From positions 16,804 to 80,803 of the IMG/VR virus record IMGVR_UViG_3300045988_109025: a stretch of 64,000 nt of DNA, one strand, 5' to 3'. Both the position numbers and the translations under genes were made by a program. The stretch comes from a virus. Positions 1 to 64,000 of the stretch are shown piece after piece; within the stretch, counting starts at the first letter, position 1, and the number at the start of each line of letters is the position of its first letter. The notes below the pieces were generated by a model that was given only the letters and a program-made list of their open reading frames with translations, did no database searches and was not told the DNA's origin.

Positions 1-2615
1 CCATCCTTTTTCGACATATCCTTTACAAAGCCAGAAAGCATTTTCCAAGATGCCATAAAACTGTTTCCGATTAAGTTTCCAAGACCTGTCCAGTCAATTT
101 CCTTTATAGCTCCTTTTAAAAGTTGAGACAGTTTTGCCCCTATTCCAGAAAAATCTATTCCTCCATCTCCAAGCAACAGGTTTAGAGTATTTACTGCTGT
201 GTTAATTCCAGCTCCAAGCAATCTTCCCATTAAGTCAAAATCTATGCCGCTAACCATGGAATTGAATGCCGTGGTAAATGCATTTACAAATTCGGTTATT
301 TTCGGGCCAACATTATTCCAATTAATAACTTCGTATATTTTTTGCATTCCAACATTTATCATATCTGCAATAGTAAAGCCTAGTCCCTTCCAGTCTTTAT
401 TGATAAATGCTTTTCTGATTTTAGCAGCCCATTTATTGATTGGTGTTTCGTCAACAGTCAAAACTTCATCCAGTGAATCTTGTATTCCAGAAAAACTATC
501 TGCTAAATCTCCAAGTCCAGAACCAAGACTTTTAGATGCAGTTCCAGAATTATCGGAATTATCTGTAAGCTGATTTAATTGGTCGAATGGCAATACAGAA
601 AGTGCCTTTTTTAATTTCTTGGCAGATGATGTAGCGTCATCAAGCCCGGAGGAAGCATCGTCGCCAGCTGTTTCTATACCACCTAAGTTAGATACAATAT
701 CACTAACTCCGCTCTGCGAGCCTTTTAGTTTCTTTCCCATCAATACATACATGAAGTTACGGAACACATTCGCAGCTTGCATAAGTTTTGACATAAGGGC
801 ATTGATAGCCTGGATAGCAGGAAGAATGCCAGCAATTACTCCTTGTCCGATCACTGCAGAAAGAGACTGAAAATTAAGGGTAAGCAATCTAACTTGGTTC
901 GCCCATGTTCCGGATGTACGAGCAAAATCTCCCTGCATATCGCTAGTTACGGACATTAAGTAATTGTATCTGATGGTTGCTTTTTCAGCCTGTGTCATAG
1001 CATTATAGGAAGTTGTGATTCCCTGTGAAAGGGCATATGCTTCCATATTTGCCACAGACATATTGATACCAAGTTGTCTTAACGGTTCAATTTCTCCAGA
1101 TATTCCAGCCCTAATTTTTTGGAATGCTACATCCGTGTCTAAGTTAAAGAATGAAGCCATATCTCCTGCAAGACCAGCTAAAGTAATTGACATATCAGAA
1201 GCTGCGTTTTGTGCAACGCCTGATGATTTCAGCATAGCCATCATGGTTCCAGAATAGGTTTTTGCCGCCAATTCTGATAATCCAAATTGTTCTTTTGCTG
1301 TGGATGCAAATTGATAAGCTTTATCAGACATGCTGCCAAACGCAACATCTACAACGTTTTCAACCTCTGTAATTTGAGAGCCTAAATCAACTGCGCTTCT
1401 TCCAAAGTCAACAAGACCTTGGATTGCCTTAAATCCAATTGCAGTTTTAAAGAGTGCGCTCAGATTAAAGGATGCAGTTTTCAGTCCAGAGCTACCGCTT
1501 CCAAGACGCTGAAACCCACCAATGATAGTTTTTATGCCACCACCAATTTTAGAAGCAGTTTTACTTACAAGATTTCCAAGACTCAATGTACCAGATGATA
1601 ATTTTGAAAAAGCACTGGATATGGAATTTGTTGCAGTATTCACCTTGCCGCCAGCACTTGCCAACTGCGCCAGTGCTTCCGTCATGCGGATGGTATTCTC
1701 ACTGATTTTTGGAGCATTTTCCATTACTTTGAAAAACTTCTTTGTTTCTTGCGCCAGATTTTGCAATTGTCCAGCGGTCTGGCTAGTCTTGTTTCCAGCA
1801 CTTGCCAGTCTTCCGATGGATTGTACAAATAAATTAGTTGGTTCGGAAACATCCCCCACTCTGGACAGCGTTTTTATCACAGATTTTAATTGTTTTCCAA
1901 GCCCAGGAAGTGCAACTTCTACCTGTTTTGCCTTATCACCAGCATTTACAAGTTTTTGCAAAGAAGAAACAAAACGGTTGGTGCTGGAAGATACATCTGG
2001 GAGATCAGAAAAGCTTTTCATGGAATTTGCAATTTTATCCAAAGTGGTTGTGTCAAAATTATCCGTTTTGACTTCCATTAGCCTTTTGACTGCATTAATT
2101 CCTTGGATTACTTTTGAACCACTAAAATCAACAGTATTAAGAACAGACATAGAGTGTGCCACTTTCTGTATACTGTTAATTGTTTGCTGTGCATTTGAAG
2201 AATCAACTTTTCCAAGCTTTTCAATAGCTTTTGTTACTGAATTAATATTTTTAGTATCTATTTTGGGTACAGAAATATTCTGTAAACCGCTGATAGACAA
2301 TAAACCAGACGCAAAATCTTTAAGTGATTTCCCGCTTCCATCCAATGCTGAAAAATTTACACGTGATATGCTGGTGAGTTGCTTTGTAAGACCACCAAGA
2401 TTAGGTAAGGAAACTCTAACACCATTTAATGTTTTTATGGATGCAGATACTCTTCCTATTTCTCTGGCATAATGGCGCAATCCACCTGTATTCAGATTCT
2501 TAAATGAACTGTTTACGTTCAAAAGTTTTCTTGATAAGTTCTCAAGTGACCGAACAGCTTTTGCCGTACTACTTCTAACCTGTAAATCAAGGGTATCAAT
2601 GGTGTTATCCGCCAT
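1..2615 (-). CDS. tail tape measure protein (partial; C-terminus lies beyond window start)
   Basis: Minus-strand ATG at 2615 is preceded by a GGAGGG RBS. The frame stays open to position 1, so it has no stop and is absent from the ORF track. N-terminus MADNTIDTLDLQVRSSTAKAVRSLENLSRKLLNVNSSFKNLNTGGLRHYAREIGR. It lies directly downstream of the chaperone pair, the canonical tape-measure position. Confidence 0.8.
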   Translation of the reverse strand, partial: MADNTIDTLDLQVRSSTAKAVRSLENLSRKLLNVNSSFKNLNTGGLRHYAREIGRVSASIKTLNGVRVSLPNLGGLTKQLTSISRVNFSALDGSGKSLKDFASGLLSISGLQNISVPKIDTKNINSVTKAIEKLGKVDSSNAQQTINSIQKVAHSMSVLNTVDFSGSKVIQGINAVKRLMEVKTDNFDTTTLDKIANSMKSFSDLPDVSSSTNRFVSSLQKLVNAGDKAKQVEVALPGLGKQLKSVIKTLSRVGDVSEPTNLFVQSIGRLASAGNKTSQTAGQLQNLAQETKKFFKVMENAPKISENTIRMTEALAQLASAGGKVNTATNSISSAFSKLSSGTLSLGNLVSKTASKIGGGIKTIIGGFQRLGSGSSGLKTASFNLSALFKTAIGFKAIQGLVDFGRSAVDLGSQITEVENVVDVAFGSMSDKAYQFASTAKEQFGLSELAAKTYSGTMMAMLKSSGVAQNAASDMSITLAGLAGDMASFFNLDTDVAFQKIRAGISGEIEPLRQLGINMSVANMEAYALSQGITTSYNAMTQAEKATIRYNYLMSVTSDMQGDFARTSGTWANQVRLLTLNFQSLSAVIGQGVIAGILPAIQAINALMSKLMQAANVFRNFMYVLMGKKLKGSQSGVSDIVSNLGGIETAGDDASSGLDDATSSAKKLKKALSVLPFDQLNQLTDNSDNSGTASKSLGSGLGDLADSFSGIQDSLDEVLTVDETPINKWAAKIRKAFINKDWKGLGFTIADMINVGMQKIYEVINWNNVGPKITEFVNAFTTAFNSMVSGIDFDLMGRLLGAGINTAVNTLNLLLGDGGIDFSGIGAKLSQLLKGAIKEIDWTGLGNLIGNSFMASWKMLSGFVKDMSKKD

Positions 2616-2662
2616 TTTCAATTTCCCTCCTTTTTGCATAAAAAAATAAAGGGCAGACAAGA

Positions 2663-3019
2663 CTAATCATCCTGCCTGCCCTCTTCGTTACCTATCTCGT
2701 CAAGTTTCGCATTTGCTTGTTTTACAAGAAGCTCAAAGTATCTTTCTTCTTGCTTTAATTCCTCTTCTGTTTTTTCATCATAAATCTTTTCTGGAAGCAA
2801 TTCTTTTTTATCATCACTTCCAAATGGCTTTTTGGGGTATGAAACCTTGGAAGAAAGTGCACTTGCTATAGCAATTTGAACATACGCACCAGAAACCCAG
2901 GATTGATAATCAATCAATTTGCTCTTCTGATTAATTTCATCTTCTTTTTGGTTTCTCCAAGCTTTTAATCGAAGTTGAAACTCTTTTATGGTGCAATGCA
3001 AAAAATCACGTTTACTCAT
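2663..3019 (-). CDS. tail assembly chaperone, -1-frame (gpT-like) segment
   Basis: The ORF is in the -1 frame relative to 3058..3528. By manual translation that frame is open upstream to 3163, overlapping the 3' end of the upstream ORF. It sits between the chaperone and the tape measure. Confidence 0.6.
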   Translation of the reverse strand: MSKRDFLHCTIKEFQLRLKAWRNQKEDEINQKSKLIDYQSWVSGAYVQIAIASALSSKVSYPKKPFGSDDKKELLPEKIYDEKTEEELKQEERYFELLVKQANAKLDEIGNEEGRQDD

Positions 3020-3057
3020 GCCAATTCTTACAGCTTCTGGATAAAGTTCACCCCAAA

Positions 3058-3528
3058 TTACTTCTCGGTAGCTTTTTTCTGCGGATTTACTGATTTCTTC
3101 TTTGTTTTGGAACTCTTGAACACTTCGTCCAGAAATGTCCCGATTCCGGTCAGATTGAAAAAATCATCTTCCTCCATCTGTTCAATGCAAAGTTCAAGAA
3201 CTCCGTAGAAATTTCCAGTTTCATCACCAGAATGTTCGCGAAGATAACTTGCAAGAAGTCTTTTAGCTGCCGCAATGTTCGGAACTTTCCCATCTCCATC
3301 TGGATGATCTCCGTGATGTTCCATGAGTCCGGCATAAAATACTGTAAGTGTAGTCTGTGGAATATTGGAAACTCCGGCTATAATTTTAGAAACATCTTTT
3401 TCATCAGATGCCAGTGCGAGTGAAGAAAATAATTCAGCTGTTCCCTTAACACAATCAGCATATAGAGATGCCTCAATTGTGTATTCTAGTTTATAGTCAT
3501 TTCCACCAATAGTTAATGTTTTATACAT
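3058..3528 (-). CDS. tail assembly chaperone (gpG-like)
   Basis: 156-aa acidic ORF between the major tail protein and the tape measure. It has a Lys-rich C-terminus that contains an A6 run. Confidence 0.65.
   Translation of the reverse strand: MYKTLTIGGNDYKLEYTIEASLYADCVKGTAELFSSLALASDEKDVSKIIAGVSNIPQTTLTVFYAGLMEHHGDHPDGDGKVPNIAAAKRLLASYLREHSGDETGNFYGVLELCIEQMEEDDFFNLTGIGTFLDEVFKSSKTKKKSVNPQKKATEK
3070..3081 (-). promoter_or_regulatory. candidate -1 programmed frameshift site (CAG AAA AAA GCT)
   Basis: A6 run (plus-strand T6 at 3073-3078) lies 5 codons before the gpG-like stop. The -1 frame reads GAA AAA AGC and continues open into 2663..3019. Confidence 0.4.
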
Positions 3529-3549
3529 GGCCTATCCTCCCAATAATAA

Positions 3550-4041
3550 TTACTCTTCCTCTGTTGGCTTAATCGCGGTATCAGCACCAACATACTCATT
3601 GATAGTCAGAGACATGGAAACTGTAAGAAGTCCGTTCTGGTCTCTGGCTGGTTTTGGAATCTTTGTTGGTGGCTCAATTTTGGTAAAAAATGCCTTTTGA
3701 AGAGAAGGGAAATACTCTTCATACCACATTGATAAGCCAGATTCCTTTCCAGTTTTGTATGCAGCAATAAGTTTTTCCCACTCATCAATTGTTTCGTCTG
3801 TAACGTTTACTGTTACATTGAATGTTCCACCTGTAGAACCACGTCCAGCAATTGTTCTTTCAATTTCGTCTTCCAGTGCAGACGCATCAATCGTCTCTAC
3901 ATCAATGGTAATTTCGTCAGAAGCGTTGATTCTGTGAAGCATTATAAATTTTGCAGGCTTAGTACCAGCCACTGTTTCAACGGCATATCCAGTAAGAGAA
4001 CCAACTGTAGATACACCAGCAATATTGCCTTTTTCTGCCAT
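3550..4041 (-). CDS. major tail protein
   Basis: The track ORF is 3550..4068. The internal ATG at 4041 (MAEKGNIAGV...) has an AAGGAG RBS. The size (~163 aa), sequence character and position upstream of the chaperones fit a siphovirus tail tube protein. Confidence 0.7.
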   Translation of the reverse strand: MAEKGNIAGVSTVGSLTGYAVETVAGTKPAKFIMLHRINASDEITIDVETIDASALEDEIERTIAGRGSTGGTFNVTVNVTDETIDEWEKLIAAYKTGKESGLSMWYEEYFPSLQKAFFTKIEPPTKIPKPARDQNGLLTVSMSLTINEYVGADTAIKPTEEE

Positions 4042-4136
4042 TGCTATATCTCCTTTTCTTTCTATCAAACTATAAACTGGCTCTATGACTCTCTTGCACG
4101 TAACCCTGTGCCGGGAGATAGCGGATCACCGCCTTT

Positions 4137-4430
4137 CTACTCTTCTTTTCCAGACTGCTTAATAAGCTGATTTACATAAGTACTTAATCCGGCAACGATA
4201 ACGCCTTGTGTAATTGCGGTAAACAGTGCCATTGCAGCTTCCTGTGAACCGGAAACTGTAGATGTTGCAAAAACATAAAGACCGCAAATTAATACACCAA
4301 GAATTCCTAAAATCATTGGAATAAATTTGTCAGAAATATTCTCTGACTTTTTAATCATTTCTCCGATAAAATAAAGAAATACAACGACAATAAGTAATTC
4401 TGGCTTTACATAACTTAAAATCTGATCCAT
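4137..4430 (-). CDS. holin-family small membrane protein
   Basis: 97 aa with 2-3 hydrophobic helices (LLIVVVFLYFIG, IPMILGILGVLICGLYVF, ITQGVIVAGLSTY) and a charged C-tail (NQLIKQSGKEE). This pattern resembles Gram-positive phage holins. GAGGTGA RBS. Confidence 0.55.
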   Translation of the reverse strand: MDQILSYVKPELLIVVVFLYFIGEMIKKSENISDKFIPMILGILGVLICGLYVFATSTVSGSQEAAMALFTAITQGVIVAGLSTYVNQLIKQSGKEE

Positions 4431-4488
4431 AATCTCACCTCGCTTTCGTTTTAGGCATAAAAAAAGAACGTCTATGCGTTCATTTGGT

Positions 4489-4890
4489 TTAAAGTAATTT
4501 TCCTGTATATATCCGGCTGTATCGGCTCACAAGCTTTTTGATTCCACTGTCACCAAAAAACATAGGTTCCGGTCCGTATGTACGGCGAAACCCCATGCTT
4601 ACCATAGCTTTGTGACTTATCTTATCCAATTCATACACTCTGGTTAATGCTTTGCTCCCAGATGTGAAGCAATTTACTTGAAATGATGGCATTGTTGCGC
4701 ATTCATCTCCTTCAAGGTCACCTCTCGTAATTGGATTTCCAAGCATATAAAGCTGTGCATATGCTTTTTTACCGGAAGCATTTGTTTCACTACCATCCAT
4801 GGAATAATTGTCTGCACCAGTAATCTTAGAAACAGCCGCTCCCCATTTTGAAAAAACTTCCAGTACAGGAGATTCTATTGTGTCTGGCAT
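4489..4890 (-). CDS. putative tail completion/terminator protein
   Basis: The track ORF is 4489..4944. The ATG at 4890 (MPDTIESPV...) has a GAGGTGA RBS. The call rests on its position just upstream of the tail tube gene. Confidence 0.45.
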   Translation of the reverse strand: MPDTIESPVLEVFSKWGAAVSKITGADNYSMDGSETNASGKKAYAQLYMLGNPITRGDLEGDECATMPSFQVNCFTSGSKALTRVYELDKISHKAMVSMGFRRTYGPEPMFFGDSGIKKLVSRYSRIYTGKLL

Positions 4891-5016
4891 ATCTGTCACC
4901 TCACAATAAAAAATGCGCCCACCTTCATAGTGAACGCATTGCATATCTTGCTACAATTTAACACTGTAATCATAACATAATTGGTTGGTATCATTCAGTA
5001 TATTATGGTATCTTCT

Positions 5017-5532
5017 TTAGGAAGAGAATACCTCTTTGGCAATTTTGCGGATATTCTGAATGATTTCTACACTTGCTTTATACATTGGCATTGTAGCTTC
5101 TGTACCGTAAGAACGTACCCATTCGCCTGAATCAGAAACATATACCCAGGAATCGTTTTTTCCTTTTCCTTGTCCGTAAGAACCGATTGTATAACCAAAT
5201 TCTTCTCCTTTTGGATGCGGACTAGAACCGACTGCACCATTGTAGTGAATACCTGCACCGAACTCTATAAACAAAAGGTCTATTCCTTCACATATTAAAT
5301 GAGCTTCCGCATAGTTTCCAAAACTGTTAATTTTGATGTAAGTATTGTGGTTCTTATCAGAATCGCCTTGTGCTGCAAAAATATTTTGGTCAATAACTGG
5401 AATCCCTAATTCACATAATCTTTTTATGAAAATTTCATTTTTGTTCCTTAAAGATTTTTGATATTTTTTTATTTCATCAATAGCATTCCGGATTGATTTC
5501 TGTGATAAGGTACACTTTATTGTCTTACCCAT
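5017..5532 (-). CDS. HK97 gp10-like head-tail joining protein
   Basis: The track ORF is 5017..5568. The ATG at 5532 (MGKTIKCTL...) overlaps the upstream stop. The motif LLFIEFGAGIHY resembles the xEFGT motif of the gp10 family. Confidence 0.5.
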   Translation of the reverse strand: MGKTIKCTLSQKSIRNAIDEIKKYQKSLRNKNEIFIKRLCELGIPVIDQNIFAAQGDSDKNHNTYIKINSFGNYAEAHLICEGIDLLFIEFGAGIHYNGAVGSSPHPKGEEFGYTIGSYGQGKGKNDSWVYVSDSGEWVRSYGTEATMPMYKASVEIIQNIRKIAKEVFSS

Positions 5533-5917
5533 CTTCGTTTCCCTTCTTAGAAATTCCGTATCTGGCAATATTGCCTTTTTGTGTGTCTAAAATCTTCTTT
5601 AGTGTGTAGTCTGGTAATACTGTGGGTTCTCCATCTTTGTTCAAAATAAGGTTCCCATCCTCGCTTATTTGTGGGATTCTATCTATCCAAAATATGTCCG
5701 CTTCCTGTGGATGGAAATTTCGATTAAAGCTTGTAATGTATCTGTCATAATCTGGCACTATTCCGGCTGCAATTTCTTCTGGTGTTCCGGCTGTAGATGA
5801 TACAGAAAAAGAGTATAGAACTGGTTTCTCATAAACTTTAATACGGTCTAATCCTTCTGTTTTTTCAGTAATTCGTGACCAATATACTTTTTGCTTTTGA
5901 CGGACTAATCCTCTCAT
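5525..5917 (-). CDS. putative head-tail adaptor/closure protein
   Basis: 130-aa ORF translationally coupled to the gp10-like gene. The call is by position only. Confidence 0.4.
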   Translation of the reverse strand: MRGLVRQKQKVYWSRITEKTEGLDRIKVYEKPVLYSFSVSSTAGTPEEIAAGIVPDYDRYITSFNRNFHPQEADIFWIDRIPQISEDGNLILNKDGEPTVLPDYTLKKILDTQKGNIARYGISKKGNEDG

Positions 5918-5969
5918 ATTTCCCCTCTTTCTTAAATTTGGTTGCTTAACTAAAGCCCTCTTTAGTTAA

Positions 5970-8798
5970 TTAACTGTATCTCTTAAAAAACTGAATCACT
6001 TCAACGTATGCAAGAGGTACATTGTAATGTGTTACCCCACAAAAAGTACTTATTTCATTAACTTTCAATGCGTTTTCATCATTATCTACAGAGTGATGCC
6101 CTCCGGTTCCATTCGGCATGGTTCTTAATTCTCCAACACATCCACCATTTTTCAATGACTGAATATATCCTTTGCTCATTTCATACGATACTGTGGTGTC
6201 GTCTGGCGCAATAAATATTTTTGTTGGGACAATGCAATATCTATTTTGCGTTGCCATTTTCTTGCCTTGCGCATTATAATCTCCGCTAATAGGGTATTCG
6301 ACCATTTCTGATGCAGAAATGCCAATTACTCCTCTCCAAGCTGGATTGTGACCCAACAGCTTATAAGCATTATCACGAATATACTGCTTATACTCGTCTG
6401 TTTTTTTATATAATCTCTCTGTTGCTTTATCGTATGGTGTATCAAGCACCCCATTACTGTCAACCGAAAAGCCTAAATCGTCTGCATTATTTTTTCTTTC
6501 ATTTGGATAATATCCCAATCCGTCACAAAGCATATCAAGCTCCGGGGCTAGTGGACAACAAGCCTTGATATGCAAATCGTTTTCGTAACACATATTAATA
6601 GCTTGCAACCCCCCAAGAGATTTTGAAATGACGTAAATTCTGTTTATATCTATGTTGTAATTTGCACAAGCCCATTTGATACCTTGCTTAATTGCAGCCA
6701 TATTAGTGGGATTCCCCCACTGACAACTACCTGTAGTAGTATACTTAGATGTATTGCCATTGATATCAATGATAGCAAATCCTTCATCTTGCAAATACTG
6801 AATATAATCCATATAATACTTTGAAAATTCCGTATCATTTCTATCAAGATAATCACCACTTCCATGTGCAAAATAAATAAGTGGTACTTTATCTCCTACC
6901 GATGAATAATTTGGAGGCAACCTTAATAATGCTCCAGTATAATATGGTTTTGTGTCCACTTCAACATTTGAACCGTCATAATCCAAACCTTTATTCCCAT
7001 AAAATTGAAAAGTGAAAGGCAATGTATCGTATCCATCTCTTTCATTATATGAGAAATCAATTTCCCTTAAATTTTCAAATTTAATACTACCAGTCCAGTT
7101 TGTGTTATGGTCAGATGCAAATTTTACATAACGCGTTCTTGCATCTATAAGATACGAGGAATTGTTTGTCAAAACTGTATTTTTGATAAACTCTTTATTG
7201 GTGTTATACTCATAACAAAGTAAGCTTCCCTCAAAAGATGGAGTATAAGTTGTATCAACATTGACTTTAATAAATTTCGGTGTGACTTTTTTATAAGTAG
7301 ACCTTTCATATTTTCCAGAATCATCAAGTGTACCAAAATCAAGAATTGTTTTCAGTGACAATACACAACTTTCTGACAGATTATCATTAATATCTGCAAT
7401 AGTAGCCAACTCGGTTTTTGCTACAATATTGAAATAACGAGAATCAATGTTAACAGTTTTTGTTGTAAATCTTACATATATAGAATCAGATGGAATTTTT
7501 AAGTAACTATTGTTCTTGATATCGACCCTTCTTAAGAACGTTCGATTTGCATCATACAGATACATATACATGACAGCACTGGCGTTATTAACAGTATATT
7601 TTCCGCCGTTAATAAGTTTATAATAAATATATCCTGTTGCCGAAAATAATGGGTCATTAATTTCAGTTCCATTGTCGTCCAGTGTTTTTTCAGAAACAAA
7701 CAAAGTCAAAACATCGGTTGTTATCGAAAGTTCTGGAGTAATATTTGCAATCGAATCGAATCTATCATTTAATTCTTCATTGCTAACAATTTTATATTTG
7801 ATGTAAAATTTATTTTCATTTGATAACTTTGAATTTAATCTTACATATCTTGTTTCAGCATTTAATTGAATCAAGGAGTTTTCGGAATACTTCTTTATCG
7901 AAATGAATGTATTGTCTTGTTTATATTGTGCGATATACACGGAAACGCCACTTTCCATAATAACAATATAATTCTTTGACACATATTTGACATCAATTAA
8001 ATCTGTTACTCCATAAGTTGAACTTGGCGCAATGGAACCATCATCAGATATATCACCACTTTTCATAGCAAAAGTATTTCTTTTTTCTTTAGCGGCTATA
8101 TCATCTAAATCTTCCTTTAGCGAACCAATAGCTTCTCCCGTTGCTTTTGCTTCTGCAAGCCCGCCTTCTATAGTCAATGTAGTGTCTGGCTGTGATACAC
8201 TCTGGATGTCCTTAATAGCTTGTTCTTTTGCAGAATTTACATTTTGAATAGCTTCCGCAGATGTGTTTTTAGTAAGCTCCAAAAGCTGATTTATAACATC
8301 TTTTTCTTCCTGTCCTATCTGTGGTTGATCAATCTCGATACCCTCTAGCACTGGTACTTCCGCTATTGCGGTATTCCATTCAACACTAATATTTGAATCG
8401 GAATCCGTTTTAACAGCGCAAACAATAAAACGTACCGTTCCCATATACCTTGCTGCATTTCTTCCAATAAGCCAAGAAAAAGTTACATTTTCGCCATCTA
8501 CAGCTACATCATCACAAATGTATTGGTCTTTGATGGAAACATTAAAATCCACACTGCTTACGTTTTCGAAGTTAATTCTGACTGAAAATTTGGATAAATC
8601 AAGATTATCTCCTACAATTTTGGGACATGAAAATTTAATACGTTCTGCATTTTTGTCAGATTGTACCCCACCAACTACGATTGTAGAGGGCACGAAAATA
8701 ACCCTTGTCTTAGCATCAATTGTGCATATATCGGATTCTTCAGAAAGCAAATTAACATCTTCTTTTGTGCTCATAAGTAAATCAAGTGCTGTTGCCAT
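5970..8798 (-). CDS. fibre-like protein with three internal ~100-aa repeats and a C-terminal alpha/beta-hydrolase (esterase-like) domain
   Basis: 942 aa. The N-terminal ~150 aa resemble BppU-N/prophage tail-fibre N-terminal domains. aa ~160-240 look like a coiled coil. Three repeats end in RYVRLNS / IYVRFTT / RYVKFAS (aa ~243-575). The C-terminal ~320 aa carry HGSGDY, a nucleophile elbow VISKSLGG and GGHHS near the end. Confidence 0.65.
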   Translation of the reverse strand: MATALDLLMSTKEDVNLLSEESDICTIDAKTRVIFVPSTIVVGGVQSDKNAERIKFSCPKIVGDNLDLSKFSVRINFENVSSVDFNVSIKDQYICDDVAVDGENVTFSWLIGRNAARYMGTVRFIVCAVKTDSDSNISVEWNTAIAEVPVLEGIEIDQPQIGQEEKDVINQLLELTKNTSAEAIQNVNSAKEQAIKDIQSVSQPDTTLTIEGGLAEAKATGEAIGSLKEDLDDIAAKEKRNTFAMKSGDISDDGSIAPSSTYGVTDLIDVKYVSKNYIVIMESGVSVYIAQYKQDNTFISIKKYSENSLIQLNAETRYVRLNSKLSNENKFYIKYKIVSNEELNDRFDSIANITPELSITTDVLTLFVSEKTLDDNGTEINDPLFSATGYIYYKLINGGKYTVNNASAVMYMYLYDANRTFLRRVDIKNNSYLKIPSDSIYVRFTTKTVNIDSRYFNIVAKTELATIADINDNLSESCVLSLKTILDFGTLDDSGKYERSTYKKVTPKFIKVNVDTTYTPSFEGSLLCYEYNTNKEFIKNTVLTNNSSYLIDARTRYVKFASDHNTNWTGSIKFENLREIDFSYNERDGYDTLPFTFQFYGNKGLDYDGSNVEVDTKPYYTGALLRLPPNYSSVGDKVPLIYFAHGSGDYLDRNDTEFSKYYMDYIQYLQDEGFAIIDINGNTSKYTTTGSCQWGNPTNMAAIKQGIKWACANYNIDINRIYVISKSLGGLQAINMCYENDLHIKACCPLAPELDMLCDGLGYYPNERKNNADDLGFSVDSNGVLDTPYDKATERLYKKTDEYKQYIRDNAYKLLGHNPAWRGVIGISASEMVEYPISGDYNAQGKKMATQNRYCIVPTKIFIAPDDTTVSYEMSKGYIQSLKNGGCVGELRTMPNGTGGHHSVDNDENALKVNEISTFCGVTHYNVPLAYVEVIQFFKRYS

Positions 8799-8801
8799 GT
8801 T

Positions 8802-9119
8802 CTACCCCCTCTGTGATACTTTGGTTTTACCAGTAGTTATAATGTATTTTCCGTTATCTTTTACGCCAGTGACAGATACAGAAAAATAATCCCAAGTAAG
8901 GGATTCTGGCGGAATTTCACATTGATTGTTTTTCAGTATTACTGGGTATTCTCTTTCCATTCTCCAAAATGAAGCAGCTGTTTTACATCCGTTCCACTCT
9001 GGTGAAAAGATAAACAATGCTTTAAGATATCCAGTCGTGCCCTTTACCAGTCCAGAGAAATCACACTTGGGATCTGGATAAATTCTTTGATTATTTACAA
9101 TAAATCTTAATACTCTCAT
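8802..9119 (-). CDS. small fibre-associated protein (hypothetical)
   Basis: The track ORF is 8802..9311. The ATG at 9119 overlaps the upstream TGA (ATGA coupling). The 105-aa MRVLRFIVNNQRIYPDP...GYLKALFIFSPEWNG resembles N-terminal parts of Gram-positive prophage fibre proteins. Confidence 0.45.
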   Translation of the reverse strand: MRVLRFIVNNQRIYPDPKCDFSGLVKGTTGYLKALFIFSPEWNGCKTAASFWRMEREYPVILKNNQCEIPPESLTWDYFSVSVTGVKDNGKYIITTGKTKVSQRG

Positions 9120-9502
9120 GCAATCATCCTTTCTGCTCCAACAGGTGCTACATATGTGAATTGGTTTCCCAAAATATCTCTGGCTGTTCCAATCACGAAA
9201 TGGCCGTAGTCTGCCAGAATATTGCATACAAATTCCTCTGCATCCACCCAGTATCGTTTCTTGACCATGCGATGAAGTTCTGGTAATAGACCATAACTGA
9301 ACATTACGCAATGCCCTAATTCGTGGATAAATACACGGTTCAGAAGTTCTCCATGCAGGTTGTTTGCAATCGAAATAACACCAGTAGAATAATCAGATAC
9401 AGCAAGTGTTCTATTTCCTGTACGGTCAATCAAAACATTATCATTGGGAGAAACAAAGCGCACTCTCCATAAGTCCCCATTCATATAGAATTGTTTCAGC
9501 AT
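9116..9502 (-). CDS. small HExxH zinc-metallopeptidase-like protein (ImmA/SprT-like)
   Basis: 128 aa with FIHELGHCVMF (HExxH) preceded by ISIANNLHGELLNR, a context resembling the M78/SprT-type motif. Confidence 0.55.
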   Translation of the reverse strand: MLKQFYMNGDLWRVRFVSPNDNVLIDRTGNRTLAVSDYSTGVISIANNLHGELLNRVFIHELGHCVMFSYGLLPELHRMVKKRYWVDAEEFVCNILADYGHFVIGTARDILGNQFTYVAPVGAERMIA

Positions 9503-9525
9503 GGTTTCTCACCATCCTTTCTACG

Positions 9526-9560
9526 AAAAAAGCCCCTGCCGCACTACTGCAACAAGGGCT
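9526..9560 (-). terminator. intrinsic terminator after the low-complexity operon
   Basis: The minus strand reads AAGCCCTTG..CAGGGGCTTTTTT: a GC stem followed by a T6 run, just downstream of the stop at 9576. Confidence 0.6.
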
Positions 9561-9575
9561 TAATCAATATTGTAA

Positions 9576-10208
9576 TCATGTCATCTGCTGAACTAAACGG
9601 CTCAGGTCAGTTTTCATCTGCTGTCTGAGCGCTGCATCTGCATCCGACCACATTTCCGTAAGGTTACGAATAATATCTGATGTGTATTCTTTCATGGAAT
9701 CATCCATTTTTCTCTTGGATTCAGAATCCTTAGAATCATGATAGTGTCTACGATTCTCATCGTATCTATCATAGGATTCGCCATATCTGGACTTCTTCCA
9801 ATTCATATTCATACCATCATTTTCCATATCACTACGATCTGGATGATATCCCATGCGGTACATATTGCGCTCAAACTCTGGATTGTTTAAATACTCATCC
9901 ATCCAGTCATCATCCTGCATATACAGATACGGTCTATAGCCTTTTCTGGTTCCCCTACCTTTTGGAGCGAAACGCCCATTTGAATAGCGGTAACGGTCAT
10001 ATCCCATGCGTCCAAGATACTTTTCTTCCTGTTCGCATTCGTCCATAGCTTCTACGATTCTGTAATCTTTATCTGCACAAATCGCGCACTTTACGGATTC
10101 CATGCAGTCTTTCAAATCATCCCAATCTTGAGCACTGAGATTGTCGAAGCCATGTGCCTTGGCTTTTTCCATAGCCCATTTTCCCATTTCCATTGCAACT
10201 TTATGCAT
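9576..10208 (-). CDS. D/R/Y/M-rich low-complexity protein (hypothetical)
   Basis: 210 aa. The middle is dominated by RYxY/GY/DR/M repeats (GRMGYDRYRYSNGRF, RMGYHPDRSDMENDGMNMN). Its start overlaps the upstream stop (TAATG). Confidence 0.6.
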   Translation of the reverse strand: MHKVAMEMGKWAMEKAKAHGFDNLSAQDWDDLKDCMESVKCAICADKDYRIVEAMDECEQEEKYLGRMGYDRYRYSNGRFAPKGRGTRKGYRPYLYMQDDDWMDEYLNNPEFERNMYRMGYHPDRSDMENDGMNMNWKKSRYGESYDRYDENRRHYHDSKDSESKRKMDDSMKEYTSDIIRNLTEMWSDADAALRQQMKTDLSRLVQQMT

Positions 10209-10633
10209 TACAGTGCCCCCTTTCTAACAGCCTGCGTAACAGGTGCTTCTGTCGTTGGGGCTGTACCATTAATTGCTTTCAAATTGTTGCTCGGACTACA
10301 AGCCGGATTTCCTAACATCTTGAATACTCCGCCAGTTGCACTTGTAGCTACTCTAGTTGCGTACTTCGTTCTGGTTCTTATTCCACAAGCCGTAATCTGT
10401 GCACAGCAACGATTTTCTAGCGGATACAAAGTTGTTCCTGTTCCTATCTGAATCATTACCGGAGCAGTAATTGTAGTGGCTTCTGGTATACTTTGTGCAA
10501 CAACAATACAATATTTCTCTCCATTGTTGTAACTGCCTGCTGGGAGTGTGATTACAAGATTACTTCCTGTAAACGCAACAGCTTGGCTTATTACAAGACG
10601 GTTGCAGAGCTTACAAACATTTTTACAACTCAT
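10208..10633 (-). CDS. Cys-rich protein (hypothetical)
   Basis: The track ORF is 10208..10648. The ATG at 10633 (MSCKNVCKLCNRLV...) has a GAGAGGTAG RBS. It has 10 Cys, including CKxxCKLC, RCC and AC. Confidence 0.6.
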   Translation of the reverse strand: MSCKNVCKLCNRLVISQAVAFTGSNLVITLPAGSYNNGEKYCIVVAQSIPEATTITAPVMIQIGTGTTLYPLENRCCAQITACGIRTRTKYATRVATSATGGVFKMLGNPACSPSNNLKAINGTAPTTEAPVTQAVRKGAL

Positions 10634-10712
10634 ATTTCTACCTCTCAATCAAAATAAGAGGTGAGCCGCAACCCACCTCTTAGAATTTAGTCAACCTCTA
10701 AGGGTGAGTTAC

Positions 10713-11513
10713 TTAGCAACAACCGTTACCATATGTATTACATCCTGCGTATGCATATGGGGCTGGAACCTGGAATGCAGGAATCGGAGCCGGGTTGATT
10801 GCATTGATTAATCTCTGAGCCTGTGCATACATCTCTGTTGTAAGCAATGCAGACTGGCGATCCTGGGATGCAGCACGTTTCAGATCAGAGTTCTCTGCCT
10901 GTAATGTTGCAATCTTATCGTTAGTCAGGAAGTCAAGGATTGCTCTTGTGTTGCTGTTCTGGTTTTCCAGAAGATCTCTTGTGTTGTTGTTCATTGTGTT
11001 CTGGAGAGCACAAGTGTTGGTAGCAAGGTTGTAGTTGATACCCTGTATAGCTTCTCTTGTTTCACAACAGCAGCTTGCAAGTTGAGACTGTAAAGCATTT
11101 GTATTCTGCATACCGGCTACAGTATCAGCATTGATTGCCTGCTGAACGCCGTTGAAGCCTTGAAGCATTCCGACATTCATACCATTAAAGCCACTCTGCA
11201 TGGTATTGTTAAGAGAATATGTGCTGTCACAGATACCCTGCTGAATACCTCTGATACCATTTTGAATATCATTAAGGGCGAATTCCTCATTAATATCTGA
11301 ACGGGTAGCCCATCCTTGGAAACCTGCACCATTTGTACCGTTTCCACCATTGCCACCCCAGCCGCCAAAGCCGCCGAAACCGCCCCAGCCAAAGATAAGC
11401 AATATTATAATCCACCATGCCCAGCCACCGCCAAAGCCATAGCCTTCATCGGCACGGTTATTAGAGCCGCTTAATACAGCGACATCGCTTGCTGATAATC
11501 CACCATTCATCAT
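10713..11513 (-). CDS. Gly/Trp-rich single-pass membrane protein with N/Q-rich ectodomain and C-terminal Cys cluster (hypothetical)
   Basis: 266 aa. It contains GYGFGGGWAWWIIILLIFGWGGFGGFGGWGGNGGNG, then an N/Q/T-rich region with CCC, and ends AGCNTYGNGCC. Confidence 0.6.
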   Translation of the reverse strand: MMNGGLSASDVAVLSGSNNRADEGYGFGGGWAWWIIILLIFGWGGFGGFGGWGGNGGNGTNGAGFQGWATRSDINEEFALNDIQNGIRGIQQGICDSTYSLNNTMQSGFNGMNVGMLQGFNGVQQAINADTVAGMQNTNALQSQLASCCCETREAIQGINYNLATNTCALQNTMNNNTRDLLENQNSNTRAILDFLTNDKIATLQAENSDLKRAASQDRQSALLTTEMYAQAQRLINAINPAPIPAFQVPAPYAYAGCNTYGNGCC

Positions 11514-11590
11514 AGTGATTACCTCCTTATTGATTTTTGTAATTTATACAAAATCAAAAGACCGCGGCTCTTTTAATTATTGTAGCGAAT

Positions 11591-11830
11591 TTATTTTATT
11601 CCAAACTGGTTCTTAACCTGCGACAGTATATCGTCTGGATTAATATTTCTTTCTTTACAAAGATTTCTTGCAAGTTTTTCAATTCCTGCATTATCACCTT
11701 TTTCCATCATGTTAATTGCATTGTCAATTACAGGATTATTTCCAGATTGCTGTTTCATCATATTGATTATGGCTTGTTGAGGATTCCCTCCACCACGTAT
11801 CATCTGCATAAGTTGCATTGGATTCATCAT
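11591..11830 (-). CDS. hypothetical small M/N/Q-rich protein
   Basis: 79 aa. Its ATG overlaps the upstream stop (11827-11830), and it is co-oriented in the same operon. Confidence 0.5.
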   Translation of the reverse strand: MMNPMQLMQMIRGGGNPQQAIINMMKQQSGNNPVIDNAINMMEKGDNAGIEKLARNLCKERNINPDDILSQVKNQFGIK

Positions 11831-12315
11831 CTCTGTTTACCTCCATTCTGCTTGGGTTCCGATGTTCCCGACATTTGTGTCGGGAACATACTCTTTATTT
11901 CGGAAATCTCAGAACAAACATCGTTTCGAAGCTGATTAAACATAGCTTCTATGTCAATCGGTTTTTCTTCTGCCTTTGGTTGCTGTTGTTCTTCCGGATT
12001 TATAAGCCGATAAACAAAAATTCTACTTCTTCCATCTGCCTGTAATTGTTTTCTATATATTTCTGTACCGTCAGTTTTTGGATAATAAACAGGGCTTCCA
12101 GACATATCTACATCTTTTGCCTTTACAGTATCAATGCCATCAACCATCTGTCCTTGCAACATGGGGATTTGTGGCACTTGTGGCATTGGTTGTTGAATTT
12201 GTGCCTGTCCGTATGGCATTGCCTGCTGATAACTATTCTGCAATTGTGCTAATCTATCTTGATACGGCTGTATTTGTTGAAATGGTTGCGCAAAATACGG
12301 ATTACCATACTGCAT
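11827..12315 (-). CDS. Q/P-rich protein (hypothetical)
   Basis: 162 aa. The N-terminal ~55 aa are Q/P/Y-rich (QPFQQIQPYQ, QIQQPMPQVPQIPMLQGQ). GGGAGG RBS. It is the first gene after the ATGGCGT boxes. Confidence 0.6.
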   Translation of the reverse strand: MQYGNPYFAQPFQQIQPYQDRLAQLQNSYQQAMPYGQAQIQQPMPQVPQIPMLQGQMVDGIDTVKAKDVDMSGSPVYYPKTDGTEIYRKQLQADGRSRIFVYRLINPEEQQQPKAEEKPIDIEAMFNQLRNDVCSEISEIKSMFPTQMSGTSEPKQNGGKQR

Positions 12316-12373
12316 ATCTCAAACCTCCCTTGTTTTTATAACTATATTTTACAATAATAAGAGGTTAATTAAC

Positions 12374-12402
12374 ACGCCATGATAACGCCATAAATACGCC
12401 AT
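12374..12402 (-). promoter_or_regulatory. three ATGGCGT boxes phased at 11 bp upstream of a promoter-like TAAAAT
   Basis: The minus strand reads ATGGCGTATTTATGGCGTTATCATGGCGT. The plus-strand ACGCCAT copies are at 12374, 12385 and 12396. The boxes lie directly after the stop of the HTH gene and ~60 nt upstream of the 12315 start. Confidence 0.5.
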
Positions 12403-12405
12403 TTT

Positions 12406-12645
12406 CTATGAATACAAAGAAAAGCCCCGACAATACATCGGGGCAACTTTCATAATTTTCTTTTTTAATTTTCTGTTTATGCGGTCTACGGTTCTCGTGC
12501 TGTAGCCCATGATTTCTGAAGCTTCTGCAAGCGTTTTTTCTTCATAAACACGCAATCGGAATAACTCCTTTTCTCTGGAATCAAATCCAGCTTCACGCAA
12601 ATAGAAGATTCTTTCATCTTCTGAAAAGTCTTTATAATCATCCAT
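12406..12645 (-). CDS. small sigma-70 region-4-like HTH regulator
   Basis: 79 aa. KELFRLRVYEEKTLAEASEIMGYSTRTVDRINRKLKKKI looks like a region 4.2 / LuxR-type HTH. Confidence 0.6.
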   Translation of the reverse strand: MDDYKDFSEDERIFYLREAGFDSREKELFRLRVYEEKTLAEASEIMGYSTRTVDRINRKLKKKIMKVAPMYCRGFSLYS

Positions 12646-12677
12646 TCCACTGTCCTCCCTGTTAGTGGAATCAATAT

Positions 12678-12989
12678 TTACACCGGGAAAATGCCTTTTA
12701 GGGCAAAGCCTAAAACAATACCAATTATGCCAGTTATGACATAAGCAATTATTTTGTCCTGTAACTTTCCTGGCTTTTCCATGAGTGATTTTAAATTGTC
12801 GTTCATTTCGTCAACTGTATCCTTAATGTGTCCCAGGTCATTGTTGTATAAAGCAATTTTCTGTTCCAGCACATTGATACGTTCAAAAAAAACTCCATCC
12901 CTTTTGGAATGCTTTTCTTTCATCTCATGGACTGCACTTTCCAATTCTTTTAAGCGGTGTTCGTTGACGCACTCGTGTTCACATCCCAT
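12678..12989 (-). CDS. XhlA-like coiled-coil membrane protein
   Basis: 103 aa with an N-terminal Cys pair, a long coiled coil and a single C-terminal TM helix (IIAYVITGIIGIVLGFALKGI). This is the same architecture as PBSX XhlA. Confidence 0.5.
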   Translation of the reverse strand: MGCEHECVNEHRLKELESAVHEMKEKHSKRDGVFFERINVLEQKIALYNNDLGHIKDTVDEMNDNLKSLMEKPGKLQDKIIAYVITGIIGIVLGFALKGIFPV

Positions 12990-13096
12990 CGCTATTCCTT
13001 TCCATCACTCCCATTTTTAAGATATTGCTTCTACCCACCTAATTTGAAGCACCCCTGCGATACGTGGGAGGATTGACGTATCACGCACACACCATC

Positions 13097-13417
13097 TTAG
13101 AATCCGATAAATGGAAAAACTCCATGATTTACATAGATTTCAGTTTCGGAATCCCAGCTTCTATTCACAGAGGATTCGGAATGTGATCCTTGGAACTCAG
13201 CTCCCTGCTTTACTAGAAAGAAAAGAGCCAAATCAAATATGCAGTCATAGCATTTCTCCATATCGGAATTTATTTTCTCATCACTGTAAGATGAAGGATA
13301 ATTCCTTTTCTTCTTAAATGAACGAATAGCCCTCTTTGCTGAAAGAGGAATCATCCTCGCAGTTTCTTCATCATCTTCAAGATAATTTGTCAAGTCCTCT
13401 ATAAGCTGTTCGTCCAT
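13097..13417 (-). CDS. gp6-like head-tail connector protein
   Basis: 106 aa with an acidic N-terminus (MDEQLIEDLTNYLEDDEE). It sits right after the capsid genes, as in the gp6-like connector family. Confidence 0.55.
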   Translation of the reverse strand: MDEQLIEDLTNYLEDDEETARMIPLSAKRAIRSFKKKRNYPSSYSDEKINSDMEKCYDCIFDLALFFLVKQGAEFQGSHSESSVNRSWDSETEIYVNHGVFPFIGF

Positions 13418-13425
13418 TTAATCAC

Positions 13426-13530
13426 CTACCTTTGCTGAGATAAAATCTCTGATATTATTCCAGCCTTATTCGTTGCTGTCAGGGCATAGCCGTTGTCACT
13501 TGCAAGTTGTCTTAACTGAGATACAGTCAT
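13426..13530 (-). CDS. possible 34-aa HeH/SAP-like mini-ORF (or -1 frameshift extension of the capsid protein)
   Basis: MTVSQLRQLASDNGYALTATNKAGIISEILSQQR resembles Rho-N/SAP helix-extended-helix motifs. The RBS is weak. The same frame is open back to the capsid-gene stop. Confidence 0.35.
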   Translation of the reverse strand: MTVSQLRQLASDNGYALTATNKAGIISEILSQQR

Positions 13531-13625
13531 ATTAGACAACTCGCTTTCTGTATGCTTATGTATTGATTCAACATAAGCACTCGCTACAGATGGTGACTGG
13601 CTGTTTTCATCGAGACTATGCCCGG

Positions 13626-14663
13626 TTATTCCCCCGCCTTGGTACCGATAACGATACCGCCGTTAGCTTTTGGTGCAACAGGAACAAACATACCGGATGC
13701 TTTTGTCCATACTGCAACTGGGTCTGGTGTAGCCCACATGGAAAGAGTAACAAAGGAACGATTCTCTTCCTGGATAAACTGTCTGTATTCAAGCTCTTCT
13801 GGTGTTACGCCCCAAAGACCGGAGCCAAAGGAACCATTTGCATTTGCTTCATACAGAGTAAACACATCTTCTTTGAAGTATCTTCCTGTTTTCAGAGTTC
13901 CGTCTGCTTTTCTGTAACGATATTTTTCATCACAGCGATCAATTGTAATTCCGTACTCCTGCATGAGAAGGTTCGCAAGCTCCTGTTTCGTCAGAAGACG
14001 TTTGTTTGCAGCTCCAAGAACTGCGGTCTGCATTGCAGTATTATTTCTCATGTAATTAATCATTTTAAGAGAAGTAAGAGCTTTGTTTACCACATATCCG
14101 TTATCTTCTGCAATGGCTACCATTTTTGAGATATCGCCCATGATATCTGCGTCTGGCTTAGACCAATCAGTAAGTGTTACTTTTGCATCAGATGTAACGC
14201 CGTAATCAATGCTCATATCCACATGATTTTCCTTGATTTTTACAATACCAGTGGAAAGGAACTGGCCTTTCATTACATTCGCCCTTGCGACTACGCCCTC
14301 AAAAAGATTGGCTGCATCGTCAAATACAAATTTTTTGAGATTATTGTCATCTGGAACACCATTTTCAATAGCTTGCTGTAATCTCTCAGACTGATTGATT
14401 TTTCTCTTGATGAAAAGCTTCTCGGTCAATACCTTTTCAAAGCCAGGTCTGGAACCGATTTCTGCTTCGGTATCAAGTGCGTGAACAAAAGCTACCTCTG
14501 GCAGTCGCTGTCCAGCCATAAGTCTGTAATACTCTGCTTTCAGATACTGGGTTTTTGTATCCGGGAAAATGGTACCGAGGATGCCGGGTCTTTTTACATC
14601 AAAACTCTGGGAGAAATTAAGTCTCTCTTCCTCTGTGATTGTTTCTAATACATTAAATGGCAT
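13626..14663 (-). CDS. major capsid protein (gpE-like)
   Basis: 345 aa, located downstream of the scaffold and decoration genes. The N-terminal and overall pattern are typical of the phage major capsid protein E family. Confidence 0.75.
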   Translation of the reverse strand: MPFNVLETITEEERLNFSQSFDVKRPGILGTIFPDTKTQYLKAEYYRLMAGQRLPEVAFVHALDTEAEIGSRPGFEKVLTEKLFIKRKINQSERLQQAIENGVPDDNNLKKFVFDDAANLFEGVVARANVMKGQFLSTGIVKIKENHVDMSIDYGVTSDAKVTLTDWSKPDADIMGDISKMVAIAEDNGYVVNKALTSLKMINYMRNNTAMQTAVLGAANKRLLTKQELANLLMQEYGITIDRCDEKYRYRKADGTLKTGRYFKEDVFTLYEANANGSFGSGLWGVTPEELEYRQFIQEENRSFVTLSMWATPDPVAVWTKASGMFVPVAPKANGGIVIGTKAGE

Positions 14664-14676
14664 TTGTCATACCTCC

Positions 14677-15021
14677 TTAAAATACTGGGTCTTCTGTGAC
14701 TACAAAAACAATTCCAGCTTTTTCAAGCTCTGTTTTTGCAGTAGTGTCAACTGTTACTGGAAGTCTCTTTTCGAGAACACGGCCTGCAACAATCACAGAA
14801 ATTGGTCTCTTAGCATCATCTGTCATATCAACATCTTCAAATACAATTCCGATTGCACCTGTCGCATTTGTTGGATATACAGAACCTGCTTTGATAATTT
14901 TCTTAGTTCCAACTGTTTCAGCATTTGTCTGATCTGCTGTGTAGGTTTTAAGTACAAGTCCGACCTCGGATTCAAGAATATTTGGAGTGGACTCATACTG
15001 CTCTGTTTTCATAAAAGCCAT
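14677..15021 (-). CDS. head decoration protein (gpD-like position)
   Basis: 114-aa ORF immediately upstream of the capsid gene. It looks beta-rich. Confidence 0.5.
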   Translation of the reverse strand: MAFMKTEQYESTPNILESEVGLVLKTYTADQTNAETVGTKKIIKAGSVYPTNATGAIGIVFEDVDMTDDAKRPISVIVAGRVLEKRLPVTVDTTAKTELEKAGIVFVVTEDPVF

Positions 15022-15039
15022 TATTTATATCTCCTTTAC

Positions 15040-15663
15040 TTAAATATTTACAGGGGCGTTATCGTCCGCTGATTTAGTTTCCTGGTTCATTTTTGCTGAG
15101 TAAGCTTTTGCAAATTCAGCAGCATCGCTTTTTACTGTAGCTTTGCTGCCACTACCGCCGCCAGGATTCGGAGTGTTTTCCAATGCTTCCTTCTCCCAAG
15201 CTGCTTTTGCAGTATCAAGTGTTGCTTTATTTTCTGCGGAAATTCCATCAACAAAGGTCTGGGATTCTTTAAGAGCATCATCCGCATTCATGTTGGAAAA
15301 AGCTTTGATCGCTCCGGCGTAAGCATCCCCTTTCATTCCTGCATTAGCAAAAATGGAAGTAATCTTTCCAACAAGGGCTTCTCTCTGGGACGTTGCAAGT
15401 GCAGATTCGAGGTCAGAAATCCTCTTCTCATTTGCAGCTTTTTCTTTCTGGCGTTCCAGTTCTGCTTTCTCGGCTTCCGTCATGTTCTGCTGTTTGAGTT
15501 CTTCAAGCTCTTTTTCCAGTGCTTCCGCTTTTTCTGCATCCTCTTTCATCTTCTGGGCTTTTGCTTTTTCTCTAGCCACATCAGAATTAGACTGATTCAG
15601 AAATGCTGTAATCTGCTCGTCAGTTGCTTCTGGAAAAATCTTTTTAACATCTTCTCTTGTCAT
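15040..15663 (-). CDS. capsid scaffolding protein
   Basis: 207 aa, highly charged E/K/A-rich coiled coil (AEKAEALEKELEELKQQ...), between the Mu-F-like gene and the capsid genes. Confidence 0.7.
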   Translation of the reverse strand: MTREDVKKIFPEATDEQITAFLNQSNSDVAREKAKAQKMKEDAEKAEALEKELEELKQQNMTEAEKAELERQKEKAANEKRISDLESALATSQREALVGKITSIFANAGMKGDAYAGAIKAFSNMNADDALKESQTFVDGISAENKATLDTAKAAWEKEALENTPNPGGGSGSKATVKSDAAEFAKAYSAKMNQETKSADDNAPVNI

Positions 15664-15788
15664 TGAAATCTCCTTTCACCAGTACGCTTTTTAACGTTGT
15701 TCGCTCAACATAAGGTGTCTCCCATGTTCACGCTATCGGGATGCATTTTATTTTTGTGTATAAAAAAGAGACGATTTCTCGTCCCTAA

Positions 15789-16424
15789 TTAATTGTATTG
15801 AATTGAGCAGCGACAGTTCACGATTTCTTTACTGGAAGCTCCGTGTGAAACATCTTTTGGAAAAAGCATTAAGCTGTCACCGACTGCAAACAACTCCTTG
15901 ATTGGAATTGTCGTCCCACCAACTTTAAGATGTGTTCTGCGCTCTCTTTTATCTCCTATATCTTTCCATGTTTTATATTTCTTTCCAGATTTGATTGCAT
16001 CCGTGTATTCCTTATAATTCAATGAAGTATTTGCTTCACATTCAGAAATAAACATTGCTCTGTCTCTGGAAAGATAATACTCTTCCTTGATGTGATCGAA
16101 TGTGGATTGAACAACATCATGTGAGAATTGTCTAACATAATCCGTGATATAGTCATCAACAGCAAAATATATAGCTGTTATCGCAAGGTATTGTTCGGAT
16201 AACTCATTTTCTATATATTCCTGGTCAACTTCTTCATTTTCAACCATTGTTTCTATCAGTGACAAACAAAAAAGAATAACTTCTTCCATCTGTTCGGAAA
16301 AAGCTATCCTCAGTCTTTTTTGTTTGTCAGAAATGGACATTTTATCGAAATATTCTTCGTATGGTTCACTTCTGCGATTTTCTGATAAAACATTTAATTC
16401 ATCAAACTGTAAGGCTTTATTCAT
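15789..16424 (-). CDS. minor head protein (Mu F / SPP1 gp7-like)
   Basis: 211 aa. The C-terminal RRTHLKVGGTTIP...FPKD...EIVNCRCS matches the Mu-F NCRC signature. It overlaps the portal stop. Confidence 0.75.
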   Translation of the reverse strand: MNKALQFDELNVLSENRRSEPYEEYFDKMSISDKQKRLRIAFSEQMEEVILFCLSLIETMVENEEVDQEYIENELSEQYLAITAIYFAVDDYITDYVRQFSHDVVQSTFDHIKEEYYLSRDRAMFISECEANTSLNYKEYTDAIKSGKKYKTWKDIGDKRERRTHLKVGGTTIPIKELFAVGDSLMLFPKDVSHGASSKEIVNCRCSIQYN

Positions 16425-17886
16425 TATCTATCACGCCTTTATTGATTGGATTCTGAAATTTTTTATCCAGTAATTGTTGAGCTTTCTGCACTTCTGCTTT
16501 TGGGTCTGCCAGTTCTGGATAAATTGTTCCAAGATAAGGAAGGCTCATTTCGTAAACTTTTTGTGGATCACTAAATAGCCCACAGGTAATCAGCGCAATA
16601 AGCGGATGAATTTTATTTTTGAACAGATAATCAAGAGCCTGTGCTTTTACAAGCATATTGTCTGTTGGGTTTCTGGTTATCTTTACATCAAAATCTCGGG
16701 TTGAGATATTAACATCATTTGATGTACCACGGATAATATTCAGAATAATTCTGGCAGATTCCTTTTCAGCTTCCTTGGTGAATGCTTCTACCAATTTTGC
16801 ATCTCTCTCTGCGAAATCCCATCCATTACGAAGGTATACGGCATTTCCTGTATCCCCTCCGCTATTGCTTTGTCGGTTTGGCATTGCTTCCACAATCAGC
16901 ATATTATTGTAGATGTCATCCTTTGCAACCTGGCTCTCTGACTGGTTCAATTCAGCGGTCATCAGTTCAACATCCGACTGACAGCCATTTCCAGTATCTT
17001 TAACAGAGATAGCACCAAGTTTTACCATTTTCAAAAACTCGTTTTCGTCTACCTCGCAGTTTTTAAATTTCATAAAGGCTTGTACGAACTGTTCCACACC
17101 ATTTAATCTATCAGACTGATATTTGTTAATTGCATCAAATAAGGTGATTGCAATTTCAACATCTGAAAGTCTGTCGTGATTATTCGGGCATTCAACAATA
17201 GGAATTCCTCCAAAACCATTGATGCCGTAGTTAGTTACTTTTCCATTCTTGATTTCAAAAAACTGGTTCTTTGAATAGCACAAATAATATTGCTGTTCAT
17301 CTTCATCTTTTAAAATCTGCACGGAAAGCATTGGTTTCCCATTTCTCTGTGAGTATACAATGTAACAATCACCTGGATATGGAATGAAGATTCTAAACGG
17401 TGGTAAATCTCCGTTTTTTTTCCAGTCCTCTTCTTTCAGAATAGCCTTATAAGAAGTTCCTGTTGCGCTCTGGTATATTGCCCTTTGGATGTTTCTTGCA
17501 TCTGCATTGGCTTCATCCAGATAATCATTTAAAAGGTCAACTTGCTCATTTATTTTTTCGTCTGCATTTTTCTTTTTGCATACATATTGGATTGGTTCCC
17601 CGCAAATCTGTCCAGCTTTAAACTTCACGGTTTCAAATGCGTGATTTTCAACCACTCTGTTATTAACTTCTGGACGGACTATTTTATTTCGGTATAATAT
17701 CGGCTGATCGCCTTTCATGTACCGATACAAGTAATCAATCAATGTTCGGTTTCTATTATGTATGCCAATTGTATCTGATACTACTTTTACTACATTTTGT
17801 GGAGTGATTCGGTCAACACCTGTGTAGGCTACTTTTCGCCCGAACTCACCTCGGCATAAATCTACAAAATTCATTGTATTTCTCAA
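16417..17886 (-). CDS. portal protein (SPP1 gp6-like)
   Basis: 489-aa ORF (TTG at 17886; the first ATG is at 17874) between the terminase region and the Mu-F-like gene. Confidence 0.75.
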   Translation of the reverse strand: MRNTMNFVDLCRGEFGRKVAYTGVDRITPQNVVKVVSDTIGIHNRNRTLIDYLYRYMKGDQPILYRNKIVRPEVNNRVVENHAFETVKFKAGQICGEPIQYVCKKKNADEKINEQVDLLNDYLDEANADARNIQRAIYQSATGTSYKAILKEEDWKKNGDLPPFRIFIPYPGDCYIVYSQRNGKPMLSVQILKDEDEQQYYLCYSKNQFFEIKNGKVTNYGINGFGGIPIVECPNNHDRLSDVEIAITLFDAINKYQSDRLNGVEQFVQAFMKFKNCEVDENEFLKMVKLGAISVKDTGNGCQSDVELMTAELNQSESQVAKDDIYNNMLIVEAMPNRQSNSGGDTGNAVYLRNGWDFAERDAKLVEAFTKEAEKESARIILNIIRGTSNDVNISTRDFDVKITRNPTDNMLVKAQALDYLFKNKIHPLIALITCGLFSDPQKVYEMSLPYLGTIYPELADPKAEVQKAQQLLDKKFQNPINKGVIDNE

Positions 17887-17906
17887 AGCCGAACCATCCT
17901 TTCTAC

Positions 17907-17940
17907 AAAATAAAAAGCACTGGATGTTTTAATCCAATGC
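17907..17940 (-). terminator. intrinsic terminator upstream of the portal gene
   Basis: The minus strand reads GCATTGGATtaaaacATCCAGTGC followed by TTTTTATTTT. Confidence 0.6.
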
Positions 17941-17991
17941 TCTACTTTATATTCTACACATATTAAAAGTATATTTCAGTATACTTCGGTA

Positions 17992-18414
17992 TCATCTTTC
18001 GAAACCTTTTATCTTTTTTATTTCTGCTATGGCTTTTAAATGCTTTTTTTTAATGTGAATCTCTGAATAACCCATCTCGTCTGCGATACGAACCAATGAT
18101 TTGTACTCAACATAATGCTTAAATAGTATGTTGTACAGCAACGGGTCTTCAACCTGTTCTATGGTTCGGACTATTTCCTGTTTTTTTTGTAAAAATTCGG
18201 ATATCATTTTTGAAATCTCTTCTCGCAGATCAAATATTTTTGCAACCATATCCCCCATCGGATCACGTTTTACAGAAGTTTGTACCTTTTCTCCAACAGG
18301 AATTGCAGATACACTTGTGGAAAGAGAACTGAGCTGTTCTTCTTCGATAAGCTTGTTTTTGATTCTGTTATCATAATTTTCAATCTGGCGTAAATATTGA
18401 GCTGTAGTCATCAT
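17992..18414 (-). CDS. DUF1492/sigma-like HTH protein (putative late regulator)
   Basis: 140 aa with a coiled-coil N-terminal half. The C-terminal part LLYNILFKHYVEYKSLVRIADEMGYSEIHIKKKHLKAI looks like a sigma region-4 HTH. Confidence 0.5.
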   Translation of the reverse strand: MMTTAQYLRQIENYDNRIKNKLIEEEQLSSLSTSVSAIPVGEKVQTSVKRDPMGDMVAKIFDLREEISKMISEFLQKKQEIVRTIEQVEDPLLYNILFKHYVEYKSLVRIADEMGYSEIHIKKKHLKAIAEIKKIKGFER

Positions 18415-18417
18415 ACT

Positions 18418-20112
18418 CTATCTCCTTCCCCACATAAAATTTTTGGTTGCTTTTACTTCTGCAAATCTTTTGCCGGCAAGCGTTATTGCAAGCTGCGTAA
18501 CTCCATCGGCAGCGTCATCATGTTCATTATCGCCAATATATACGAATGTAGTTAATTCATCCATAGCCTTTTGATACTGTTTATCTTGATATTTCGGAGC
18601 CAAAAATATAAAATTTTGCTTAACATCCCCAGAATATTGATTTATTTTTTCTTTTTTTGCTTGTTTTGAAGGTGCTTTTGTACTTGTCGTGCTGCAAGCG
18701 TATTTATGTTCTTTCAAGCGTTCGTTTACATAATAGGCATACATATCTCCACCATTATTTGCTTCAAAATTAATGGATTGAATATTATTTCCCATGATTC
18801 TTCCAACAACTAATGGCAATGTTCCTTCTTTTGGTGCTGTGCTAAAAATCCAATCATAAATATATACATCTCCATTTTCGTATTCTGCACCCACTGGCAT
18901 TGATAAGCTATCGCCACCACCCCACGCAACATCGCAAGCAGAAACATTTTTAACAAATCCACCTTCTGGAAGAACGCCGTTATAATATCTCAATTCATCA
19001 GCTGCAAACACAATTCCTTCACGCAAAAAGGGCTTTTGCTGATATTTAGCTTCCCATTCGTTAGCGTCTAGCCTAGCTTTCATATCAACATAATATTTTG
19101 TTGAAAATCCAACGCCATATTCATAATCGAAATTGGATTCACCATCATCGTTCAAAGCTGGAATTTTTCTAAACCGATACATTGGATTATCCCGATTTAG
19201 CTTCTCAATTTTTCCAAGAGGATCATATAAATTCCATCTGGTTCCAACCATAAGTTCTCTTGCGCCATCAATCTTACGGTCAACCATCTTATTCAAATAT
19301 TCTTGATATGTATTTTCTAATCGAGTAGGGCTTAATGAATGTTGCCTGTCTCTTACAAGGTCATCCACGTACAAATACCCATCAGAAGAAATATCAACGG
19401 CACCTGTCCAAGTACCTTCAATACCACGGCAAGTCATTGTTGCAAATCGGTCTGGCTTGTCCAGGTTTATTTCAAAATCATCAGCACTCTGTTTTTGAAG
19501 TTTCGATTGCGGAAAAATTTCACTGTAGTTGTATTCCTGTGTATTAATGAGGTTAAGAAGTTCTCCGTAAAATCCTTTTGCCAGTTTTCCAGAATGACCA
19601 CCCATGGCGCTATGACTATTCGGTCTTTTTCCCATTATCCATGACATAAAGAAAATACACATAGTGGATTTTCCAACACGGCTTGGAAGTGATAAACCGT
19701 AAAACTCTATCTTTCTTTCTTCCAAATCTTGTAGGTCTTTGGCTACCACATGCAGTGTTTTTTTTCGTGGAATATAAAATTTCTTGCTGTCCGGTCTATT
19801 TTTTTCCATATAAAGCAAGTAACTTTCAAATAAATGTGGCGCTTCCAGTAGCAAATACTGCCAGTAGATATCGTCAAAATTACCACTTCCAGTTAATGCA
19901 GCACACTTCTCTGCCATGTTATGTGAGTATTGACTTACTTTCATAGCCATTTTCCGTGCTTCTTGATTCTTGTTGAAAGGAAGGTCAATATTCATATTTA
20001 AGAGCAAATCAAGGCAATCTTTTTGATTTTGATAGATTGTCATGTCGCTACTGATAATCTGATTTAGGACTGTCCGATACCATTCAAGCGAACCTTCTGT
20101 AATTTTTCCCAT
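18418..20112 (-). CDS. terL: terminase large subunit
   Basis: 564 aa. Walker A-like LPSRVGKST, an acidic Walker B-like YLYVDDL and a C-terminal nuclease-like half. It lies upstream of the portal. Confidence 0.85.
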   Translation of the reverse strand: MGKITEGSLEWYRTVLNQIISSDMTIYQNQKDCLDLLLNMNIDLPFNKNQEARKMAMKVSQYSHNMAEKCAALTGSGNFDDIYWQYLLLEAPHLFESYLLYMEKNRPDSKKFYIPRKKTLHVVAKDLQDLEERKIEFYGLSLPSRVGKSTMCIFFMSWIMGKRPNSHSAMGGHSGKLAKGFYGELLNLINTQEYNYSEIFPQSKLQKQSADDFEINLDKPDRFATMTCRGIEGTWTGAVDISSDGYLYVDDLVRDRQHSLSPTRLENTYQEYLNKMVDRKIDGARELMVGTRWNLYDPLGKIEKLNRDNPMYRFRKIPALNDDGESNFDYEYGVGFSTKYYVDMKARLDANEWEAKYQQKPFLREGIVFAADELRYYNGVLPEGGFVKNVSACDVAWGGGDSLSMPVGAEYENGDVYIYDWIFSTAPKEGTLPLVVGRIMGNNIQSINFEANNGGDMYAYYVNERLKEHKYACSTTSTKAPSKQAKKEKINQYSGDVKQNFIFLAPKYQDKQYQKAMDELTTFVYIGDNEHDDAADGVTQLAITLAGKRFAEVKATKNFMWGRR

Positions 20113-20118
20113 AAAAAT

Positions 20119-20159
20119 AGAGCCAGACCTCCTTTCTTTTTAGGATTTAGTCTGGCTCT
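20119..20159 (-). promoter_or_regulatory. 10-bp-stem hairpin enclosing the terL RBS
   Basis: AGAGCCAGAC (20119-20128) pairs with GTCTGGCTCT (20150-20159). On the minus strand the loop holds AAAGGAG, and the stem is followed by ATTTTT ATG (the terL start). Confidence 0.5.
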
Positions 20160-20187
20160 CGTGTGGCTCTCTTGACTGTTTTACTTA

Positions 20188-21141
20188 TTATTCAGCATTC
20201 TCATCAGCTGTCATATCTCTTGTATCTACGATAGTAGAAGTGTTACTTCCTTGAATTTTTGGTACTTCACCATTCCATTTATCAATTTTCTGTTTTTCAA
20301 TCAGTTCGGGAGTAAGAGATTCTGCAATTTTTCTATTTGCTTCTGCTTCGGCTTCTGCTTTAATCTTAATTGCTTCTGCTTTACCTTCTGCATCAATTTT
20401 AGCTTGTTCTGCCTGGATAGATGCTTTTTCTTTTTCCTGTTCAGCTGCAATCAGTGCAACTTCTTTATCTTTATCGGCTTGTACTTTCGCTGTTTTAGCT
20501 TCAATGTTAGCAAGTTCAAGCTCCTGTTGAGCGTTCACTTTCTTCTGAATTGCAGCCTGTGTTTCATCATCAGTGGAAATGGAAGTAAAGTTTACTGTAT
20601 CAATAATAATTCCGTATGGCTCAAACTTCTGTTTAAGATATTCGTCAAGTGCTTCATTCAGTTCCTGGCGTTTATCACCGAAAACATCTGTTACTGGATA
20701 CTTCGCAGTTACTTCCTGCGTCCATGCTTTCATCTTAGGCTTAATAAAAGTATTTTTCACAGATTCCCCGGATTGACCTTTGAACTGAGTAAATACATCA
20801 GTTACTCTGCTCTGATCGAATTTATAAGAAAATTCAAGGTCGACTTGAAGCGATTTTCCATCTGCCGTTGGTGTCTTGAAACTTTCATCTTTTGGAGAAT
20901 CGCCCTTATCCTCAGATGTAAGATAAGACTGCTCGATTCCAACGGAATACAGTGAAGTTTTTACTGTTGGTGAAATCACATGCCATCCCTGTGTAAGTAC
21001 ATTCTTAGAGATTCCTCCGTTCATTTTGTACTCTACCGCAATGTAACCAGCCGGAACTCTCACACTGCACTTTGCAACACATATAAGTCCTGCAATGATT
21101 ACAACAGCTAATCCAATTCCACCTAAAAGTCCTTTTTTCAT
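20188..21141 (-). CDS. SPFH/Band-7 (prohibitin/stomatin-like) membrane protein
   Basis: 317 aa with an N-terminal TM helix, an SPFH-like core (VPAGYIAVEY...FEPYGIIIDTVNFTSI) and a long A/E/K coiled coil. Confidence 0.75.
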   Translation of the reverse strand: MKKGLLGGIGLAVVIIAGLICVAKCSVRVPAGYIAVEYKMNGGISKNVLTQGWHVISPTVKTSLYSVGIEQSYLTSEDKGDSPKDESFKTPTADGKSLQVDLEFSYKFDQSRVTDVFTQFKGQSGESVKNTFIKPKMKAWTQEVTAKYPVTDVFGDKRQELNEALDEYLKQKFEPYGIIIDTVNFTSISTDDETQAAIQKKVNAQQELELANIEAKTAKVQADKDKEVALIAAEQEKEKASIQAEQAKIDAEGKAEAIKIKAEAEAEANRKIAESLTPELIEKQKIDKWNGEVPKIQGSNTSTIVDTRDMTADENAE

Positions 21142-21302
21142 TTATTATCCTCCTCTTTTTGACTTTCGTCTTTATTTAACTCATCAATAGCATTTCTGCC
21201 AATGTGGTTCAATAATTTACCTAGTGGCTGAAATAATTTGTAAAGCAGGAACCATACTGCTGCTGCTCCACATATCACTAGAAATATAAATACTGGATTC
21301 AT
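21138..21302 (-). CDS. 54-aa membrane protein coupled to the SPFH gene
   Basis: MNPVFIFLVICGAAAVWFLLYKLF... has one TM helix and an acidic tail. Its TGA overlaps the SPFH ATG (AAATGA). It is below the track's length cut-off. Confidence 0.5.
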   Translation of the reverse strand: MNPVFIFLVICGAAAVWFLLYKLFQPLGKLLNHIGRNAIDELNKDESQKEEDNK

Positions 21303-21311
21303 AAATTCACC

Positions 21312-21488
21312 TCAATCCGGAATCCCTAACTGTTTATAAGTAAATATAGCTGTATACTTTTTTCCACATTTGTAGCAAGTTTCTGTGATTGTACAGGTCT
21401 TTTCTTTATCGTTACATTTTGATTCTGTATCACATCTTTTGAACTTGCATCCACCTGTCAGAATGCATTTAATCCGTTTTGCGTTCAT
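21312..21488 (-). CDS. Cys-rich mini-protein
   Basis: Internal ATG of track ORF 21312..21590 (MNAKRIKCILTGGCKFKRCDTESKC...CYKCGKKY). Confidence 0.45.
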   Translation of the reverse strand: MNAKRIKCILTGGCKFKRCDTESKCNDKEKTCTITETCYKCGKKYTAIFTYKQLGIPD

Positions 21489-21789
21489 CTTGTTCTCCTT
21501 GCAAAACTTTTCTGATGCAATCCTCAACAAGTATAAAGTCTTTATATGACATACGCATCTCGCAATTGTAAAAATGCTTTCCAATTTCATTTACAATTAA
21601 TTTATAAATTCTAAACTTGGTTTCTTCCGAAAGTTCGTTCAGTTCCACAGGTTTAGTCTTTTGAAGTTCTTTCGCATCGCTGGCAACTGTTTTAATAACA
21701 TCTTCATCAGGCACTTTTATAGAATCAATAGCTTTAAGAATGCCGTCTGTTTCAATTTTTGAACACGCACAATCATAACAAGTATTCAT
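21469..21789 (-). CDS. hypothetical protein with N-terminal CxxCxC
   Basis: 106-aa track ORF, tightly packed and co-oriented with its neighbours. Confidence 0.5.
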   Translation of the reverse strand: MNTCYDCACSKIETDGILKAIDSIKVPDEDVIKTVASDAKELQKTKPVELNELSEETKFRIYKLIVNEIGKHFYNCEMRMSYKDFILVEDCIRKVLQGEQDERKTD

Positions 21790-22019
21790 ACATTCACCTC
21801 AAACTCTTTCTTACAGTTGCTTCCCTTGCATTTCAATTTAAGATGACGAATTTTTGTCTCTGGGCTAATCAGAAGTGCTTTCTTCTCGCAAAAAGGGCAA
21901 CAGGCGTATTTCGTTCCGCTGATATTCCGTATCAGCGCCTGTCCATTCCACGGTTCGGGTGGGTTCATGTATTCAGAAAAATCTATTCCTTCGGATTCTA
22001 ATGCTGATTTAATGCTCAT
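21786..22019 (-). CDS. Cys-rich KTR-like zinc-ribbon protein
   Basis: The ATG at 22019 (MSIKSALESEG...) has an AAGGAG RBS. CCPFCEKK...LKCKGSNCKKEFEVNV resembles the Cys-rich KTR motif. Confidence 0.5.
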   Translation of the reverse strand: MSIKSALESEGIDFSEYMNPPEPWNGQALIRNISGTKYACCPFCEKKALLISPETKIRHLKLKCKGSNCKKEFEVNV

Positions 22020-22206
22020 TAAAAATCTCCTTAAATTTCTTCCTATTAAAACCATTGTCTTGGTTTCCCCAATACGGATATTGGTGTAAGCTTTTTATCG
22101 TATACTCGCATGGATGTACTTTTGCAAAGTCGACAATTTCTTTGGCAGGTGCCTGCTGTACTTGTGTTCTCCATTCTGGACAACCTTTTGTTTTTTCTTG
22201 ATCCAT
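22009..22206 (-). CDS. hypothetical protein
   Basis: The ATG at 22206 (MDQEKTKGCPEW...) has a GGAGG RBS. It overlaps the 3' part of 22046..22483 in another frame. Confidence 0.4.
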   Translation of the reverse strand: MDQEKTKGCPEWRTQVQQAPAKEIVDFAKVHPCEYTIKSLHQYPYWGNQDNGFNRKKFKEIFNEH

Positions 22207-22483
22207 TAATTTTCCTCCGCTTCGGAATCCCATGTATTTTACGGAAATTGTTCTGGTTTATTCGATTTGGGGCAACTAGTGTCCAAAATAGTTCATCACT
22301 TAATTTACATTTAAGTTCAATACTTAACGGCTTGCCTATGCTACAAAGTGTACCGTCCTCATTTCTGTGAAGAATACCGCCTTCGATAACAAAAGCACCA
22401 TCCGAAATTGAAATCTCTGGTATTTCTTCAATCACTTCACCATTACATGTAAAGAAATGCTTTAATTCTTCCTTTTCGCCCAT
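22046..22483 (-). CDS. hypothetical protein (3' third overlaps the next ORF)
   Basis: 145-aa track ORF. The first ~90 aa look protein-like. The R/K-rich tail overlaps 22009..22206 by ~160 nt, so the true end is uncertain. Confidence 0.4.
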   Translation of the reverse strand: MGEKEELKHFFTCNGEVIEEIPEISISDGAFVIEGGILHRNEDGTLCSIGKPLSIELKCKLSDELFWTLVAPNRINQNNFRKIHGIPKRRKINGSRKNKRLSRMENTSTAGTCQRNCRLCKSTSMRVYDKKLTPISVLGKPRQWF

Positions 22484-22484
22484 A

Positions 22485-22817
22485 TCAGCACATTCCTTTG
22501 TTTTTCCTTAAATTAGCGTATCGGTCAACCAATGTGTCAACAGTAACAGTTAACTCGTTGATTCTAATACAGTCATCCTGGTGGCGTTGTTCATACCATT
22601 CTATAGATGGATGACCAGTATCTACATTTTCAATTCCATCAATCGGAATCTTCCAGTTATCATTTTCAAGAAGCTTTTGGTTAAGTGTCTCCGATAAAGC
22701 TTTATAGTCCAGGATTATATGCTGTTTTTTCTCGCATTCATCAGCCAAACGAACAACTTCATTTTTCAACTGTTCTTCTGTCCAATTTGCCATATCCTCA
22801 AATTTCATATTTACCAC
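22485..22817 (-). CDS. hypothetical coiled-coil protein
   Basis: 110-aa track ORF, tightly packed. Confidence 0.5.
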   Translation of the reverse strand: MVNMKFEDMANWTEEQLKNEVVRLADECEKKQHIILDYKALSETLNQKLLENDNWKIPIDGIENVDTGHPSIEWYEQRHQDDCIRINELTVTVDTLVDRYANLRKNKGMC

Positions 22818-23086
22818 CTCTGTCTTCGAAAATTGTCTCTTCCAAGCATAAATTTTTCGGCTGAAAAATTATCCTCTACATCAATATGTGCTTCACGGTC
22901 TTGCAACTCATATCCGTTTGGGGTTAATTCAAGTTTTGCAGTATATTCAGCGCCGCAATTGGTGCATTGCCATGTCACATTTAAAAAGAGTCCTTTTTCT
23001 ATAAAAGGGTTTGTGAAATCGGCATTTTCACATTTCAATATTCCACCGCAAACAGGGCAATTGCGTTTATCAAGTAAATTTAGCAT
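22811..23086 (-). CDS. zinc-ribbon protein
   Basis: 91 aa with CPVCGG ... CTNCGAEY. Confidence 0.5.
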   Translation of the reverse strand: MLNLLDKRNCPVCGGILKCENADFTNPFIEKGLFLNVTWQCTNCGAEYTAKLELTPNGYELQDREAHIDVEDNFSAEKFMLGRDNFRRQRW

Positions 23087-23247
23087 TCAAATTCCCTCCT
23101 CTCCCTGTGCTTCATCTGACAGGCAATCATTTTAGCTATGTTTTCACGTTCCTGTTTTATTCCATGCCCTTGCCGAAACAATTCACATTCAAGGATGTTT
23201 CCACAATGTGAGCATTCGTCTTTGATTTCTTTACCGCATATTTCCAT
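23080..23247 (-). CDS. Cys-rich mini-protein
   Basis: Internal ATG at 23247 (MEICGKEIKDECSHCGNILEC...). Confidence 0.4.
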   Translation of the reverse strand: MEICGKEIKDECSHCGNILECELFRQGHGIKQERENIAKMIACQMKHRERREFEC

Positions 23248-23380
23248 CTTCTTTTCCTTCCCAAAACTCGCAACAGCACTCTGGTTCCGTAAAGTCTGCA
23301 CAATATTCGCTATCACCATTGAAACAAACCCATGTGAAGTCATCATGTCTTCTGCAATTCTTGCAACATTTTTCTTTCAT
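23231..23380 (-). CDS. Cys-rich 49-aa mini-protein
   Basis: Manual translation gives MKEKCCKNCRRHDDFTWVCFNGDSEYCADFTEPECCCEFWEGKEDGNMR. There is a GAGGT RBS upstream of the ATG at 23380. It is not in the track (<60 aa). Confidence 0.45.
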   Translation of the reverse strand: MKEKCCKNCRRHDDFTWVCFNGDSEYCADFTEPECCCEFWEGKEDGNMR

Positions 23381-23496
23381 AAATTACCTCGATTTAGAAA
23401 AATCCAGTGTGCCGACTTGAACGGCATAAATCTCCCAACGAGAAACACTGGAACTTTAGGGGGAAATGCAACTTCTGGCAATGGCAATTTGCCAGA

Positions 23497-23568
23497 TAGA
23501 AACAACAGGAATCGAACCTGTGTCACATGATATTGAGTATCATTGCTCTACCACTGAGCTATGTTTCT
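23497..23568 (-). tRNA. tRNA with anticodon loop ACUCAAU (anticodon UCA, opal-suppressor/Trp(UCA)-like)
   Basis: Manual cloverleaf: AGAAACA-TA-GCTC-AGTGGTA-GAGC-A-ATGAT-ACTCAAT-ATCAT-GTGAC-ACAGG-TTCGATT-CCTGT-TGTTTCT-A. All four stems are perfect. Position 33 is C rather than U. Confidence 0.65.
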
Positions 23569-23791
23569 TTTTTCATCATAAAACGCTAAACTAGATGATT
23601 TTTTTAGAATCCCCGACTATCACTCCTCACGGGCATTGGTCTTATCTCTCTAAAAAGTTTTTGCACAAGATCGCTAGTGAGTTGCGTCTATATGCCTGCA
23701 CGAATGCACACAAACGCATCCGCATTTATGTGCAAGAACTAACAATAGCTATGCTAAAGTAAGATATCCTATCTACACCTGGTAGATGGAA

Positions 23792-23863
23792 TTGCAGGAG
23801 ACGGATTCGAACCGCCGTTCTCAAGGATATGAGCCTTGCGAGATTCCACTTCTCTATCCTGCC
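23792..23863 (-). tRNA. tRNA-Met/Ile2-type (anticodon CAU), 1:72 mismatch
   Basis: GGCAGGA-TA-GAGA-AGTGGAA-TCTC-G-CAAGG-CTCATAT-CCTTG-AGAAC-GGCGG-TTCGAAT-CCGTC-TCCTGCA-A. G1 is opposite A72. Confidence 0.65.
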
Positions 23864-24153
23864 GGAACCCGGAAAAACCGGGTTAGCAATAGGTTTATCG
23901 TGTTATGCTTTCCACTATCTACAAGTTTTAGTGCTGTAGATTCACTGGATATTTTTATGCGTCTTAGAACGGCATCTCTTGAAAACTCCTTTTATTAACG
24001 TGCGCTGCGTTAATATTTTTAACTCCGAGATATACCAGCCGGGAAATCAGATCCATTTAGGCTACGCCGTATCGCACCTAAATTTATCTAATCCACACGC
24101 TCAACTGGAAGTTTTTTCCACCCATATTACGGATGAATGGCATTTAGAAGAAA

Positions 24154-24226
24154 TGGAAGCTCTGGGATTCGAACCCAGGACTTACGGCTTATGAGGCCGT
24201 TGCTCTTACCGCTGAACTAAGCTTCC
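24154..24226 (-). tRNA. tRNA-Met/Ile2-type (anticodon CAU)
   Basis: GGAAGCT-TA-GTTC-AGCGGTAA-GAGC-A-ACGGC-CTCATAA-GCCGT-AAGTC-CTGGG-TTCGAAT-CCCAG-AGCTTCC-A. Confidence 0.8.
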
Positions 24227-24439
24227 TGAGATACCAGAAATAAGCCCGCCATAGATTTATTTCTGGCACTGTTGCAGTTCTTGACCGCCAACCGCAACAA
24301 AGGTTTTCTGAAACGCTTTTAGATTTCAGAAGGTCTTCCGGGACATTTGAAGCCCCTTTAATCAGCCCCGTTGGGCTAGAAGACTGAAGCGAAAGTTGTA
24401 TGAAAAAAGAAAATTTTGCAATATTTATCATATTGCAAA

Positions 24440-24511
24440 CGGGGCTAGTCGGATTCGAACCGACAAATATAGGAACCAAAATCCTATGCCTTACCATTTG
24501 GCGATAGCCCA
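24440..24511 (-). tRNA. tRNA-Gln (anticodon UUG)
   Basis: TGGGCTA-TC-GCCAAATGGTAAGGC-A-TAGGA-TTTTGGT-TCCTA-TATTT-GTCGG-TTCGAAT-CCGAC-TAGCCCC-G. It has a U1:C72 weak pair and G73, as in Gln tRNAs. Confidence 0.8.
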
Positions 24512-24808
24512 TCAACCCCGGCGCACCATTAAGACCGGGGAAGTCGTGATATTAAGCTAAACAAGTATATAAATTTTCCGCTCTTACCAATTACTCTTTT
24601 CCAGGATAGGAATTTTCTTTTCAAAATATTCAATAATTCCTGGCGTATTCATCAATAAGAGCTTCCGCTACTCTGGATGCCTCGACTTATCGCTTTCATA
24701 GGCTTTCCCGAACCTACATGGATTAAGTCGAAGCTGTGCTTTTATGAATTTAACCCTTTCGATTAACTCAATCGGGATAATTCCAATTGGAATTGGTAGA
24801 TACATTTG

Positions 24809-24985
24809 TCACCTCGTGCAAATTAAGAAAATATTCAGTGCGAAACATATTTCTAAACAAATGCAGAATAAAATCTGTATTACGCTTGTCTTTCCTTCTT
24901 CGTCCAGTATTGCTAAAGTGCCGGCTAGAACCAGAACGAAAAATGCAAGATTTACAGCTGTTCCAATTACATTAAGTGCATTCAT
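24809..24985 (-). CDS. small membrane protein
   Basis: The ATG at 24985 (MNALNVIGTAVNLAFFVLVLAGTLAIL...) has a GGGAGG RBS. It has two hydrophobic helices. Confidence 0.45.
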   Translation of the reverse strand: MNALNVIGTAVNLAFFVLVLAGTLAILDEEGKTSVIQILFCICLEICFALNIFLICTR

Positions 24986-25370
24986 TTTCTTTTTCCTCCC
25001 CAATTAAAAGGTCCAGAATTTTTTCTGCAATCTCTTCTTCTGGCTCAAATGGCATTCCACAGTAATTGTAGGATTCTAAAGCCAATTTTAGGCTTGATTT
25101 GAAGCCATTGTAAATTTCTCCATGCTGTAGTAATTCGTGCCTTAAAACACAAATTGCATCAGTAATTGATTGAGAAGTGACACTGATTTGTGCCAAGCAC
25201 TCCATTTCAATGTCTGGGACAGCCATCATTTCAAACTCAAATACTGGAATTTCATCTACAGCTACATGAAAATCTATTGATCTTACTCTTGGAACTTCAT
25301 TTCCGTCAATGAAATATTTTGTGCCGAGCCAATCATGTGGGTTGGGGTTTGTAATTTTTACGACACTCAT
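24972..25370 (-). CDS. hypothetical protein
   Basis: 132-aa track ORF. Its ATG overlaps the upstream stop. Confidence 0.5.
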   Translation of the reverse strand: MSVVKITNPNPHDWLGTKYFIDGNEVPRVRSIDFHVAVDEIPVFEFEMMAVPDIEMECLAQISVTSQSITDAICVLRHELLQHGEIYNGFKSSLKLALESYNYCGMPFEPEEEIAEKILDLLIGEEKENECT

Positions 25371-25795
25371 CCTTCTTCCACCTCCCCGAAATATTTCTTG
25401 AAAAGCTTATAGTTGTAATACCACAGATGTTGCATCACAAAAATTTTATCAATACATTCCAAACCATAATACATCACTCTATACTCGGCGGTTCTGTCTC
25501 CATTTTTATCAGCGCTGTAACCAGCTAATTCAGATTTTGATTTTGCGCCAAACCATCTGCCATTCTTTGTAACAAACAAAGAAAGATTACCGTATTCGCA
25601 AACATATGTGGCAGTTTGAGTATCATACAATCTTCCATCAGCTAATATTGCTTTTACGTGAATTGGCTTTACCAGTTTCCGAATTACTGGGGACTCCTGT
25701 CCGACATTTTCATAATCATGTCTGATTTCAGAAACGCCTTTTTTATTTTTTGAGAAAAATTTAATCACGTCTTTTCCTCCCGAAATATTCATCAA
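25367..25795 (-). CDS. hypothetical protein
   Basis: 142-aa track ORF. An alternative GTG start near 25768 follows a GGGAGG RBS. Confidence 0.5.
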   Translation of the reverse strand: MMNISGGKDVIKFFSKNKKGVSEIRHDYENVGQESPVIRKLVKPIHVKAILADGRLYDTQTATYVCEYGNLSLFVTKNGRWFGAKSKSELAGYSADKNGDRTAEYRVMYYGLECIDKIFVMQHLWYYNYKLFKKYFGEVEEG

Positions 25796-25931
25796 CTGCC
25801 TGTCTTACAATGTCCGATACGCTCCTGTCTGTTCGGTTTTTCTCTTCCAGGAGCCTTTTTTTCTGTTTTTCGGAAAATCGGATGCGGATGGATTCGGATT
25901 GAATTGGTTCTTTTCTTTCTGATTTTCCCAT
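25761..25931 (-). CDS. ribbon-helix-helix (CopG/Arc-like) mini-protein
   Basis: Manual translation gives MGKSERKEPIQSESIRIRFSEKQKKRLLEEKNRTDRSVSDIVRQAVDEYFGRKRRD. The pattern is a beta-strand (IRIRFS) followed by two helices. Confidence 0.5.
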   Translation of the reverse strand: MGKSERKEPIQSESIRIRFSEKQKKRLLEEKNRTDRSVSDIVRQAVDEYFGRKRRD

Positions 25932-25946
25932 GTTCTGTCTCCTTTT

Positions 25947-26492
25947 CTATGAACATTGGCGTTTTATATACTCAATATCATTTGCACCAGTGTCTTTGTA
26001 GTAGATGTTTTCTTTTCTCCCGTCTAGGTAAATTATTTCACCAACATATGAGCCATCAGAAAGCCCATCCACACTATTTGTAGCTGTTACGTCAACAATA
26101 TTTCTGACACTTTTAATCCCAATAGACTGAATGTAGCGTTTAAAAACTGGAAGCCCAACTATTGTTGTTCTATTAGAATATCCAAGTAATTGTTGTGCTT
26201 TTCTGCATCCGATTTCTCCATTGATGTATTGATCGAATACATGAGCATTCTTTTCAATACTTGATTTTGAATGTCTTCCGCCACGGCTATTGTTTCTGTA
26301 ATGGTTAATGTGTTGTCCCATATGAGCTGCTTTATGGCATTTATAGCATAAAGGAACAATATTACTCTTAACATCATTACCGCCTAATAAAAGCGGCACA
26401 ATATGATGATATTCAATATCTTCTGTTGCGCCACAATTGCAACAGACAGTACCAATATTCTGTTTTTCTTCTTGGCTCAACCATTTTCTCAT
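25947..26492 (-). CDS. HNH endonuclease
   Basis: 181 aa with CCNCGATEDIEYHHIVPLLLGGNDVKSNIVPLCYKCHKAAH, a clear HNH motif. Confidence 0.8.
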   Translation of the reverse strand: MRKWLSQEEKQNIGTVCCNCGATEDIEYHHIVPLLLGGNDVKSNIVPLCYKCHKAAHMGQHINHYRNNSRGGRHSKSSIEKNAHVFDQYINGEIGCRKAQQLLGYSNRTTIVGLPVFKRYIQSIGIKSVRNIVDVTATNSVDGLSDGSYVGEIIYLDGRKENIYYKDTGANDIEYIKRQCS

Positions 26493-26815
26493 ATCATGCT
26501 CCGTTAAGTAGTGCTTCTCTATGGTGAAAGAAGCTTTTTTGTTTTCTCAGAAACTCGGGCAACTGACTACGCCCTGGATGGCTTTTATATATACCCCTCC
26601 CGGGGCGTCCTGCTGAACCGTCCAGTGTCTTATATTGTCAGAATATTCGGTCTGTTTGATAAACGCTTGTTTTTTATATAGATGTCTCTAAAATCCTATA
26701 CATTATGCACAATTATAATCGTTATCACTGTACATGTTGCATAATTCCATGTGTTTACTGCCTTTTGTCCGTCCATTGTGTACATTTTTACCGCTTCTAT
26801 TGGTTCTCCCAGGCT

Positions 26816-27406
26816 TTATAGCTCCGGCTTTTCCATCTCTGGAAGCTGTAAAGCGGCTTTGTGCTTCTCTGCGATCTGCTGCGCGGTCTGCTGTGGTACG
26901 CCGTACTGCTGCGCGGCTTGCACTGGTGCAGTTTCTGCCATGCCGTATGCGGCTTTTGCAACAAATATCAAATTCGCATTTGTTCCGGTCTGGTTATGTA
27001 GCCTATTAATTGCACAGTTTTTGCAAATATCAAACCATTTTTTAGCCGTGTCACCATGTGACGAGTTTGTTCTATACACTCCATTCATCCAGTCAGTAAA
27101 CGTTGTACGATTAATCCCAACTAAAAAACTAAATACTTCTAGGGTTGGTAATACATGATATTTACTGCATAATCTCACATAAGTATTAAACATTTTATCT
27201 AATAGCTCTATATTGTCATTACTTGGCTTTTGTATATGATCTGCAATATAAAAAATCATATCTACAAAGCTTTCTGATACTTCTTTCTTATAGTTTTCGT
27301 TATCTGGTGATATACATAATACAGTATTTATATATTCATCAGCATATATATTAATATTATCTAAATAAATATCTACGTCTTGTACATTTACTGTATTATC
27401 TTTCAC
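26816..27406 (-). CDS. terS: terminase small subunit
   Basis: 196 aa (GTG start, GAGGTGA RBS). The HTH-like PTLEVFSFLVGINRTTFTDWMNG and the later NANLIFVAKAAYGMAE resemble terS families. Confidence 0.6.
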   Translation of the reverse strand: MKDNTVNVQDVDIYLDNINIYADEYINTVLCISPDNENYKKEVSESFVDMIFYIADHIQKPSNDNIELLDKMFNTYVRLCSKYHVLPTLEVFSFLVGINRTTFTDWMNGVYRTNSSHGDTAKKWFDICKNCAINRLHNQTGTNANLIFVAKAAYGMAETAPVQAAQQYGVPQQTAQQIAEKHKAALQLPEMEKPEL

Positions 27407-27440
27407 ATTATCACCTCACTTTAATACGTTAATTTACAAA

Positions 27441-27507
27441 TAAAAAAGAGAATGTCACCAGGTAAAGCTTATTCCCGGAAAACTTCCGGGTGTTCGGGTA
27501 CATTCTC
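27441..27507 (-). terminator. long-hairpin intrinsic terminator upstream of terS
   Basis: On the minus strand the outer stem GAGAATGT/ACATTCTC and the inner stem CCCGGAA/TTCCGGG are followed by TTTTTTATTT. Confidence 0.65.
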
Positions 27508-27599
27508 TAAAACTTAAATAAAATATTCTGTTTTCTTTGTTGCTGATACCTTAACACAGTTTTTAATATCTTGTCAAATTTAATTTTGCATAAAATAAA

Positions 27600-27790
27600 A
27601 CCCTTTATTTTGTCACTAATTAATAAATAATATTTGTGGTATTATATTATAATCTTCATTTATATTTATATTATATATATTATTATACGGTACTGTATAG
27701 CATATCTTTTAATAAACTCTAGTCTTAGGAATCTATGGAGGGGTAAAAGATATTATTATATATAATATAATTAAACATAATAAAAGCCAG
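27600..27790. repeat. extremely AT-rich tract with TATATTAT-type micro-repeats
   Basis: The tract includes ...taataaataatatttgtggtattatattataatc...tatttatattatatatattattata...gatattattatatataatataattaaacataataaaa. No ORF is present. Confidence 0.5.
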
Positions 27791-27963
27791 ACCTTACCGG
27801 GCTTTTTCCTGGCTGATCTGGCTTGTTAGGTGCTATTTTATTCTGTTCAGGTGCAAACGATTTTGCAATAACTACCCCTCCATGAGTTCCCGCGACCATC
27901 GTTGATAATAACGTTACTGTAAGTTTTCCAGAAAGTCAAGCCAAAAATAAAAAAACATTTTTC

Positions 27964-27993
27964 TTGACAAAAATTAAAAACCTGTGCTATTAA
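27964..27993 (+). promoter_or_regulatory. sigma-70-type promoter (TTGACA - 18 nt - TGcTATTAA)
   Basis: TTGACA at 27964-27969 and an extended -10 (TGCTATTAAT) at 27985-27994. It points into an ORF-free 100-nt stretch. Confidence 0.55.
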
Positions 27994-27999
27994 TATCTT

Positions 28000-28100
28000 A
28001 ACAGCTTCGGCGGTGGGGCTGTTAACCCCTCAATCGTCGTTACGCCGCCACAAATAAGCATTTTAAAAGCCCCGGGATTAATTTCCTAGGGCTTTATTTT
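28000..28100 (+). ncRNA. candidate ~100-nt small RNA
   Basis: It lies between the promoter at 27964 and a hairpin/T-run (AAAGCCC..GGGCTTTATTTT, 28066-28100). An internal nested stem is GGCGG..(GGGG ctgttaa CCCC)..CCGCC. There is no ORF. Confidence 0.3.
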
Positions 28101-28104
28101 ATGG

Positions 28105-28632
28105 CTAATTCATTCTTTTTAGTATTTCTTTCTCCAAAAATCTAGATTCATAAAAATTTTTATTATTTGCATATTCCTTTAATAAATTTTCATTTGACAA
28201 TTTTAACATGCTATAAACTTCTTGCTTTCTTTTCGAGAGTTTTTCCTGTTCTTCCTTTATTCTTTCCAATCTTCCATTTACCACGGCTATTGTTTCAAGA
28301 TTATATAAATCTTCACCGTTTAGGATTCCAGATTTTATCAACTGATATTCTTCTAGATACATTTTATTTTTAATTTCATCATAATACAAATAATTTGATT
28401 CATCAATGATTTGCATAATTTTAAAATCAAAGTCATCATTTTTTAGAATATCTTGTTGTATTAATTTGTTATTGTGTTTTCCTCTTCTAATTTCGCAAGA
28501 GTGAGATTCAGCACGTTTTTTTAATTGTGTTGAAGATCCTATATATCTTTTTCCGGTTCTTCGGTTTATTATTGTGTATACTCCACACTGATTTTTATTT
28601 GGAATATTATTTAACTTGCTCACTGTAACCAC
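28105..28632 (-). CDS. GIY-YIG nuclease (homing-endonuclease-like)
   Basis: 175 aa with GVYTIINRRTGKRYIGSSTQLKKRAESH, matching the GIY-YIG motif. Confidence 0.75.
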   Translation of the reverse strand: MVTVSKLNNIPNKNQCGVYTIINRRTGKRYIGSSTQLKKRAESHSCEIRRGKHNNKLIQQDILKNDDFDFKIMQIIDESNYLYYDEIKNKMYLEEYQLIKSGILNGEDLYNLETIAVVNGRLERIKEEQEKLSKRKQEVYSMLKLSNENLLKEYANNKNFYESRFLEKEILKRMN

Positions 28633-28696
28633 TTCCTTTCTATGATTACAGTATATATTATTAGTGCTTAATTGTCAATGTTATTTTGTGCTTAAT

Positions 28697-28897
28697 TTAC
28701 TTTTTCATTTTATCCATTTTATCAAGTTCCGCAAGGATTAATTCCCTTGCAAAAGCATTGGTTTTTAATCCGTATGCATTTATCCTGTCAAGTGTTCCTT
28801 GTGGCAGAATTACGTTTATTCTATCCTTATTTTTCATACATTTCTTTACTGCTTCTCTATTCTTTATTGCTTTTTCTTCCGCTGTTAATTCTGCCAT
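28697..28897 (-). CDS. ribbon-helix-helix (Arc/CopG-like) DNA-binding protein
   Basis: The ATG at 28897 (MAELTAEEKAIKNREAVKKCMKNKDRINVILPQGTLDRINAYGLKTNAFARELILAELDKMDKMKK) has an AAAGGAGGG RBS. The INVILPQG strand is followed by two helices. Confidence 0.6.
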   Translation of the reverse strand: MAELTAEEKAIKNREAVKKCMKNKDRINVILPQGTLDRINAYGLKTNAFARELILAELDKMDKMKK

Positions 28898-28922
28898 GTT
28901 TAGCCCTCCTTTATTTTTCTTT

Positions 28923-28951
28923 ATTATAATATGTAAGTGCTTAATTGTCAA
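28923..28951 (-). promoter_or_regulatory. consensus promoter for the RHH gene (TTGACA-17-TATAAT) with a box in the spacer
   Basis: The minus strand reads TTGACAattaagcacttacatatTATAAT. The spacer contains ATTAAGCACT. Confidence 0.65.
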
Positions 28952-29022
28952 TAATTTTAGTGCTTAATCAAATTGCATAATTTTGCAAGGCTTATTAGTG
29001 CTTAATTTGGTTGTTATGTCAA

Positions 29023-29054
29023 TTGCAATTAGTGCTTAATTATTGTATTATAAT
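29023..29054 (+). promoter_or_regulatory. promoter for the plus-strand island (TTGCAA-17-TATTAT) with a box in the spacer
   Basis: TTGCAAttagtgcttaattattgTATTATAAT. The GTGCTTAAT box lies in the spacer. Confidence 0.5.
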
Positions 29055-29180
29055 ATCAACAAAGGAACAAAAGAAACAAACAGCCGGAACCGCCCGAACC
29101 ACTCAACACAATGAGGACATAAGGAACGGCACCGATTAATTGAAAAATTCTAGTTTTTAAAAAATAGGAGGAAGCAAAAA

Positions 29181-29507
29181 ATGTTAGCATATGTTGAAGC
29201 GATTGAAAGAGAAAATACAATCACAATTGATGGTTTTACATCAAACAAAACTTTACGTGGACTTATTAAAGATGTTTCCAGAGCAGTCGAGAAATATGAT
29301 AAAGATGAATCAAAATCATTAATTGAGTGTTTAGAATATGGATTAGATGAATATAATAATCCTTTTTTAAAAGCTTCAGAAAGTGATGGAGGTTATTTTT
29401 TTGAATATGAGGAAGTTCCTTGTGCTACCAGATATAATGAATACACAGACGAGATGGAATATAAAGACGGCTACTACTATTATTTTTGTATTAGAATTGT
29501 AAAATAA
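29181..29507 (+). CDS. acidic E/D/Y-rich hypothetical protein
   Basis: 108 aa with an AGGAGG RBS. It is very acidic with Tyr clusters (EYEEVPCATRYNEYTDEMEYKDGYYYY). Confidence 0.6.
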   Translation: MLAYVEAIERENTITIDGFTSNKTLRGLIKDVSRAVEKYDKDESKSLIECLEYGLDEYNNPFLKASESDGGYFFEYEEVPCATRYNEYTDEMEYKDGYYYYFCIRIVK

Positions 29508-29594
29508 AAAAAGCCCGGCAGTCTTCCAAACCAAACCGGGCACCAAACTAAAAAGAAAGGCACCCCATTATAACAGGGGTGAAGGTAAAAAACA

Positions 29595-30551
29595 ATGAAA
29601 AAATACACACTTGAAACATTAAAGAAAGAGAATGAGCTTTTTGATAGCTATTACGGACTTGAAGAGTCAGACGTAAAAAAAGTAAACCGCATTATTGAAA
29701 TGATTGAAGAAACACGCTCAGTAAAAGCCATTCAAAAATATGATGTAGTAGAGTACACAAATGAATATGGTGAGTATTTTCCAAAAGCAACAGCGACAAT
29801 GAATAGAGGGGAAAATATAGAACTTTGTGAAAATGCTGGAGTGCATTTGAGTATTTGCGATAGTAAGTTATGCGGTAGCACTTCGGGCGGTGCATTCAGC
29901 CATCACAAAGAAAATGAATTTACATATAAGGGCACGTCAAGCAATACTTTTTGGACTTGGGGAAATGCTGGGGCTTGTGCAAATGGTGGAATTTATTTTA
30001 CCACAACTGTTAATTTGTGGGAATGTAACGACAATGAAGAAATGTTTTCCACAAAAACACATGATAAATATCATTTGTCATATAGAAAAGCAGAAAATAA
30101 CGGAGATTATCAATATTTTGCTTCTAAAGCTGGAATGAGTAGCTATGCATGGAGAACTAAAGAAGATATGCAAGCATGGTTGAGAACTAAAAGAGCAGTT
30201 GTGACCAAAAAAAATACATGGGGCGGCGCGGTTATCTGGACATATAAAGAAATAGAACATCATTGTTCAAATGCAGAGTATGACGCTTTAGAAGCACCAG
30301 AAGATATTTTCTTAATGAATGGAAGTAAAAGACGTTGTAAACGCGTCTATGATGATAAAAATTACATTTTGCATACTTATTTTGTGTGGTACTGGGAAGA
30401 TGATACATTAGAGTTTTATAAAAGAATGGACAATCAGAACAAAATTATTGATTCTTACAAGGTGGATTATTTTAAAAATGAAGTAAATAAAATCGCGCTT
30501 GAAGAATTGAGAAGTGGAACTATAAAGCCACTTGAAATCAATTTTAATTAG
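29595..30551 (+). CDS. hypothetical protein
   Basis: 318-aa ORF on the plus strand, followed by a GC-rich terminator. I recognise no motif. Confidence 0.6.
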   Translation: MKKYTLETLKKENELFDSYYGLEESDVKKVNRIIEMIEETRSVKAIQKYDVVEYTNEYGEYFPKATATMNRGENIELCENAGVHLSICDSKLCGSTSGGAFSHHKENEFTYKGTSSNTFWTWGNAGACANGGIYFTTTVNLWECNDNEEMFSTKTHDKYHLSYRKAENNGDYQYFASKAGMSSYAWRTKEDMQAWLRTKRAVVTKKNTWGGAVIWTYKEIEHHCSNAEYDALEAPEDIFLMNGSKRRCKRVYDDKNYILHTYFVWYWEDDTLEFYKRMDNQNKIIDSYKVDYFKNEVNKIALEELRSGTIKPLEINFN

Positions 30552-30592
30552 GCCGACAAGCGTACCGGGGAGCATTTCCCCGGCGGCCTTTT
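30551..30592 (+). terminator. intrinsic terminator
   Basis: Nested stems GGCCG..(CCGGGGA gcatt TCCCCGG)..CGGCC followed by TTTT. Confidence 0.65.
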
Positions 30593-30620
30593 AACAAAAA
30601 TTCAAGGAGGATAAGAAAAC

Positions 30621-30824
30621 ATGATTAAAATTGATATGTGGTACAACGACAAAAAGGAGCAGGCAACCGGGCTTGATATCTGGTTTAACGATCTCGGTTG
30701 TTTTTATTCTGGAAATATCAAAATTTTGGGTGATATAGTGGGCGATTATTACGCCGACAGTGTGCAGGAAATTTGCGAAGCTTTTCCGCACCTGAAAGAA
30801 AAAATAAATGCTTGTCTGGACTAA
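30621..30824 (+). CDS. hypothetical protein
   Basis: 67 aa with an AAGGAGG RBS. Confidence 0.5.
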   Translation: MIKIDMWYNDKKEQATGLDIWFNDLGCFYSGNIKILGDIVGDYYADSVQEICEAFPHLKEKINACLD

Positions 30825-30837
30825 ATAAATCAATTTC

Positions 30838-30864
30838 GGGCGGGGCTTTCCCGCCTGTTTTTTC
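30838..30864 (+). terminator. intrinsic terminator
   Basis: GGCGGG gcttt CCCGCC followed by TGTTTTTT. Confidence 0.65.
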
Positions 30865-30885
30865 TAAATATTGGAGGGTTGATAC

Positions 30886-31098
30886 ATGAAATATCATTAC
30901 ATAGCAATTTCAACACGCACAAACAATAAAAACTTTGCTTCTGTTCTTCGAGTCTCAAGCTCTGACAATTTATTATTTTCCTTGCAAATTCCCGGCATTA
31001 CTTCCGCAAATATTTGCAGCACGAAAAAGGAAGCTGAAAACGTTGTTGACTTCTGGAACAAATGTTACAAGAAAAATAAAACTTATGGATGGTTTTAA
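30886..31098 (+). CDS. hypothetical protein
   Basis: 70 aa with a TGGAGGG RBS. Confidence 0.5.
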   Translation: MKYHYIAISTRTNNKNFASVLRVSSSDNLLFSLQIPGITSANICSTKKEAENVVDFWNKCYKKNKTYGWF

Positions 31099-31246
31099 AT
31101 GAATAAAAAATTAACATATCAGTAATGGCGGCAGATACACCATAAAAAAAGTTGTTAATACAATCAAGTGCTATTTACTCGGATTTGTGGCGGCAGCTTT
31201 TCCAGTTCTGCTCCTGGCTCATTATTTAATCATTGGCTATTAATAT

Positions 31247-31282
31247 GCGTTGCCCGGTTCGAGCCCGGGCGCATCTTTTTAT
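31247..31282 (+). terminator. intrinsic terminator (contains a T-arm-like GGTTCGAGCCC)
   Basis: ATGCG-ttg-CCCGG ttcgagc CCGGG-CGCAT followed by CTTTTT. Confidence 0.55.
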
Positions 31283-31320
31283 ATCCCGGCTCCCAGGGGA
31301 AAGGGAAGAAAGATAAAAAC

Positions 31321-31521
31321 ATGAAAAATTCAATACTTGAGGAAAATGTAAGAAAAATGCTTGAAGTAAATAAAAAAATACATGCTATGGGCTTAGATGT
31401 ATGGGTAGATAATGAATGTATTAAGCATATAATTAAAAATCAAAAAGATCAATACGGAATTGATAGACCTAAAATTGTTGGTTATGTTGACAATAATTTT
31501 AATATTGTTATAAATGAATGA
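31321..31521 (+). CDS. hypothetical protein
   Basis: Internal ATG at 31321 of track ORF 31168..31521 (MKNSILEENVRKMLEVNKK...). The upstream part of the track ORF runs through the terminator. Confidence 0.5.
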   Translation: MKNSILEENVRKMLEVNKKIHAMGLDVWVDNECIKHIIKNQKDQYGIDRPKIVGYVDNNFNIVINE

Positions 31522-31529
31522 TTTTTCAC

Positions 31530-31581
31530 CGCTTCCCGGTTTCCAGACCGGCGGCACGTTCACGGCGTGCAAGCGTTTTTT
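31530..31581 (+). terminator. multi-stem intrinsic terminator
   Basis: CGCTT..(CCGGT ttccag ACCGG)..(GCACG ttcacgg CGTGC)..AAGCG followed by TTTTTT. Confidence 0.6.
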
Positions 31582-31748
31582 GGCATCCTGCCAGATGTAC
31601 CTTGCAAAGTTAATACCATAAGTCAATCAATTAATGCGCTTTTTTATCCGTAAATGGATTTTAATGCTGTTAATTGGGATTTATGCAGCATTTGCATTTT
31701 GAGCCACTTATAAGCCTTAAAACGCTTTTTATTGTCTTGCATGGTTTA

Positions 31749-31777
31749 TTGACTGTCTGTGGCTATGGGTATATAAT
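31749..31777 (+). promoter_or_regulatory. consensus sigma-70 promoter (TTGACT-17-TATAAT) in ORF-poor region
   Basis: TTGACT at 31749-31754 and TATAAT at 31772-31777, separated by an exact 17-nt spacer. No convincing ORF lies downstream before 32548. Confidence 0.6.
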
Positions 31778-32547
31778 AGTCTTGTATAGATATATGCAGC
31801 TATGCTTTATTTGCGTACCGTGTAAATGGGCGTATTATGTCCGCTTATGTGCGTAGCTTGTCCAGGCTTCCCGGTGATCTGCTGAAGCTGTCCGGGTTAT
31901 ATATCAATTAGGACTATACAACTATATTGTGATATGCTTGTACAACGCCGCATTTGTCTTTTTAAGACGTTTTATAATCGTAGTCAATAAAGTATAGGCT
32001 AAATGCATAAGAAGCCATTAAAGGCGAATTTAGAAAGACTATTATTTTATTATTTGGCATTCTTTGTTATGACCTATTATCCGTGGCTGGTTGCTTCTGA
32101 TCTGCCACAACTACGACTGGCGGTCGGCTTCGTTGGTATTCAATTGTTCCCGGCAGATTCCCGGCTTCATCGGTTCGGCGTGGTATCGGTTCCCGGTGCT
32201 GTCCCTTGTTGGTTTGTGTCAACGGAAAAACCGCAGCTGTTAAAGGCTTCAATAGTTGCAACTAACTTGTGGATGTTTCCTAAATTCCAAAATTATTTTG
32301 GCAGCCAAAAATCAAGGAAATCCAGGAAAAAAGTGGCAACCAGAAAAAATCTCGCATTTTCTAGTTACCACTTAAATTTTAATTTTGCACAAATATTTCT
32401 ATAGCGTAAAGTTCTAAATGATTCAAAATTCACAATTTGTTTAATCCTTCTTTCTTCCGTGTTCCATATCTTCTGTGGGATGATCTCTCTAAACGTTCCG
32501 TCCGCTTCATTTGGGACTTGGAAAGTTTCTTTTTTCTCTGGTAATTG

Positions 32548-33228
32548 TCAGTCGTTGTTCCCATTCACGCCCTCCTTGTTAATCTTCTGATTCCTGGTTT
32601 CAAAGTTTATAATTTCTGTGTCTGTTTCCAGTTCTTCCGGGATTCTTCCCACAATGATAACTCGCAGTGGCTTCAATCTGCGTTCCATTTCCTTGAAACC
32701 AACGCAAAACTCCAACCGTGCTGCCTTGCTCTTTACTCTTCTGTTGGTACAACAGGCAACTGTGCTTTTCTCTGGTAGACCATCAAAGCACCAGTCCCAA
32801 CAGTATTCCGGTAATATGTTTACGTTCGGAATTACTGGAATATCATTCAAGATCATGTAGTGAGCCAGTGCGTGATTGCGGTATTTATTCCATAAACACA
32901 TTACAAGTGGCATTCCATTCTTTCCTACCGATATGCTAAAATCTGGCATAATGACTGCGTGAAAACATTTTAAATGCTCCATATACTTGTCTGGCTGATT
33001 CCATAATCTTTGAAACTGTACATCATCCACGTAGAAGTTTACATCCAGTTCCCGGTGGTTCTTAATCTTCCGGCTGAAGCTCTCCGCAAAGTCTACAGTA
33101 TCTTTCCCTGGATGGATAAAAGTCTTTGGAATTTTCGGGATTCCGTACTTTCCTTCAAGGTCTGCATCAGTGATTAAAAACTCTTTCATTACGTCATAAG
33201 CTGTATGTATCATTGATTCCACTCCCAT
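32548..33228 (-). CDS. DUF4417-like protein
   Basis: 226 aa. FYVDDVQFQRLWNQPDKYMEHLKCFHAVIMPDFS matches my memory of the DUF4417 signature. It lies downstream of the recombinase. Confidence 0.55.
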   Translation of the reverse strand: MGVESMIHTAYDVMKEFLITDADLEGKYGIPKIPKTFIHPGKDTVDFAESFSRKIKNHRELDVNFYVDDVQFQRLWNQPDKYMEHLKCFHAVIMPDFSISVGKNGMPLVMCLWNKYRNHALAHYMILNDIPVIPNVNILPEYCWDWCFDGLPEKSTVACCTNRRVKSKAARLEFCVGFKEMERRLKPLRVIIVGRIPEELETDTEIINFETRNQKINKEGVNGNND

Positions 33229-33236
33229 TTTTTCTC

Positions 33237-34949
33237 TTATAGCGCTAAAAGGTACTTATATTTGTAAAATACCATATGTTGTGTCTTGATGCAAGTTTTC
33301 CTACTAAATATCTTGTGTTGTTCTGGATGTAGAGTTAAAATCATATCGTCAGAACGGCGCAAGGGAAACCCCCATTTTTCAAGGCTTCCAGACCTCAATT
33401 GAAATGTTAGTGTTGCACATGTAGCCGCCAACGGTTCCACGGTAATTTTTTCAAAAAGTTCATTGACAATCTGCCTGTTAATGTCTTTTGGAGTAACGCC
33501 TTTGAACTTTTCTAACTGTTCTTTAATAGCACTTAATTGTATTTCTGCTGGCTCTGGACTTTTAATATTTTGTAGTTCTCGAATATGGCTTTCTGTCTGT
33601 TTTATCTGTTTTACATATTCTTTATTTCTTGAAACAAATTCATCATCAGATATTTTGCCATCTAAATTATATTCCAGTATTTTTTCACGCTTTTGTTTTA
33701 ACAGGTCAATCTGTTTTTCAAGTCGTGAGATTTCGTTTTTATTGTCTGGAATGTTTTTGATCGAGGACTGCAAAATTTCAAAATATTCCTCCAAAATGCT
33801 ATCAATGTTTTCAGAAGATTTATTTATTAATTCTGCAATTACTTCTTTCAGTTCTGATTCTGCCAGTCCAAATGAATCACATGAAGCTGCTCCGTTTTTT
33901 ATTTTATAGCTGCATACCCATCGAACATCTTCTTTTCCTCTGATATAATGTTGCTTCATCCAGTATGGAGCTCCGTCATTTGCGCAGAAAAGTTTTCCAG
34001 TGAAAATATTTTCGTTTTTAAAAGAGGTTCTTCTTGATTTTATGGCTTCTCCACGTTCTCTTAAATATGCGTTTGCCTTTTCCCAGGTAGTTTCATCAAT
34101 GATCTGCGGTACTCTGGAACCATCATCCTTAAACATTATCCATTCTGACTGCGGAAGAAATTCTTGTTTCTTGGTGAACATATCGACAACCTTTACTTTT
34201 CCTCCGCAATAGTATCCTTTGTATTTTGGATTCCGAATAATATTTTTTATGACATCCCGGTTGATTTTCCCGCCTTTGAAACTTCTGTATCCCATATCCC
34301 AGAGTTTTTTTTCGATTCTTGGCGTAGATATTCCGGAAGCATAATCTCGAAAAATCATTCGAACCATGTCTGCTTCTTCTGGAATCAGTTCGAGCTTCCC
34401 TTGATTGTTTGAGTATCCATACATTCTGTGCCCGAGAACAACACCGTTTTTGATCGACTGTGCGTGTCCAAACTTTACTCTTGAAGAAAGCTTGCGGATT
34501 TCGTCCTGCGCTACCCCAGCCATAATAGTAAGTCGGAACTCACTATCATCATCAATAGTGTTAATTCCATCGTTTTGGAACCACACGCATACGCCGTAAG
34601 ATAACAATTCCCTGGTATATTGGATGCTGTCAAGAGTATTTCGTGCAAATCTTGAAATTTCTTTCGTAATAATCATGTCAATTTTTCCGAGCTTTGCATC
34701 TCTGAGCATTCTTTGAAATTCTTCTCTTTTATCCGCATGTATTCCAGAAATACCATCATCAATGTAAGAACCAGCAAACTTCCATCTGTTGTTAGAATGT
34801 ATCAGCTCTTCAAAATGTTCCTCCTGGTGCTTAATGGATGCTTGCTGTTCAACTTTTTCAGTAGAAACCCTGGCATAATAAGCAACATTTAGTTCAATGT
34901 CGTAAATAGAGCAATTTCTTAATTTTTCTCTGACATAATAAATATTCAT
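33237..34949 (-). CDS. int: large serine recombinase (integrase)
   Basis: Internal ATG at 34949 (MNIYYVREK...). Resolvase catalytic region YARVSTEKVEQ...ITKEISRFARN, a recombinase domain, a Cys-containing zinc-ribbon region and a long coiled coil. Confidence 0.85.
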   Translation of the reverse strand: MNIYYVREKLRNCSIYDIELNVAYYARVSTEKVEQQASIKHQEEHFEELIHSNNRWKFAGSYIDDGISGIHADKREEFQRMLRDAKLGKIDMIITKEISRFARNTLDSIQYTRELLSYGVCVWFQNDGINTIDDDSEFRLTIMAGVAQDEIRKLSSRVKFGHAQSIKNGVVLGHRMYGYSNNQGKLELIPEEADMVRMIFRDYASGISTPRIEKKLWDMGYRSFKGGKINRDVIKNIIRNPKYKGYYCGGKVKVVDMFTKKQEFLPQSEWIMFKDDGSRVPQIIDETTWEKANAYLRERGEAIKSRRTSFKNENIFTGKLFCANDGAPYWMKQHYIRGKEDVRWVCSYKIKNGAASCDSFGLAESELKEVIAELINKSSENIDSILEEYFEILQSSIKNIPDNKNEISRLEKQIDLLKQKREKILEYNLDGKISDDEFVSRNKEYVKQIKQTESHIRELQNIKSPEPAEIQLSAIKEQLEKFKGVTPKDINRQIVNELFEKITVEPLAATCATLTFQLRSGSLEKWGFPLRRSDDMILTLHPEQHKIFSRKTCIKTQHMVFYKYKYLLAL

Positions 34950-35030
34950 AGTGCATTTCTCCCTTAATAAACAGGGAGTGGAATCATATAAAGTATAACA
35001 CCTCATATAAATCCACTCAATACATTGTCG

Positions 35031-35216
35031 TTACTTTCTAATGCTGATTTCAGCTTTAATTTTATCTCTTGTTTTCTCATCTATCAGACCAAATGAGAAC
35101 ATTCTTTCGTTTATGGCATACAATATAGCTTTTTCCATTAATTTTCCCTCCATATAATTATCTCGTTTTAAACGCTGTTTTTCTTTATCTTTTGTATGCC
35201 CTATAATTTCTACCAT
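35031..35216 (-). CDS. hypothetical small protein
   Basis: 61-aa track ORF immediately upstream of the recombinase. Confidence 0.4.
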   Translation of the reverse strand: MVEIIGHTKDKEKQRLKRDNYMEGKLMEKAILYAINERMFSFGLIDEKTRDKIKAEISIRK

Positions 35217-35267
35217 TATTCTCTTTTGAACGATTCTGCACTATTTTAAGTACACAATTATCACGTT

Positions 35268-35480
35268 TTACAACAAATCAAAGATGTTTACCTGTCCATC
35301 AATCTGAGATTCTTCCAGATTGTAAAATTTGCAAGCTATATAATCTGGGTTCCAATCAATTTCCAGCTCATATTGCAGGCACTGCGGATGCTTACCGTTA
35401 CGGAAGAACCTACAATGAGAACAAGTATGCTGATAAGCTGTACCTCCAGACCGCTTATACATTTCGCTTATCTTCCTCAT
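35268..35480 (-). CDS. hypothetical Cys/His-containing protein
   Basis: 70-aa track ORF (HTCSHCRFF...HPQC). Confidence 0.45.
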   Translation of the reverse strand: MRKISEMYKRSGGTAYQHTCSHCRFFRNGKHPQCLQYELEIDWNPDYIACKFYNLEESQIDGQVNIFDLL

Positions 35481-35719
35481 AAAATCACTCGCTTTACTCT
35501 TGATTTTCCTCTCGATTTCTTCTTGAAGATACCATTTTTAACACAATCCCTCGGATCACATCCTCTGCTATGTTCTTCGATTAAGATATAATCACAAGTT
35601 GCACTTGCGCTCCATGCATTTTCAGTTCTGCTGTAATAGTCACATTTCGAACATTGTCTACGCTTTAAATTTGCTATTTCAGCCCCTTTTAATTCTCTCC
35701 ATGGTTTTCTATCTGGCAA
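35477..35719 (-). CDS. hypothetical Cys-rich protein
   Basis: 80-aa track ORF (CSKCDYY...CDY...GCDPRDC). Its ATG overlaps the upstream gene. Confidence 0.45.
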   Translation of the reverse strand: MPDRKPWRELKGAEIANLKRRQCSKCDYYSRTENAWSASATCDYILIEEHSRGCDPRDCVKNGIFKKKSRGKSRVKRVIL

Positions 35720-36249
35720 TTTTCCGCACCTCCCAATCTGGCATTATCTATAATTTTTAAAAGGTCTGGACTTAGTTTTCTTCGTTCTTGTTCTCTTTGC
35801 ACTTCTGCCCGATATGTACGCTGAAAATTTGACTGGACTACGCTCAGCCATTTTCCATCTACATTCCCTGATTTCGCCCATTCTTCTAACTGCCCCGGAC
35901 TTGATACAGCTTTTTGAACTATTTCTGGAAGTTTAGAAAATTCTTCTTCCGCATGGTATATAGAGTTCCAAATTGCCCTTGATACCAGATTCCAAGCTTC
36001 TGTTTCGTTCAGTTCGTCAGACTGTGGTGCAAGGCTTTGTGCGCATTTCCTTAATGCTGCTATTGATGGCTCTTTCCATTCAGTCTGCATATATTTCTTT
36101 AATCCGAAACTTAAAAGCTTGTAATCTAGGTCTTTAAGGAGACCATACCAAGTATCAAAAGCATATTGATCTGGAAGAAACGATGGAGAAGTGTACACAG
36201 CTTTCATTGCTTTTACCAGTACCGCCCATTCTTCCCTTGTCATACCCAA
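35689..36249 (-). CDS. putative helicase-loader/G39P-like replication protein
   Basis: 186 aa, directly downstream of the replisome organizer. The N-terminal W/L-rich helical domain resembles G39P-type loaders. This is a weak call. Confidence 0.4.
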   Translation of the reverse strand: MGMTREEWAVLVKAMKAVYTSPSFLPDQYAFDTWYGLLKDLDYKLLSFGLKKYMQTEWKEPSIAALRKCAQSLAPQSDELNETEAWNLVSRAIWNSIYHAEEEFSKLPEIVQKAVSSPGQLEEWAKSGNVDGKWLSVVQSNFQRTYRAEVQREQERRKLSPDLLKIIDNARLGGAENCQIENHGEN

Positions 36250-37160
36250 TTGTCCACCTCGCTTACCCTGTTTTGGATTTTCTCCATGTAGCTTTGAGGC
36301 TTGTTGCCGGATTTATCAAGATAGTTCCCTTCAAATACCTTTGCAAAGTTACCGGGCTTTAAGAACCAATCGAAAGTTATCATCCAGCCTTCTTTGTTCT
36401 GCCCTTGTAAGAAGCTGCTATGGCGAATGTTTTCAATGGCTTCTAATATATCGCCCATATGGTTCTGACGGATTCTGGCTTTCACTGCTTGTTCTCGTTT
36501 TGATGTCATTCTTTTTACAGGGTTAATACCAAATTCTTCCAGAGTATTCCATTCATCAATGATTCGTTGGACGTCAGTCTGACGAATAGTATCTTTAGAT
36601 ACTATTAAATCATTCTCTTCTTCTATTTCTTTTTCTTTATTATCTAATTCTTTATTATCTAGTTCTTTATTATATACTTCTGCCGAGCTAACGTTAGTTT
36701 TACTGTTAACTTTACCGTAAAGTTTACTGTTAGTTTTACACTCTATTTTGTCTTTCTGCTTTTTTCGATATTCTTGCATATAGTTTCGCATATATTGGCT
36801 TTTTTGCTCAATTTTATCAAGATTTTGATATTTTCCCCAGTTCGGAATTGTGTAAACGCCGGAAACAATTTCGATCATTCCGTAGTTCTCAAATGTTTTT
36901 AACGCTAATCGAACTGTATTAATGTCTCTTCTGAATACTGTTGCCAACATTTCATCTGTATATGCAATTTTATCGTTTAAAATAAAAACACCACTGTTGT
37001 TATTTTTCCCGGCTAAGCACAACAATTTAAACCAGATTACGATAATGCTGTCCGCACTTGGCAAATTTTCAATTAGCATTATTTTTTCATCATCAAAAAT
37101 GTCTGAACATATTTTTATCCATTTTACATCGCTTGCCAATTTTAAAATTCCTTTCTCCAA
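36240..37160 (-). CDS. phage replisome organizer (DnaD-like)
   Basis: 306 aa. The N-terminal WIKICSDIFDDEKIMLIENLP...IWFKLLCLAGK is typical of the replisome-organizer N domain. The C-terminal part is DnaD-like, and there is an internal NKELDNKELDNKEKE repeat. Confidence 0.75.
   Translation of the reverse strand: MEKGILKLASDVKWIKICSDIFDDEKIMLIENLPSADSIIVIWFKLLCLAGKNNNSGVFILNDKIAYTDEMLATVFRRDINTVRLALKTFENYGMIEIVSGVYTIPNWGKYQNLDKIEQKSQYMRNYMQEYRKKQKDKIECKTNSKLYGKVNSKTNVSSAEVYNKELDNKELDNKEKEIEEENDLIVSKDTIRQTDVQRIIDEWNTLEEFGINPVKRMTSKREQAVKARIRQNHMGDILEAIENIRHSSFLQGQNKEGWMITFDWFLKPGNFAKVFEGNYLDKSGNKPQSYMEKIQNRVSEVDNWV
36636..36680. repeat. 3 tandem 15-bp repeats (TTTATTATCTARTTC) inside the organizer gene; candidate origin iterons
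   Basis: Copies are at 36636, 36651 and (degenerate) 36666. Confidence 0.4.
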
Positions 37161-37182
37161 TTCCTGGCTTTTTCAAAAGTGT

Positions 37183-38304
37183 TTATCTTAATTCAACTTC
37201 AATTCCATTGATTTTCAGTTCTCCATTTACCGGAATTACAAGGGATGGAACACCATTTATTTCTTTCAGTTCAATCAGAGCAATTTTATCTGTCTGGATG
37301 CAGATTGTTGTATCTGGTGTTACAATTTTTGCGGTTTTTGAATTATGGATATTGTCAAGGGCAACAGGCTCATTGCTAAAATACATTCCCCAGTTTTCTT
37401 TGAAGTCCGATAACTTCTCGCCTGGAACTCCGCAATATTCAAAAATTTGTTCCATTTCGTTACATGATACAGTTATCATCTCCGGGCTGTCTTTCTTCTG
37501 TTCTTTCACTTCCTGTAATGATTCAACCAGGCTTTCCGTGAAATTGAATGTTGTGTTTCCTTCGAAATTGTCCATGATAAAATCCGAAAAAACATTGTTC
37601 TCATTCCCTGGTATACGTGGAATTGGTGTGCCAAGAACATTTTCGATGAAGTCTGGATGAATATACTTTACGTTTTTATTGAAATACAGGGTTCCGTGAA
37701 TATCAGTGCTTCTGTCATTGAATACAGGGAATAAGAATCCTGTTTCTGGTCTTGAGACTACCCAATCACGAATTCTGTCTTTGATGTTATTTTCAGCCAC
37801 ATCATAGCTAAGCCCAGCCTTTGAAAGATTCACCGGGCAAATGCTGCACAGAATGTGTTCATAGATTTCTTCTGAAGAATCGTGCATTTCATTTTCATCA
37901 GAAGCTTTTCCTGGAATGTCATATACTGCATGAATGAGAATTATGTAGTAATTTTCCGGATAATCATAATTTTCAATCACTTTATCATAAAATTCATCCA
38001 AAAGCTCATCATCTTTAAGCTTACTTGCTCTGATTCGCATAAGAAATTCCTGTGTTCCGCCTTCTTTTTCCTGTGATAATGGAAAATCAAGGTTCATAAG
38101 ATTTTTTCCAAGTCTGCCAGACATGGTTTTCTTGAAAATGTCAAAATACTTAAACATTTCTTCCTCTGGAAGAGATAGGAATGCTTCTTTAATTTTAGTT
38201 TTCTTATTCTTTTCTGCATCCACATAACAGCCACAAATACGTGTAATGGAACAATTTGCTGGTGTAAACTGTTTCTTGATCTCTGCGATTTCTTTCTTAT
38301 TCAT
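37183..38304 (-). CDS. DUF4317-like protein
   Basis: The ATG at 38304 has a GGGAGG RBS. The N-terminus MNKKEIAEIKKQFTPANCSITRICGCYVD...LPEEEMFKYFDIFKKTMSG matches my memory of DUF4317 family N-termini. Confidence 0.55.
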   Translation of the reverse strand: MNKKEIAEIKKQFTPANCSITRICGCYVDAEKNKKTKIKEAFLSLPEEEMFKYFDIFKKTMSGRLGKNLMNLDFPLSQEKEGGTQEFLMRIRASKLKDDELLDEFYDKVIENYDYPENYYIILIHAVYDIPGKASDENEMHDSSEEIYEHILCSICPVNLSKAGLSYDVAENNIKDRIRDWVVSRPETGFLFPVFNDRSTDIHGTLYFNKNVKYIHPDFIENVLGTPIPRIPGNENNVFSDFIMDNFEGNTTFNFTESLVESLQEVKEQKKDSPEMITVSCNEMEQIFEYCGVPGEKLSDFKENWGMYFSNEPVALDNIHNSKTAKIVTPDTTICIQTDKIALIELKEINGVPSLVIPVNGELKINGIEVELR

Positions 38305-38362
38305 GATTAATCCTCCCATTTTAATTTTTGTCAAATAAATCAAATTATATGAGTTTTATGTG

Positions 38363-39316
38363 CTATTTCTTGATTACCTTCATGTTTTTATTCCAACTTC
38401 CAGAAATTGTTCCGTCTGGATGAATTATAAATTCTCTACAAACACTATTATCTTCCGCTTTCTCTATTTCGCTAAGCATTTTCATGTTCGAATAGCTAAA
38501 GGTGATTAAAGTATCTTTGTATTTCCATATTTCATACACATAATAATCTTGAATTGTTTGCTCGATAAATTCAAAATGATTGTATGCGTATTCAAGTATT
38601 TTGTTATATAATTCTTCTTTTTCATCGTATTTAATTCCGCTTTTTTCACTTAGCTTCATAAGTTTTCTGAATGATAAATCATCTGCAAAAGAGTATGCAT
38701 CAATCATATTTAATACATCTTCGATTGTGTTCGCGTCGCACAATACGCATTGTAATCTCATTTTGGTCTTTAATAATTTGCCTTTAATACGTTCCAGATC
38801 AACCAAAGATGGCATACATGTTCCAAAAATTTCATTATTTTTCTTATCAGATATAGCATGTCTGCTAATGTCTACAAAATCAAACAGTCCATCAATTTCT
38901 TTAATATGATTTTCTAAGTATTTCCCATTTGTATTAATCGTCAAAAATTTAATATCGTGTTTTCCTAAAACTTCACACAATTTAGTAAATTTTTCAAATA
39001 GCAGTGGCTCTCCACCTGTTACAGATACGGAATACAATATTCCTTCTTTTTCCATTTCTGAAAGCATTTCATCAACTTGCATTATAAAATACTCTGCATT
39101 CTCGCAACGTTCTGCGTTTTGTTCGACACAGAATGAACATTTGGCATTGCACTTATCTGTTATTTTCAAATGCAAGTGCCATAACCATTCGTTCTTTTCT
39201 ACTAAAATCCGATGACCAAATAAGTTGACTTCCATCTTGTCGTCATAATTTATTGGTAATCTTTCAACATTGCACTTGTGAATGTAATCTTTTATGCTTT
39301 TATTTTGTACAAACAT
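38363..39316 (-). CDS. radical SAM enzyme
   Basis: Internal ATG at 39316. It has CNAKCSFC (CxxxCxxC) preceded by HLHLKITDK, plus VSVTGGEPLL. The start overlaps the MazG-like stop. Confidence 0.75.
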   Translation of the reverse strand: MFVQNKSIKDYIHKCNVERLPINYDDKMEVNLFGHRILVEKNEWLWHLHLKITDKCNAKCSFCVEQNAERCENAEYFIMQVDEMLSEMEKEGILYSVSVTGGEPLLFEKFTKLCEVLGKHDIKFLTINTNGKYLENHIKEIDGLFDFVDISRHAISDKKNNEIFGTCMPSLVDLERIKGKLLKTKMRLQCVLCDANTIEDVLNMIDAYSFADDLSFRKLMKLSEKSGIKYDEKEELYNKILEYAYNHFEFIEQTIQDYYVYEIWKYKDTLITFSYSNMKMLSEIEKAEDNSVCREFIIHPDGTISGSWNKNMKVIKK

Positions 39317-39752
39317 TAATATCACCAATCCTTTCTGCTTCTCTCGCCTGTTTTTTCTTAATCCACTTATTAATTTTCTCATCGGATATCATGTACATTT
39401 GCTTTAGCATTTCGATGCAGATCAACACATCTGCAATTTCTTCTATCATGTTATCGCGGTCGATTCTTCCGCGTTTTGCCTTACTGATTGCTTGGATAAG
39501 TTCGGCGCATTCTTCCATACAGACTGTACTTTGATTATTTTTGCCGTAGTGCTGAATGCTATCTGTGATAATACCTTTATCAATCTTTATCCCTGTGGTT
39601 AATCCGGCAAGAGCCTTTGCTCCAGAATCACACGCCCATGCTTCTTTTAAAAATTTTTCGCCCCATGTCCCAGTATTTTCGGCTCCGTCAATGAACTGCA
39701 AATGCTGGTCTCTCATATCGGATAATATTTCTTTGGCTTCTTTAACGTCCAT
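39300..39752 (-). CDS. MazG-like NTP pyrophosphohydrolase domain protein
   Basis: 150 aa. The C-terminal half, MEECAELIQAISKAKRGR...MIEEIADVLICIEML, fits the all-alpha MazG EExxE..EExxD pattern. Confidence 0.6.
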   Translation of the reverse strand: MDVKEAKEILSDMRDQHLQFIDGAENTGTWGEKFLKEAWACDSGAKALAGLTTGIKIDKGIITDSIQHYGKNNQSTVCMEECAELIQAISKAKRGRIDRDNMIEEIADVLICIEMLKQMYMISDEKINKWIKKKQAREAERIGDINVCTK

Positions 39753-39963
39753 TCTTCATCTCCTCCAACTTCTTCTCTATCGGATTAATAATCTCTTCCA
39801 ATACCTGTTGCTCATAATTTTCTTTCCAGAATTTTTCTCTTTTCCAAAATGGAACTTTTTTAACCTTGCCGATTAAATCAATACACGCCATAGCTGTCAG
39901 TGTTCCCCAGCATCCGTCACATGCTCTTTCATTGCACCAGTTTACAAATTCTTTAAATTTCAT
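39742..39963 (-). CDS. hypothetical Cys-rich protein
   Basis: 73-aa track ORF (CNERACDGCWG...MAC). Confidence 0.45.
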   Translation of the reverse strand: MKFKEFVNWCNERACDGCWGTLTAMACIDLIGKVKKVPFWKREKFWKENYEQQVLEEIINPIEKKLEEMKNGR

Positions 39964-40303
39964 TTTTGAGTTCTTCTAACTTCTTCTCAGCTTCCTCACT
40001 GGTAAGGAATACAGATTCCCCAAACTTTTTGCTTTCCATAGTCCCGCAAAGTTCAGATAATGTTTTAATTACATGTCGTTGAATTTTATATGGTTTTCCA
40101 TCATAATACCAAAGTTTATATACCATATCGCCAACCTTACATGGCAATCTCACCAGTAAGCCCTGTTCTTCTAATTCTTCGTAAGTAGCAAGTTTTTCTA
40201 AAATCATTCTACAATGATGTGCATTCATTTCGCATGGTTCAATTTTTAAGCCCTGATCTTTAAGCCAAATCATCTTATCTAATTTTTGCGTTAATCTCTC
40301 CAT
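39953..40303 (-). CDS. hypothetical protein
   Basis: 116-aa track ORF, tightly packed. Confidence 0.5.
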   Translation of the reverse strand: MERLTQKLDKMIWLKDQGLKIEPCEMNAHHCRMILEKLATYEELEEQGLLVRLPCKVGDMVYKLWYYDGKPYKIQRHVIKTLSELCGTMESKKFGESVFLTSEEAEKKLEELKNEI

Positions 40304-40666
40304 CTACTTCACCTCTTCCATCTGACTTTCTACGGTATCTGCAAGTAACTTCAAGGACTGAATAAATGAGTCCGTCAATGCTGTTCTGTCTGGGTATTTA
40401 GTGAATGCTCTGACAAGGTTTACTGCATCTTTGATTTTTCCTTCATCTTCGACGATTTCGGACGCTTCATACAATGCCTTTTTAAAATCTCTGTAAGTAA
40501 CGTTTTTACTATCGTAAAAAATCAATATGTTTGGAAGTGGAATTTCGATAGGATTTAAATGGTTTTCTCTCACCCATGTGAATCCTTGAAGCTTTGCTAT
40601 TTTCAGAATACTCAAATATTCTTCCTGTGTCTTTACAAACACGCTTTTTCCTGTTAAATTAATCAT
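40304..40666 (-). CDS. hypothetical protein
   Basis: Internal ATG at 40666 (MINLTGKSVFVKT...) with a GGAGGAG RBS. Confidence 0.5.
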   Translation of the reverse strand: MINLTGKSVFVKTQEEYLSILKIAKLQGFTWVRENHLNPIEIPLPNILIFYDSKNVTYRDFKKALYEASEIVEDEGKIKDAVNLVRAFTKYPDRTALTDSFIQSLKLLADTVESQMEEVK

Positions 40667-40955
40667 CAGAATCCACTCCTCCTGCAATTTTATCAATGCA
40701 ATCATTCCAACCTCTAGTATCACCGTTGTAATACCTATATTTTCGTTTCTTCGGCAATGGCTTCAATGGACACCAATCAGGTCTTGATTTGCTTTCGCAA
40801 TCATAATGTTCTTCTGTCATCAGAATTACATCATAATCTAAACAGTCAGCTAATTCACAATAACCCACATATTCAAGTTCGCCGCAGTATGCAGTTCCGA
40901 ACGGGCAGTCATAACAATTTTTCGGCGTATCAATCACTAATATTGATTTACTCAT
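40659..40955 (-). CDS. hypothetical Cys-rich protein
   Basis: ATG at 40955 (MSKSILVIDTPKNCYDCPF...). Confidence 0.5.
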   Translation of the reverse strand: MSKSILVIDTPKNCYDCPFGTAYCGELEYVGYCELADCLDYDVILMTEEHYDCESKSRPDWCPLKPLPKKRKYRYYNGDTRGWNDCIDKIAGGVDSDD

Positions 40956-41190
40956 TTGCTTCACTTCCTCTCAACATCAGACTCAAAGTATTATATCCCG
41001 GACAAGTTCTGACTCCGTTTCTTGTATCTCTTAATAATGCACAATATGGATATAATGCCATGACCTCATAGATGTGTTCCGTGGTATCTTCGCCACGCTG
41101 GTCGATATATTTGAAGCACTTTCCTGGTCTGAGGAAGTACCTTGCACATACATACGCTTTTGTTCCGAATCTTACGCTTGCACTACTCAT
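40948..41190 (-). CDS. hypothetical protein
   Basis: 80-aa track ORF with an ATGA overlap with the upstream gene. Confidence 0.45.
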   Translation of the reverse strand: MSSASVRFGTKAYVCARYFLRPGKCFKYIDQRGEDTTEHIYEVMALYPYCALLRDTRNGVRTCPGYNTLSLMLRGSEANE

Positions 41191-41603
41191 TTGCGTACCT
41201 CCTGTAATAATTCTGGATTGTCAAAGGCATTAACTAGTACCTCTACCGTGGTTTCTCCGTTACTATTCGGTTTCAACTCCCAGAACTCATGATTCTGCCA
41301 AGCTGGAGACATAATCCACAGTCCATCTACACGCTGTTTAACTGTACCTATTGCTCTTGAGCCTTGGCTCCATGCCTTAACAATATCATTCTTCCAGATT
41401 CTCACCCCGTTCTTATCGGTCATCCCGGTGAACTGGCAGATGGTATTGGGGTCTACTTCTATCCACATAACCTTTGGCAACCACTCATAAAGCAGGCGAG
41501 TAGCGCAAATAAAAGCTTTATTTTTCACACTATTGTCAACGTAGCATCCCTCAATCCATTCTCCATTATCAATCCGCTTTCCCTTGAAAAGAATCTCTCT
41601 CAT
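41187..41603 (-). CDS. YopX-like protein
   Basis: ATG at 41603 (MREILFKGKRIDNGEWIEG...ICQFTGMTDKNGVRIWKNDIV), a typical YopX pattern. Confidence 0.6.
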   Translation of the reverse strand: MREILFKGKRIDNGEWIEGCYVDNSVKNKAFICATRLLYEWLPKVMWIEVDPNTICQFTGMTDKNGVRIWKNDIVKAWSQGSRAIGTVKQRVDGLWIMSPAWQNHEFWELKPNSNGETTVEVLVNAFDNPELLQEVRK

Positions 41604-41604
41604 A

Positions 41605-42210
41605 TTACACCTCCTTCGGTTTCTCACACCGCTCAAACTCGATCACCCAGACCCACGGATTCACATCCCAGCCGTAGCGGTCAATGTCGGTTTTCTTGAT
41701 GGTGGAGTTCCAAAGTTTTTCCCATTCCATCATCACTCCATCACATTGACTGCACTCTTCTTCTGTACCATAACAGCACTGCGAACCGCTTTCTTCGTAT
41801 GTATTAAGACAATCCCAACAATCAGGATAAGCTCCCTCTTTTATCACATCAACCGGCTTCATCTCCTGCAGCCGCTCTACCCTCACATTCTTGACCTTTA
41901 GCCAAATTCGTGCTGCTTCTTTCGGCATGTGGATGGATGGGTGCCACCTTGCATCGTTATAATCAAGCAGACGTTTTTCTTCTCTGGATGTATTTTTATC
42001 TGCCTTATAGAAATACTTTTCTCCATCGAATCTTAAGTTCCATGTTTCCCGGACATACAGGATATCTCCCGGTTGATATGGTGGCTTTATACACTGCACC
42101 CCATAATGTGTTGTAGGCTGTGGCTTTACAATTCTTCGCGTACATGTCTTTCTTCCGTCCAGAATCGCTCGAACCATTTCAGTATTGAATAAAATCCCTT
42201 TAACGGCCAT
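41605..42210 (-). CDS. ASCH-like domain protein
   Basis: 201 aa. ILFNTEMVRAILDGRKTCTRR is typical of ASCH/PUA-like phage proteins. Confidence 0.5.
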   Translation of the reverse strand: MAVKGILFNTEMVRAILDGRKTCTRRIVKPQPTTHYGVQCIKPPYQPGDILYVRETWNLRFDGEKYFYKADKNTSREEKRLLDYNDARWHPSIHMPKEAARIWLKVKNVRVERLQEMKPVDVIKEGAYPDCWDCLNTYEESGSQCCYGTEEECSQCDGVMMEWEKLWNSTIKKTDIDRYGWDVNPWVWVIEFERCEKPKEV

Positions 42211-42442
42211 CTACACCACCGCCTTTCACAATTTGCATAACCGTCTTATATAGCGTAGCATTTCTTCCAACCAGCTTTGTTATGTATGTATCTAACTGCT
42301 CCACAACTGCATCCACATCATAGGCGGTCGGTTGCGCATCAATCATTTTAAACGCACTTTCTGCCGTAATTAAACTGTCTTTTCCTCCAACTTGCTTGTA
42401 AAATAACTCTTCATTCATTGCATCCACATCAATCAGTCTCAT
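42200..42442 (-). CDS. hypothetical protein
   Basis: Internal ATG at 42442 (MRLIDVDAMNEEL...AYDVDAVVEQL). Confidence 0.5.
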   Translation of the reverse strand: MRLIDVDAMNEELFYKQVGGKDSLITAESAFKMIDAQPTAYDVDAVVEQLDTYITKLVGRNATLYKTVMQIVKGGGVDGR

Positions 42443-42572
42443 AATCCTCGCACTCCTCCGCATATTCATAACTGTCCATATCATCACATCTGCACTGACA
42501 GGAATCCTGTTTAGTACAGCAGATGCAACACTCTGTTTCACCGTCCGGGCATTCTAATTTACATCTTCCCAT
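42429..42572 (-). CDS. acidic Cys-rich mini-protein
   Basis: Internal ATG at 42572 (MGRCKLECPDGETECCICCTKQDSCQCRCDDMDSYEYAEECEDYETD). Confidence 0.4.
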   Translation of the reverse strand: MGRCKLECPDGETECCICCTKQDSCQCRCDDMDSYEYAEECEDYETD

Positions 42573-42744
42573 TAATCCAGTCGCCTTCCTTTTCAAAATA
42601 AATGTATCTGCTGTTTTTCTTGACCGGCTCTGATGTATCAATGCCACACTTTATCAGCAGACCTTTCCAAGATTTAAACTCTTTTAACATGATCTTGAAT
42701 CTGGTGTAGGTCTTGCCGTCCTTTTTGAAAATTGATATTTCCAT
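42559..42744 (-). CDS. hypothetical protein
   Basis: 61-aa track ORF. Confidence 0.4.
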   Translation of the reverse strand: MEISIFKKDGKTYTRFKIMLKEFKSWKGLLIKCGIDTSEPVKKNSRYIYFEKEGDWINGKM

Positions 42745-42746
42745 GT

Positions 42747-43145
42747 TCAGTCCTCCTTATATGGTTCTGGATAATCCATCCATGCAACTACTGTTCCGCC
42801 TAAAACTTTTTTATCCGTTCTCCAAATTCCATCAGTAGTATGCACCTGTTCTACCAATACTGTTCCATCGTCAAATACAACTGTAGCAATCACATATTTA
42901 GATGTTTTTTCGAACATTCCTCTTTTCCAGTTATCTGTCCCTTTGAATTTTGCAAATATAGAATCATGTTCTTCCGGTAATCTCTCACTGACTGGAATCC
43001 ATCTGTTTTCTTTCTCATCCTGTTCCAGATCATTCAAAAGAGTATTTACAATATTCAGTGTGCTCCCTGGAAGCCCATGCTTATACTGTGATTTATTTTC
43101 TATCTCAGTTTTGTACTGCTCTAATCTGGTTCGTACTCTGCTCAT
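42747..43145 (-). CDS. DUF551-like protein
   Basis: 132 aa. WIPVSERLPEEHD is typical of the DUF551 C-domain. Confidence 0.5.
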   Translation of the reverse strand: MSRVRTRLEQYKTEIENKSQYKHGLPGSTLNIVNTLLNDLEQDEKENRWIPVSERLPEEHDSIFAKFKGTDNWKRGMFEKTSKYVIATVVFDDGTVLVEQVHTTDGIWRTDKKVLGGTVVAWMDYPEPYKED

Positions 43146-43369
43146 GCTTTCACCTCCTCATAAGTTTCTCTGAATATATCTGGCTTACACGGATAAAATT
43201 CACCGTGTACACCACGGATGATATAATCACCAATATTTGCCAGATGTTCACCCTCTAGCGTCTTGATTACTAATCCACCCGGAACCTTCCGATGGTCAAT
43301 ATAGAAATTCTTACCTTCTGCCGGAATGTACTGGTCCGTACACTGATAGTCCGTCAGAAAATCGAACAT
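43142..43369 (-). CDS. hypothetical protein
   Basis: 75-aa track ORF whose ATG overlaps the downstream gene. Confidence 0.5.
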   Translation of the reverse strand: MFDFLTDYQCTDQYIPAEGKNFYIDHRKVPGGLVIKTLEGEHLANIGDYIIRGVHGEFYPCKPDIFRETYEEVKA

Positions 43370-43418
43370 TTCTCGATAATTTGTACCGCGTCAATTACAA
43401 CTGGCTTCTTTCTGTACT

Positions 43419-43778
43419 TCATACTTCCACCTGGCTATCCTCTGGCATCTGGAACGTCATTCCTTTTTTGAGCATTTCTCCAAGTTCTCCTGCATGTGCT
43501 ATGTTTTCTTCCGTTTTTGGCTTCATACTTAATATCCTACATACTTCTGGAATTACATATTTTGTGTATTCCGAATCTCCATATGCTTCCTGGACCATAT
43601 CCAGTACTTTCATGGCTTTTGCTCTGGTGGAATATTTTCCTAAAATAAAATATCCTCCACTTCTCTGTGCATCCTGCAAACTCCAACATATAACATTCAA
43701 TGAATCTGGGAGTTTTAGATTAACTACAATGTTTTCAAACTTTACCAGCGCTGTTTTATCCTGACTTCTGATTAACAT
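43419..43778 (-). CDS. hypothetical protein
   Basis: 119-aa track ORF. Confidence 0.5.
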   Translation of the reverse strand: MLIRSQDKTALVKFENIVVNLKLPDSLNVICWSLQDAQRSGGYFILGKYSTRAKAMKVLDMVQEAYGDSEYTKYVIPEVCRILSMKPKTEENIAHAGELGEMLKKGMTFQMPEDSQVEV

Positions 43779-44131
43779 TTTGTGTCCTCCTGTTTCTTAA
43801 AATCCATCTTCAAGTCATAAACAAACTGGCAAAGTTTCTCTGCGATTTCATCTGCATTTTCTACATTTGCAAGCTGTCTGACATACTGCTTACCACATAT
43901 AACGCAAGTCAACTTTCTGATTGTTTCCCAGACTTGCCACGAGATAATAGATGAATCAAAAGCATCCATCATCAGAGAACTTCTTCTGTTCCCATTCTCA
44001 TCTCTAAACCACTTTTCCCTCGGTGCCTTTAATGTGGTTGCGACATCTTCTCTGGTAAGGCAACCTTTGTATTTCTCGTCCATGCGCTTTTCCAGCTCGT
44101 CCAGCAGTTCCTTCTTTTCCTGTTCTGTCAT
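43772..44131 (-). CDS. hypothetical protein
   Basis: 119-aa track ORF. Confidence 0.5.
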   Translation of the reverse strand: MTEQEKKELLDELEKRMDEKYKGCLTREDVATTLKAPREKWFRDENGNRRSSLMMDAFDSSIISWQVWETIRKLTCVICGKQYVRQLANVENADEIAEKLCQFVYDLKMDFKKQEDTKC

Positions 44132-44248
44132 TTTCCATCCTCACTTTCCCCATGTAAGCAACTGACACGCTATTGTGCAGTCCTCCATGATTTCTGTGTT
44201 AATATTTCCTCTATTTGGTTCTAATTCATCAAGGAATAAACCATTTAT

Positions 44249-44635
44249 TTACGCTCCAAATCTTCTGACCAATTCTTTATTCAAATCTGGAATCCGTACA
44301 TCTGTTTCAGATTCCAACTCTTCAACCATGCTCATAAAACTTCTTTCTCCACGGTTTGCTTGTCCTACAAACTCATTTGCACAATTAATTACGTCCAAAA
44401 GCCTTTTGGTTGAAAATCCATGCAGTTTTCTTAATGCCAGCATCATAGTTACGGAATTGATCGTATTCGCCCAGTCATCACCAGTATTGAATCCATCGTT
44501 ATAGGCTTGATCTTGCATGATTTCCAACTCTTTACGTGAGTTCTGCATGGCTCTGGCAAATGCCTGTGACATTTGATTATCGCATTCCAACACCCTATTT
44601 TTCTTTGGTGCTTTCATCTTTAATTTGCTTCCCAT
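44249..44635 (-). CDS. hypothetical protein
   Basis: 128-aa track ORF. The start is uncertain because of a 41-nt overlap with the upstream ORF. Confidence 0.45.
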   Translation of the reverse strand: MGSKLKMKAPKKNRVLECDNQMSQAFARAMQNSRKELEIMQDQAYNDGFNTGDDWANTINSVTMMLALRKLHGFSTKRLLDVINCANEFVGQANRGERSFMSMVEELESETDVRIPDLNKELVRRFGA

Positions 44636-44828
44636 ATTTTTTCCTTTCGTATCTGTATTCCGTCAAACGGTATGCTCTTGATACTCCCGGATGTTCTGTG
44701 GCAATCAGAGAATCCATTTCTAATTCCTCGCATCTGTTCTTCCAGGTACTCCCATTCTTAGAAGTAAGCCCTACATAATATCTTCCGGGAATCCACTCAA
44801 TTACACATTCGTTTGTGTTTTCTGACAT
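44595..44828 (-). CDS. hypothetical protein
   Basis: 77-aa track ORF. Confidence 0.45.
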   Translation of the reverse strand: MSENTNECVIEWIPGRYYVGLTSKNGSTWKNRCEELEMDSLIATEHPGVSRAYRLTEYRYERKKYGKQIKDESTKEK

Positions 44829-44841
44829 TCAATCACGCTCC

Positions 44842-45675
44842 TTATATAAAATCTCCTATGCTCATTTGACTATCTTTTTCAAAAACAAGCATTTCGCTTT
44901 TTGCTCTGTTATAAAAATTTCTGTCAATTTCAAATCCGTATGCACTTCTGCCAAGTTCCATGGCGGCTCTCAATGTGCTTCCACTTCCACAGCAAGGGTC
45001 AATTACTACGTCCCCAGGGTCAGTAAATATTTCAATCAGTCGTTTTAGAACTGATACTGGTTTCTGCGCTGGATGAATTTTCGGAATGCCATTTCCGTCT
45101 TTTTCCCACTGGAACCAGTTAAAAACCATCTTTCCAGTTCCACGAATAGTCTTTCCGTTTTCGTCCGTTTGCGCTCCATTTATGAATTTTGGAAGTTTAT
45201 CTCTGTAGAATACAAGTGCATATTCTGTAGCACCTACCACACGCATATTTGCTTTAAGCACCTGTGGGCTGTAGTTTTTAATAAACACAATTGGTATATA
45301 GTGAACAAAGCCATGTTTCGCAGCTGCATTGATCAGAGTTTGAATTTGTTCAAATGAACAGAACACTATCATGCATGGTGCGTCTGAACTTCTTCCTCTT
45401 ACCCCTGCCTTTTTAGGCTCCTTCTTCAACATTTTCGAGCAGAAATGGAAGTATTCAAACAGGTTGAAATTGAAGTCAGAGTTAAATGCTGCTTTCCCGG
45501 CTAATTTGCTTTCGCCGTTTTTATTATCTCCCTTCGTATACCACATAGGGCTACTTCCATAAAAATTATTACCTACATTGTAAGGAACATCTGCAATTAC
45601 AAGCTGTGCTCTTGGGATTGCATATTTCTTATAATTCTGCATAGAATCACGATATATTTCACATTTTAATTTCAT
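44842..45675 (-). CDS. DNA methyltransferase (beta-class N6A/N4C type)
   Basis: 277 aa. Motif IV-like IADVPYN is near the N-terminus and motif I DPCCGSGST is near the C-terminus. Confidence 0.8.
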   Translation of the reverse strand: MKLKCEIYRDSMQNYKKYAIPRAQLVIADVPYNVGNNFYGSSPMWYTKGDNKNGESKLAGKAAFNSDFNFNLFEYFHFCSKMLKKEPKKAGVRGRSSDAPCMIVFCSFEQIQTLINAAAKHGFVHYIPIVFIKNYSPQVLKANMRVVGATEYALVFYRDKLPKFINGAQTDENGKTIRGTGKMVFNWFQWEKDGNGIPKIHPAQKPVSVLKRLIEIFTDPGDVVIDPCCGSGSTLRAAMELGRSAYGFEIDRNFYNRAKSEMLVFEKDSQMSIGDFI

Positions 45676-46410
45676 TCATTCCACCTCTTTTAACCGTTCG
45701 CTCCCAATATGAAAATATTTTTCTTCTTTCTCAAAACCTAAGAATCTTCTACCTGTAGTTCTGCAGGCAACTCCTGTGCTACAGGAACCGGCGCAATTAT
45801 CCAAGACTAAATCACCTGGATTTGTGTATGTTTTGATTAACAATTCCATAAGTGATAACGGTTTTTGTGTTGGATGTAGCGCGCATTTTTGACTGTCTTT
45901 TGCAAAAGTCCACACAGATGTTGGGAAACGCTCTGTACTGTCATAAGAAGTTAATCTGTATTTCCCATAGTTTGTTGTTTCTTTGCATTTAACCTTATGT
46001 TCCACTTTACTTATTTTTCTTTTGTTTCCAGTTGTTTTCTGTGGATTATAAGTAGGAAGTTTTTTATAAAAAACACAAATATCTTCATGTGACCGAAGAG
46101 GCATTTTGTTAGCATTCAAAAATCCTGTAGGTTGTGTTTTCTGCCATATCAAGTTATATCGCCACATATCACGATTACTTTGCATTAAATCTGCAGTAAA
46201 CATTCCGTTTGCAAATAATATAATGGCACCATGCTCTTTAATAATTCTTTTATACTGTTTCCATAATGGCTCAAACGGAATAACCGAATCCCATTTATTT
46301 CTTGCTGTTTGTCCATATGGAAGGTCGGTTAAAATCATGTCTATTGATTCGTCATCAATCAATTTAAAGCCATCGAAACAATCCATACAGTAAAAACCGT
46401 CATTTATCAT
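45676..46410 (-). CDS. DNA methyltransferase (beta-class N6A/N4C type)
   Basis: ATG at 46410. It has LTDLPYGQ and DNCAGSCST motifs and abuts the second methyltransferase. Confidence 0.8.
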   Translation of the reverse strand: MINDGFYCMDCFDGFKLIDDESIDMILTDLPYGQTARNKWDSVIPFEPLWKQYKRIIKEHGAIILFANGMFTADLMQSNRDMWRYNLIWQKTQPTGFLNANKMPLRSHEDICVFYKKLPTYNPQKTTGNKRKISKVEHKVKCKETTNYGKYRLTSYDSTERFPTSVWTFAKDSQKCALHPTQKPLSLMELLIKTYTNPGDLVLDNCAGSCSTGVACRTTGRRFLGFEKEEKYFHIGSERLKEVE

Positions 46411-46518
46411 CCTCAAAAGAAGCCCGGTGCACCCTTACGTCAGCTGAAGGCAAGCTCCTTTCATTTTTTTATTTTTTATCTTTGGAATTTAGCCAGTAGA
46501 ACTACTGGTGTGTTAGAA

Positions 46519-47109
46519 TCAGTGATAGTTTTCTTCATTGAGTAAGTCGTTGAATTTTTCCAACGCCTTAATAGATACTTTGTTATTTACTTTTTCTGGT
46601 CTGATTGATACATTTAAGTGAGTATCAATGATGTGTTTCAACTCTCTTGCAAGGTTTTTCTTACCTTGTTGAAGTCCATCTCTATAACCTTTTGCTGGGC
46701 GAAATTCATTGATTTTTTCTTTTCCTTCTCCTTGGCTTCCAGATGTTTTATTGTATCGGCATTGGTACCCTTTTTTTGTGTATTCCAATATCCAATACTG
46801 TTCCATATTATCAAGCTGTTCTACCGGATAATGGATAAAATTTATTTTCCACCCATTCGGGTTTTCTTTACTGTAAAATCCTCTCTTCTTTATTGATAAA
46901 TCAATGTGCTGATACCCAGTAAGATGAGAACACATCCGTTGAATTATATGTACTGCCTGACCTATATAAAAGTATGGGATTTCGTTTTCATCAGTTCTGG
47001 TTAAAAAATAAATTCCGCTCCCATCGTCAAGCTTCGGATTGATTTTTAGAAGTCTTTTTCGGTTCGTTGCTTCAATAGCTTTTGCCTGTCTAAGTTTTTT
47101 ATAATCCAA
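46519..47109 (-). CDS. GIY-YIG domain protein
   Basis: 196 aa with GIYFLTRTDENEIPYFYIGQAVHIIQRMCSH...EQYWILEY. Confidence 0.6.
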   Translation of the reverse strand: MDYKKLRQAKAIEATNRKRLLKINPKLDDGSGIYFLTRTDENEIPYFYIGQAVHIIQRMCSHLTGYQHIDLSIKKRGFYSKENPNGWKINFIHYPVEQLDNMEQYWILEYTKKGYQCRYNKTSGSQGEGKEKINEFRPAKGYRDGLQQGKKNLARELKHIIDTHLNVSIRPEKVNNKVSIKALEKFNDLLNEENYH

Positions 47110-47115
47110 CCGGAA

Positions 47116-47541
47116 TCACCCTTTTTCAATCTGGTCAATGAGTTTCTTGCATTCATTTTTAACATAGGCAAGTGAACGAATTTTGCAATCTGGATCTTTA
47201 TTTAATTCTCGCCAGCAATCTCCCATTATTTTAAGCATTTTTTTGAAGTCTGGTTCTTCTCCGAAATACTGTTCTGCTGTCTCAATATCATAACCATCGA
47301 AACAATGAGCACAGTCAAATCCAATCCACCATGTATCATCATCGTCACAATCGTGTAGAAATGGTTCTGAATAAGTAACTCCACCATGGCAGTAAAGATA
47401 ACCTAAATCATCAACACTTTTCTTTGCCAGCTTATGGCTGTTAGGTATTCCAACATATCCGCATCTGTATGCTCCGGGCATAAACAGGACTACACATTGG
47501 TAACCTTTATACTCGAATTTAGTTTCTAAAACTGGTTCCAT
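47116..47541 (-). CDS. hypothetical protein
   Basis: 141-aa track ORF. Confidence 0.5.
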   Translation of the reverse strand: MEPVLETKFEYKGYQCVVLFMPGAYRCGYVGIPNSHKLAKKSVDDLGYLYCHGGVTYSEPFLHDCDDDDTWWIGFDCAHCFDGYDIETAEQYFGEEPDFKKMLKIMGDCWRELNKDPDCKIRSLAYVKNECKKLIDQIEKG

Positions 47542-47558
47542 TTATTTATCACTCCTCC

Positions 47559-47984
47559 TTAACTAAACGGAAATTCATCTTCCATACCGCCTAAATCCGG
47601 CACATCCATGAAGCTAGGTTCTGGCGGTGGTACTGGTCGTGTGTCTGTTTCCTGTGTCTGTGGTGACTGGCTTTTTCTTTCTGCAAATTCATGTTCTGCA
47701 ACAAGGCAATCATTTGAGTAGACTTTTTCACCGCTTTTGTTCGTATAGCTTCCAGTCTGCCATTCTCCACGCACATTTACTTTCGTGCCTTTTTTAAGAT
47801 ATTTCTCTGCAAATTCTGCATTTTTCCCAAGGCATACGCAAGCAATAAAGTCTGATTTTCTTTCCGTGTTCTTTTTTACTCTTCTTTCAACAGCCAAAAT
47901 GTATCTTGCAATTTTGGTGTCATTCGTTCCCATTCTGATATCTGGGTCAGCAGTTAATCTCCCAGAAATAATAACAATATTCAC
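47559..47984 (-). CDS. ssb: single-stranded DNA-binding protein
   Basis: 141 aa. OB-fold N-terminus MNIVIISGRLTADPDIR...FIACVCLGKNAEFAEKYLKKGTKVNVRGEWQ and an acidic tail MEDEFPFS. Confidence 0.85.
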   Translation of the reverse strand: MNIVIISGRLTADPDIRMGTNDTKIARYILAVERRVKKNTERKSDFIACVCLGKNAEFAEKYLKKGTKVNVRGEWQTGSYTNKSGEKVYSNDCLVAEHEFAERKSQSPQTQETDTRPVPPPEPSFMDVPDLGGMEDEFPFS

Positions 47985-47990
47985 AATTTA

Positions 47991-48179
47991 TCACCTCTCA
48001 ATCTGAATGTCGCATCTAATAAGTGCGTGTTTGATTTTCTTTGCATTTCCTGTTACAGTTTCTTCTTTCCCGATAACAAAGGAAATATCATCTTCTGTTA
48101 CATTGAATCCTTTTGTTTTGATATGCTCCATGATTATTTCTTTAATTTCATCTGTGCCAATTCCGATTGTTATTTCCAA
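47991..48179 (-). CDS. hypothetical protein
   Basis: TTG at 48179 follows a GGGAGG RBS. The upstream part of track ORF 47991..48272 overlaps the preceding gene. Confidence 0.4.
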   Translation of the reverse strand: MEITIGIGTDEIKEIIMEHIKTKGFNVTEDDISFVIGKEETVTGNAKKIKHALIRCDIQIER

Positions 48180-48184
48180 TGGTG

Positions 48185-48541
48185 TTACCTCCCTGGTTTG
48201 TAGGCTGGTGGCATTGGCTGCCATGCAATGACTGGATAATACGCAAAACCATATGCTTCTACACTTCCCCATTTACCGTCCCCTAAATATGTAAGACTTG
48301 TCGGAAGAACAGCTCCATTAATTGTAACTGCATATTCTTTCCAATCTCCTGGGTTTTCTTCCTTGTTTGGTTCTGGCGGTAACTTCACATCTGTTGGAAT
48401 CCACATATCCGCAGAGCTGTAGGAACAAATCAGTTCTTCAACTTTCTTGATTGCATCATTCCATCCTTTATCGTACTTGCATTCATGTTCGGAAGGCTCT
48501 GGATTTTTCAGTTTGTCAAGTGTTTTTAAGAAGATTTTCAT
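48185..48541 (-). CDS. DUF551-like protein
   Basis: 118 aa with WIPTDVKLPPE. Confidence 0.45.
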   Translation of the reverse strand: MKIFLKTLDKLKNPEPSEHECKYDKGWNDAIKKVEELICSYSSADMWIPTDVKLPPEPNKEENPGDWKEYAVTINGAVLPTSLTYLGDGKWGSVEAYGFAYYPVIAWQPMPPAYKPGR

Positions 48542-48972
48542 TAATAATCATTCTCCTTTAATCTATTAAACGAAATTTCTACTGGCATTTTCCATTCAGA
48601 TTCTGTACACTTAACAATAGCCTGCAAGAAAGATGCGGTGACATTCTTTTTAAAATCCACACTCTTTAACTGTTTTCTTATCTCTTCTGCAAATTCCTCA
48701 CGGTTTTCGTTTACATATTTTTCAATTTCTTCCTTTACTGTGGTTTTTACAATATCTTCTGCAAGCCAGTCAAAATATGGTTTTGCGCTCCAACTCCCTT
48801 TATCGCAAAATTTTCCTTCTTTATTAACATACCTATTCGTCATTGTTTTTATCGCATCACGTACAATAACGGATGGGTCGCCTAATGCCTTTACGATTCC
48901 GGCGTGAACTTCTTCTTGTATTGCTGCTTTTATTACATCGTCACTGATATTTAAACTCATCATGTTTCCCAT
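48541..48972 (-). CDS. hypothetical protein
   Basis: 143-aa track ORF. Confidence 0.5.
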   Translation of the reverse strand: MGNMMSLNISDDVIKAAIQEEVHAGIVKALGDPSVIVRDAIKTMTNRYVNKEGKFCDKGSWSAKPYFDWLAEDIVKTTVKEEIEKYVNENREEFAEEIRKQLKSVDFKKNVTASFLQAIVKCTESEWKMPVEISFNRLKENDY

Positions 48973-48974
48973 AG

Positions 48975-49298
48975 CTAATCCTCCTTAGCTTTCTCAATAG
49001 TTTCTTTTATTGCTTCTTTCACAGCCTTGGTTTTAATCATCTTATCTGCCAAGGCTTTTGCCGCTTCCTGTACGATCACGCTTTTATTATCTTCTAGTAT
49101 CTCGGAAATATGAGAATGTATCATCCTACACAACGGCTCATTGGTTTCTCTACTACCATATAACTCTTTTTTATAAATAACTTCTTTGATTTCTTTGGTA
49201 ACTTTTTCAACTACCCTGTCCTCAACATTTTTACGGATTTCCTTTGCAATTTCTTCCTCATTAACACCAATCGTTACTGGTACACTGAATACACTCAT
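48975..49298 (-). CDS. hypothetical protein
   Basis: 107-aa track ORF, K/E-rich helical. Confidence 0.5.
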   Translation of the reverse strand: MSVFSVPVTIGVNEEEIAKEIRKNVEDRVVEKVTKEIKEVIYKKELYGSRETNEPLCRMIHSHISEILEDNKSVIVQEAAKALADKMIKTKAVKEAIKETIEKAKED

Positions 49299-49633
49299 TT
49301 ACAGTTCTCCTCTCCTGCTTCAATCGCATATTTAAGTTCCTCATATAAATCAATTCTTTTTCTTAGAGTATTTAATTCATTATCGTATTTTTTTAAAAAT
49401 ACTTCCTTTGCTTTTTCATAATCAGGTGCATCTAGTACAATCGCTTTGTTGTATTCGCTAATGAAATTGCCTATTGATTCTTTTCTTATAAACGAAACAT
49501 AGATTCCGGCAGGAAATTTAGTTACTGGTTTGTATGTCTTTGGTTTTTCTATTACCTCACACTCTTCAAGACGAAGATTCCATTTATCTGTTTTTCTGTC
49601 CGTGTCCAGAATGTAAAAATATAGTTTCATCAA
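49295..49633 (-). CDS. hypothetical protein
   Basis: 112-aa track ORF. Confidence 0.5.
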   Translation of the reverse strand: MMKLYFYILDTDRKTDKWNLRLEECEVIEKPKTYKPVTKFPAGIYVSFIRKESIGNFISEYNKAIVLDAPDYEKAKEVFLKKYDNELNTLRKRIDLYEELKYAIEAGEENCK

Positions 49634-49647
49634 ATTTCTCCTTTCAA

Positions 49648-49923
49648 TTATTCAGTCGAATTGTTTTCCTTATCATCTTCAACTGCTTTCCAAATACAAT
49701 CCATAACAGATGCATAATCAAGAAGTATTTCTCTTTCTCTGATGTTTCTTCCGTCTTTTTCATTCCAATCTCTCACTATATAAAGTTCGGCATTTGCAGA
49801 AAGAATATCTGTTTTCATGTCCCAGTATTTAATATGGATTTCATAAGCTGCATTTGCAGAAATTGGATTTACATAAATTCCTTTTGTTACTTCTTTCCAA
49901 TCTTTTAAGTCAATTGATACCAT
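49648..49923 (-). CDS. hypothetical protein
   Basis: 91-aa track ORF. Confidence 0.5.
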   Translation of the reverse strand: MVSIDLKDWKEVTKGIYVNPISANAAYEIHIKYWDMKTDILSANAELYIVRDWNEKDGRNIREREILLDYASVMDCIWKAVEDDKENNSTE

Positions 49924-49935
49924 CTATTTCTCCTT

Positions 49936-50706
49936 TCAAAATGGACATAAGTCCAAGTTAACTTCAAGTCCAGGTCTGGCAATCTGAACCAGCGCATCAT
50001 CCCAAACCACCGCTTCTTTTATTTCCTTCAAAATCTGTTCCGGGTCAGCTGCTTCATTACTCAAATGCACCAACGTTACCGTCCGTAGTGCCGCCGTATG
50101 ATTCATATTTACTAAGTTTTTGCAAGTATCTAAGGAGCAATGTCCTTTAAGCCTGTGCGTGTAATTTTCGGCTGTTTTGTCAACCAATTCTCTACAATAG
50201 TTGCACTCAATAACTAAGTGGTTCAGCCGCATTGCTTTGAAGTTGTATCGGCAAAACTCAAAGTCGGTCATGTACAACAGCTTTCCCATTTCTTCATGTT
50301 CCACGATATACCCATAATTGAAACATGGAATAAGTTTCCCTGTGTCCTTATCCCTTGTAGTATGCGGCAAATAAAACGGTATTACTGTAAACGAACCAAC
50401 CAGAAACGGTCTTTTCTCTGGAACGCCTTTCATTAGCTCACCAGTGATGATTTGCAGATGTTCCACGGTTTCATCATTGGTGTAAATCTGAATACCTAAA
50501 TTCATTAGATTTTTAAATGATTCACGGTGATCACCGTGTTCATGCGTCAGAAGCACGCCAGAAACATCACTTGTCCTGTAGTCAATAGCTTTCAAAATGT
50601 CTTTGTATTTACATCCGCAGTCCAGAAGAAGCATTTCTCCGCTGTTCGATTTCAGAACATAGCAGTTTCCATGGTTACTTCCCGTGTTTACTACTCGCAT
50701 GAACAT
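49936..50706 (-). CDS. metallo-beta-lactamase-fold hydrolase (possible recombination nuclease)
   Basis: It has LLTHEHGDH (HxHxDH). The start is placed at an internal ATG after a GAGGTG RBS. It lies near recT. Confidence 0.7.
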   Translation of the reverse strand: MFMRVVNTGSNHGNCYVLKSNSGEMLLLDCGCKYKDILKAIDYRTSDVSGVLLTHEHGDHRESFKNLMNLGIQIYTNDETVEHLQIITGELMKGVPEKRPFLVGSFTVIPFYLPHTTRDKDTGKLIPCFNYGYIVEHEEMGKLLYMTDFEFCRYNFKAMRLNHLVIECNYCRELVDKTAENYTHRLKGHCSLDTCKNLVNMNHTAALRTVTLVHLSNEAADPEQILKEIKEAVVWDDALVQIARPGLEVNLDLCPF

Positions 50707-50746
50707 TTTCATCACCTCGCTTTCTATTGGATTACTGCTACTTGCG

Positions 50747-51031
50747 TCAGTTTTCCTCATTCACGACAATACCGCCATGGATAATAACTCTCTTTCCGTC
50801 CGAATCGTCAAAGTAAACTTCATTCTCGGATTCAGAAACATCAAACTTTCCAGACCAGGACTTGATTTTACCGCCGTTGTAATCGTAAACAGTTACGGTA
50901 CGGTTCAGACCACCGTCAATATCACTGGATAGTGATTTCAATGACCTGCTACAGGAGGAGCAACCACTAAACATTGTGATTGCTGTAACCCCTGTAATTA
51001 ATACTGCTGTCTTAATACATTTCTTTTTCAT
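50747..51031 (-). CDS. lipoprotein (DUF5052-like)
   Basis: 94 aa with signal peptide and lipobox MKKKCIKTAVLITGVTAITMFSGC. The mature part GLNRTVTVYDYNGGKIKSWSGKFDV...DGKRVIIHGGIVVNEE follows. Confidence 0.65.
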   Translation of the reverse strand: MKKKCIKTAVLITGVTAITMFSGCSSCSRSLKSLSSDIDGGLNRTVTVYDYNGGKIKSWSGKFDVSESENEVYFDDSDGKRVIIHGGIVVNEEN

Positions 51032-51032
51032 C

Positions 51033-51845
51033 TTACATTTCCTCCTGGCTCATAAATGACGGAATTTCTGTTTCCACTGGCTCTGCTGCCGGGACTGGTT
51101 CTTTCTCTGTTGTTTTTACGGTTTCGGCTACGGTTGGCTGCTTTGGCTTTTCTTCGATTACAGGGGAAAATGTTTCTAAATTTGCGTTCTTTTTAATATC
51201 GTTTTCAACTGCTTTTTCCAGATCAAAAGACTTGTAGTCTGCATCTGCAATTTCGATAACCTCCTCTACTGTATAAAGCCCATTTGAAAGCTCCGGGCAA
51301 TTCATTCGAGAGAAGAAAGAAGCAGCCCTGTATCTAAGCATTACTTGTGGCATGGTTCTCCATTTTGAACCGTTTTTGCTTGTCCATCCCTCGGCTTTTG
51401 CCATGTCCATTGTGACTTTGATTCCTGTTACTTTTCTTCCATTTTTTTCTGTCCAGCAGGTGCAAGCATACGGGGCACCGCTCTTGTCAGTTTCTTCATC
51501 GAACTGTAACTCGAAATCATATTTTCCTGAGCTGTTAATCATTGCGATCAGAAATGTTGCTCTCCACGCTGGTCTGCCCTGAATTACATCAAGATTCTGC
51601 ATAACCGTAAGAGGGCTTGTTTTCAGACGGTTTGCCATGTCGATTGCTACAAGACCATTCGCCCAATTGTTCTGGTAATCTTTGGGAACGATTGTTGATG
51701 CGGCGAAAGCCTTTGCCATCTGAGTTGCCATTGTGAAGTTATCAGAACTTCCAAAGATACCTAAACTGAAATCTGTCATCAGTTTCACTGGTGTTCTCTT
51801 TTCCTGATTCTGTGTTACTGGTGTTGTGTTTGTTGTTTCTGCCAT
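51033..51845 (-). CDS. recT: RecT-family single-strand annealing protein
   Basis: 270 aa. It contains MATQMAKAFAASTIVPKDYQNNWANGLVAIDMANRLKTSPLTVMQNLDVIQGRPAW, typical of RecT. Confidence 0.75.
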   Translation of the reverse strand: MAETTNTTPVTQNQEKRTPVKLMTDFSLGIFGSSDNFTMATQMAKAFAASTIVPKDYQNNWANGLVAIDMANRLKTSPLTVMQNLDVIQGRPAWRATFLIAMINSSGKYDFELQFDEETDKSGAPYACTCWTEKNGRKVTGIKVTMDMAKAEGWTSKNGSKWRTMPQVMLRYRAASFFSRMNCPELSNGLYTVEEVIEIADADYKSFDLEKAVENDIKKNANLETFSPVIEEKPKQPTVAETVKTTEKEPVPAAEPVETEIPSFMSQEEM

Positions 51846-52153
51846 TTTTTTATCTCCTTTTCTTGATTTTTATATTTCTCTCAGGTACATACATAGTGAA
51901 TTGAGTTTTTAGTTCGATATATTCTGCCCTGTTGTGTACTATAATTAACTGTTCTTTCCTGATGTTTGTTTTTTTAGGTGAACCTCAATCCACCGTGAAT
52001 GTACCTGAAAGTTATGCTCAGTAGCATATGAAACAGGATGAAATAATTTGTCTTTTTCTGTTTTTTCCTTTTCTGTCCTGTTCTGTATTTGCTTGAAATT
52101 TTCTATATATCCGGGCATTCACCCGGATTCATATACCACCGATAGTTACCTAA
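51846..52153. repeat. ORF-free spacer carrying YCCTGTT/CTGTTCTGT motifs
   Basis: It contains ctgccctgttgtgt (51927) and ctgtcctgttctgt (52073), plus T-rich runs. The motif family is the same as in 52832..53840. Confidence 0.5.
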
Positions 52154-52831
52154 TTAAATTATAGTCACATTGTCTGGGTTGATGTGATATCTGCCGTTTC
52201 CGTTTGCTCTCTGTGTTCCGATTCCAATGTACTTTCCGCTGGTTTCAATCAGCTGTAATACTGTTTCATATGGGAATACAATGTCCGGGCAAGATACCTC
52301 AATAGTGGTTCTCCAATTATGGAACACATTGCTGCTACAAAGAACCGGGCTCGCACTGATTCCAGAAGTAGGAACGATCTTATTTACCACCTCAACAGAT
52401 TCAAAGTTTACCGGGCAAATAGAACCTTCGATTGAAAGAGAACGCTTTATATCTGTTCCTTTCTTTCCTGTGGAATCTTTGAAGAAAGTAATAAATGTTT
52501 CCGTGAATGATTTCTTGAATGCCTGGGTAAGAATGCAAGGTCTGTTGTTTGCCATGTAATCTTTCCACTCTTCCTCGGTGTAAAGGGAAATATCATCATC
52601 ATGGAAATTGATCGGTTTTTCCCAGTGAATACCAGTAATTAATCCCTCCCAAACATTCTTTGGCTGATTATAAATGGCTGGCATTTTGAAGCCCTTGTCC
52701 TTGGACTGCTTGAAGCATTCAGCCTGTTCGTAGTAACGACTTCTCTTGTGAAGAATGAGGTCTGTGTCCCCGATCAGTTCAACTCTTAATGTGGTTTCTT
52801 TTAAAGGTTCGATTGTGATGTTTTTTGCCAT
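52154..52831 (-). CDS. hypothetical protein with C-terminal Gly-rich loop
   Basis: 225-aa ORF flanked on both sides by the repeat-bearing non-coding DNA. N-terminus LRVELIGDTDLILHKRS. C-terminus GKYIGIGTQRANGNGRYHI. Confidence 0.55.
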   Translation of the reverse strand: MAKNITIEPLKETTLRVELIGDTDLILHKRSRYYEQAECFKQSKDKGFKMPAIYNQPKNVWEGLITGIHWEKPINFHDDDISLYTEEEWKDYMANNRPCILTQAFKKSFTETFITFFKDSTGKKGTDIKRSLSIEGSICPVNFESVEVVNKIVPTSGISASPVLCSSNVFHNWRTTIEVSCPDIVFPYETVLQLIETSGKYIGIGTQRANGNGRYHINPDNVTII

Positions 52832-53840
52832 GTTGCTTTCCTCCTAAATGTTGTATTGTGATTTATTGTTATTTGGTGAACATTCCTGTTCTGTTTGCGC
52901 AAACACTCAAACAGATTAGTAACGCTATGCTGTAATGTAATGTTTTGTGCTGTCATGCGCTGTTCTGTTCTGCGAAATAATCCGCTTAAATCTTTGTACA
53001 AACTCCAAATGCACTTAGCAAGCAGTAGAATGTGCTATATTTTACTGTCGTATGCTGTTCTCTATTGTGCGAAGATATAATTTTCTTAGCAGTTTTCTAC
53101 TGCCAACTAAATACACTTGGTGGCTTATCTACTCGGTAGGTAACATGAAGTGTCATGTTCTTTGATGTATTATAATTTCATATCCTTTACTATTTTGTTC
53201 TTTGGCATCTCATGCCACCTACCCAGGAGACAATTTTGTTTGGATGAGCCGCTTTATAGGCAATATAAAAGTTAGGTGTAATTATCTATAATTAGATATA
53301 TTTCACTGTGCTCTAATTTACCGCGTTATGTTTCGATATACTTTCCTAGCGATTTATACCGCCTACAAAACAGCCCATCCGGTAAGTGTTGTGTCCTGTT
53401 GTATTCTGTTTCTTGCTGTTATTATCTGGCTTATTCTTTCCTATTCTGTTTTAAGTGTTCACAACACTTGTCACTCTGCACAAACAAGAATATTTTTGAT
53501 ATAATTTAATGTATTATGCTTTCCTATCCTGCTTTTATATGTTCTATCCTATTGTTCTGCTTATGCAGACTGATAAATGCTGTGGTTTCCTACGCTCATA
53601 AACCTGTAAAAGTCTCTTGTGGTATGTTGTAGTGTAATATTTTGTACTGTTTTTTTCTAAAGTATTGTCCTGCTTTTACAGGCATATCAACGTAGGAATT
53701 TCGCCGCTACTGCACTCATGTCCCTACAAGAATAAGGTGTAACATTCTTTTCTGTCTTGTTCTGTAGTGCCCTGTTATGTCGTGTTCTGCATTATGTTCC
53801 CACTCTTGCAGGCATATCAGCACAGTAACGGCATTCATGT
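52832..53840. repeat. ~1 kb gene-free array of degenerate ~95-130-nt units, A-poor on the plus strand
   Basis: There are recurrent cctgttctgt / gctgttctgttctg / tgtcctgttgt / tgtcctgctt / tgccctgttat motifs. An exact 11-mer, CAGGCATATCA, occurs at 53679 and 53809. TATAAT-like elements recur at about 53076, 53170, 53287, 53500 and 53634. No credible ORF is present. Confidence 0.6.
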
Positions 53841-54287
53841 TTAATTAATCAATTCCCAAACTTCTTCGTATTCGGAAATATTCTGGTATTTCTGTTTCAC
53901 TGACAGAAGTTCGTTTCGGCAACGCTCTAAAAGTGCTTCGTATTCATCTGGCTGTTTTAAAATAAGCTGTGTTGGCTTATATCCGCTTTTGCCATCTGTT
54001 TTGTAAAACACTCGAATTGCTGTCGGTTTTTGTTTGTTATCAATATCCTGTTCCACGATTTTTAACTGACAAACAATCTGTCTGGCTTCGTGGATTCTGT
54101 ATTTTTCAGCCGCTATGGAATCATCCCATGTGAAGCACTTATGTAATTCTGTACTTTCGTCCCTTGCTTTCTCAAGAATCTGCTGTGGTGTAGCTGATTC
54201 CATCTGATCGCAAATTTCCATGATTTCAGACGCACATTTTGTAGCATCTGCCTTGAAAAAATTTTTTTCCCATGTTGCTGTTAGCAT
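53841..54287 (-). CDS. hypothetical protein
   Basis: The track ORF is 53841..54413. The internal ATG at 54287 (MLTATWEKNFF...) has a strong GGAGGGG RBS. It contains the motif FTWDDSIAAEKYRIHEARQ. Confidence 0.5.
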   Translation of the reverse strand: MLTATWEKNFFKADATKCASEIMEICDQMESATPQQILEKARDESTELHKCFTWDDSIAAEKYRIHEARQIVCQLKIVEQDIDNKQKPTAIRVFYKTDGKSGYKPTQLILKQPDEYEALLERCRNELLSVKQKYQNISEYEEVWELIN

Positions 54288-54444
54288 TTTCCCCTCCTGT
54301 TTCTGCATAGGTGCCTGTGTATAGCAATGAAAGATGTTCTGTATTGTCTTGTTCTCTGATTTTCCGTTCTTTATAATCATATATTTCGGTATAGTGGCAA
54401 CTTTCATTGCCATACAACGACACCTATGCTTTTTGACTTTTTAT

Positions 54445-56472
54445 TTAAATTTTTCTCACTCTCAAATCATCGTCCGACACTCTTAATACAATCATCTGCT
54501 GTTCAACCCTAGGAAGTCTGGCTGCGTTTACGCTCTCGCTGTTGTCAACAAAAATCGGCAAATTCAAACTGTTCAAAGCCTGTAAACCTCTAAGCAAATC
54601 AATGTCGCACAAGATTTTGTCAGAATAATTCAAGCCATCAAAGTAATTCACTCCATTACAGATCATCTTGCAAGTTTCCACTGGATTTCCCTCAATCGTG
54701 TAATCAAGGAAACTGAACTGGAAATGGTGGAAAAATGGATTGATTTTCTCTGCCAGTGCCTTATTCTTCTGAATTGAGAAGTTAAGAACGGTATCAATGT
54801 TCTTTTCGATATCAGCTTGTACCTGTCCAAGGTTTTTCAGTTCCTCATTCAGTTCGGCTACTCGCTTTTCTTTCTCTGTGACTGCTGCCTGTGCAATCTT
54901 AATGTCTGCATCCACATTGGAAATCTGTTTCATAACATTGCTGATCTGAACTCTCAATTCCTGTTTATTTCCAGGAACATCTTCAAATGATTTCAGTTTC
55001 TCTTCAAGATCTGCAATTCTCGCTGTAACCGCAAGATATTCTTCATCATTTGTCATATCTACAGATTCCGGAAGCTCCACAAACTTGGACTGTTCTTCCT
55101 CAATCTGTTTAGTGAGTTCAGCAACTTCATCCTGTGCTGCGCCGATTTCCGACTGTAATTTGTTGATTTCCTCGTTAGTTTTCTTTAATTTCGCAGCGGA
55201 AGTATTTCCAAGGTCGCAGACATATTTAAGATTGTTCTGCTTTTCTGATTCAAAGAACTCTTTTCCTTTCAACTGTGCTTCAATTCGGGCTTTCTTTTTT
55301 TCTTCAAAGGAAGCTCTCAATTCGGAAACCTGTTCTTCTGGCAGTTCTTGTCCACAGGTCGGGCAAATGGTATCAGAATCGCTGAATGCTTCATCTTCAA
55401 TAGATTTTAGTTCAGAATCATCCCACTCCATTTCTTTGATTCTCGGATAGTCCTGTCTGGCTCTATCCAAGTCAGCTTTTGCTTGTTGTCCAGCTCTTGT
55501 GCGGTTGTCCAGTTCCATTCCCAACATTCTGATAGCTGATTCTTTTTCTATTTTCTTTTTTGCAAGGTCATAATATACATTCATAATGGCTGCTTTCTTG
55601 TCTTTCAGCTCTTTATCTGCCTTGCTAACAAGTCCATCCTTTGAAGATTTCAGCCCTCGGATTTCATATGAAAGACTGTTATATCCTTTTACAGAATCTT
55701 CAAGAATCCCTTCCTGTTCTTCCAGTTTGGAAAGTTCCGCATTAAGCTCCTGTTTTTTGGATTCTAAGGAGGAAGTATCTTCTGCTTCAACGCTTCGATT
55801 GGTTTCATATGCAATCTCCGTGTTTTTGGCATCCACCTTTTTCTTCTGTGCATTCAGTTCCTTTCGGAGCTTCTTCAAGGTATCCTCTACGGAATGCCCT
55901 TTTGTGATTTCTTCCACATGAGCGTACTGTGGATTTTCTTCCATAAACTGTGCAATATCAAAACCAGACATCTTTTCCAGTACCTTCCTGGATTCTGCGG
56001 TTGACTTCTGTAATGTGTCCAGAAATGGTTTTGGATTACTGCACATCAGAAGCGTTGAAGGCTCTGCTATTGACTGGATGAACTCGGTATAATCCTTTGA
56101 TTTAGCCGGGAATCCGTCAATTTCATAAGAAGTTTCATTTCCATCGAATACCTCTTCAGACTGCCCTCTCGGTTTTCTCCACTTCTGCTTTGTGATTTTG
56201 CGGATTACTTTTTCTTTCCCATCAATCGCAAGTGTAAGTTCTCTTACAACATCAACCTTTGGCACTTCCACACCATTTTCTTTTCTGCGAATAGAAGTAG
56301 GTTCTGTACCATTCGCCATCTTTCCTGTCAGAACGTCCAAATATGCGTCCTGCAATGTGGATTTTCCTTCTCTGTTTCTGCCAGAAATCTCTGTTCTAGG
56401 AAACAAATCTACAGACTTACTCGGAAACTTCTTGTAATTCTCCAACGAAATCTTTTTTACTTCCACCTTCAT
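54445..56472 (-). CDS. SMC/Rad50/SbcC-like coiled-coil ATPase
   Basis: 675 aa. N-terminal P-loop ISGRNREGKST, a very long coiled coil with a central CPTCGQELPEE zinc-hook-like motif, and a C-terminal ATPase lobe. Confidence 0.75.
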   Translation of the reverse strand: MKVEVKKISLENYKKFPSKSVDLFPRTEISGRNREGKSTLQDAYLDVLTGKMANGTEPTSIRRKENGVEVPKVDVVRELTLAIDGKEKVIRKITKQKWRKPRGQSEEVFDGNETSYEIDGFPAKSKDYTEFIQSIAEPSTLLMCSNPKPFLDTLQKSTAESRKVLEKMSGFDIAQFMEENPQYAHVEEITKGHSVEDTLKKLRKELNAQKKKVDAKNTEIAYETNRSVEAEDTSSLESKKQELNAELSKLEEQEGILEDSVKGYNSLSYEIRGLKSSKDGLVSKADKELKDKKAAIMNVYYDLAKKKIEKESAIRMLGMELDNRTRAGQQAKADLDRARQDYPRIKEMEWDDSELKSIEDEAFSDSDTICPTCGQELPEEQVSELRASFEEKKKARIEAQLKGKEFFESEKQNNLKYVCDLGNTSAAKLKKTNEEINKLQSEIGAAQDEVAELTKQIEEEQSKFVELPESVDMTNDEEYLAVTARIADLEEKLKSFEDVPGNKQELRVQISNVMKQISNVDADIKIAQAAVTEKEKRVAELNEELKNLGQVQADIEKNIDTVLNFSIQKNKALAEKINPFFHHFQFSFLDYTIEGNPVETCKMICNGVNYFDGLNYSDKILCDIDLLRGLQALNSLNLPIFVDNSESVNAARLPRVEQQMIVLRVSDDDLRVRKI

Positions 56473-57073
56473 GCTCGATTATCCTCCCTATTGATACCTC
56501 ATATGCAGTTCTAAGCTCTACTTCATCACCAGATAAATTTTTATGATAAATCCGGCTCTGTATTCTTCCGATTATTTTTACGAAATCTCCAACCTTGAAA
56601 TCAGCAGCTTCTCTGGCTTCTTTCCACCATGCTACACATGGGATATAATCCGTTCTTCGCAAGTCATATTCATTGCAAGCGATCATCAAATCACATACTT
56701 CTTTTCCTCTTGGTGTTCTTCTGTATACAGGTGGCTTGCAAAGATACCCTTCCAGAATGAGTTTATTTTCATCGTTTGCTCGTTCATTTCCATAAGAGAT
56801 TATTCTTTCTTTGATTTCAAGAATTAAATGACTTTTTCCATTTTCATGTTTGTTAGAAGAAATATATCTTCCTTCGATATAAACGCGTCCTCCTATCGGA
56901 AAAGCATCTGCCAGCCCTTCTCGAACTATAACTGGAAGTAAATCAACTGCCCCACTAGTTCGTTTTACTCCAATGTAAATTCTTTTGAACTTTTTACCAT
57001 CCTTAAAAATTACATCTGGCTGAATGTCCATTATTGCGCCAAATATCTGAACTTCATTCTTATTATTCTTCAT
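56417..57073 (-). CDS. tandem OB-fold (SSB-like) protein, paralog B
   Basis: 218 aa with two OB-like halves. The second half, LILEGYLCKPPVYRRTPRGKEVCDLMIA...DYIPCVAWWKEAREAADFKVGDFVKIIGRIQSR, is SSB-like. It is a paralog of 57063..57680. Confidence 0.55.
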   Translation of the reverse strand: MKNNKNEVQIFGAIMDIQPDVIFKDGKKFKRIYIGVKRTSGAVDLLPVIVREGLADAFPIGGRVYIEGRYISSNKHENGKSHLILEIKERIISYGNERANDENKLILEGYLCKPPVYRRTPRGKEVCDLMIACNEYDLRRTDYIPCVAWWKEAREAADFKVGDFVKIIGRIQSRIYHKNLSGDEVELRTAYEVSIGRIIEHEGGSKKDFVGELQEVSE

Positions 57074-57680
57074 CCTCCAATTTCTCCATTTCTTTTACGG
57101 AAATCTCATATACACTTTCCGTTTCTTCCCCATTAACATAAACATCACGGCTCATTAACCTTCCGGTTACTTTAATGTAATCATTCCTTTTAACATCTAC
57201 CGCCAGATCAGCACCTTTTCCCCATAAAGTACAGCGAATAAAGTCTGCTCTTTCCGAATAATCCCTTGGAATTGCCACGAAAAGATTTGAAACTTTTCTG
57301 TGCGTTACTGATGTAAGCTTTGCATATGGTTCTTTCGTACAACTTCTGGCAATAAACTCTACTTCGTTTATATCGCCCTCCGGAACCTGTTCATCCAGGA
57401 TTTTCACTTCATCAGCTGCGATATAATTAACATTGTGGTGCTTATTTGGATTTTTAGAAGTGTCCATGCTTCTGATTGCTCCTGTTACCACAACTTCTTT
57501 TCCGCTGTAATCGTAGTCACGAACAATGGAATCTTCTATAACGATGGGGAACATATCCACTGCACCGCTTTTACGAATGACTGTTAGCATGAATTTGTAA
57601 TAGTATCTTCCGTAATGTTCGTGGCTAAATACTATTTCCCCGGCTCTGCCGGATAATCTTACTTTATTTAATCTTTGCAT
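57063..57680 (-). CDS. tandem OB-fold (SSB-like) protein, paralog A
   Basis: 205 aa: VRLSGRAGEIVFSHE...SGAVDMFPIVIED... then ADFIRCTLWGKGADLAVDVKRNDYIKVTGRLMSR. The layout matches the downstream paralog. Confidence 0.55.
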   Translation of the reverse strand: MQRLNKVRLSGRAGEIVFSHEHYGRYYYKFMLTVIRKSGAVDMFPIVIEDSIVRDYDYSGKEVVVTGAIRSMDTSKNPNKHHNVNYIAADEVKILDEQVPEGDINEVEFIARSCTKEPYAKLTSVTHRKVSNLFVAIPRDYSERADFIRCTLWGKGADLAVDVKRNDYIKVTGRLMSRDVYVNGEETESVYEISVKEMEKLEDEE

Positions 57681-57857
57681 TTACTTTTCCTCCATTTCTA
57701 ATATAATAGGAAGAAACACCATTGAGAATAAGACTGTTGATACAAAGAACACCCCGATAGCATCAAATGATGTAAACATCCATGTGATTGAGAAGATTAC
57801 TGTAAACATCCCTATTCCTACAAATATTTCTCCTATTGTCTTTACCACCTCTTTCAT
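57681..57857 (-). CDS. 58-aa two-TM membrane mini-protein
   Basis: Manual translation gives MKEVVKTIGEIFVGIGMFTVIFSITWMFTSFDAIGVFFVSTVLFSMVFLPIILEMEEK. Its stop abuts the next ATG. Confidence 0.45.
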   Translation of the reverse strand: MKEVVKTIGEIFVGIGMFTVIFSITWMFTSFDAIGVFFVSTVLFSMVFLPIILEMEEK

Positions 57858-57864
57858 TTTGTCC

Positions 57865-57999
57865 TCACTTTCTTCTGGATGTGGTTACTGCAAGTGCAGT
57901 TGCCAGAATAGCGATAATTACATTTCTTGCCATCAGCTTTTCTTCCAGATCAGCAATGATTTCACTGGAAAGTGGCTGATTTTCGCCATTTTTTTGCAT
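57865..57999 (-). CDS. 44-aa membrane-anchored mini-protein
   Basis: Manual translation gives MQKNGENQPLSSEIIADLEEKLMARNVIIAILATALAVTTSRRK. GGAGG RBS. Confidence 0.4.
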   Translation of the reverse strand: MQKNGENQPLSSEIIADLEEKLMARNVIIAILATALAVTTSRRK

Positions 58000-58127
58000 A
58001 AAAAGTCCTCCTGTTATATTTTTGTTTGTCAAATACAGGAGGTTGTGTTATAATAATCCTGTATTTAACTAACTCATTCTTAGTTAGATACCGTCCTGGT
58101 TGGTGTGTCAGCACCTTCCAGGGCAAC

Positions 58128-58310
58128 TTAATTCTCTTTTGTTTCTGGCTTTTCATTAAGCCCAAGCATTGCAAGACAAATCTGCTTTTCGAGAAGCGTT
58201 CCTTGCTGGCTATTTGCATACGCTTCAAATGCTTTCAATCTTCCGATTAAAACTGCGTATTCCTCATTTGCGTTCTCTGGTACAAAATCTGTGCTTTTAG
58301 TTTCTCCCAT
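58128..58310 (-). CDS. hypothetical protein
   Basis: 60-aa track ORF. Its ATG is 3 nt after the upstream stop. Confidence 0.45.
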   Translation of the reverse strand: MGETKSTDFVPENANEEYAVLIGRLKAFEAYANSQQGTLLEKQICLAMLGLNEKPETKEN

Positions 58311-58312
58311 TT

Positions 58313-58600
58313 CTAGTCCTCCTCTTTTGCTCCAAATGTTTTAAGCATTTCTTCCAGAAGCGACACAATCGGAATAATTGCATCTACCTGTTTGAACTTT
58401 TTCTTGATTTCTTTGTCAAGTTCTTCCTCGTTCATAAGACCATGCTCGAATGAATGTCTAAGCTGCTCTTTTACTTTTTCCTCTTCTCCACCATCTTTTA
58501 CGAACATCTCTTTAATTTCATGGGTGATAACTGCATACTCTGAAAGAATATCAATCCCTTTGCCGGAAATGTTAACTAAACCGTTTTCAAATTTAATCAT
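58313..58600 (-). CDS. hypothetical protein
   Basis: 95-aa track ORF. Confidence 0.5.
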   Translation of the reverse strand: MIKFENGLVNISGKGIDILSEYAVITHEIKEMFVKDGGEEEKVKEQLRHSFEHGLMNEEELDKEIKKKFKQVDAIIPIVSLLEEMLKTFGAKEED

Positions 58601-58674
58601 TGTTTTTCCTCCCTGTTTTCTTTTATTCTCTCCTTCTGAATGGTATAATGTGTTCAGAAAGGAGGTGTGTTAAA

Positions 58675-58890
58675 ATGTTTCTACAAATAAAAGTTTCTTG
58701 TAACTGTCGTTGTAGCTACTACTTGAATGAAGCAATAAGTGCGGATAAAATTTCGTGTCCAAACTGTGGCAAAGAACATCCGTATTCAAAAGAAATTCTT
58801 TCAATGCTTCATACCGCAAATGAAATTCAAGATGTATTTGATTCTGACGGTTTTGATATTAAAGGCATTACCACAGAAGTCATTCTTTGA
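58675..58890 (+). CDS. zinc-ribbon mini-protein (plus strand)
   Basis: ATG at 58675 follows an AGGAGG RBS and an extended -10 (TGGTATAAT, 58641-58649). MFLQIKVSCNCRCSYY...CPNCGKEHPY. Confidence 0.55.
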   Translation: MFLQIKVSCNCRCSYYLNEAISADKISCPNCGKEHPYSKEILSMLHTANEIQDVFDSDGFDIKGITTEVIL

Positions 58891-59098
58891 CTGGAATATA
58901 TGAAAGCTCTTCGATAACCAACTTCATAAATTCTAAAAAACCCTTTGTTTCAGTAACGGACAGATGGCATTCGGCAATTTCATCCTTTACCTTTTTGTAA
59001 AGTTCATCTGCTTTCTGTCCGTTTCTTCTTCTGAACTCTAAATATTTTTGTCCCTCACGGCTTGACATCTTTTCAGATAAATATTCTTCAAAATTCAT
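58880..59098 (-). CDS. hypothetical protein
   Basis: Internal ATG at 59098 (MNFEEYLSEKMSS...) with a GGGGAGGG RBS. Confidence 0.5.
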   Translation of the reverse strand: MNFEEYLSEKMSSREGQKYLEFRRRNGQKADELYKKVKDEIAECHLSVTETKGFLEFMKLVIEELSYIPVKE

Positions 59099-59120
59099 TA
59101 TGTTTCCCTCCCCATAATTT

Positions 59121-59294
59121 CTAATCATCAATTGAGTTTTGAACAGCAGAAGTAATTCCATCAGAAACACATTTTGAAATGCTTTTCCCATCAATATTAG
59201 TTTCAAAAATACGTTTCTTTTTAGAGGGCTCCAGGATATTATGAATAGCTTGGAGTTCTTTTAATATTTCGACAAGAATCTCTTTTTCTTTCAA
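59121..59294 (-). CDS. hypothetical 57-aa protein
   Basis: TTG start at 59294 overlaps the upstream TGA, after a GGAGG RBS. Manual translation only. Confidence 0.3.
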   Translation of the reverse strand: MKEKEILVEILKELQAIHNILEPSKKKRIFETNIDGKSISKCVSDGITSAVQNSIDD

Positions 59295-59935
59295 CTTGCA
59301 TCCTCCTGTCCTAAAAACTTATTCACGAAATATAGCTGTCCGCGACCGTCTTTAATCCTTTTCTTGACTTCATTTATGAACGTGTCCTCGCTTATATGCA
59401 AATACTTGTACGCAGTGCTCTTTGACATTTTTACTTCTTCGCACCATTCGGAAATATTCAATTTTATTCCAAATATCTCCAAATATCTTGTTTTTCTTTG
59501 GTGCTTTCTATTAAAGGTCTTACTTACCCACCTACAATTTTCTGGGCAGTATCCTTTTTCGTTGTCAATCCTGTCAATTTCTAAGCCATCCGCATATCCA
59601 TTAGACATTGCCCAATTGTGAAAATTCTCAAAGCTAAGCCATTCATCACAAATCTTTATTCCTCTTCCACCGTAATTTTTATACGATATAGCATTTGAGT
59701 TGAGACATCTTGCTTTCATTCCATTCCATATGATAAGAGTTCTTGGGCTTCCACCTGTCGTTATTCCGTGGCGTTCCAATTCATTCACATGAATTTCTCT
59801 GGCATAGCAACCACAGGATTTTGATTTACCCTGAATCAATTTTCCGCTGGGAACAATGTGCTCATTTCCACAATCACACTTGCATATCCACAAAATGTTT
59901 CCATATTTATTTTTTCCAGCAGGTCTTATGGCCAC
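59291..59935 (-). CDS. AP2/HNH-associated DNA-binding protein (homing-endonuclease-like)
   Basis: 214 aa. WNGMKARCLNSNAISYKNYGGRGIKICDEW...IDRIDNEKGYCPENCRWVS is a pattern common in phage AP2-domain/HNH-like proteins. Confidence 0.55.
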   Translation of the reverse strand: MAIRPAGKNKYGNILWICKCDCGNEHIVPSGKLIQGKSKSCGCYAREIHVNELERHGITTGGSPRTLIIWNGMKARCLNSNAISYKNYGGRGIKICDEWLSFENFHNWAMSNGYADGLEIDRIDNEKGYCPENCRWVSKTFNRKHQRKTRYLEIFGIKLNISEWCEEVKMSKSTAYKYLHISEDTFINEVKKRIKDGRGQLYFVNKFLGQEDAS

Positions 59936-59954
59936 TTGTCTTCCAAACCTGCAA

Positions 59955-60737
59955 TCAGTCAGATCTTTCAGATCCTTTACCTCCTAAGAATTTGTTAATA
60001 AAATAAATTTGTGCTTTCCCTGTCGCTTTTGGTGTCCTCGTCGTTACATTGCATCCGTTCCCATTAATATGAGTGCTTTCTTTGATTTCAAAAAGTCCCA
60101 TTTCGATCGACTTCTGAGTTGGCATATTCCAGTCGGCACCTTTTCGTTTTATCAGATAACCATTTTCTCTCATCCACTGGAATAATCGTTTCTGCCCTAT
60201 CTGATATCCATTCTGGCAGATAAGTTTTGCCAAATCCCCGATAAGGATTGAAGTGTGGCTAGTTGATACCGCATCTGCAAAGATCGTTTTCGGCTTGTCT
60301 GCTTCAATTTTTAGTCTTTGCTTTTCGATAATCTTGTCTCTCTCTGCGATTTTCTTCTGCGCTACCAGAATTGCTTTCGCCATCAATTCTTCATCAGAAA
60401 GTGTTTCTTGTCCTGCAATGTAACCACCGTTCTTTCGGATGGATGGTATAACTTCATCAAACACCCATCTTTCAAACTTCTCTGCGGACGGAAGTTTGCT
60501 CCTTGAAATTAATCGGTAAACATCACCTTCTGGTATAACTTTTACTTCCTGTTCTCCACCCTCTGTAAGGTATCGGTGTTTTACCGACCCCTTGCAATGT
60601 GCAGTAACTGCATCAGCAGGTCTTTTATATCCCAGTGATTTTGCTACATCATTTGCAACAAAATACGGTTTACCATCAATCTCTACCGTCCGAATATCTC
60701 CGAACTCTGGCGAATTAAAAATCTGTAATTCGTTCAT
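59955..60737 (-). CDS. antirepressor (Bro-N + KilAC-like)
   Basis: 260 aa. N-terminus MNELQIFNSPEFGDIRTVEIDGKPYFVANDVAKSLGY (Bro-N). The C-terminal half is KilAC/Ant-like. Confidence 0.8.
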   Translation of the reverse strand: MNELQIFNSPEFGDIRTVEIDGKPYFVANDVAKSLGYKRPADAVTAHCKGSVKHRYLTEGGEQEVKVIPEGDVYRLISRSKLPSAEKFERWVFDEVIPSIRKNGGYIAGQETLSDEELMAKAILVAQKKIAERDKIIEKQRLKIEADKPKTIFADAVSTSHTSILIGDLAKLICQNGYQIGQKRLFQWMRENGYLIKRKGADWNMPTQKSIEMGLFEIKESTHINGNGCNVTTRTPKATGKAQIYFINKFLGGKGSERSD

Positions 60738-60785
60738 TATTCTCCTTTCTGTGTTATAATCTCCTTTAGGAAGGAGGTGTTAATA

Positions 60786-60965
60786 ATGGATAACTTTCAA
60801 ATTGCTCACGACTTGGCTGTTGCCAAAGCAGTTAAGGAAGGTTCTGACGCAAACGAAATTCTCGATTTATACCACACATACAATGATGAATTTCTTACCT
60901 TGTTAAGCAAAGAACCTGTCAAAGTTGGAAAAGCAACTGCAACAGAATACCCATCAGCTAAATAA
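60786..60965 (+). CDS. hypothetical mini-protein (plus strand)
   Basis: ATG at 60786 follows a GGAGG RBS and TGTTATAAT (-10 at 60755-60760). Confidence 0.45.
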   Translation: MDNFQIAHDLAVAKAVKEGSDANEILDLYHTYNDEFLTLLSKEPVKVGKATATEYPSAK

Positions 60966-60979
60966 TTATCTGGTGTGCT

Positions 60980-61159
60980 TTATGTAATCTCTTTTACATA
61001 GAGCACATCTACTGGGTTAAACTTCAAGCAATATTGCTTTCCCTCATCATCCCATTCTAAGCGTATCAGTTGATCTCTAATATCTGGTTTCACAATATCA
61101 TCCGGGAACACGCACGGAATTTCGATTGTTTCCCCATTTTTAAATTTGATAATTGTCAT
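60980..61159 (-). CDS. hypothetical 59-aa protein
   Basis: Manual translation gives MTIIKFKNGETIEIPCVFPDDIV.... GGAGGTGGG RBS. Confidence 0.45.
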   Translation of the reverse strand: MTIIKFKNGETIEIPCVFPDDIVKPDIRDQLIRLEWDDEGKQYCLKFNPVDVLYVKEIT

Positions 61160-61171
61160 ATTCCCACCTCC

Positions 61172-61318
61172 TTATGAGCTTTCCTTCTTGTCAATAGTGT
61201 TTTCTGTAGTGTCAATGACACCATTCATATATCCAAGAAGATAGTTTTTCTTATCATCTGGTAACTTATCAATTCGTTCAGTTACGTTTCTGATAAGTTC
61301 TTTTTTTTCCTCTGACAT
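61172..61318 (-). CDS. first early-operon mini-protein (Cro position)
   Basis: 48 aa, MSEEKKELIRNVTERIDKLPDDKKNYLLGYMNGVIDTTENTIDKKESS, with an AGGAGGTGA RBS. It is transcribed divergently from the repressor. I see no obvious HTH. Confidence 0.4.
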   Translation of the reverse strand: MSEEKKELIRNVTERIDKLPDDKKNYLLGYMNGVIDTTENTIDKKESS

Positions 61319-61344
61319 TCAATCACCTCCTATTTGTTCATCTG

Positions 61345-61406
61345 ATGTACACAATATACCACACTTGATGTACATTGTCAATAACTTTTTGTTGACTAAA
61401 TGTACA
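61345..61406. promoter_or_regulatory. three ATGTACA operator boxes in the cI/early intergenic region
   Basis: ATGTACA occurs at 61345, 61368 and 61400. Each contains the palindrome TGTACA and overlaps a promoter element. Confidence 0.65.
61353..61381 (-). promoter_or_regulatory. early (lytic) promoter TTGACA-17-TATATT
   Basis: The minus strand reads TTGACAatgtacatcaagtgtggTATATT. Confidence 0.65.
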
Positions 61407-61420
61407 TAGTGTGATATATT
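61392..61420 (+). promoter_or_regulatory. repressor promoter TTGACT-17-TATATT
   Basis: TTGACTaaatgtacatagtgtgaTATATT, followed by an AGGAGGTGA RBS and the ATG at 61440. Confidence 0.65.
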
Positions 61421-61439
61421 ATTTTTAGGAGGTGAGAAA

Positions 61440-61796
61440 ATGACATTAGCGGAAAGAATTCGGTTTGTTCGTGAAAAATACGGTGATAGCCAAACGAAAT
61501 TTGCCGAAAAAATTAAGATTTCCAGATCTGCTGTAAGCAAGATTGAAAGTGGTGAAAATACTCCTTCTAATCAGACCATTACTTTAATCTGTAATGAATA
61601 TCACACAAACTATCTGTGGCTAACAGAAGAAAAAGGTGAACAGGAATCTGACAATAGTGATGCGCAGGCTATTGTAGATTCAGTAATGAAGGGCGATAAC
61701 GAATTTGCTAAAAGTGTTTTGGTAAAATTTGCGAAGCTCAGCGAAGATCACTGGAAACAAATTGAAAACATTCTAAATGAATTGGAAAAGAATTAA
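61440..61796 (+). CDS. XRE-family (cI-like) repressor
   Basis: 118 aa. The HTH is SQTKFAEKIKISRSAVSKIESGENTPS. It is divergent from the early operon. Confidence 0.8.
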   Translation: MTLAERIRFVREKYGDSQTKFAEKIKISRSAVSKIESGENTPSNQTITLICNEYHTNYLWLTEEKGEQESDNSDAQAIVDSVMKGDNEFAKSVLVKFAKLSEDHWKQIENILNELEKN

Positions 61797-61801
61797 AGAA
61801 A

Positions 61802-61830
61802 GGCCGGGGTTAATCCCCGGTCATTTCTTT
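61802..61830 (+). terminator. terminator after the repressor gene
   Basis: GGCCGGGG ttaa TCCCCGGTC followed by ATTTCTTTT. Confidence 0.55.
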
Positions 61831-61977
61831 TATGTAAAGATATTCAAGAAGCTTATAAACACGTTTAAGCGTGTAAGGGTCTTTCACCTCTTCTAAAAGT
61901 TTTTTAATTTCCTCTTTGTAATTAATATCATCATTTTTCTTGTAATCCACGTAAATCCCTCCCAATATTCCAAACAT
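61810..61977 (-). CDS. hypothetical 55-aa protein
   Basis: Manual translation gives MFGILGGIYVDYKKNDDINYKEEIKKLLEEVKDPYTLKRVYKLLEYLYIKEMTGD. Its 3' end runs into the terminator hairpin. Confidence 0.35.
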   Translation of the reverse strand: MFGILGGIYVDYKKNDDINYKEEIKKLLEEVKDPYTLKRVYKLLEYLYIKEMTGD

Positions 61978-61995
61978 TTGTTCCTGCTTATTAAA

Positions 61996-62352
61996 TTATA
62001 TCATGTTTTCGCAACCATATAATGGGACGGAATCATCTCCACTTAAATCCTTCCTAGCAAGTTGCTTTTCCTCGATATTATTGCAAATTATGATTTTTTC
62101 AGTATAGATATTGTGATTTTGGTACTTTTCATTCGTTATATATGTAGATAGAAATAAAGGGGCTGGGTTTTTGGAATCGAGGGATTTTTTGTGCTCATTT
62201 GGATTGCTTTTGATTTCCGTCACCATTTTTGCGATAGTTTTAACCCTCCCAAAGATAATACTACGCTCTGGGCTGGAATACACATGAATTCCAATAAACA
62301 CATGCACAAACATCAATATTAAGATAATCGTTATCTTCTTGCGTCTTTCCAT
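61996..62352 (-). CDS. membrane-anchored hypothetical protein
   Basis: 118 aa with an N-terminal signal-anchor (RRKKITIILILMFVHVFIGIHVY). Confidence 0.5.
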   Translation of the reverse strand: MERRKKITIILILMFVHVFIGIHVYSSPERSIIFGRVKTIAKMVTEIKSNPNEHKKSLDSKNPAPLFLSTYITNEKYQNHNIYTEKIIICNNIEEKQLARKDLSGDDSVPLYGCENMI

Positions 62353-62472
62353 TATCCAGCCTCTTTACACTATCTTTCTTATGTGGTACGATAATATTGT
62401 ATCAAAAAATATACAATTACACAGGAAATGGCGAAATCAGCACATGCAGCGACGAATTTCGCACAAAAAGGG

Positions 62473-63183
62473 ATGATTTTTTTGAGGATTGCAATATGTG
62501 ATGACAACGAATTACAACTTGAGATTTTTAAAACAAGAATGGACGGTTTTCTTCGTAGAAATGGGGACAGTGGATGCGCGATCACGGCATATACCACCGG
62601 TAAACCTCTTATTGATGATGTAAATGACGGCGTATGGTACGACATAATTGTGCTGGATATTATATTGAAAGATGAAAATGGGATTGATGTTGCCCGGCAT
62701 CTTAGAAAGAATGGATATGTAGGGAATATCACCTTTTGGACAGCCCACAAGGAATATGTGTTTGATGCTCTGGATATCCTTCCTGTTCACTATATCATAA
62801 AAGGCTCGGAAGATGGAAGAATGTATGGTGTAGTCAACAGGGAACTGGAAAATATCCATGATAAAACGCTGACTGTAAAGAACAAGGATTATTTCCACAG
62901 GGTTGATTTCTGCCATATTGAATATATTGAAAGTCGCAATAAATACATCACTATCCATTGTACCTGTGGTATCGCTCATATGCAGAGAGGGAAACTTTCG
63001 GACGTTGAAAAGCAACTGGACAGACGGTTTTTACGCTGCCACCAAAGCTACATTGTCAACATGGATGAAGTCTGGGAACTTCGTTCTGATTTCAGAATGG
63101 TATCTGGAGATGTGGTTCCGATTAGGAGAAAAGACCTTTCGGCGATCAGAAAACTTTATGAAGGCTATATTGCATTTAAGTAG
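62473..63183 (+). CDS. LytTR-family response regulator (REC + LytTR)
   Basis: REC: IAICDDNELQ...YDIIVLDIILKDENGIDVARHLR. LytTR: IEYIESRNKYITIHC...FLRCHQSYIVNMDEV...VPIRRK. The start is ATG 62473 or TTG 62482; the track start at 62428 is unlikely. Confidence 0.8.
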   Translation: MIFLRIAICDDNELQLEIFKTRMDGFLRRNGDSGCAITAYTTGKPLIDDVNDGVWYDIIVLDIILKDENGIDVARHLRKNGYVGNITFWTAHKEYVFDALDILPVHYIIKGSEDGRMYGVVNRELENIHDKTLTVKNKDYFHRVDFCHIEYIESRNKYITIHCTCGIAHMQRGKLSDVEKQLDRRFLRCHQSYIVNMDEVWELRSDFRMVSGDVVPIRRKDLSAIRKLYEGYIAFK

Positions 63184-63211
63184 CTCCCGGGAAAACCCCG
63201 GGAGTGTTTTT
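63184..63211 (+). terminator. terminator between the convergent LytTR and endolysin genes
   Basis: CTCCCGGG aaaac CCCGGGAG followed by TGTTTTT. Confidence 0.65.
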
Positions 63212-63212
63212 G

Positions 63213-64000
63213 TTATTTAAGAAGTTTGTTTACTGCATTCTGCACTTCTGTGTAATTGTAGCCAGCAGCTTCCAGGCGGTCTTTTCTGTCCTGTCCATTT
63301 CCCCATTCGCCATTGATTACCTCTTTTGCTACCTTGGCTACACTTTTCTTTGCAGTCACGGAATACACAGCTTTTCCATTCCAATCAAAAACAGAATAAC
63401 CGGCTTTGCAAGCCTTCTTTGCATTTTTGAGTGACTTGTAAGCCCCGATCTGGCTCTTGGAATCCTTCCAGGTCTTGCGGACACGGTAATACTTGTCAAC
63501 CTTTACTGTCGGCTTTGTGGTTGGCGCTGTCACTGTTTCACTGGAAATGAGCTTCTTGAATCTATTCCAGTCACCCTTTCCACGAATAACGGATGGACAA
63601 TTCTTAGCGCACACATCGTAATGTTGCACTACTCGGCTTGCCGGAATGCCATATTTCTTCATAAGCTGCTTGCACACATCAACGGTATTCTGGAATGCCT
63701 TTTCGTAGTTATATCCAGCATTCATGCACATTTCAATTCCAATAGAGTTGTGATTGTTTACAGTTCCAAACAGCTTACCTCCGTAATTTACCCCAACATG
63801 CCATGCTCCACGATTGTACGGCAAGGCTTGATATGCTGACTTATCGTCAACGAATACGTGGGCTGAATAGCCATGAAAATTGCCATTATGCTGTGCGGTG
63901 GCGTGTGCCTTGGCATCTGCTGTCTTGGCGGTATTATCCGTATTGTGGATGACAATATACAGAGGTGTCTGTCCGGCGTAGCTGTTGTTGTTGCTGATTA
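63213..64000 (-). CDS. N-acetylmuramoyl-L-alanine amidase endolysin with C-terminal Cpl-7-like repeat (partial; N-terminus beyond window end)
   Basis: The frame is open from 64000. The manually translated upstream part ...GQTPLYIVIHNTDNTAKTADAKAHATAQHNGNFHGYSAHVFVDDKSAYQALPYNRGAWHVG is an amidase_2/PGRP-type motif. The C-terminal EVINGEWGNGQDRKDRLEAAGYNYTEVQNAVNKLL resembles Cpl-7. Confidence 0.8.
   Translation of the reverse strand, partial: ISNNNSYAGQTPLYIVIHNTDNTAKTADAKAHATAQHNGNFHGYSAHVFVDDKSAYQALPYNRGAWHVGVNYGGKLFGTVNNHNSIGIEMCMNAGYNYEKAFQNTVDVCKQLMKKYGIPASRVVQHYDVCAKNCPSVIRGKGDWNRFKKLISSETVTAPTTKPTVKVDKYYRVRKTWKDSKSQIGAYKSLKNAKKACKAGYSVFDWNGKAVYSVTAKKSVAKVAKEVINGEWGNGQDRKDRLEAAGYNYTEVQNAVNKLLK

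Follow-up and report, generated by a model that had tools for sequence, protein, structure and literature searches.

What is a run of genes for proteins of extreme composition doing among the presumed head-tail joining genes of a phage? The question is raised by a block in the window (the whole stretch of 64,000 nucleotides analysed here, from IMG/VR record IMGVR_UViG_3300045988_109025), which the original prediction described as a self-regulated operon inserted into that module. All of its seven open reading frames were confirmed with the coordinates listed below, each preceded by a GGAGG-type ribosome-binding site, and every frame and element named in that prediction lies on the minus strand. 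The flagged block turns out to be a copy of a conserved, self-contained accessory cassette that is widespread among phages and not peculiar to the phage of the window, and for which no explanation was found in any database or literature within reach of our search. In the direction of transcription, the features are:

12678..12989, minus strand: XhlA-like 103-aa protein (phrog_937), first cassette gene, coiled coil at the N-terminus and membrane helix at the C-terminus
12406..12645, minus strand: 79-aa stand-alone sigma-70 region-4 helix-turn-helix protein (HTH; PF04545), putative operon activator
12424..12444, minus strand: intrinsic-terminator-like hairpin GCCCCGA..TCGGGGC with T-run, closing the membrane-protein/HTH unit
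12374..12402, minus strand: three ATGGCGT boxes in exact 11-bp phasing, putative HTH operator
12341..12368, minus strand: promoter-like site by consensus match only, TG-n-TAAAAT extended -10 (12346-12353) or, alternatively, TTAACC-16-TATAGT
11827..12315, minus strand: 162-aa Q/P/Y-rich protein (phrog_21718, 5.8e-19)
11591..11830, minus strand: helical 79-aa protein rich in Met, Asn and Gln, whose gene overlaps the Q/P gene at ATGA and is translationally coupled to it
10713..11513, minus strand: 266-aa "GW" protein, a Gly/Trp single-helix membrane protein and hallmark of the cassette (phrog_16490, 1.2e-68)
10655..10682, minus strand: terminator- or attenuator-like hairpin between the GW and Cys genes
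10208..10633, minus strand: beta-rich 141-aa protein of the "CysA" type with 8 Cys, among them a Cys-Cys doublet
9576..10208, minus strand: 210-aa D/R/Y/M-rich protein, its start overlapping the Cys-gene stop (TAATG)
9530..9561, minus strand: intrinsic-terminator-like hairpin with T-run 3' of the D/R/Y gene
9116..9502, minus strand: 128-aa HExxH (FIHELGHC) small metallopeptidase-like protein, last cassette gene (phrog_1233, 2.4e-9)

Gene order and boundaries of the cassette

The window copy comprises eight genes: XhlA-like, HTH, Q/P, Met/Asn/Gln, GW, Cys-Cys beta, D/R/Y and peptidase. The canonical order starts with a small tail-anchored membrane protein (XhlA-like or "TM93") and the sigma-region-4 HTH, followed in some copies by a Cys-His-Asp peptidase-like protein, and continues through the Q/P-rich, Met-rich, GW, Cys-Cys beta and D/R/Y-rich proteins to, in other copies, the HExxH peptidase. 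It is also seen in Dulem virus 35, Butyrivibrio virus Ceridwen and C. perfringens phage XP41-N3, and was found in 80 bacterial genome loci; identical gene order in 80+ loci at differing genomic positions bears out the idea of an autonomous, regulator-controlled unit.

The boundaries require some revision. The terminator predicted at 9526..9560 is evident as a hairpin with T-run at 9530-9561, but it does not close the unit, since conserved synteny places the HExxH gene, which lies outside the coordinates originally given, within the cassette. Of the gene pairs predicted to be co-translated, only two overlap (Q/P with M/N/Q, and Cys with D/R/Y); the remaining junctions are gaps of 32-90 nt, two of them containing hairpins (12424-12444 and 10655-10682). 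The supposed 7 kb insert is composite: one part is the cassette, and the remainder is an independent pair of fibre-like genes (105 aa and 942 aa), which is optional and occurs in only 12 of the 62 close relatives. For the adjacent "connector", "adaptor" and "terminator" genes no PHROG match was obtained, and their identities are given by position only.

Putative regulatory elements and the upstream unit

The XhlA-like label of the first gene is backed by a match to phrog_937 ("hemolysin", 4.5e-13), whereas the Pfam XhlA match (1.7e-4) is under the cut-off (22.1 vs 34.7 bits). Of 40 other loci, 26 have a gene for a small one-helix membrane protein, whether XhlA-like, TM93 or other, immediately 5' of the HTH gene. 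The assignment of the second gene to the sigma region-4 type was confirmed by PF04545 (Sigma70_r4; 4.1e-7, 29.8 bits, over the 24.1 cut-off), and TIGR02937 matches over region 4 only (8e-9). A homologous HTH gene is present in 42 of 85 loci, with 41 of these copies preceding the Q/P gene. Its final 13 codons in the window are read out of the terminator hairpin, and a hairpin with T-run 3' of the HTH gene recurs in 28 of 29 other loci; the hairpins after the HTH, GW and D/R/Y genes are all conserved among loci.

The three phased ATGGCGT boxes were found as predicted (12396-12402, 12385-12391 and 12374-12380), with exact 11-bp spacing, and account for three of just 5 occurrences of this motif in the 64 kb. 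Their centres fall near -38, -49 and -60 of the promoter-like site, which was identified by reading of the sequence and a consensus scan. Other loci carry locus-specific triple repeats 3' of the HTH gene (for example ATGACCT, AATACAG, TTGACG and TGATAG), nearly always phased at 11 bp; this arrangement is clearly non-random in about 13 of 41 loci (0-2 of 100 shuffles), with a sequence that differs by locus.

Protein families of the cassette

The odd compositions noted originally hold for the Q/P (Q 16.7%, P 9.3%), M/N/Q (N 15%, M 11%, Q 10%), GW (G 13.5%, 6 Trp, 8 Cys, C-terminus AGCNTYGNGCC) and D/R/Y (D 12.4%, M 9%, R 9%, Y 7.6%) proteins; the 141-aa protein has 8 Cys rather than 10. Far from being orphan low-complexity products, these proteins belong to large families under strong constraint that have invariant Cys and aromatic positions. 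The statement that none belongs to a recognisable family is accurate for Pfam with respect to the GW and Cys proteins, but four cassette proteins have PHROG families: phrog_937, with "hemolysin" as its only label, and phrog_21718, phrog_16490 and phrog_1233, to which no function is assigned.

The GW family has more than 7,867 homologues, forming 2,731 clusters at 50% identity, without fusions. According to alignment columns and AF2 secondary structure, GW starts with an acidic N-tail (net acidic in 302 of 309 homologues), one short hydrophobic helix and a Gly/aromatic stretch. Long helices follow over about 160 aa, in which C95, CCC148-150 and C168 are invariant, and then come a Pro-rich segment and a cluster of Cys at the C-terminus. 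Both AlphaFold models were poor (pLDDT 47 and 48), and the one structure comparison, made with the Cys-protein model, was therefore uninformative. Between the GW and Cys genes, a hairpin with T-run is found in 41 of 63 loci, and relatives carry homing-endonuclease-like insertions in this gap.

Alignment of the Q/P protein, present in 70 of 85 loci, indicates that its N-terminus is of low complexity and is followed by a small conserved beta domain, an amphipathic helix towards the C-terminus and a basic tail. Homologues of the Met/Asn/Gln-rich protein occur in 69 of 85 loci, with related copies matching phrog_22984. The 141-aa protein has 4,544 homologues with invariant Cys positions; the slot after GW is occupied either by this CysA-type family or by a non-homologous family of about 140 aa with a sub-threshold BclA_C match (5e-7, 30.1 vs 38 bits), never by both. 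BclA_C similarity was not detected in the window protein, and a profile of the alternative family found no solved BclA structure. The D/R/Y protein (1,467 homologues, none named; 63 of 85 loci) has an Arg/Tyr/Asp/Gly low-complexity core between helical ends.

The HExxH gene, which shows weak M78/DUF6782 matches, is carried by 18 loci, in most of them after the D/R/Y gene, and the gap equivalent to 9530..9561 holds a hairpin with T-run in 7 of 8 peptidase-carrying loci. The gene for the Cys-His-Asp protein, in which D-C, H and D are invariant, never occurs together with it (0 of 55, Fisher p=1.7e-6); we take this exclusivity to suggest that a peptidase is a required part of the cassette. Neither putative peptidase had a match above a curated threshold, and a signal peptide was found in none of the soluble cassette proteins.

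Distribution and genomic position

The cassette is carried by thousands of gut phages from two bacterial phyla. Its Firmicutes hosts are mostly Clostridia, and a phage of Butyrivibrio fibrisolvens carries it in full. A reduced core is evident in Bacteroidota and crAss-like phages, comprising GW (2.5e-36), D/R/Y (1.9e-5, family profile against crAss-like cr52_1 gp22) and, with weaker matches, the beta protein (2.7e-3) and peptidase (9e-4); the HExxH gene has a counterpart in Bacteroides phage C3_41T2LP.

Judging from the loci compared, the cassette moves around phage genomes. Some copies follow the endolysin, others adjoin the integrase or separate minor capsid from scaffold genes, and that of the window follows the putative connector; yet others lie among recombination and replication genes, and that of cr52_1 near virion structural genes. 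Of 58 loci, 11 have Phage_min_cap2 and about 13 a cell-wall hydrolase (endolysin) as the upstream neighbour; on the downstream side, integrases, scaffold genes and anti-repressors are among the neighbours. One copy (L093) sits directly beside integrase and attP at a prophage edge, with host genes adjoining. The window phage itself encodes a large serine recombinase and is therefore probably temperate. Of 62 close relatives, 59-62 carry the cassette, and the suspicion that the block is an indel is supported by two (L166 and L173) that lack the operon; on the basis of these metagenomic contigs, whose viability is assumed, it appears to be dispensable.

Possible functions of the cassette

We tentatively suggest that the cassette encodes an accessory device, which would act on the host envelope late in infection through a GW-anchored complex at the inner membrane face. 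Its effect would most likely be on lysis timing or efficiency, or on the entry of competing phages, and it is most likely neither an essential part of the virion nor a spore layer. The HTH would bind the three boxes upstream of an extended -10 promoter that has no good -35 and switch the operon on, with the hairpin after GW and the terminator after D/R/Y grading expression. GW would enter the cytoplasmic membrane via its short hydrophobic helix, the acidic N-tail probably facing outward and the long helical, Cys-bearing domain inward, an orientation read only from the missing positive-inside signal. The Q/P, Met-rich, Cys-Cys beta and D/R/Y proteins could then assemble on GW at the inner face, the Met-rich protein possibly serving as a holdase for its hydrophobic segment, and one of the two interchangeable peptidases might process some component. 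Membrane association is probable from the one-helix proteins 5' of the HTH and from the hydrophobic helix and acidic N-tail of GW. The link to lysis through XhlA, proposed originally, is possible, and adjacency to the endolysin may simply mean that the end of the late operon is where cargo usually accumulates. To our knowledge, nothing comparable to the five soluble low-complexity proteins is known from any lysis or exclusion system.

A position within a structural operon, seen in about one fifth of loci and in the window, also fits a role in the virion, as head/neck decoration, cement, or packaged and ejected proteins, where the Met-rich protein would keep GW soluble until the membrane of the next host and the peptidase would mature it. 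The window cassette lies in the morphogenesis operon past capsid and putative connector genes, the 11 copies between Phage_min_cap2 and a scaffold gene and that of cr52_1 are similarly placed, the alternative slot protein resembles, below threshold, the TNF/C1q-like fibre head of BclA_C, and the C-terminal helix of a neighbouring protein in a Bacteroides phage matches a PHROG labelled "virion structural protein". We nevertheless consider this scenario unlikely, given the copies past lysis genes, beside integrase/attP or among recombination and replication genes, the separate regulator, putative operator and terminators, and the intact structural genes of the two operon-less relatives; virion proteome data were not found in the searchable literature. 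Lysogenic-conversion or superinfection-exclusion cargo, driven by its own promoter both in lysogens and late in lytic growth, and remodelling the membrane to block DNA injection by other phages, would explain the classical slot between endolysin and integrase/att in many prophages, the L093 copy at a prophage edge, the independent regulator, promoter-like site and terminators, the several membrane proteins, the apparent dispensability and the probably temperate window phage. Yet the cassette is also found in crAss-like phages, which are mostly non-temperate, known exclusion systems consist of one or two small proteins rather than eight, and PADLOC models gave no match, making this explanation doubtful as well.

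The cross-linked extracellular or spore layer (coat or exosporium type, on cell, spore or virion) envisaged in the original prediction was suggested by Cys-, Tyr-, Gly- and Gln-rich compositions. It could draw further on the sub-threshold BclA_C similarity, the mostly clostridial Firmicutes hosts, a small region-4-only regulator that presumably resembles GerE and, speculatively, a Cys-His-Asp protein acting as transglutaminase instead of peptidase. However, the idea is weak because homologues of GW and D/R/Y (and, less clearly, of the beta protein and peptidase) occur in phages of Bacteroidota and Butyrivibrio; Bacteroidota hosts and Butyrivibrio fibrisolvens are not known to sporulate. With soluble components devoid of signal peptides, no collagen-like repeats, a window Cys protein without BclA_C similarity and an alternative family whose profile matches no solved BclA structure, such a layer is very improbable. 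Extreme compositions and absent Pfam matches could also be expected of chance reading frames in a non-coding or decaying insert that forms no functional unit; the likelihood of this is close to nil, as the homologues number thousands and have invariant residues, ribosome-binding sites are strong, translation is coupled and gene order is maintained across phyla, and the conservation data refute it.

Comparison with known systems

The cassette shares with the PBSX lysis module of Bacillus subtilis (XhlA/XhlB/XlyA; XhlA PF10779) a first gene for an XhlA-like protein with coiled coil and C-terminal membrane helix, and a location directly past the endolysin in about 13 of 58 other loci. It differs in that the window cassette adjoins neither holin nor endolysin, the holin (4137-4430) being about 8 kb from the XhlA-like gene, in the sub-cut-off Pfam XhlA match, and in six downstream genes without PBSX counterpart. 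The class III holin T (T4) and the i-spanin Rz resemble GW in architecture only (short N-tail, single membrane helix, large C-terminal domain with conserved Cys); GW has no sequence or profile similarity to them and no outer-membrane lipoprotein partner, and its family occurs in Gram-positive and Gram-negative hosts alike. The acidic N-tail and partners without signal peptides suggest that its large domain is cytoplasmic, opposite to T and Rz.

Small Cys-rich proteins are shared with the exosporium of the Bacillus cereus group (BclA, ExsY/CotY), and many cassette copies encode the post-GW protein of about 140 aa with sub-threshold BclA_C similarity, whereas the window slot protein belongs to another family with undetectable similarity, collagen-like repeats are absent, and Bacteroidota phages are among the carriers. 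The HTH (66-79 aa), a putative activator, resembles stand-alone region-4/LuxR-GerE-type activators and region-4-only sigma fragments in consisting of a sigma-70 region-4 HTH and in the -35-like direct repeats beside its gene, upstream of an extended -10 promoter; having no region 2, it is not a sigma factor, and the pairing of its gene with a small membrane protein gene in most loci sets it apart. Like morons and lysogenic-conversion cassettes, which are autonomous promoter-gene-terminator units, the cassette varies in position among otherwise related genomes, has its own promoter-like site and terminators, appears dispensable and often lies between lysis genes and integrase/att; in contrast to these, it is far larger (eight or nine genes), has a dedicated regulator with a putative operator, and has been kept as a block in phages of two bacterial phyla, with crAss-like phages also among the carriers.

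Gene content of the cassette

The cassette comprises eight genes, all on the minus strand of the window, and three terminator-like hairpins.

Features of the cassette in the window
12678-12989, minus: XhlA-like protein, coiled coil with a C-terminal membrane helix, 103 aa
12406-12645, minus: HTH, sigma-70 region-4 protein, 79 aa
12424-12444, minus: terminator-like hairpin, making up the 3' end of the HTH ORF
11827-12315, minus: QP, Q/P/Y-rich protein, 162 aa
11591-11830, minus: MNQ, Met/Asn/Gln-rich protein, 79 aa
10713-11513, minus: GW, Gly/Trp-rich protein with one hydrophobic helix, 266 aa
10655-10682, minus: terminator-like hairpin in the GW/CysA gap
10208-10633, minus: CysA, beta-rich protein with 8 Cys, 141 aa
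9576-10208, minus: DRY, Asp/Arg/Tyr/Met-rich protein, 210 aa
9530-9561, minus: terminator-like hairpin after DRY
9116-9502, minus: MP, HExxH protein, 128 aa

A GGAGG-type ribosome-binding site precedes all eight genes; QP and MNQ overlap in ATGA, CysA and DRY in TAATG, and the remaining junctions are gaps of 32-90 nt. The original prediction of an operon of low-complexity proteins was correct overall as a description, with three amendments: CysA carries eight Cys rather than ten, only two gene pairs are coupled, and the unit extends beyond the terminator that had been taken to close it. Despite the preceding terminator, the MP gene (9116-9502) is a genuine cassette member; the order hairpin then MP recurs in 7 of 8 other loci.

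Sequence families, conservation and protein architecture

In the Pfam scan Sigma70_r4 was the sole match above cut-off, XhlA fell below it, MP gave weak M78/DUF6782 matches, and QP, GW and DRY gave none; NCBIfam contributed nothing further. Among the PHROGs, the XhlA-like protein corresponds to phrog_937 ("hemolysin"), QP to phrog_21718, GW to phrog_16490 (1.2e-68) and MP to phrog_1233, the last three being without assigned function. Taken over Pfam, NCBIfam, PHROGs and PADLOC, the components returned only function-unknown PHROGs or sub-threshold matches, and searches of the PDB by sequence and profile with GW, CysA, CysB (the BclA_C-like protein found after GW in other loci) and the Cys-His-Asp family yielded nothing real, the matches to designed armadillo repeats being compositional. 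With the exception of the XhlA-like and HTH genes, the components have neither a Pfam family, a curated name nor a known function. No description of the cassette was found in the literature on XhlA/sigma/spore, Ceridwen, BclA/prophage and gut-phage sporulation genes, or in that on crAss spike/LysB, crAss lysis, Lachnospiraceae prophage modules and C. perfringens virion proteomics.

These families are nevertheless large. For GW there are more than 7,867 homologues at 90% clustering, a lower bound, and 2,731 clusters at 50% identity, for CysA 4,544 homologues and for DRY 1,467; the only name among them is "hypothetical protein", with no meaningful Pfam assignment. Since the best 150 GW matches are nearly all 130-330 aa long, GW is seemingly not fused to other domains. 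In the GW alignment C95, CCC148-150, C168 and the C-terminal CC are invariant, together with many Gly, aromatic and Gln positions, and in CysA seven Cys are invariant or near-invariant. The alignments thus show the cassette proteins to be under constraint rather than drifting as low-complexity sequence.

GW begins with a tail of about 30 aa with almost no Lys/Arg, net acidic in 302 of 309 homologues, followed by a hydrophobic stretch of 13-15 residues, some 25 residues in which Gly is combined with Phe/Trp/Tyr, predicted long helices over about 160 residues, a Pro-rich segment and finally a Cys cluster. By the positive-inside rule, the acidic N-tail without a positive flank favours a predicted N-out/C-in insertion, which fits the fact that QP, MNQ, the slot proteins (CysA or CysB) and DRY all lack a signal peptide. 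QP is of low complexity (Tyr/Gln/Pro) at its N-terminus, contains about 60 aa of conserved beta domain and closes C-terminally with an amphipathic helix and a basic tail; MNQ is short, Met-rich and helical, is translationally coupled to QP and always lies just 5' of GW; DRY consists of an Arg/Tyr/Gly/Asp core flanked by helical ends. An STI1/Sgt2-like chaperone role for MNQ was discarded, the resemblance being one of composition and Pfam giving no match. AlphaFold2 models of GW (pLDDT 47, 37 sequences) and CysA (pLDDT 48, 29 sequences) were too poor for use because the alignments lacked depth and diversity, and a Foldseek search of the PDB with the CysA model at this pLDDT gave noise only.

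A conserved order with interchangeable slots

The order small membrane protein, HTH, QP, MNQ, GW, beta protein, DRY is common to three phages in which the cassette is placed quite differently: between minor capsid and scaffold genes in Dulem virus 35, immediately 3' of holin and endolysin in Butyrivibrio virus Ceridwen, where it is full, and between lysis and recombination genes, in a shorter form, in C. perfringens phage XP41-N3. When species-representative genomes were scanned, 80 loci were found; almost all belong to Clostridia (Lachnospiraceae, Oscillospiraceae, Acutalibacteraceae, Ruminococcus, Anaerotruncus colihominis DSM 17241, Enterocloster) and a few to Bacilli MAGs. The components were mapped by BLAST onto 85 loci bearing GW.

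Occurrence of components among 85 GW loci, many of which are cut by contig ends
QP: 70/85
MNQ: 69/85
DRY: 63/85
HTH: 42/85
CysB, BclA_C-like slot protein: 50/85
CysA, window type of slot protein: 29/85
Cys-His-Asp protein (phrog_3754): 45/85
MP: 18/85

Among the 55 loci with sufficient flank, CysA and CysB never occur together (p=1e-11), nor do the Cys-His-Asp protein and MP (0/55, p=1.7e-6), and either peptidase type is found with either slot protein. Alignment of the CysA and CysB families by hhalign gave a probability of 0.5%, and comparison of the slot families with each other and with the Bacteroidota beta proteins showed no homology. The exclusive pairs therefore define two slots in the cassette, each with interchangeable, non-homologous occupants. 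The Cys-His-Asp gene is not specific to the cassette, since it also stands alone in the early regions of Tsamsa-like Bacillus phages, annotated as "putative peptidase", and in Geobacillus phage GBK2 (solitary genes at 6968-7363 of locus L090 and 4980-5369 of locus L091). The label "C39 peptidase" for this family, which was based on an invariant D-C...H...D pattern and on those annotations in Bacillus phages only, was dropped, as Pfam gives it no support.

Carriers are also found outside the Firmicutes. Bacteroides phage C3_41T2LP encodes a clear GW homologue built in the same way (Gly/Trp-flanked helix, CCC motif, PAPIPAY segment, C-terminal GCGCGC), then a beta protein, a DRY-like protein of 77 aa and a HELGH peptidase, and in crAss-like phage cr52_1 a LysB/FtsL-like membrane protein is followed by DRY (gp22), GW (gp23) and a beta protein (gp24). 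Profiles of the Firmicutes families matched the proteins of these two phages at 2.5e-36 and 5.5e-22 for GW, 1.9e-5 for DRY, 2.7e-3 for the CysA type and 9e-4 for MP, in a small search set. A Cys-Cys doublet is kept in both Firmicutes slot families and in the C3_41T2LP beta protein; cr52_1 gp24 has none.

Regulation

Directly 3' of the first hairpin the window holds three ATGGCGT boxes at an exact 11-bp spacing (12374-12402), with TG-n-TAAAAT 22 nt further on; in all, the window has just five copies of the heptamer. Relative to an extended -10 promoter that has no good -35 element, the boxes would lie at about -38, -49 and -60, a position that would be typical of an activator replacing the sigma region 4 contact. 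The promoter is here a match to consensus and the terminators are conserved hairpins.

The layout of a membrane protein and HTH, then a terminator, then the operon, is general: a hairpin and T-run follow the HTH gene in 28 of 29 loci and a one-helix protein precedes it in 26 of 40. Many loci have three or four direct repeats directly 3' of the HTH gene, almost always spaced by 11 bp and with a locus-specific unit (ATGACCT, AATACAG, TTGACG, TGATAG, GTGATACTT, CACTTTT), often -35-like; in about 13 of 41 loci the repeat score was matched by 0-2 of 100 shuffles. The HTH gene and the adjacent repeat have the look of a co-evolving regulator-operator pair, in which the HTH would bind the repeat and activate the operon, and this pairing lends support to the self-regulation proposed in the original prediction.

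In many loci the gap between GW and the slot gene carries two conserved hairpins (TTTTCCCCGxxxGGGTGATT..., then a GC-rich stem and T-run); it spans 0.7-1.4 kb in several bacterial loci, the equivalent gap in the window being 10634-10712.

Mobility, dispensability and recombination

The insertion site varies, with at least four contexts among phage genomes. Of 58 loci, 11 have Phage_min_cap2 as their nearest large gene upstream and about 13 have a cell-wall hydrolase there; on the downstream side lie, among others, integrases (at least 6), scaffold proteins (5), homing endonucleases and anti-repressors. At one locus, L093, the cassette directly adjoins an integrase and attP, and the integrated copy forms the prophage edge beside host metH.

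The window phage comes from a siphophage lineage, about 80 kb in genome length and very common in the gut, with more than 400 relatives in IMG/VR. The cassette genes were found in 59-62 of the 62 relatives whose capsid protein is at least 91% identical. In one of this group, L166, a tyrosine recombinase fused to the HTH stands in place of QP through MP, and in another, L173, MNQ through MP are absent; the operon is thus dispensable, assuming that these metagenomic contigs represent viable phages, and the block behaves as an indel among related genomes, as had been anticipated. The fusion in L166 (11922-13064) is in frame and may be the footprint of a mode of cassette exchange. Across the lineage, variation in XhlA, HTH and DRY follows that of the capsid protein (r about 0.9-0.98), whereas MNQ (alleles of about 30% or 90-100% identity), GW, CysA and MP are decoupled from it, and therefore recombination has occurred inside the cassette. 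The gaps flanking the slot-protein gene have repeatedly been invaded by a homing-endonuclease-like gene of ~280 aa with a Cys-rich N-terminus and a YGGRGI motif, which lies between GW and the slot gene in locus L119 (14047-14886) and after the slot gene in Ceridwen (L002, 9040-9903).

Other features of the window and its relatives

Beyond MP lie genes for a 105-aa protein (phrog_19695, 8802-9119) and for one of 942 aa whose C-terminal domain is BD-FAE esterase-like (5970-8798), which are present in only 12 of the 62 relatives; elsewhere a 743-aa BNR_2 (sialidase-like) protein or one of 608 aa takes the place of the pair, or the pair is missing altogether, and in relatives without it MP abuts the 130-aa "adaptor" gene. 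The pair is a separate, optional fibre-like insertion, putatively a swappable enzyme-tipped neck or head fibre. The separation of some 7 kb in the head-tail region, first read as one insert, is a composite of the cassette and this pair.

A holin gene (4137-4430; Phage_holin_5_2/phrog_1129) is surrounded by head-tail and tail genes and distant from any endolysin of the window, and Dulem virus 35 has an annotated holin at the equivalent place. Upstream of the portal gene, a 564-aa protein (18418-20112) is probably the large terminase; its counterpart in relatives L087 and L089 (954-3644) has 896 aa and a LAGLIDADG_3 match, the difference suggesting an intein or homing-endonuclease insertion polymorphism. 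Beside the packaging genes stands one for a membrane-scaffold protein of the Band_7 (SPFH/stomatin-like) type (20188-21141), which is kept in relatives. The region at about 33237-39400 encodes a 589-aa large serine recombinase with Resolvase, Recombinase and Zn_ribbon_recom domains, which suggests that the window phage is temperate, together with Phage_rep_org_N, DUF4317, a 317-aa radical SAM protein and a MazG-like protein.

Function of the cassette

There is firm support for the cassette as a genuine accessory unit, autonomous, widely disseminated and provided with a regulator gene, which includes a putative membrane anchor and a peptidase-like protein. The most likely reading, as yet unproven, is that its products would build a membrane-anchored complex at the cytoplasmic face, acting on the envelope late in infection; we favour it because of the XhlA-like first gene, the frequent adjacency to endolysins, the several small membrane proteins and the dispensability of the operon. 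A virion-associated role is a viable alternative, as is one in exclusion or conversion. The spore-coat or exosporium matrix first suggested by the composition of the proteins is unlikely, given carriers beyond the spore-formers and no coat-family match in the window proteins, and the Bacteroidota and crAss-like carriers argue strongly against any sporulation-specific function.

Going beyond the envelope complex, it is conceivable, if rather improbable, that the cassette represents a previously unrecognised kind of phage-built structure: a regulator-switched, peptidase-processed scaffold anchored at the cytoplasmic side of the host membrane, forming a coat-like or condensate-like layer for envelope control at the end of infection in phages of Bacillota and Bacteroidota. 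Its parts would be the Gly/aromatic, Cys-rich GW and its Gln/Pro/Tyr-rich, Met-rich and Arg/Asp/Tyr-rich low-complexity partners, and such a layer might be likened, if loosely, to a spore coat or cornified envelope.

That an eight-gene unit with its own regulator is common to phages of Gram-positive and Gram-negative gut bacteria, and changes its genome position freely, leads us to infer a general benefit. Its function, once known, would annotate thousands of "hypothetical" gut-virome genes together, and could reveal a new step between phage and host envelope, be it lysis control, exclusion or an intracellular scaffold. The cultured carriers (Butyrivibrio virus Ceridwen, C. perfringens phages XP41-N3, CPD1 and CPQ4, Bacteroides phage C3_41T2LP) make this function directly testable.

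Comparison with known systems

The 103-aa protein matches XhlA (PF10779) at 22.1 bits (E=1.7e-4), below the 34.7 cut-off, and phrog_937 at 4.5e-13. The XhlB holin and XlyA amidase that partner PBSX-type XhlA are not adjacent in the window, where the holin (4137-4430) is about 8 kb from the XhlA-like gene, and neither the cassette genes nor those immediately downstream (8802-9311, 5970-8798) match cell-wall hydrolase or holin families. As regards linkage to an endolysin, the window copy has none; a hydrolase is the upstream neighbour in about 13/58 other loci. Neither Pfam, PHROGs nor NCBIfam places GW in a holin or spanin family; a spanin was rejected, there being no lipoprotein partner and the family being present in Gram-positive hosts. 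The HTH has region 4 of a sigma-70 factor (PF04545, 29.8 bits against a cut-off of 24.1), but in its 79 aa it lacks region 2, the TIGR02937 match being restricted to profile positions 116-163.

With respect to exosporium proteins (BclA, ExsY/CotY), the cassette differs in not being confined to spore-forming hosts, as its carriers C3_41T2LP, cr52_1 and Ceridwen indicate. The window proteins match neither BclA_C nor any other coat or exosporium family in Pfam, NCBIfam or PHROGs; the slot protein of Dulem virus 35 matches PF18573 at 5e-7 and 30.1 bits, below the cut-off of 38, that of Ceridwen does not match, and a PDB profile search with the BclA_C-like slot family found no BclA chain. Compared with zincin metallopeptidases (M78/ImmA-like), MP has a HELGH motif and matches Peptidase_M78 at 13.9 bits (cut-off 22), DUF6782 at 13.7 (cut-off 27) and phrog_1233 at 2.4e-9. 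A known defence system was rejected, PADLOC-DB 2.0 giving only coiled-coil noise (E>=0.003), and so was a RiPP or bacteriocin cluster, no precursor, modifying enzyme or (ABC) exporter lying in or beside the cassette.

The cassette could be assigned to none of the known systems compared, be they lysis cassettes, exosporium proteins, defence systems, RiPP clusters or true sigma factors. With morons, or autonomous accessory cassettes, it shares a variable insertion site and dispensability, the latter as seen in metagenomic contigs whose viability is assumed.

Follow-up and report, generated by a model that had tools for sequence, protein, structure and literature searches.

The window, that is, the whole stretch of DNA analysed here (64,000 nt, or about 64 kb), represents about 80% of the genome of a common temperate phage of the human gut with a genome of about 80 kb. 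Most of its genes lie on the minus strand, and the features referred to below are as follows.

13626-14663: major head protein (PHROG/Pfam scan)
16417-17886: portal (PHROG/Pfam scan)
18418-20112, minus strand: large terminase (phrog_38, E=7e-51), by which the phage family and the host clade were defined
23397-23496, minus strand: conserved 3' trailer of the UCA tRNA, with two hairpins (diversity, fold and terminator scan)
23497-23568, minus strand: class I tRNA of 72 nt, here called tRNA X, with allele C33-U34-C35-A36 and A73 (ARAGORN, Rfam RF00005 and minimum-free-energy fold)
23534-23537, minus strand: polymorphic tetrad of tRNA X, with C33 at 23537, U34 at 23536, C35 at 23535 and the invariant A36 at 23534 (comparison with relatives)
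23568, minus strand: nucleotide 1 of tRNA X, an A/T polymorphism (loci of relatives)
23792-23863, minus strand: tRNA of 72 nt with a CAU anticodon that is invariant in relatives (ARAGORN and Rfam)
24154-24226, minus strand: tRNA-Met (CAU) of 73 nt (ARAGORN and Rfam)
24440-24511, minus strand: tRNA-Gln (UUG) (ARAGORN and Rfam)
33237-35006, minus strand: large serine recombinase (integrase; phrog_95, E=4e-111)

The phage was considered temperate because of the large serine recombinase. Further genes of the type found in Firmicute phages encode a replisome organiser, an SbcC-like protein, two DNA methyltransferases and an antirepressor, and there was a weak, sub-threshold match to RecT. Neither a synthetase nor a reverse transcriptase was recognised among the 36 ORFs scanned against PHROGs or Pfam. 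A total of 556 terminase relatives were found in IMG/VR, the best 80 of which were at least 98% identical and came from contigs 76-86 kb long. Less close terminase relatives, at 53-66% identity, were present in genomes of Roseburia, Lacrimispora, Hungatella and other Lachnospiraceae, and the host was therefore taken to be a standard-code Firmicute. When GenBank phages were compared with the region by megablast, a single match was obtained, to an unannotated fragment of 5 kb. Identical copies of the proteins at the window ends were also sought, with no match, and relatives were used in their place.

A sequence-only reading of this DNA had described tRNA X as a canonically folded phage tRNA with anticodon UCA and an unusual C33, accompanied by a tRNA-Gln(UUG) and two CAU tRNAs. 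This description was borne out throughout. ARAGORN placed a 72-nt tRNA with anticodon tca on the minus strand at 23497-23568 and called all three neighbours as well, giving an array of four tRNAs, all on the minus strand. The match to RF00005 (tRNA) in Rfam was full-length and free of non-canonical pairs (62.6 bits, E=1.6e-12, gathering score 29), and it scored higher than two of the three neighbouring tRNAs. The tRNA reads AGAAACA UA GCUC AGUGGUA GAGC A AUGAU ACUCAAU AUCAU GUGAC ACAGG UUCGAUU CCUGU UGUUUCU A, with stems of 7, 4, 5 and 5 bp that are entirely Watson-Crick and exactly as had been described (acceptor AGAAACA/UGUUUCU, D GCUC/GAGC, anticodon AUGAU/AUCAU, T ACAGG/CCUGU). G18G19 are present, the variable loop has 5 nt (GUGAC), the T-loop is UUCGAUU, the discriminator is A73 and the gene does not encode the CCA end. 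The anticodon loop of 7 nt is A32 C33 U34 C35 A36 A37 U38, with anticodon UCA at 23534-23536 and C33 at 23537. The cloverleaf was also the minimum-free-energy fold, in which A32-U38 was predicted to pair in addition, leaving a loop of 5 nt. A shifted loop register, which would read GAA or CAA from positions 35-37, was rejected, as no alternative 5-bp stem was found on checking by hand. Sequencing error was excluded because the identical 72-mer was present in 20 fetched loci and the identical loop ACUCAAU in 53. The UCA tRNA is genuine and structurally canonical, and its anticodon pairs with UGA; U34-C35-A36 also pairs with UGG by wobble. Two features of elongator tRNAs, U33 and a non-Watson-Crick 32-38 pair, are missing from the window allele (C33, A32-U38), U33 being present in the majority allele described below. 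C33 removes the N3-H donor of the U-turn, and a Watson-Crick 32-38 pair is likewise expected to weaken decoding.

A distance of 3.4 kb separates the tRNA array from terL downstream of it, HNH and GIY-YIG endonuclease genes precede the array, and no small terminase was recognised upstream of it in an ORF profile search, so that the position between terS and terL given in the sequence-only reading is putative. These homing-endonuclease genes (25947-26492 and 28105-28632, minus strand) flank the array, and insertions or deletions of about 2 kb were seen in relatives between the CAU tRNA and the polymorphic tRNA, indicating that the array is a hotspot of mosaicism. The trailer of about 100 nt that follows tRNA X was as conserved as the tRNA itself (diversity 0.02-0.035, as against 0.3-0.4 upstream, where the flank is highly mosaic), and its fold had a z score of -2.4. 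Its first hairpin (UCUGGCAA/UUGCCAGA, 23474-23496; 8 bp with a 7-nt loop) adjoins A73. The second is long (23403-23452), is accompanied by a U-run and was matched as terminator-like in the terminator scan; the small Cys-rich late-region ORFs follow immediately. No known RNA family was found for the trailer in Rfam. With the Rfam models, which did not include a dedicated theta ribozyme model, no HDV-type ribozyme was matched at E≤10, and by our reading the hairpin adjoining A73 leaves no room for a ribozyme P2/P3. Within the Cys-rich region, the listed ORF 23080-23346 probably mis-frames two small genes (region 23200-23385, minus strand), one encoding MKEKCCKNC... from near 23381 with a GAGG ribosome-binding site and the other MEICGKEIKDECSHCG....

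The orthologous 72-nt tRNA of the relatives was labelled Ser(tga) by ARAGORN in most cases, less often SeC(tca) and occasionally Trp(cca), and was absent from some. Across these alleles the tRNA bodies were nearly invariant, and positions 33-35 took five states, given here as the anticodon loop, the allele and its occurrence among loci and among distinct 1.37-kb haplotypes.

AUUGAAU, U33-UGA: 108 of 181 loci, 59 of 98 haplotypes
ACUCAAU, C33-UCA (window allele): 53 of 181 loci, 27 of 98 haplotypes
ACUGAAU, C33-UGA: 12 of 181 loci, 6 of 98 haplotypes
AUCCAAU, U33-CCA: 6 of 181 loci, 4 of 98 haplotypes
AUUCAAU, U33-UCA: 2 of 181 loci, 2 of 98 haplotypes

Position 33 was thus U or C, position 34 U or C and position 35 G or C. 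As all four base combinations exist at 33 and 35, sites that are two nucleotides apart, at least one of the changes must have recurred. On a tree of the flanks the allele required 25 parsimony changes, compared with a mean of 34.8 and a minimum of 28 when labels were shuffled. The allele is only loosely tied to the genomic background and is scattered over flank haplotypes; in one pair of contigs, with 98.3% identity over 3.6 kb, the 1.3-kb flanks were identical while positions 33 and 35 differed. Contigs of both alleles also came from one sample, 3300029477. Nucleotide 1 also varied, the A1-U72 pair of the window being replaced by a U1.U72 mismatch in about one third of relatives, in combination with both major alleles. 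The canonical tRNA-Trp of the phage family likewise begins with U1.U72. Some relatives with a terminase that was at least 98% identical lacked tRNA X, which is therefore dispensable.

Nucleotide diversity in the tRNA body, with nucleotide 1 and positions 33-35 left out, was 0.009, about 30-fold less than in the flanks (0.27). In the neighbouring Met, CAU and Gln tRNAs the changes were scattered over stems and loops, and position 33 and the anticodon were invariant. In a scan of the whole IMG/VR collection, position 35 was never A or U and position 36 was never anything but A. The frequent change at position 35 is a G/C transversion, the mutationally easier G-to-A transition never being seen, and neither indels nor stem-breaking alleles occurred at appreciable frequency. 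The variation does not extend beyond positions 33-35 and is under constraint. Its generation by a diversity-generating retroelement (DGR) or by other templated mutagenesis was discounted, as the window contains no second copy of the arm, no reverse transcriptase was found among the 36 scanned ORFs and the adenine-specific change of a DGR does not account for the key G/C change at 35, which is not at an adenine.

Besides describing its structure, the sequence-only reading had seen in the tRNA a hint of stop-codon recoding, while noting that the long ORFs were intact in the standard code. The latter observation was correct, the window being 90% coding in code 11, but the hint was not substantiated. 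The 123 greedily chosen ORFs of the window ended in TAA (68), TGA (32) or TAG (23), so that TGA made up 26% of stops, and most siblings carried a non-suppressor allele or no tRNA X. Long ORFs in the same frame were parted by a single TGA in only two places: at 47116, between a MazG-like protein and a phrog_19106 protein of full length, and at 45676, between two complete DNA methyltransferases; the ORFs at both junctions are independent genes. ORF calling with code 4, code 15 or TAA read-through was set aside, as only the trivial lengthening expected from stop removal was obtained. It had also been proposed that in-frame TGA codons be sought outside the window. The corresponding part of the genome (16.7 kb) was assembled from two merged loci of contig 3300045988_096722, which bears the same UCA/C33 allele; in code 11 it likewise proved to be 90% coding, and it includes uninterrupted ORFs of 943 and 1541 aa. 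Among the stops in 20-kb loci of relatives, TGA accounted for a fraction of 0.375 with the UCA allele, 0.37 with the UGA allele and 0.345 where tRNA X was absent.

An association between the tRNA allele and matching codons (TGA, TCA or TGG) was also sought. In the 8-28 kb part of the window no perfectly associated site was found among about 175 typed loci, and the strongest association (0.72) reflected ordinary linkage within a block of the SPFH gene (20188-21141). Elsewhere in the genome typing relied on contig matching, with 16-52 kb thinly covered; a few perfect associations were obtained there, from 4-7 loci per class, none of which was a G/C change at the middle base of a codon. In-frame stops detected in relatives by tblastn mostly fell in antisense or overlapping ORFs or were C-terminal stop shifts, and those apparent at 23200-23385 were attributed to the mis-framing of the listed ORF. 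One clean case was found, a GGA-to-TGA change at codon 32 of a small Zn-ribbon gene homologous to 22811-23086. It was present in nine of ten C33-UGA loci (for example L034, L145, L157, L167, L169, L177, L181 and L188) and in no locus with another allele, and the remaining ORF was intact, with 97.8% amino-acid identity. The tRNA of this clade itself reads UCA codons and cannot read UGA. The Zn-ribbon TGA is thus a clade-specific nonsense or read-through codon beside a tRNA that is one step from the suppressor allele. As siblings carry UGA or CCA, or lack tRNA X, no gene can depend on UGA read-through. The phage uses the ordinary code and neither uses nor needs a recoded UGA. Depletion of TGA has been proposed to precede recoding, and occasional TGA-suppressor tRNAs have been noted in standard-code phages (Borges et al., bioRxiv 10.1101/2021.08.26.457843); of these features, the window phage has the suppressor-type tRNA and lacks the TGA depletion.

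The amino acid with which tRNA X might be charged was considered next to these results. Bacterial tRNA-Trp is recognised by G73 and C35-A36, with C34 tolerant to U, and TrpRS is the enzyme known to accept U34-C35-A36. The window allele has C35-A36 and the discriminator A73, in contrast to the G73 of the canonical tRNA-Trp of the family (locus L036). The body agreed with that tRNA-Trp at 47 of 65 non-loop positions, with likeness in the D arm, anticodon stem and variable loop, and with phage tRNA-Phe(GAA) genes, one of which has A73, at 48-50 of 65. BLAST against annotated phages returned Met, Arg, Asn and Phe tRNAs at about 79-82% identity, the two best being tRNA-Phe. Thus, although the CCA allele and the likeness of the body to the family's tRNA-Trp may point weakly to Trp, body similarity appears to favour neither Trp nor Phe decisively. 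Of the earlier suggestion of a Trp(UCA)-type tRNA, C35-A36 and the CCA allele stand in weak support, while A73 in place of G73 and a body equally like tRNA-Phe tell against it. Furthermore, the order of the alleles (UGA > UCA >> CCA) is the reverse of that predicted for a Trp-charged tRNA, if misreading is costly. Serine identity is not matched by the majority allele: bacterial tRNA-Ser has a long variable arm (class II) and G73 (PMC7609411), both absent from the polymorphic tRNA with its 5-nt variable loop and A73, so that the majority UGA allele is a class I tRNA with a serine anticodon. In locus L036 (3884-4047) and two other fetched loci an extra tRNA block was observed, comprising Tyr-GUA, Met, Trp-CCA (G73) and a class II Ser-UGA; all three of these loci carry the UCA allele of the polymorphic tRNA.

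The presence of selenoproteins in Clostridia, together with the UCA anticodon, would favour a selenocysteine tRNA, as in the ARAGORN label SeC. That label rests on the anticodon alone, however, and the identity is refuted by structure and has next to no probability. In bacterial tRNA-Sec the arrangement is 8/5, the D stem has 6 bp, the variable arm is long and position 73 is G (PMC7609411), whereas tRNA X is of 72 nt with 7/5 acceptor and T stems, 4 bp in the D stem, 5 nt in the variable loop and A at position 73, and Rfam picks the general tRNA model within the clan.

tRNA-Trp(UCA) is known from code-4 Mollicutes and mitochondria, and a classical opal suppressor was derived from E. coli tRNA-Trp. 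Like these, tRNA X has U34-C35-A36, A37 and A1-U72, and its CCA allele is one step from the U33-UCA allele; unlike them, it has A73 rather than G73 and C33, its body is no closer to tRNA-Trp than to tRNA-Phe, and its host does not read UGA as sense. A closer parallel in setting is offered by the Sup-UCA tRNAs of gut phages, which have been acquired also by standard-code relatives of the TGA-recoded 'Agate' phages (Borges et al. 2021/2022) and which share with tRNA X the class I structure, the UCA anticodon, a standard-code Firmicute host and a position near late genes. In contrast to these, tRNA X belongs to a phage without recoding, in which TGA makes up 26% of stops, has C33 for U33, and is orthologous to genes that have sense anticodons in most siblings. 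Anticodon shifts, or alloacceptor remolding, have been described in eukaryotic nuclear and metazoan mitochondrial genomes (PMC3923123, PMC4783518). As in those cases, an orthologous tRNA, identified by synteny and an identical body, changes isotype by anticodon substitutions alone; here, however, the change is a standing polymorphism in near-identical phages, includes a stop-reading state and involves three anticodons only. Non-canonical bases at 32, 33 and 38 are shared with nuclease-insensitive phage tRNAs (van den Berg et al. 2023, PMC10264068; Azam et al. 2024, PMC11555353), but those keep their anticodon and a clear isotype, while here the anticodon changes. Allo-tRNAs of Clostridia, Proteobacteria and Acidobacteria (Mukai et al. 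2017), as far as they are summarised in PMC7609411, also combine a single scaffold with many anticodons, including non-cognate ones; in that summary their arms are of the 8/4 or 9/3 type and their charging by SerRS is accounted for by a long variable arm, in contrast to the 7/5 class I cloverleaf seen here. Stop-reading phage tRNAs, and anticodon shifts in eukaryotes and mitochondria, are thus already known. No description of a standing, constrained anticodon polymorphism with a suppressor state among near-identical phage genomes was found in the literature searched.

With some hesitation, we regard it as slightly the more probable outcome that the window carries one allele of a dispensable, selectively maintained, anticodon-shifting phage tRNA and that this allele is not a sign of recoding. 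The tRNA is the last of a four-tRNA array that would be transcribed together with the late and packaging region of a temperate, standard-code Lachnospiraceae phage of about 80 kb in the gut. Its body is held constant in the population, while positions 33-35 switch among a permitted set of UGA, UCA and CCA with U or C at 33. If the host charges the UCA tRNA, this would be expected to compete with RF2 at UGA and to give only low-level read-through, its decoding being presumably attenuated by C33, the Watson-Crick A32-U38 pair and the non-Trp A73. The UCA/C33 allele would accordingly be a weak opal suppressor at most. The weak-suppressor model leaves the majority UGA allele, a class I tRNA with a serine anticodon, unexplained, as it does the restriction to G or C at 35, and the equal TGA stop share across alleles fits a very weak suppressor and a non-decoding tRNA equally well. 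More tentatively, and with rather less than an even chance, the alleles may form a balanced set under diversifying but constrained selection, which would act either on tuned UGA read-through or misreading or on a decoy in an arms race with nucleases or toxins.

Three other explanations were weighed against that of a selectively maintained, anticodon-shifting tRNA. It is very improbable that tRNA X is a dedicated suppressor by which TGA is recoded to Trp, as in code 4, in late, tail-fibre or lysis genes. The anticodon is UCA, the tRNA lies just upstream of the late genes and recoded gut phages are marked by suppressor tRNAs (Borges et al.), yet no in-frame TGA needs to be read in the window or in the 16.7 kb of the same-allele relative, and TGA, with 26% of ORF ends, is not depleted. 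Furthermore, the suppressor anticodon occurs in about 30% of relatives only (UGA in about 66%, CCA in about 4%, and some without the tRNA), no site in the genome co-varies between TGA, TCA and TGG with the allele (16-52 kb being thinly covered), and the sole clean in-frame TGA sits in a clade whose tRNA reads UCA codons. A decaying or neutral tRNA gene, in which the anticodon changes reflect drift and UCA is accidental and inert, would agree with the dispensability of the tRNA in some relatives, the lack of a detectable allele effect on stop-codon usage and the odd loop with C33 and the A32-U38 pair. Drift, however, would spread changes over the gene, whereas here the flanks are about 30 times as diverse as the body, and the neighbouring tRNAs too are more variable than tRNA X; nor does drift fit the exclusive G/C transversions at 35, where G-to-A is never seen, the unchanging A36, and the rarity of indels and stem-breaking alleles, none of which reach appreciable frequency. 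Drift is consequently an improbable account of the gene, and we favour selection as the likely reason why the alleles persist.

The third explanation, an anti-defence tRNA or decoy, is on the whole unlikely, but it was kept as a serious rival because of the conflict between Trp and Phe identity and the reversed allele frequencies. It supposes that the tRNA shape is kept while the loop Y33-Y34-S35-A36-A37 (Y, pyrimidine; S, G or C) tracks the specificity of anticodon-loop nucleases or toxins of the host, for example enzymes attacking tRNA-Ser(NGA) or tRNA-Trp(CCA). The RNA would serve either as a replacement that cannot be cleaved or, uncharged, as a substrate competing for the enzyme; on this view UCA would be a stage in an arms race and not a suppressor. 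Variation at 33-35 only, with a strict S35-A36-A37 and an invariant body, is consistent with this, as are the balanced allele frequencies, spread over genomic backgrounds, and the lack of a translational footprint of the UCA allele. Some members of the family add a canonical tRNA-Trp(CCA) and a class II tRNA-Ser(UGA), which have the same two sense anticodons, and in related prophages a tRNA-like gene has its anticodon loop replaced by a UUCG tetraloop, so that non-decoding tRNA-like RNAs exist in the group. Against this, no host nuclease, toxin or cleavage site is known, charging would still be required of a replacement tRNA and has no explanation in the case of the UGA allele, and the evidence is wholly circumstantial. 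The UCA allele, at 30%, is also hard to explain as mimicry, since no cellular tRNA except tRNA-Sec is known to have a UCA anticodon. In favour of the decoy, altered anticodon loops of phage tRNAs have been proposed to evade anticodon nucleases, and the A/U at 32/38, in place of the C/A of the family's canonical tRNA-Trp and tRNA-Ser, matches the pattern proposed for nuclease-insensitive phage tRNAs (PMC10264068, PMC11555353).

Suppressor-type phage tRNAs are routinely taken as flags of an alternative code. As the present case demonstrates, a canonical UCA tRNA can occur as an allele at a polymorphic locus of a phage that adheres fully to the standard code, and such calls need checks at the level of the population and of individual genes. 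The interest of the locus lies more in its population genetics than in any value as a marker of another code. If selection does maintain the polymorphism, an abundant human-gut phage would offer a natural system with hundreds of sequenced variants, in which the tolerance or use of anticodon change by a virus could be addressed, be it as tunable read-through, as a first step of recoding or as a means of countering immunity that targets tRNAs. For experiments, the natural alleles constitute a ready allelic series.

Two further observations were made. The tRNA-like genes with a UUCG tetraloop lie upstream of the terminase in L210 (4674-4745) and L211 (9002-9073), which derive from Clostridium sp. 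AM49-4BH and Lachnospiraceae MAG prophages, and ARAGORN assigned them an 'anticodon' of 2 nt; in another locus (L217) a Gln-like tRNA had a loop of 6 nt. RNAs that resemble tRNAs without decoding may be widespread among these phages. Elsewhere in the window, a TAG-ended ORF of 169-196 aa (8802-9311, minus strand) is in frame with the 942-aa ORF that follows it (5970-8798), for which no PHROG match was obtained. This junction recalls the layout of a tail chaperone and tape measure, and it could be a site of read-through or frameshifting.
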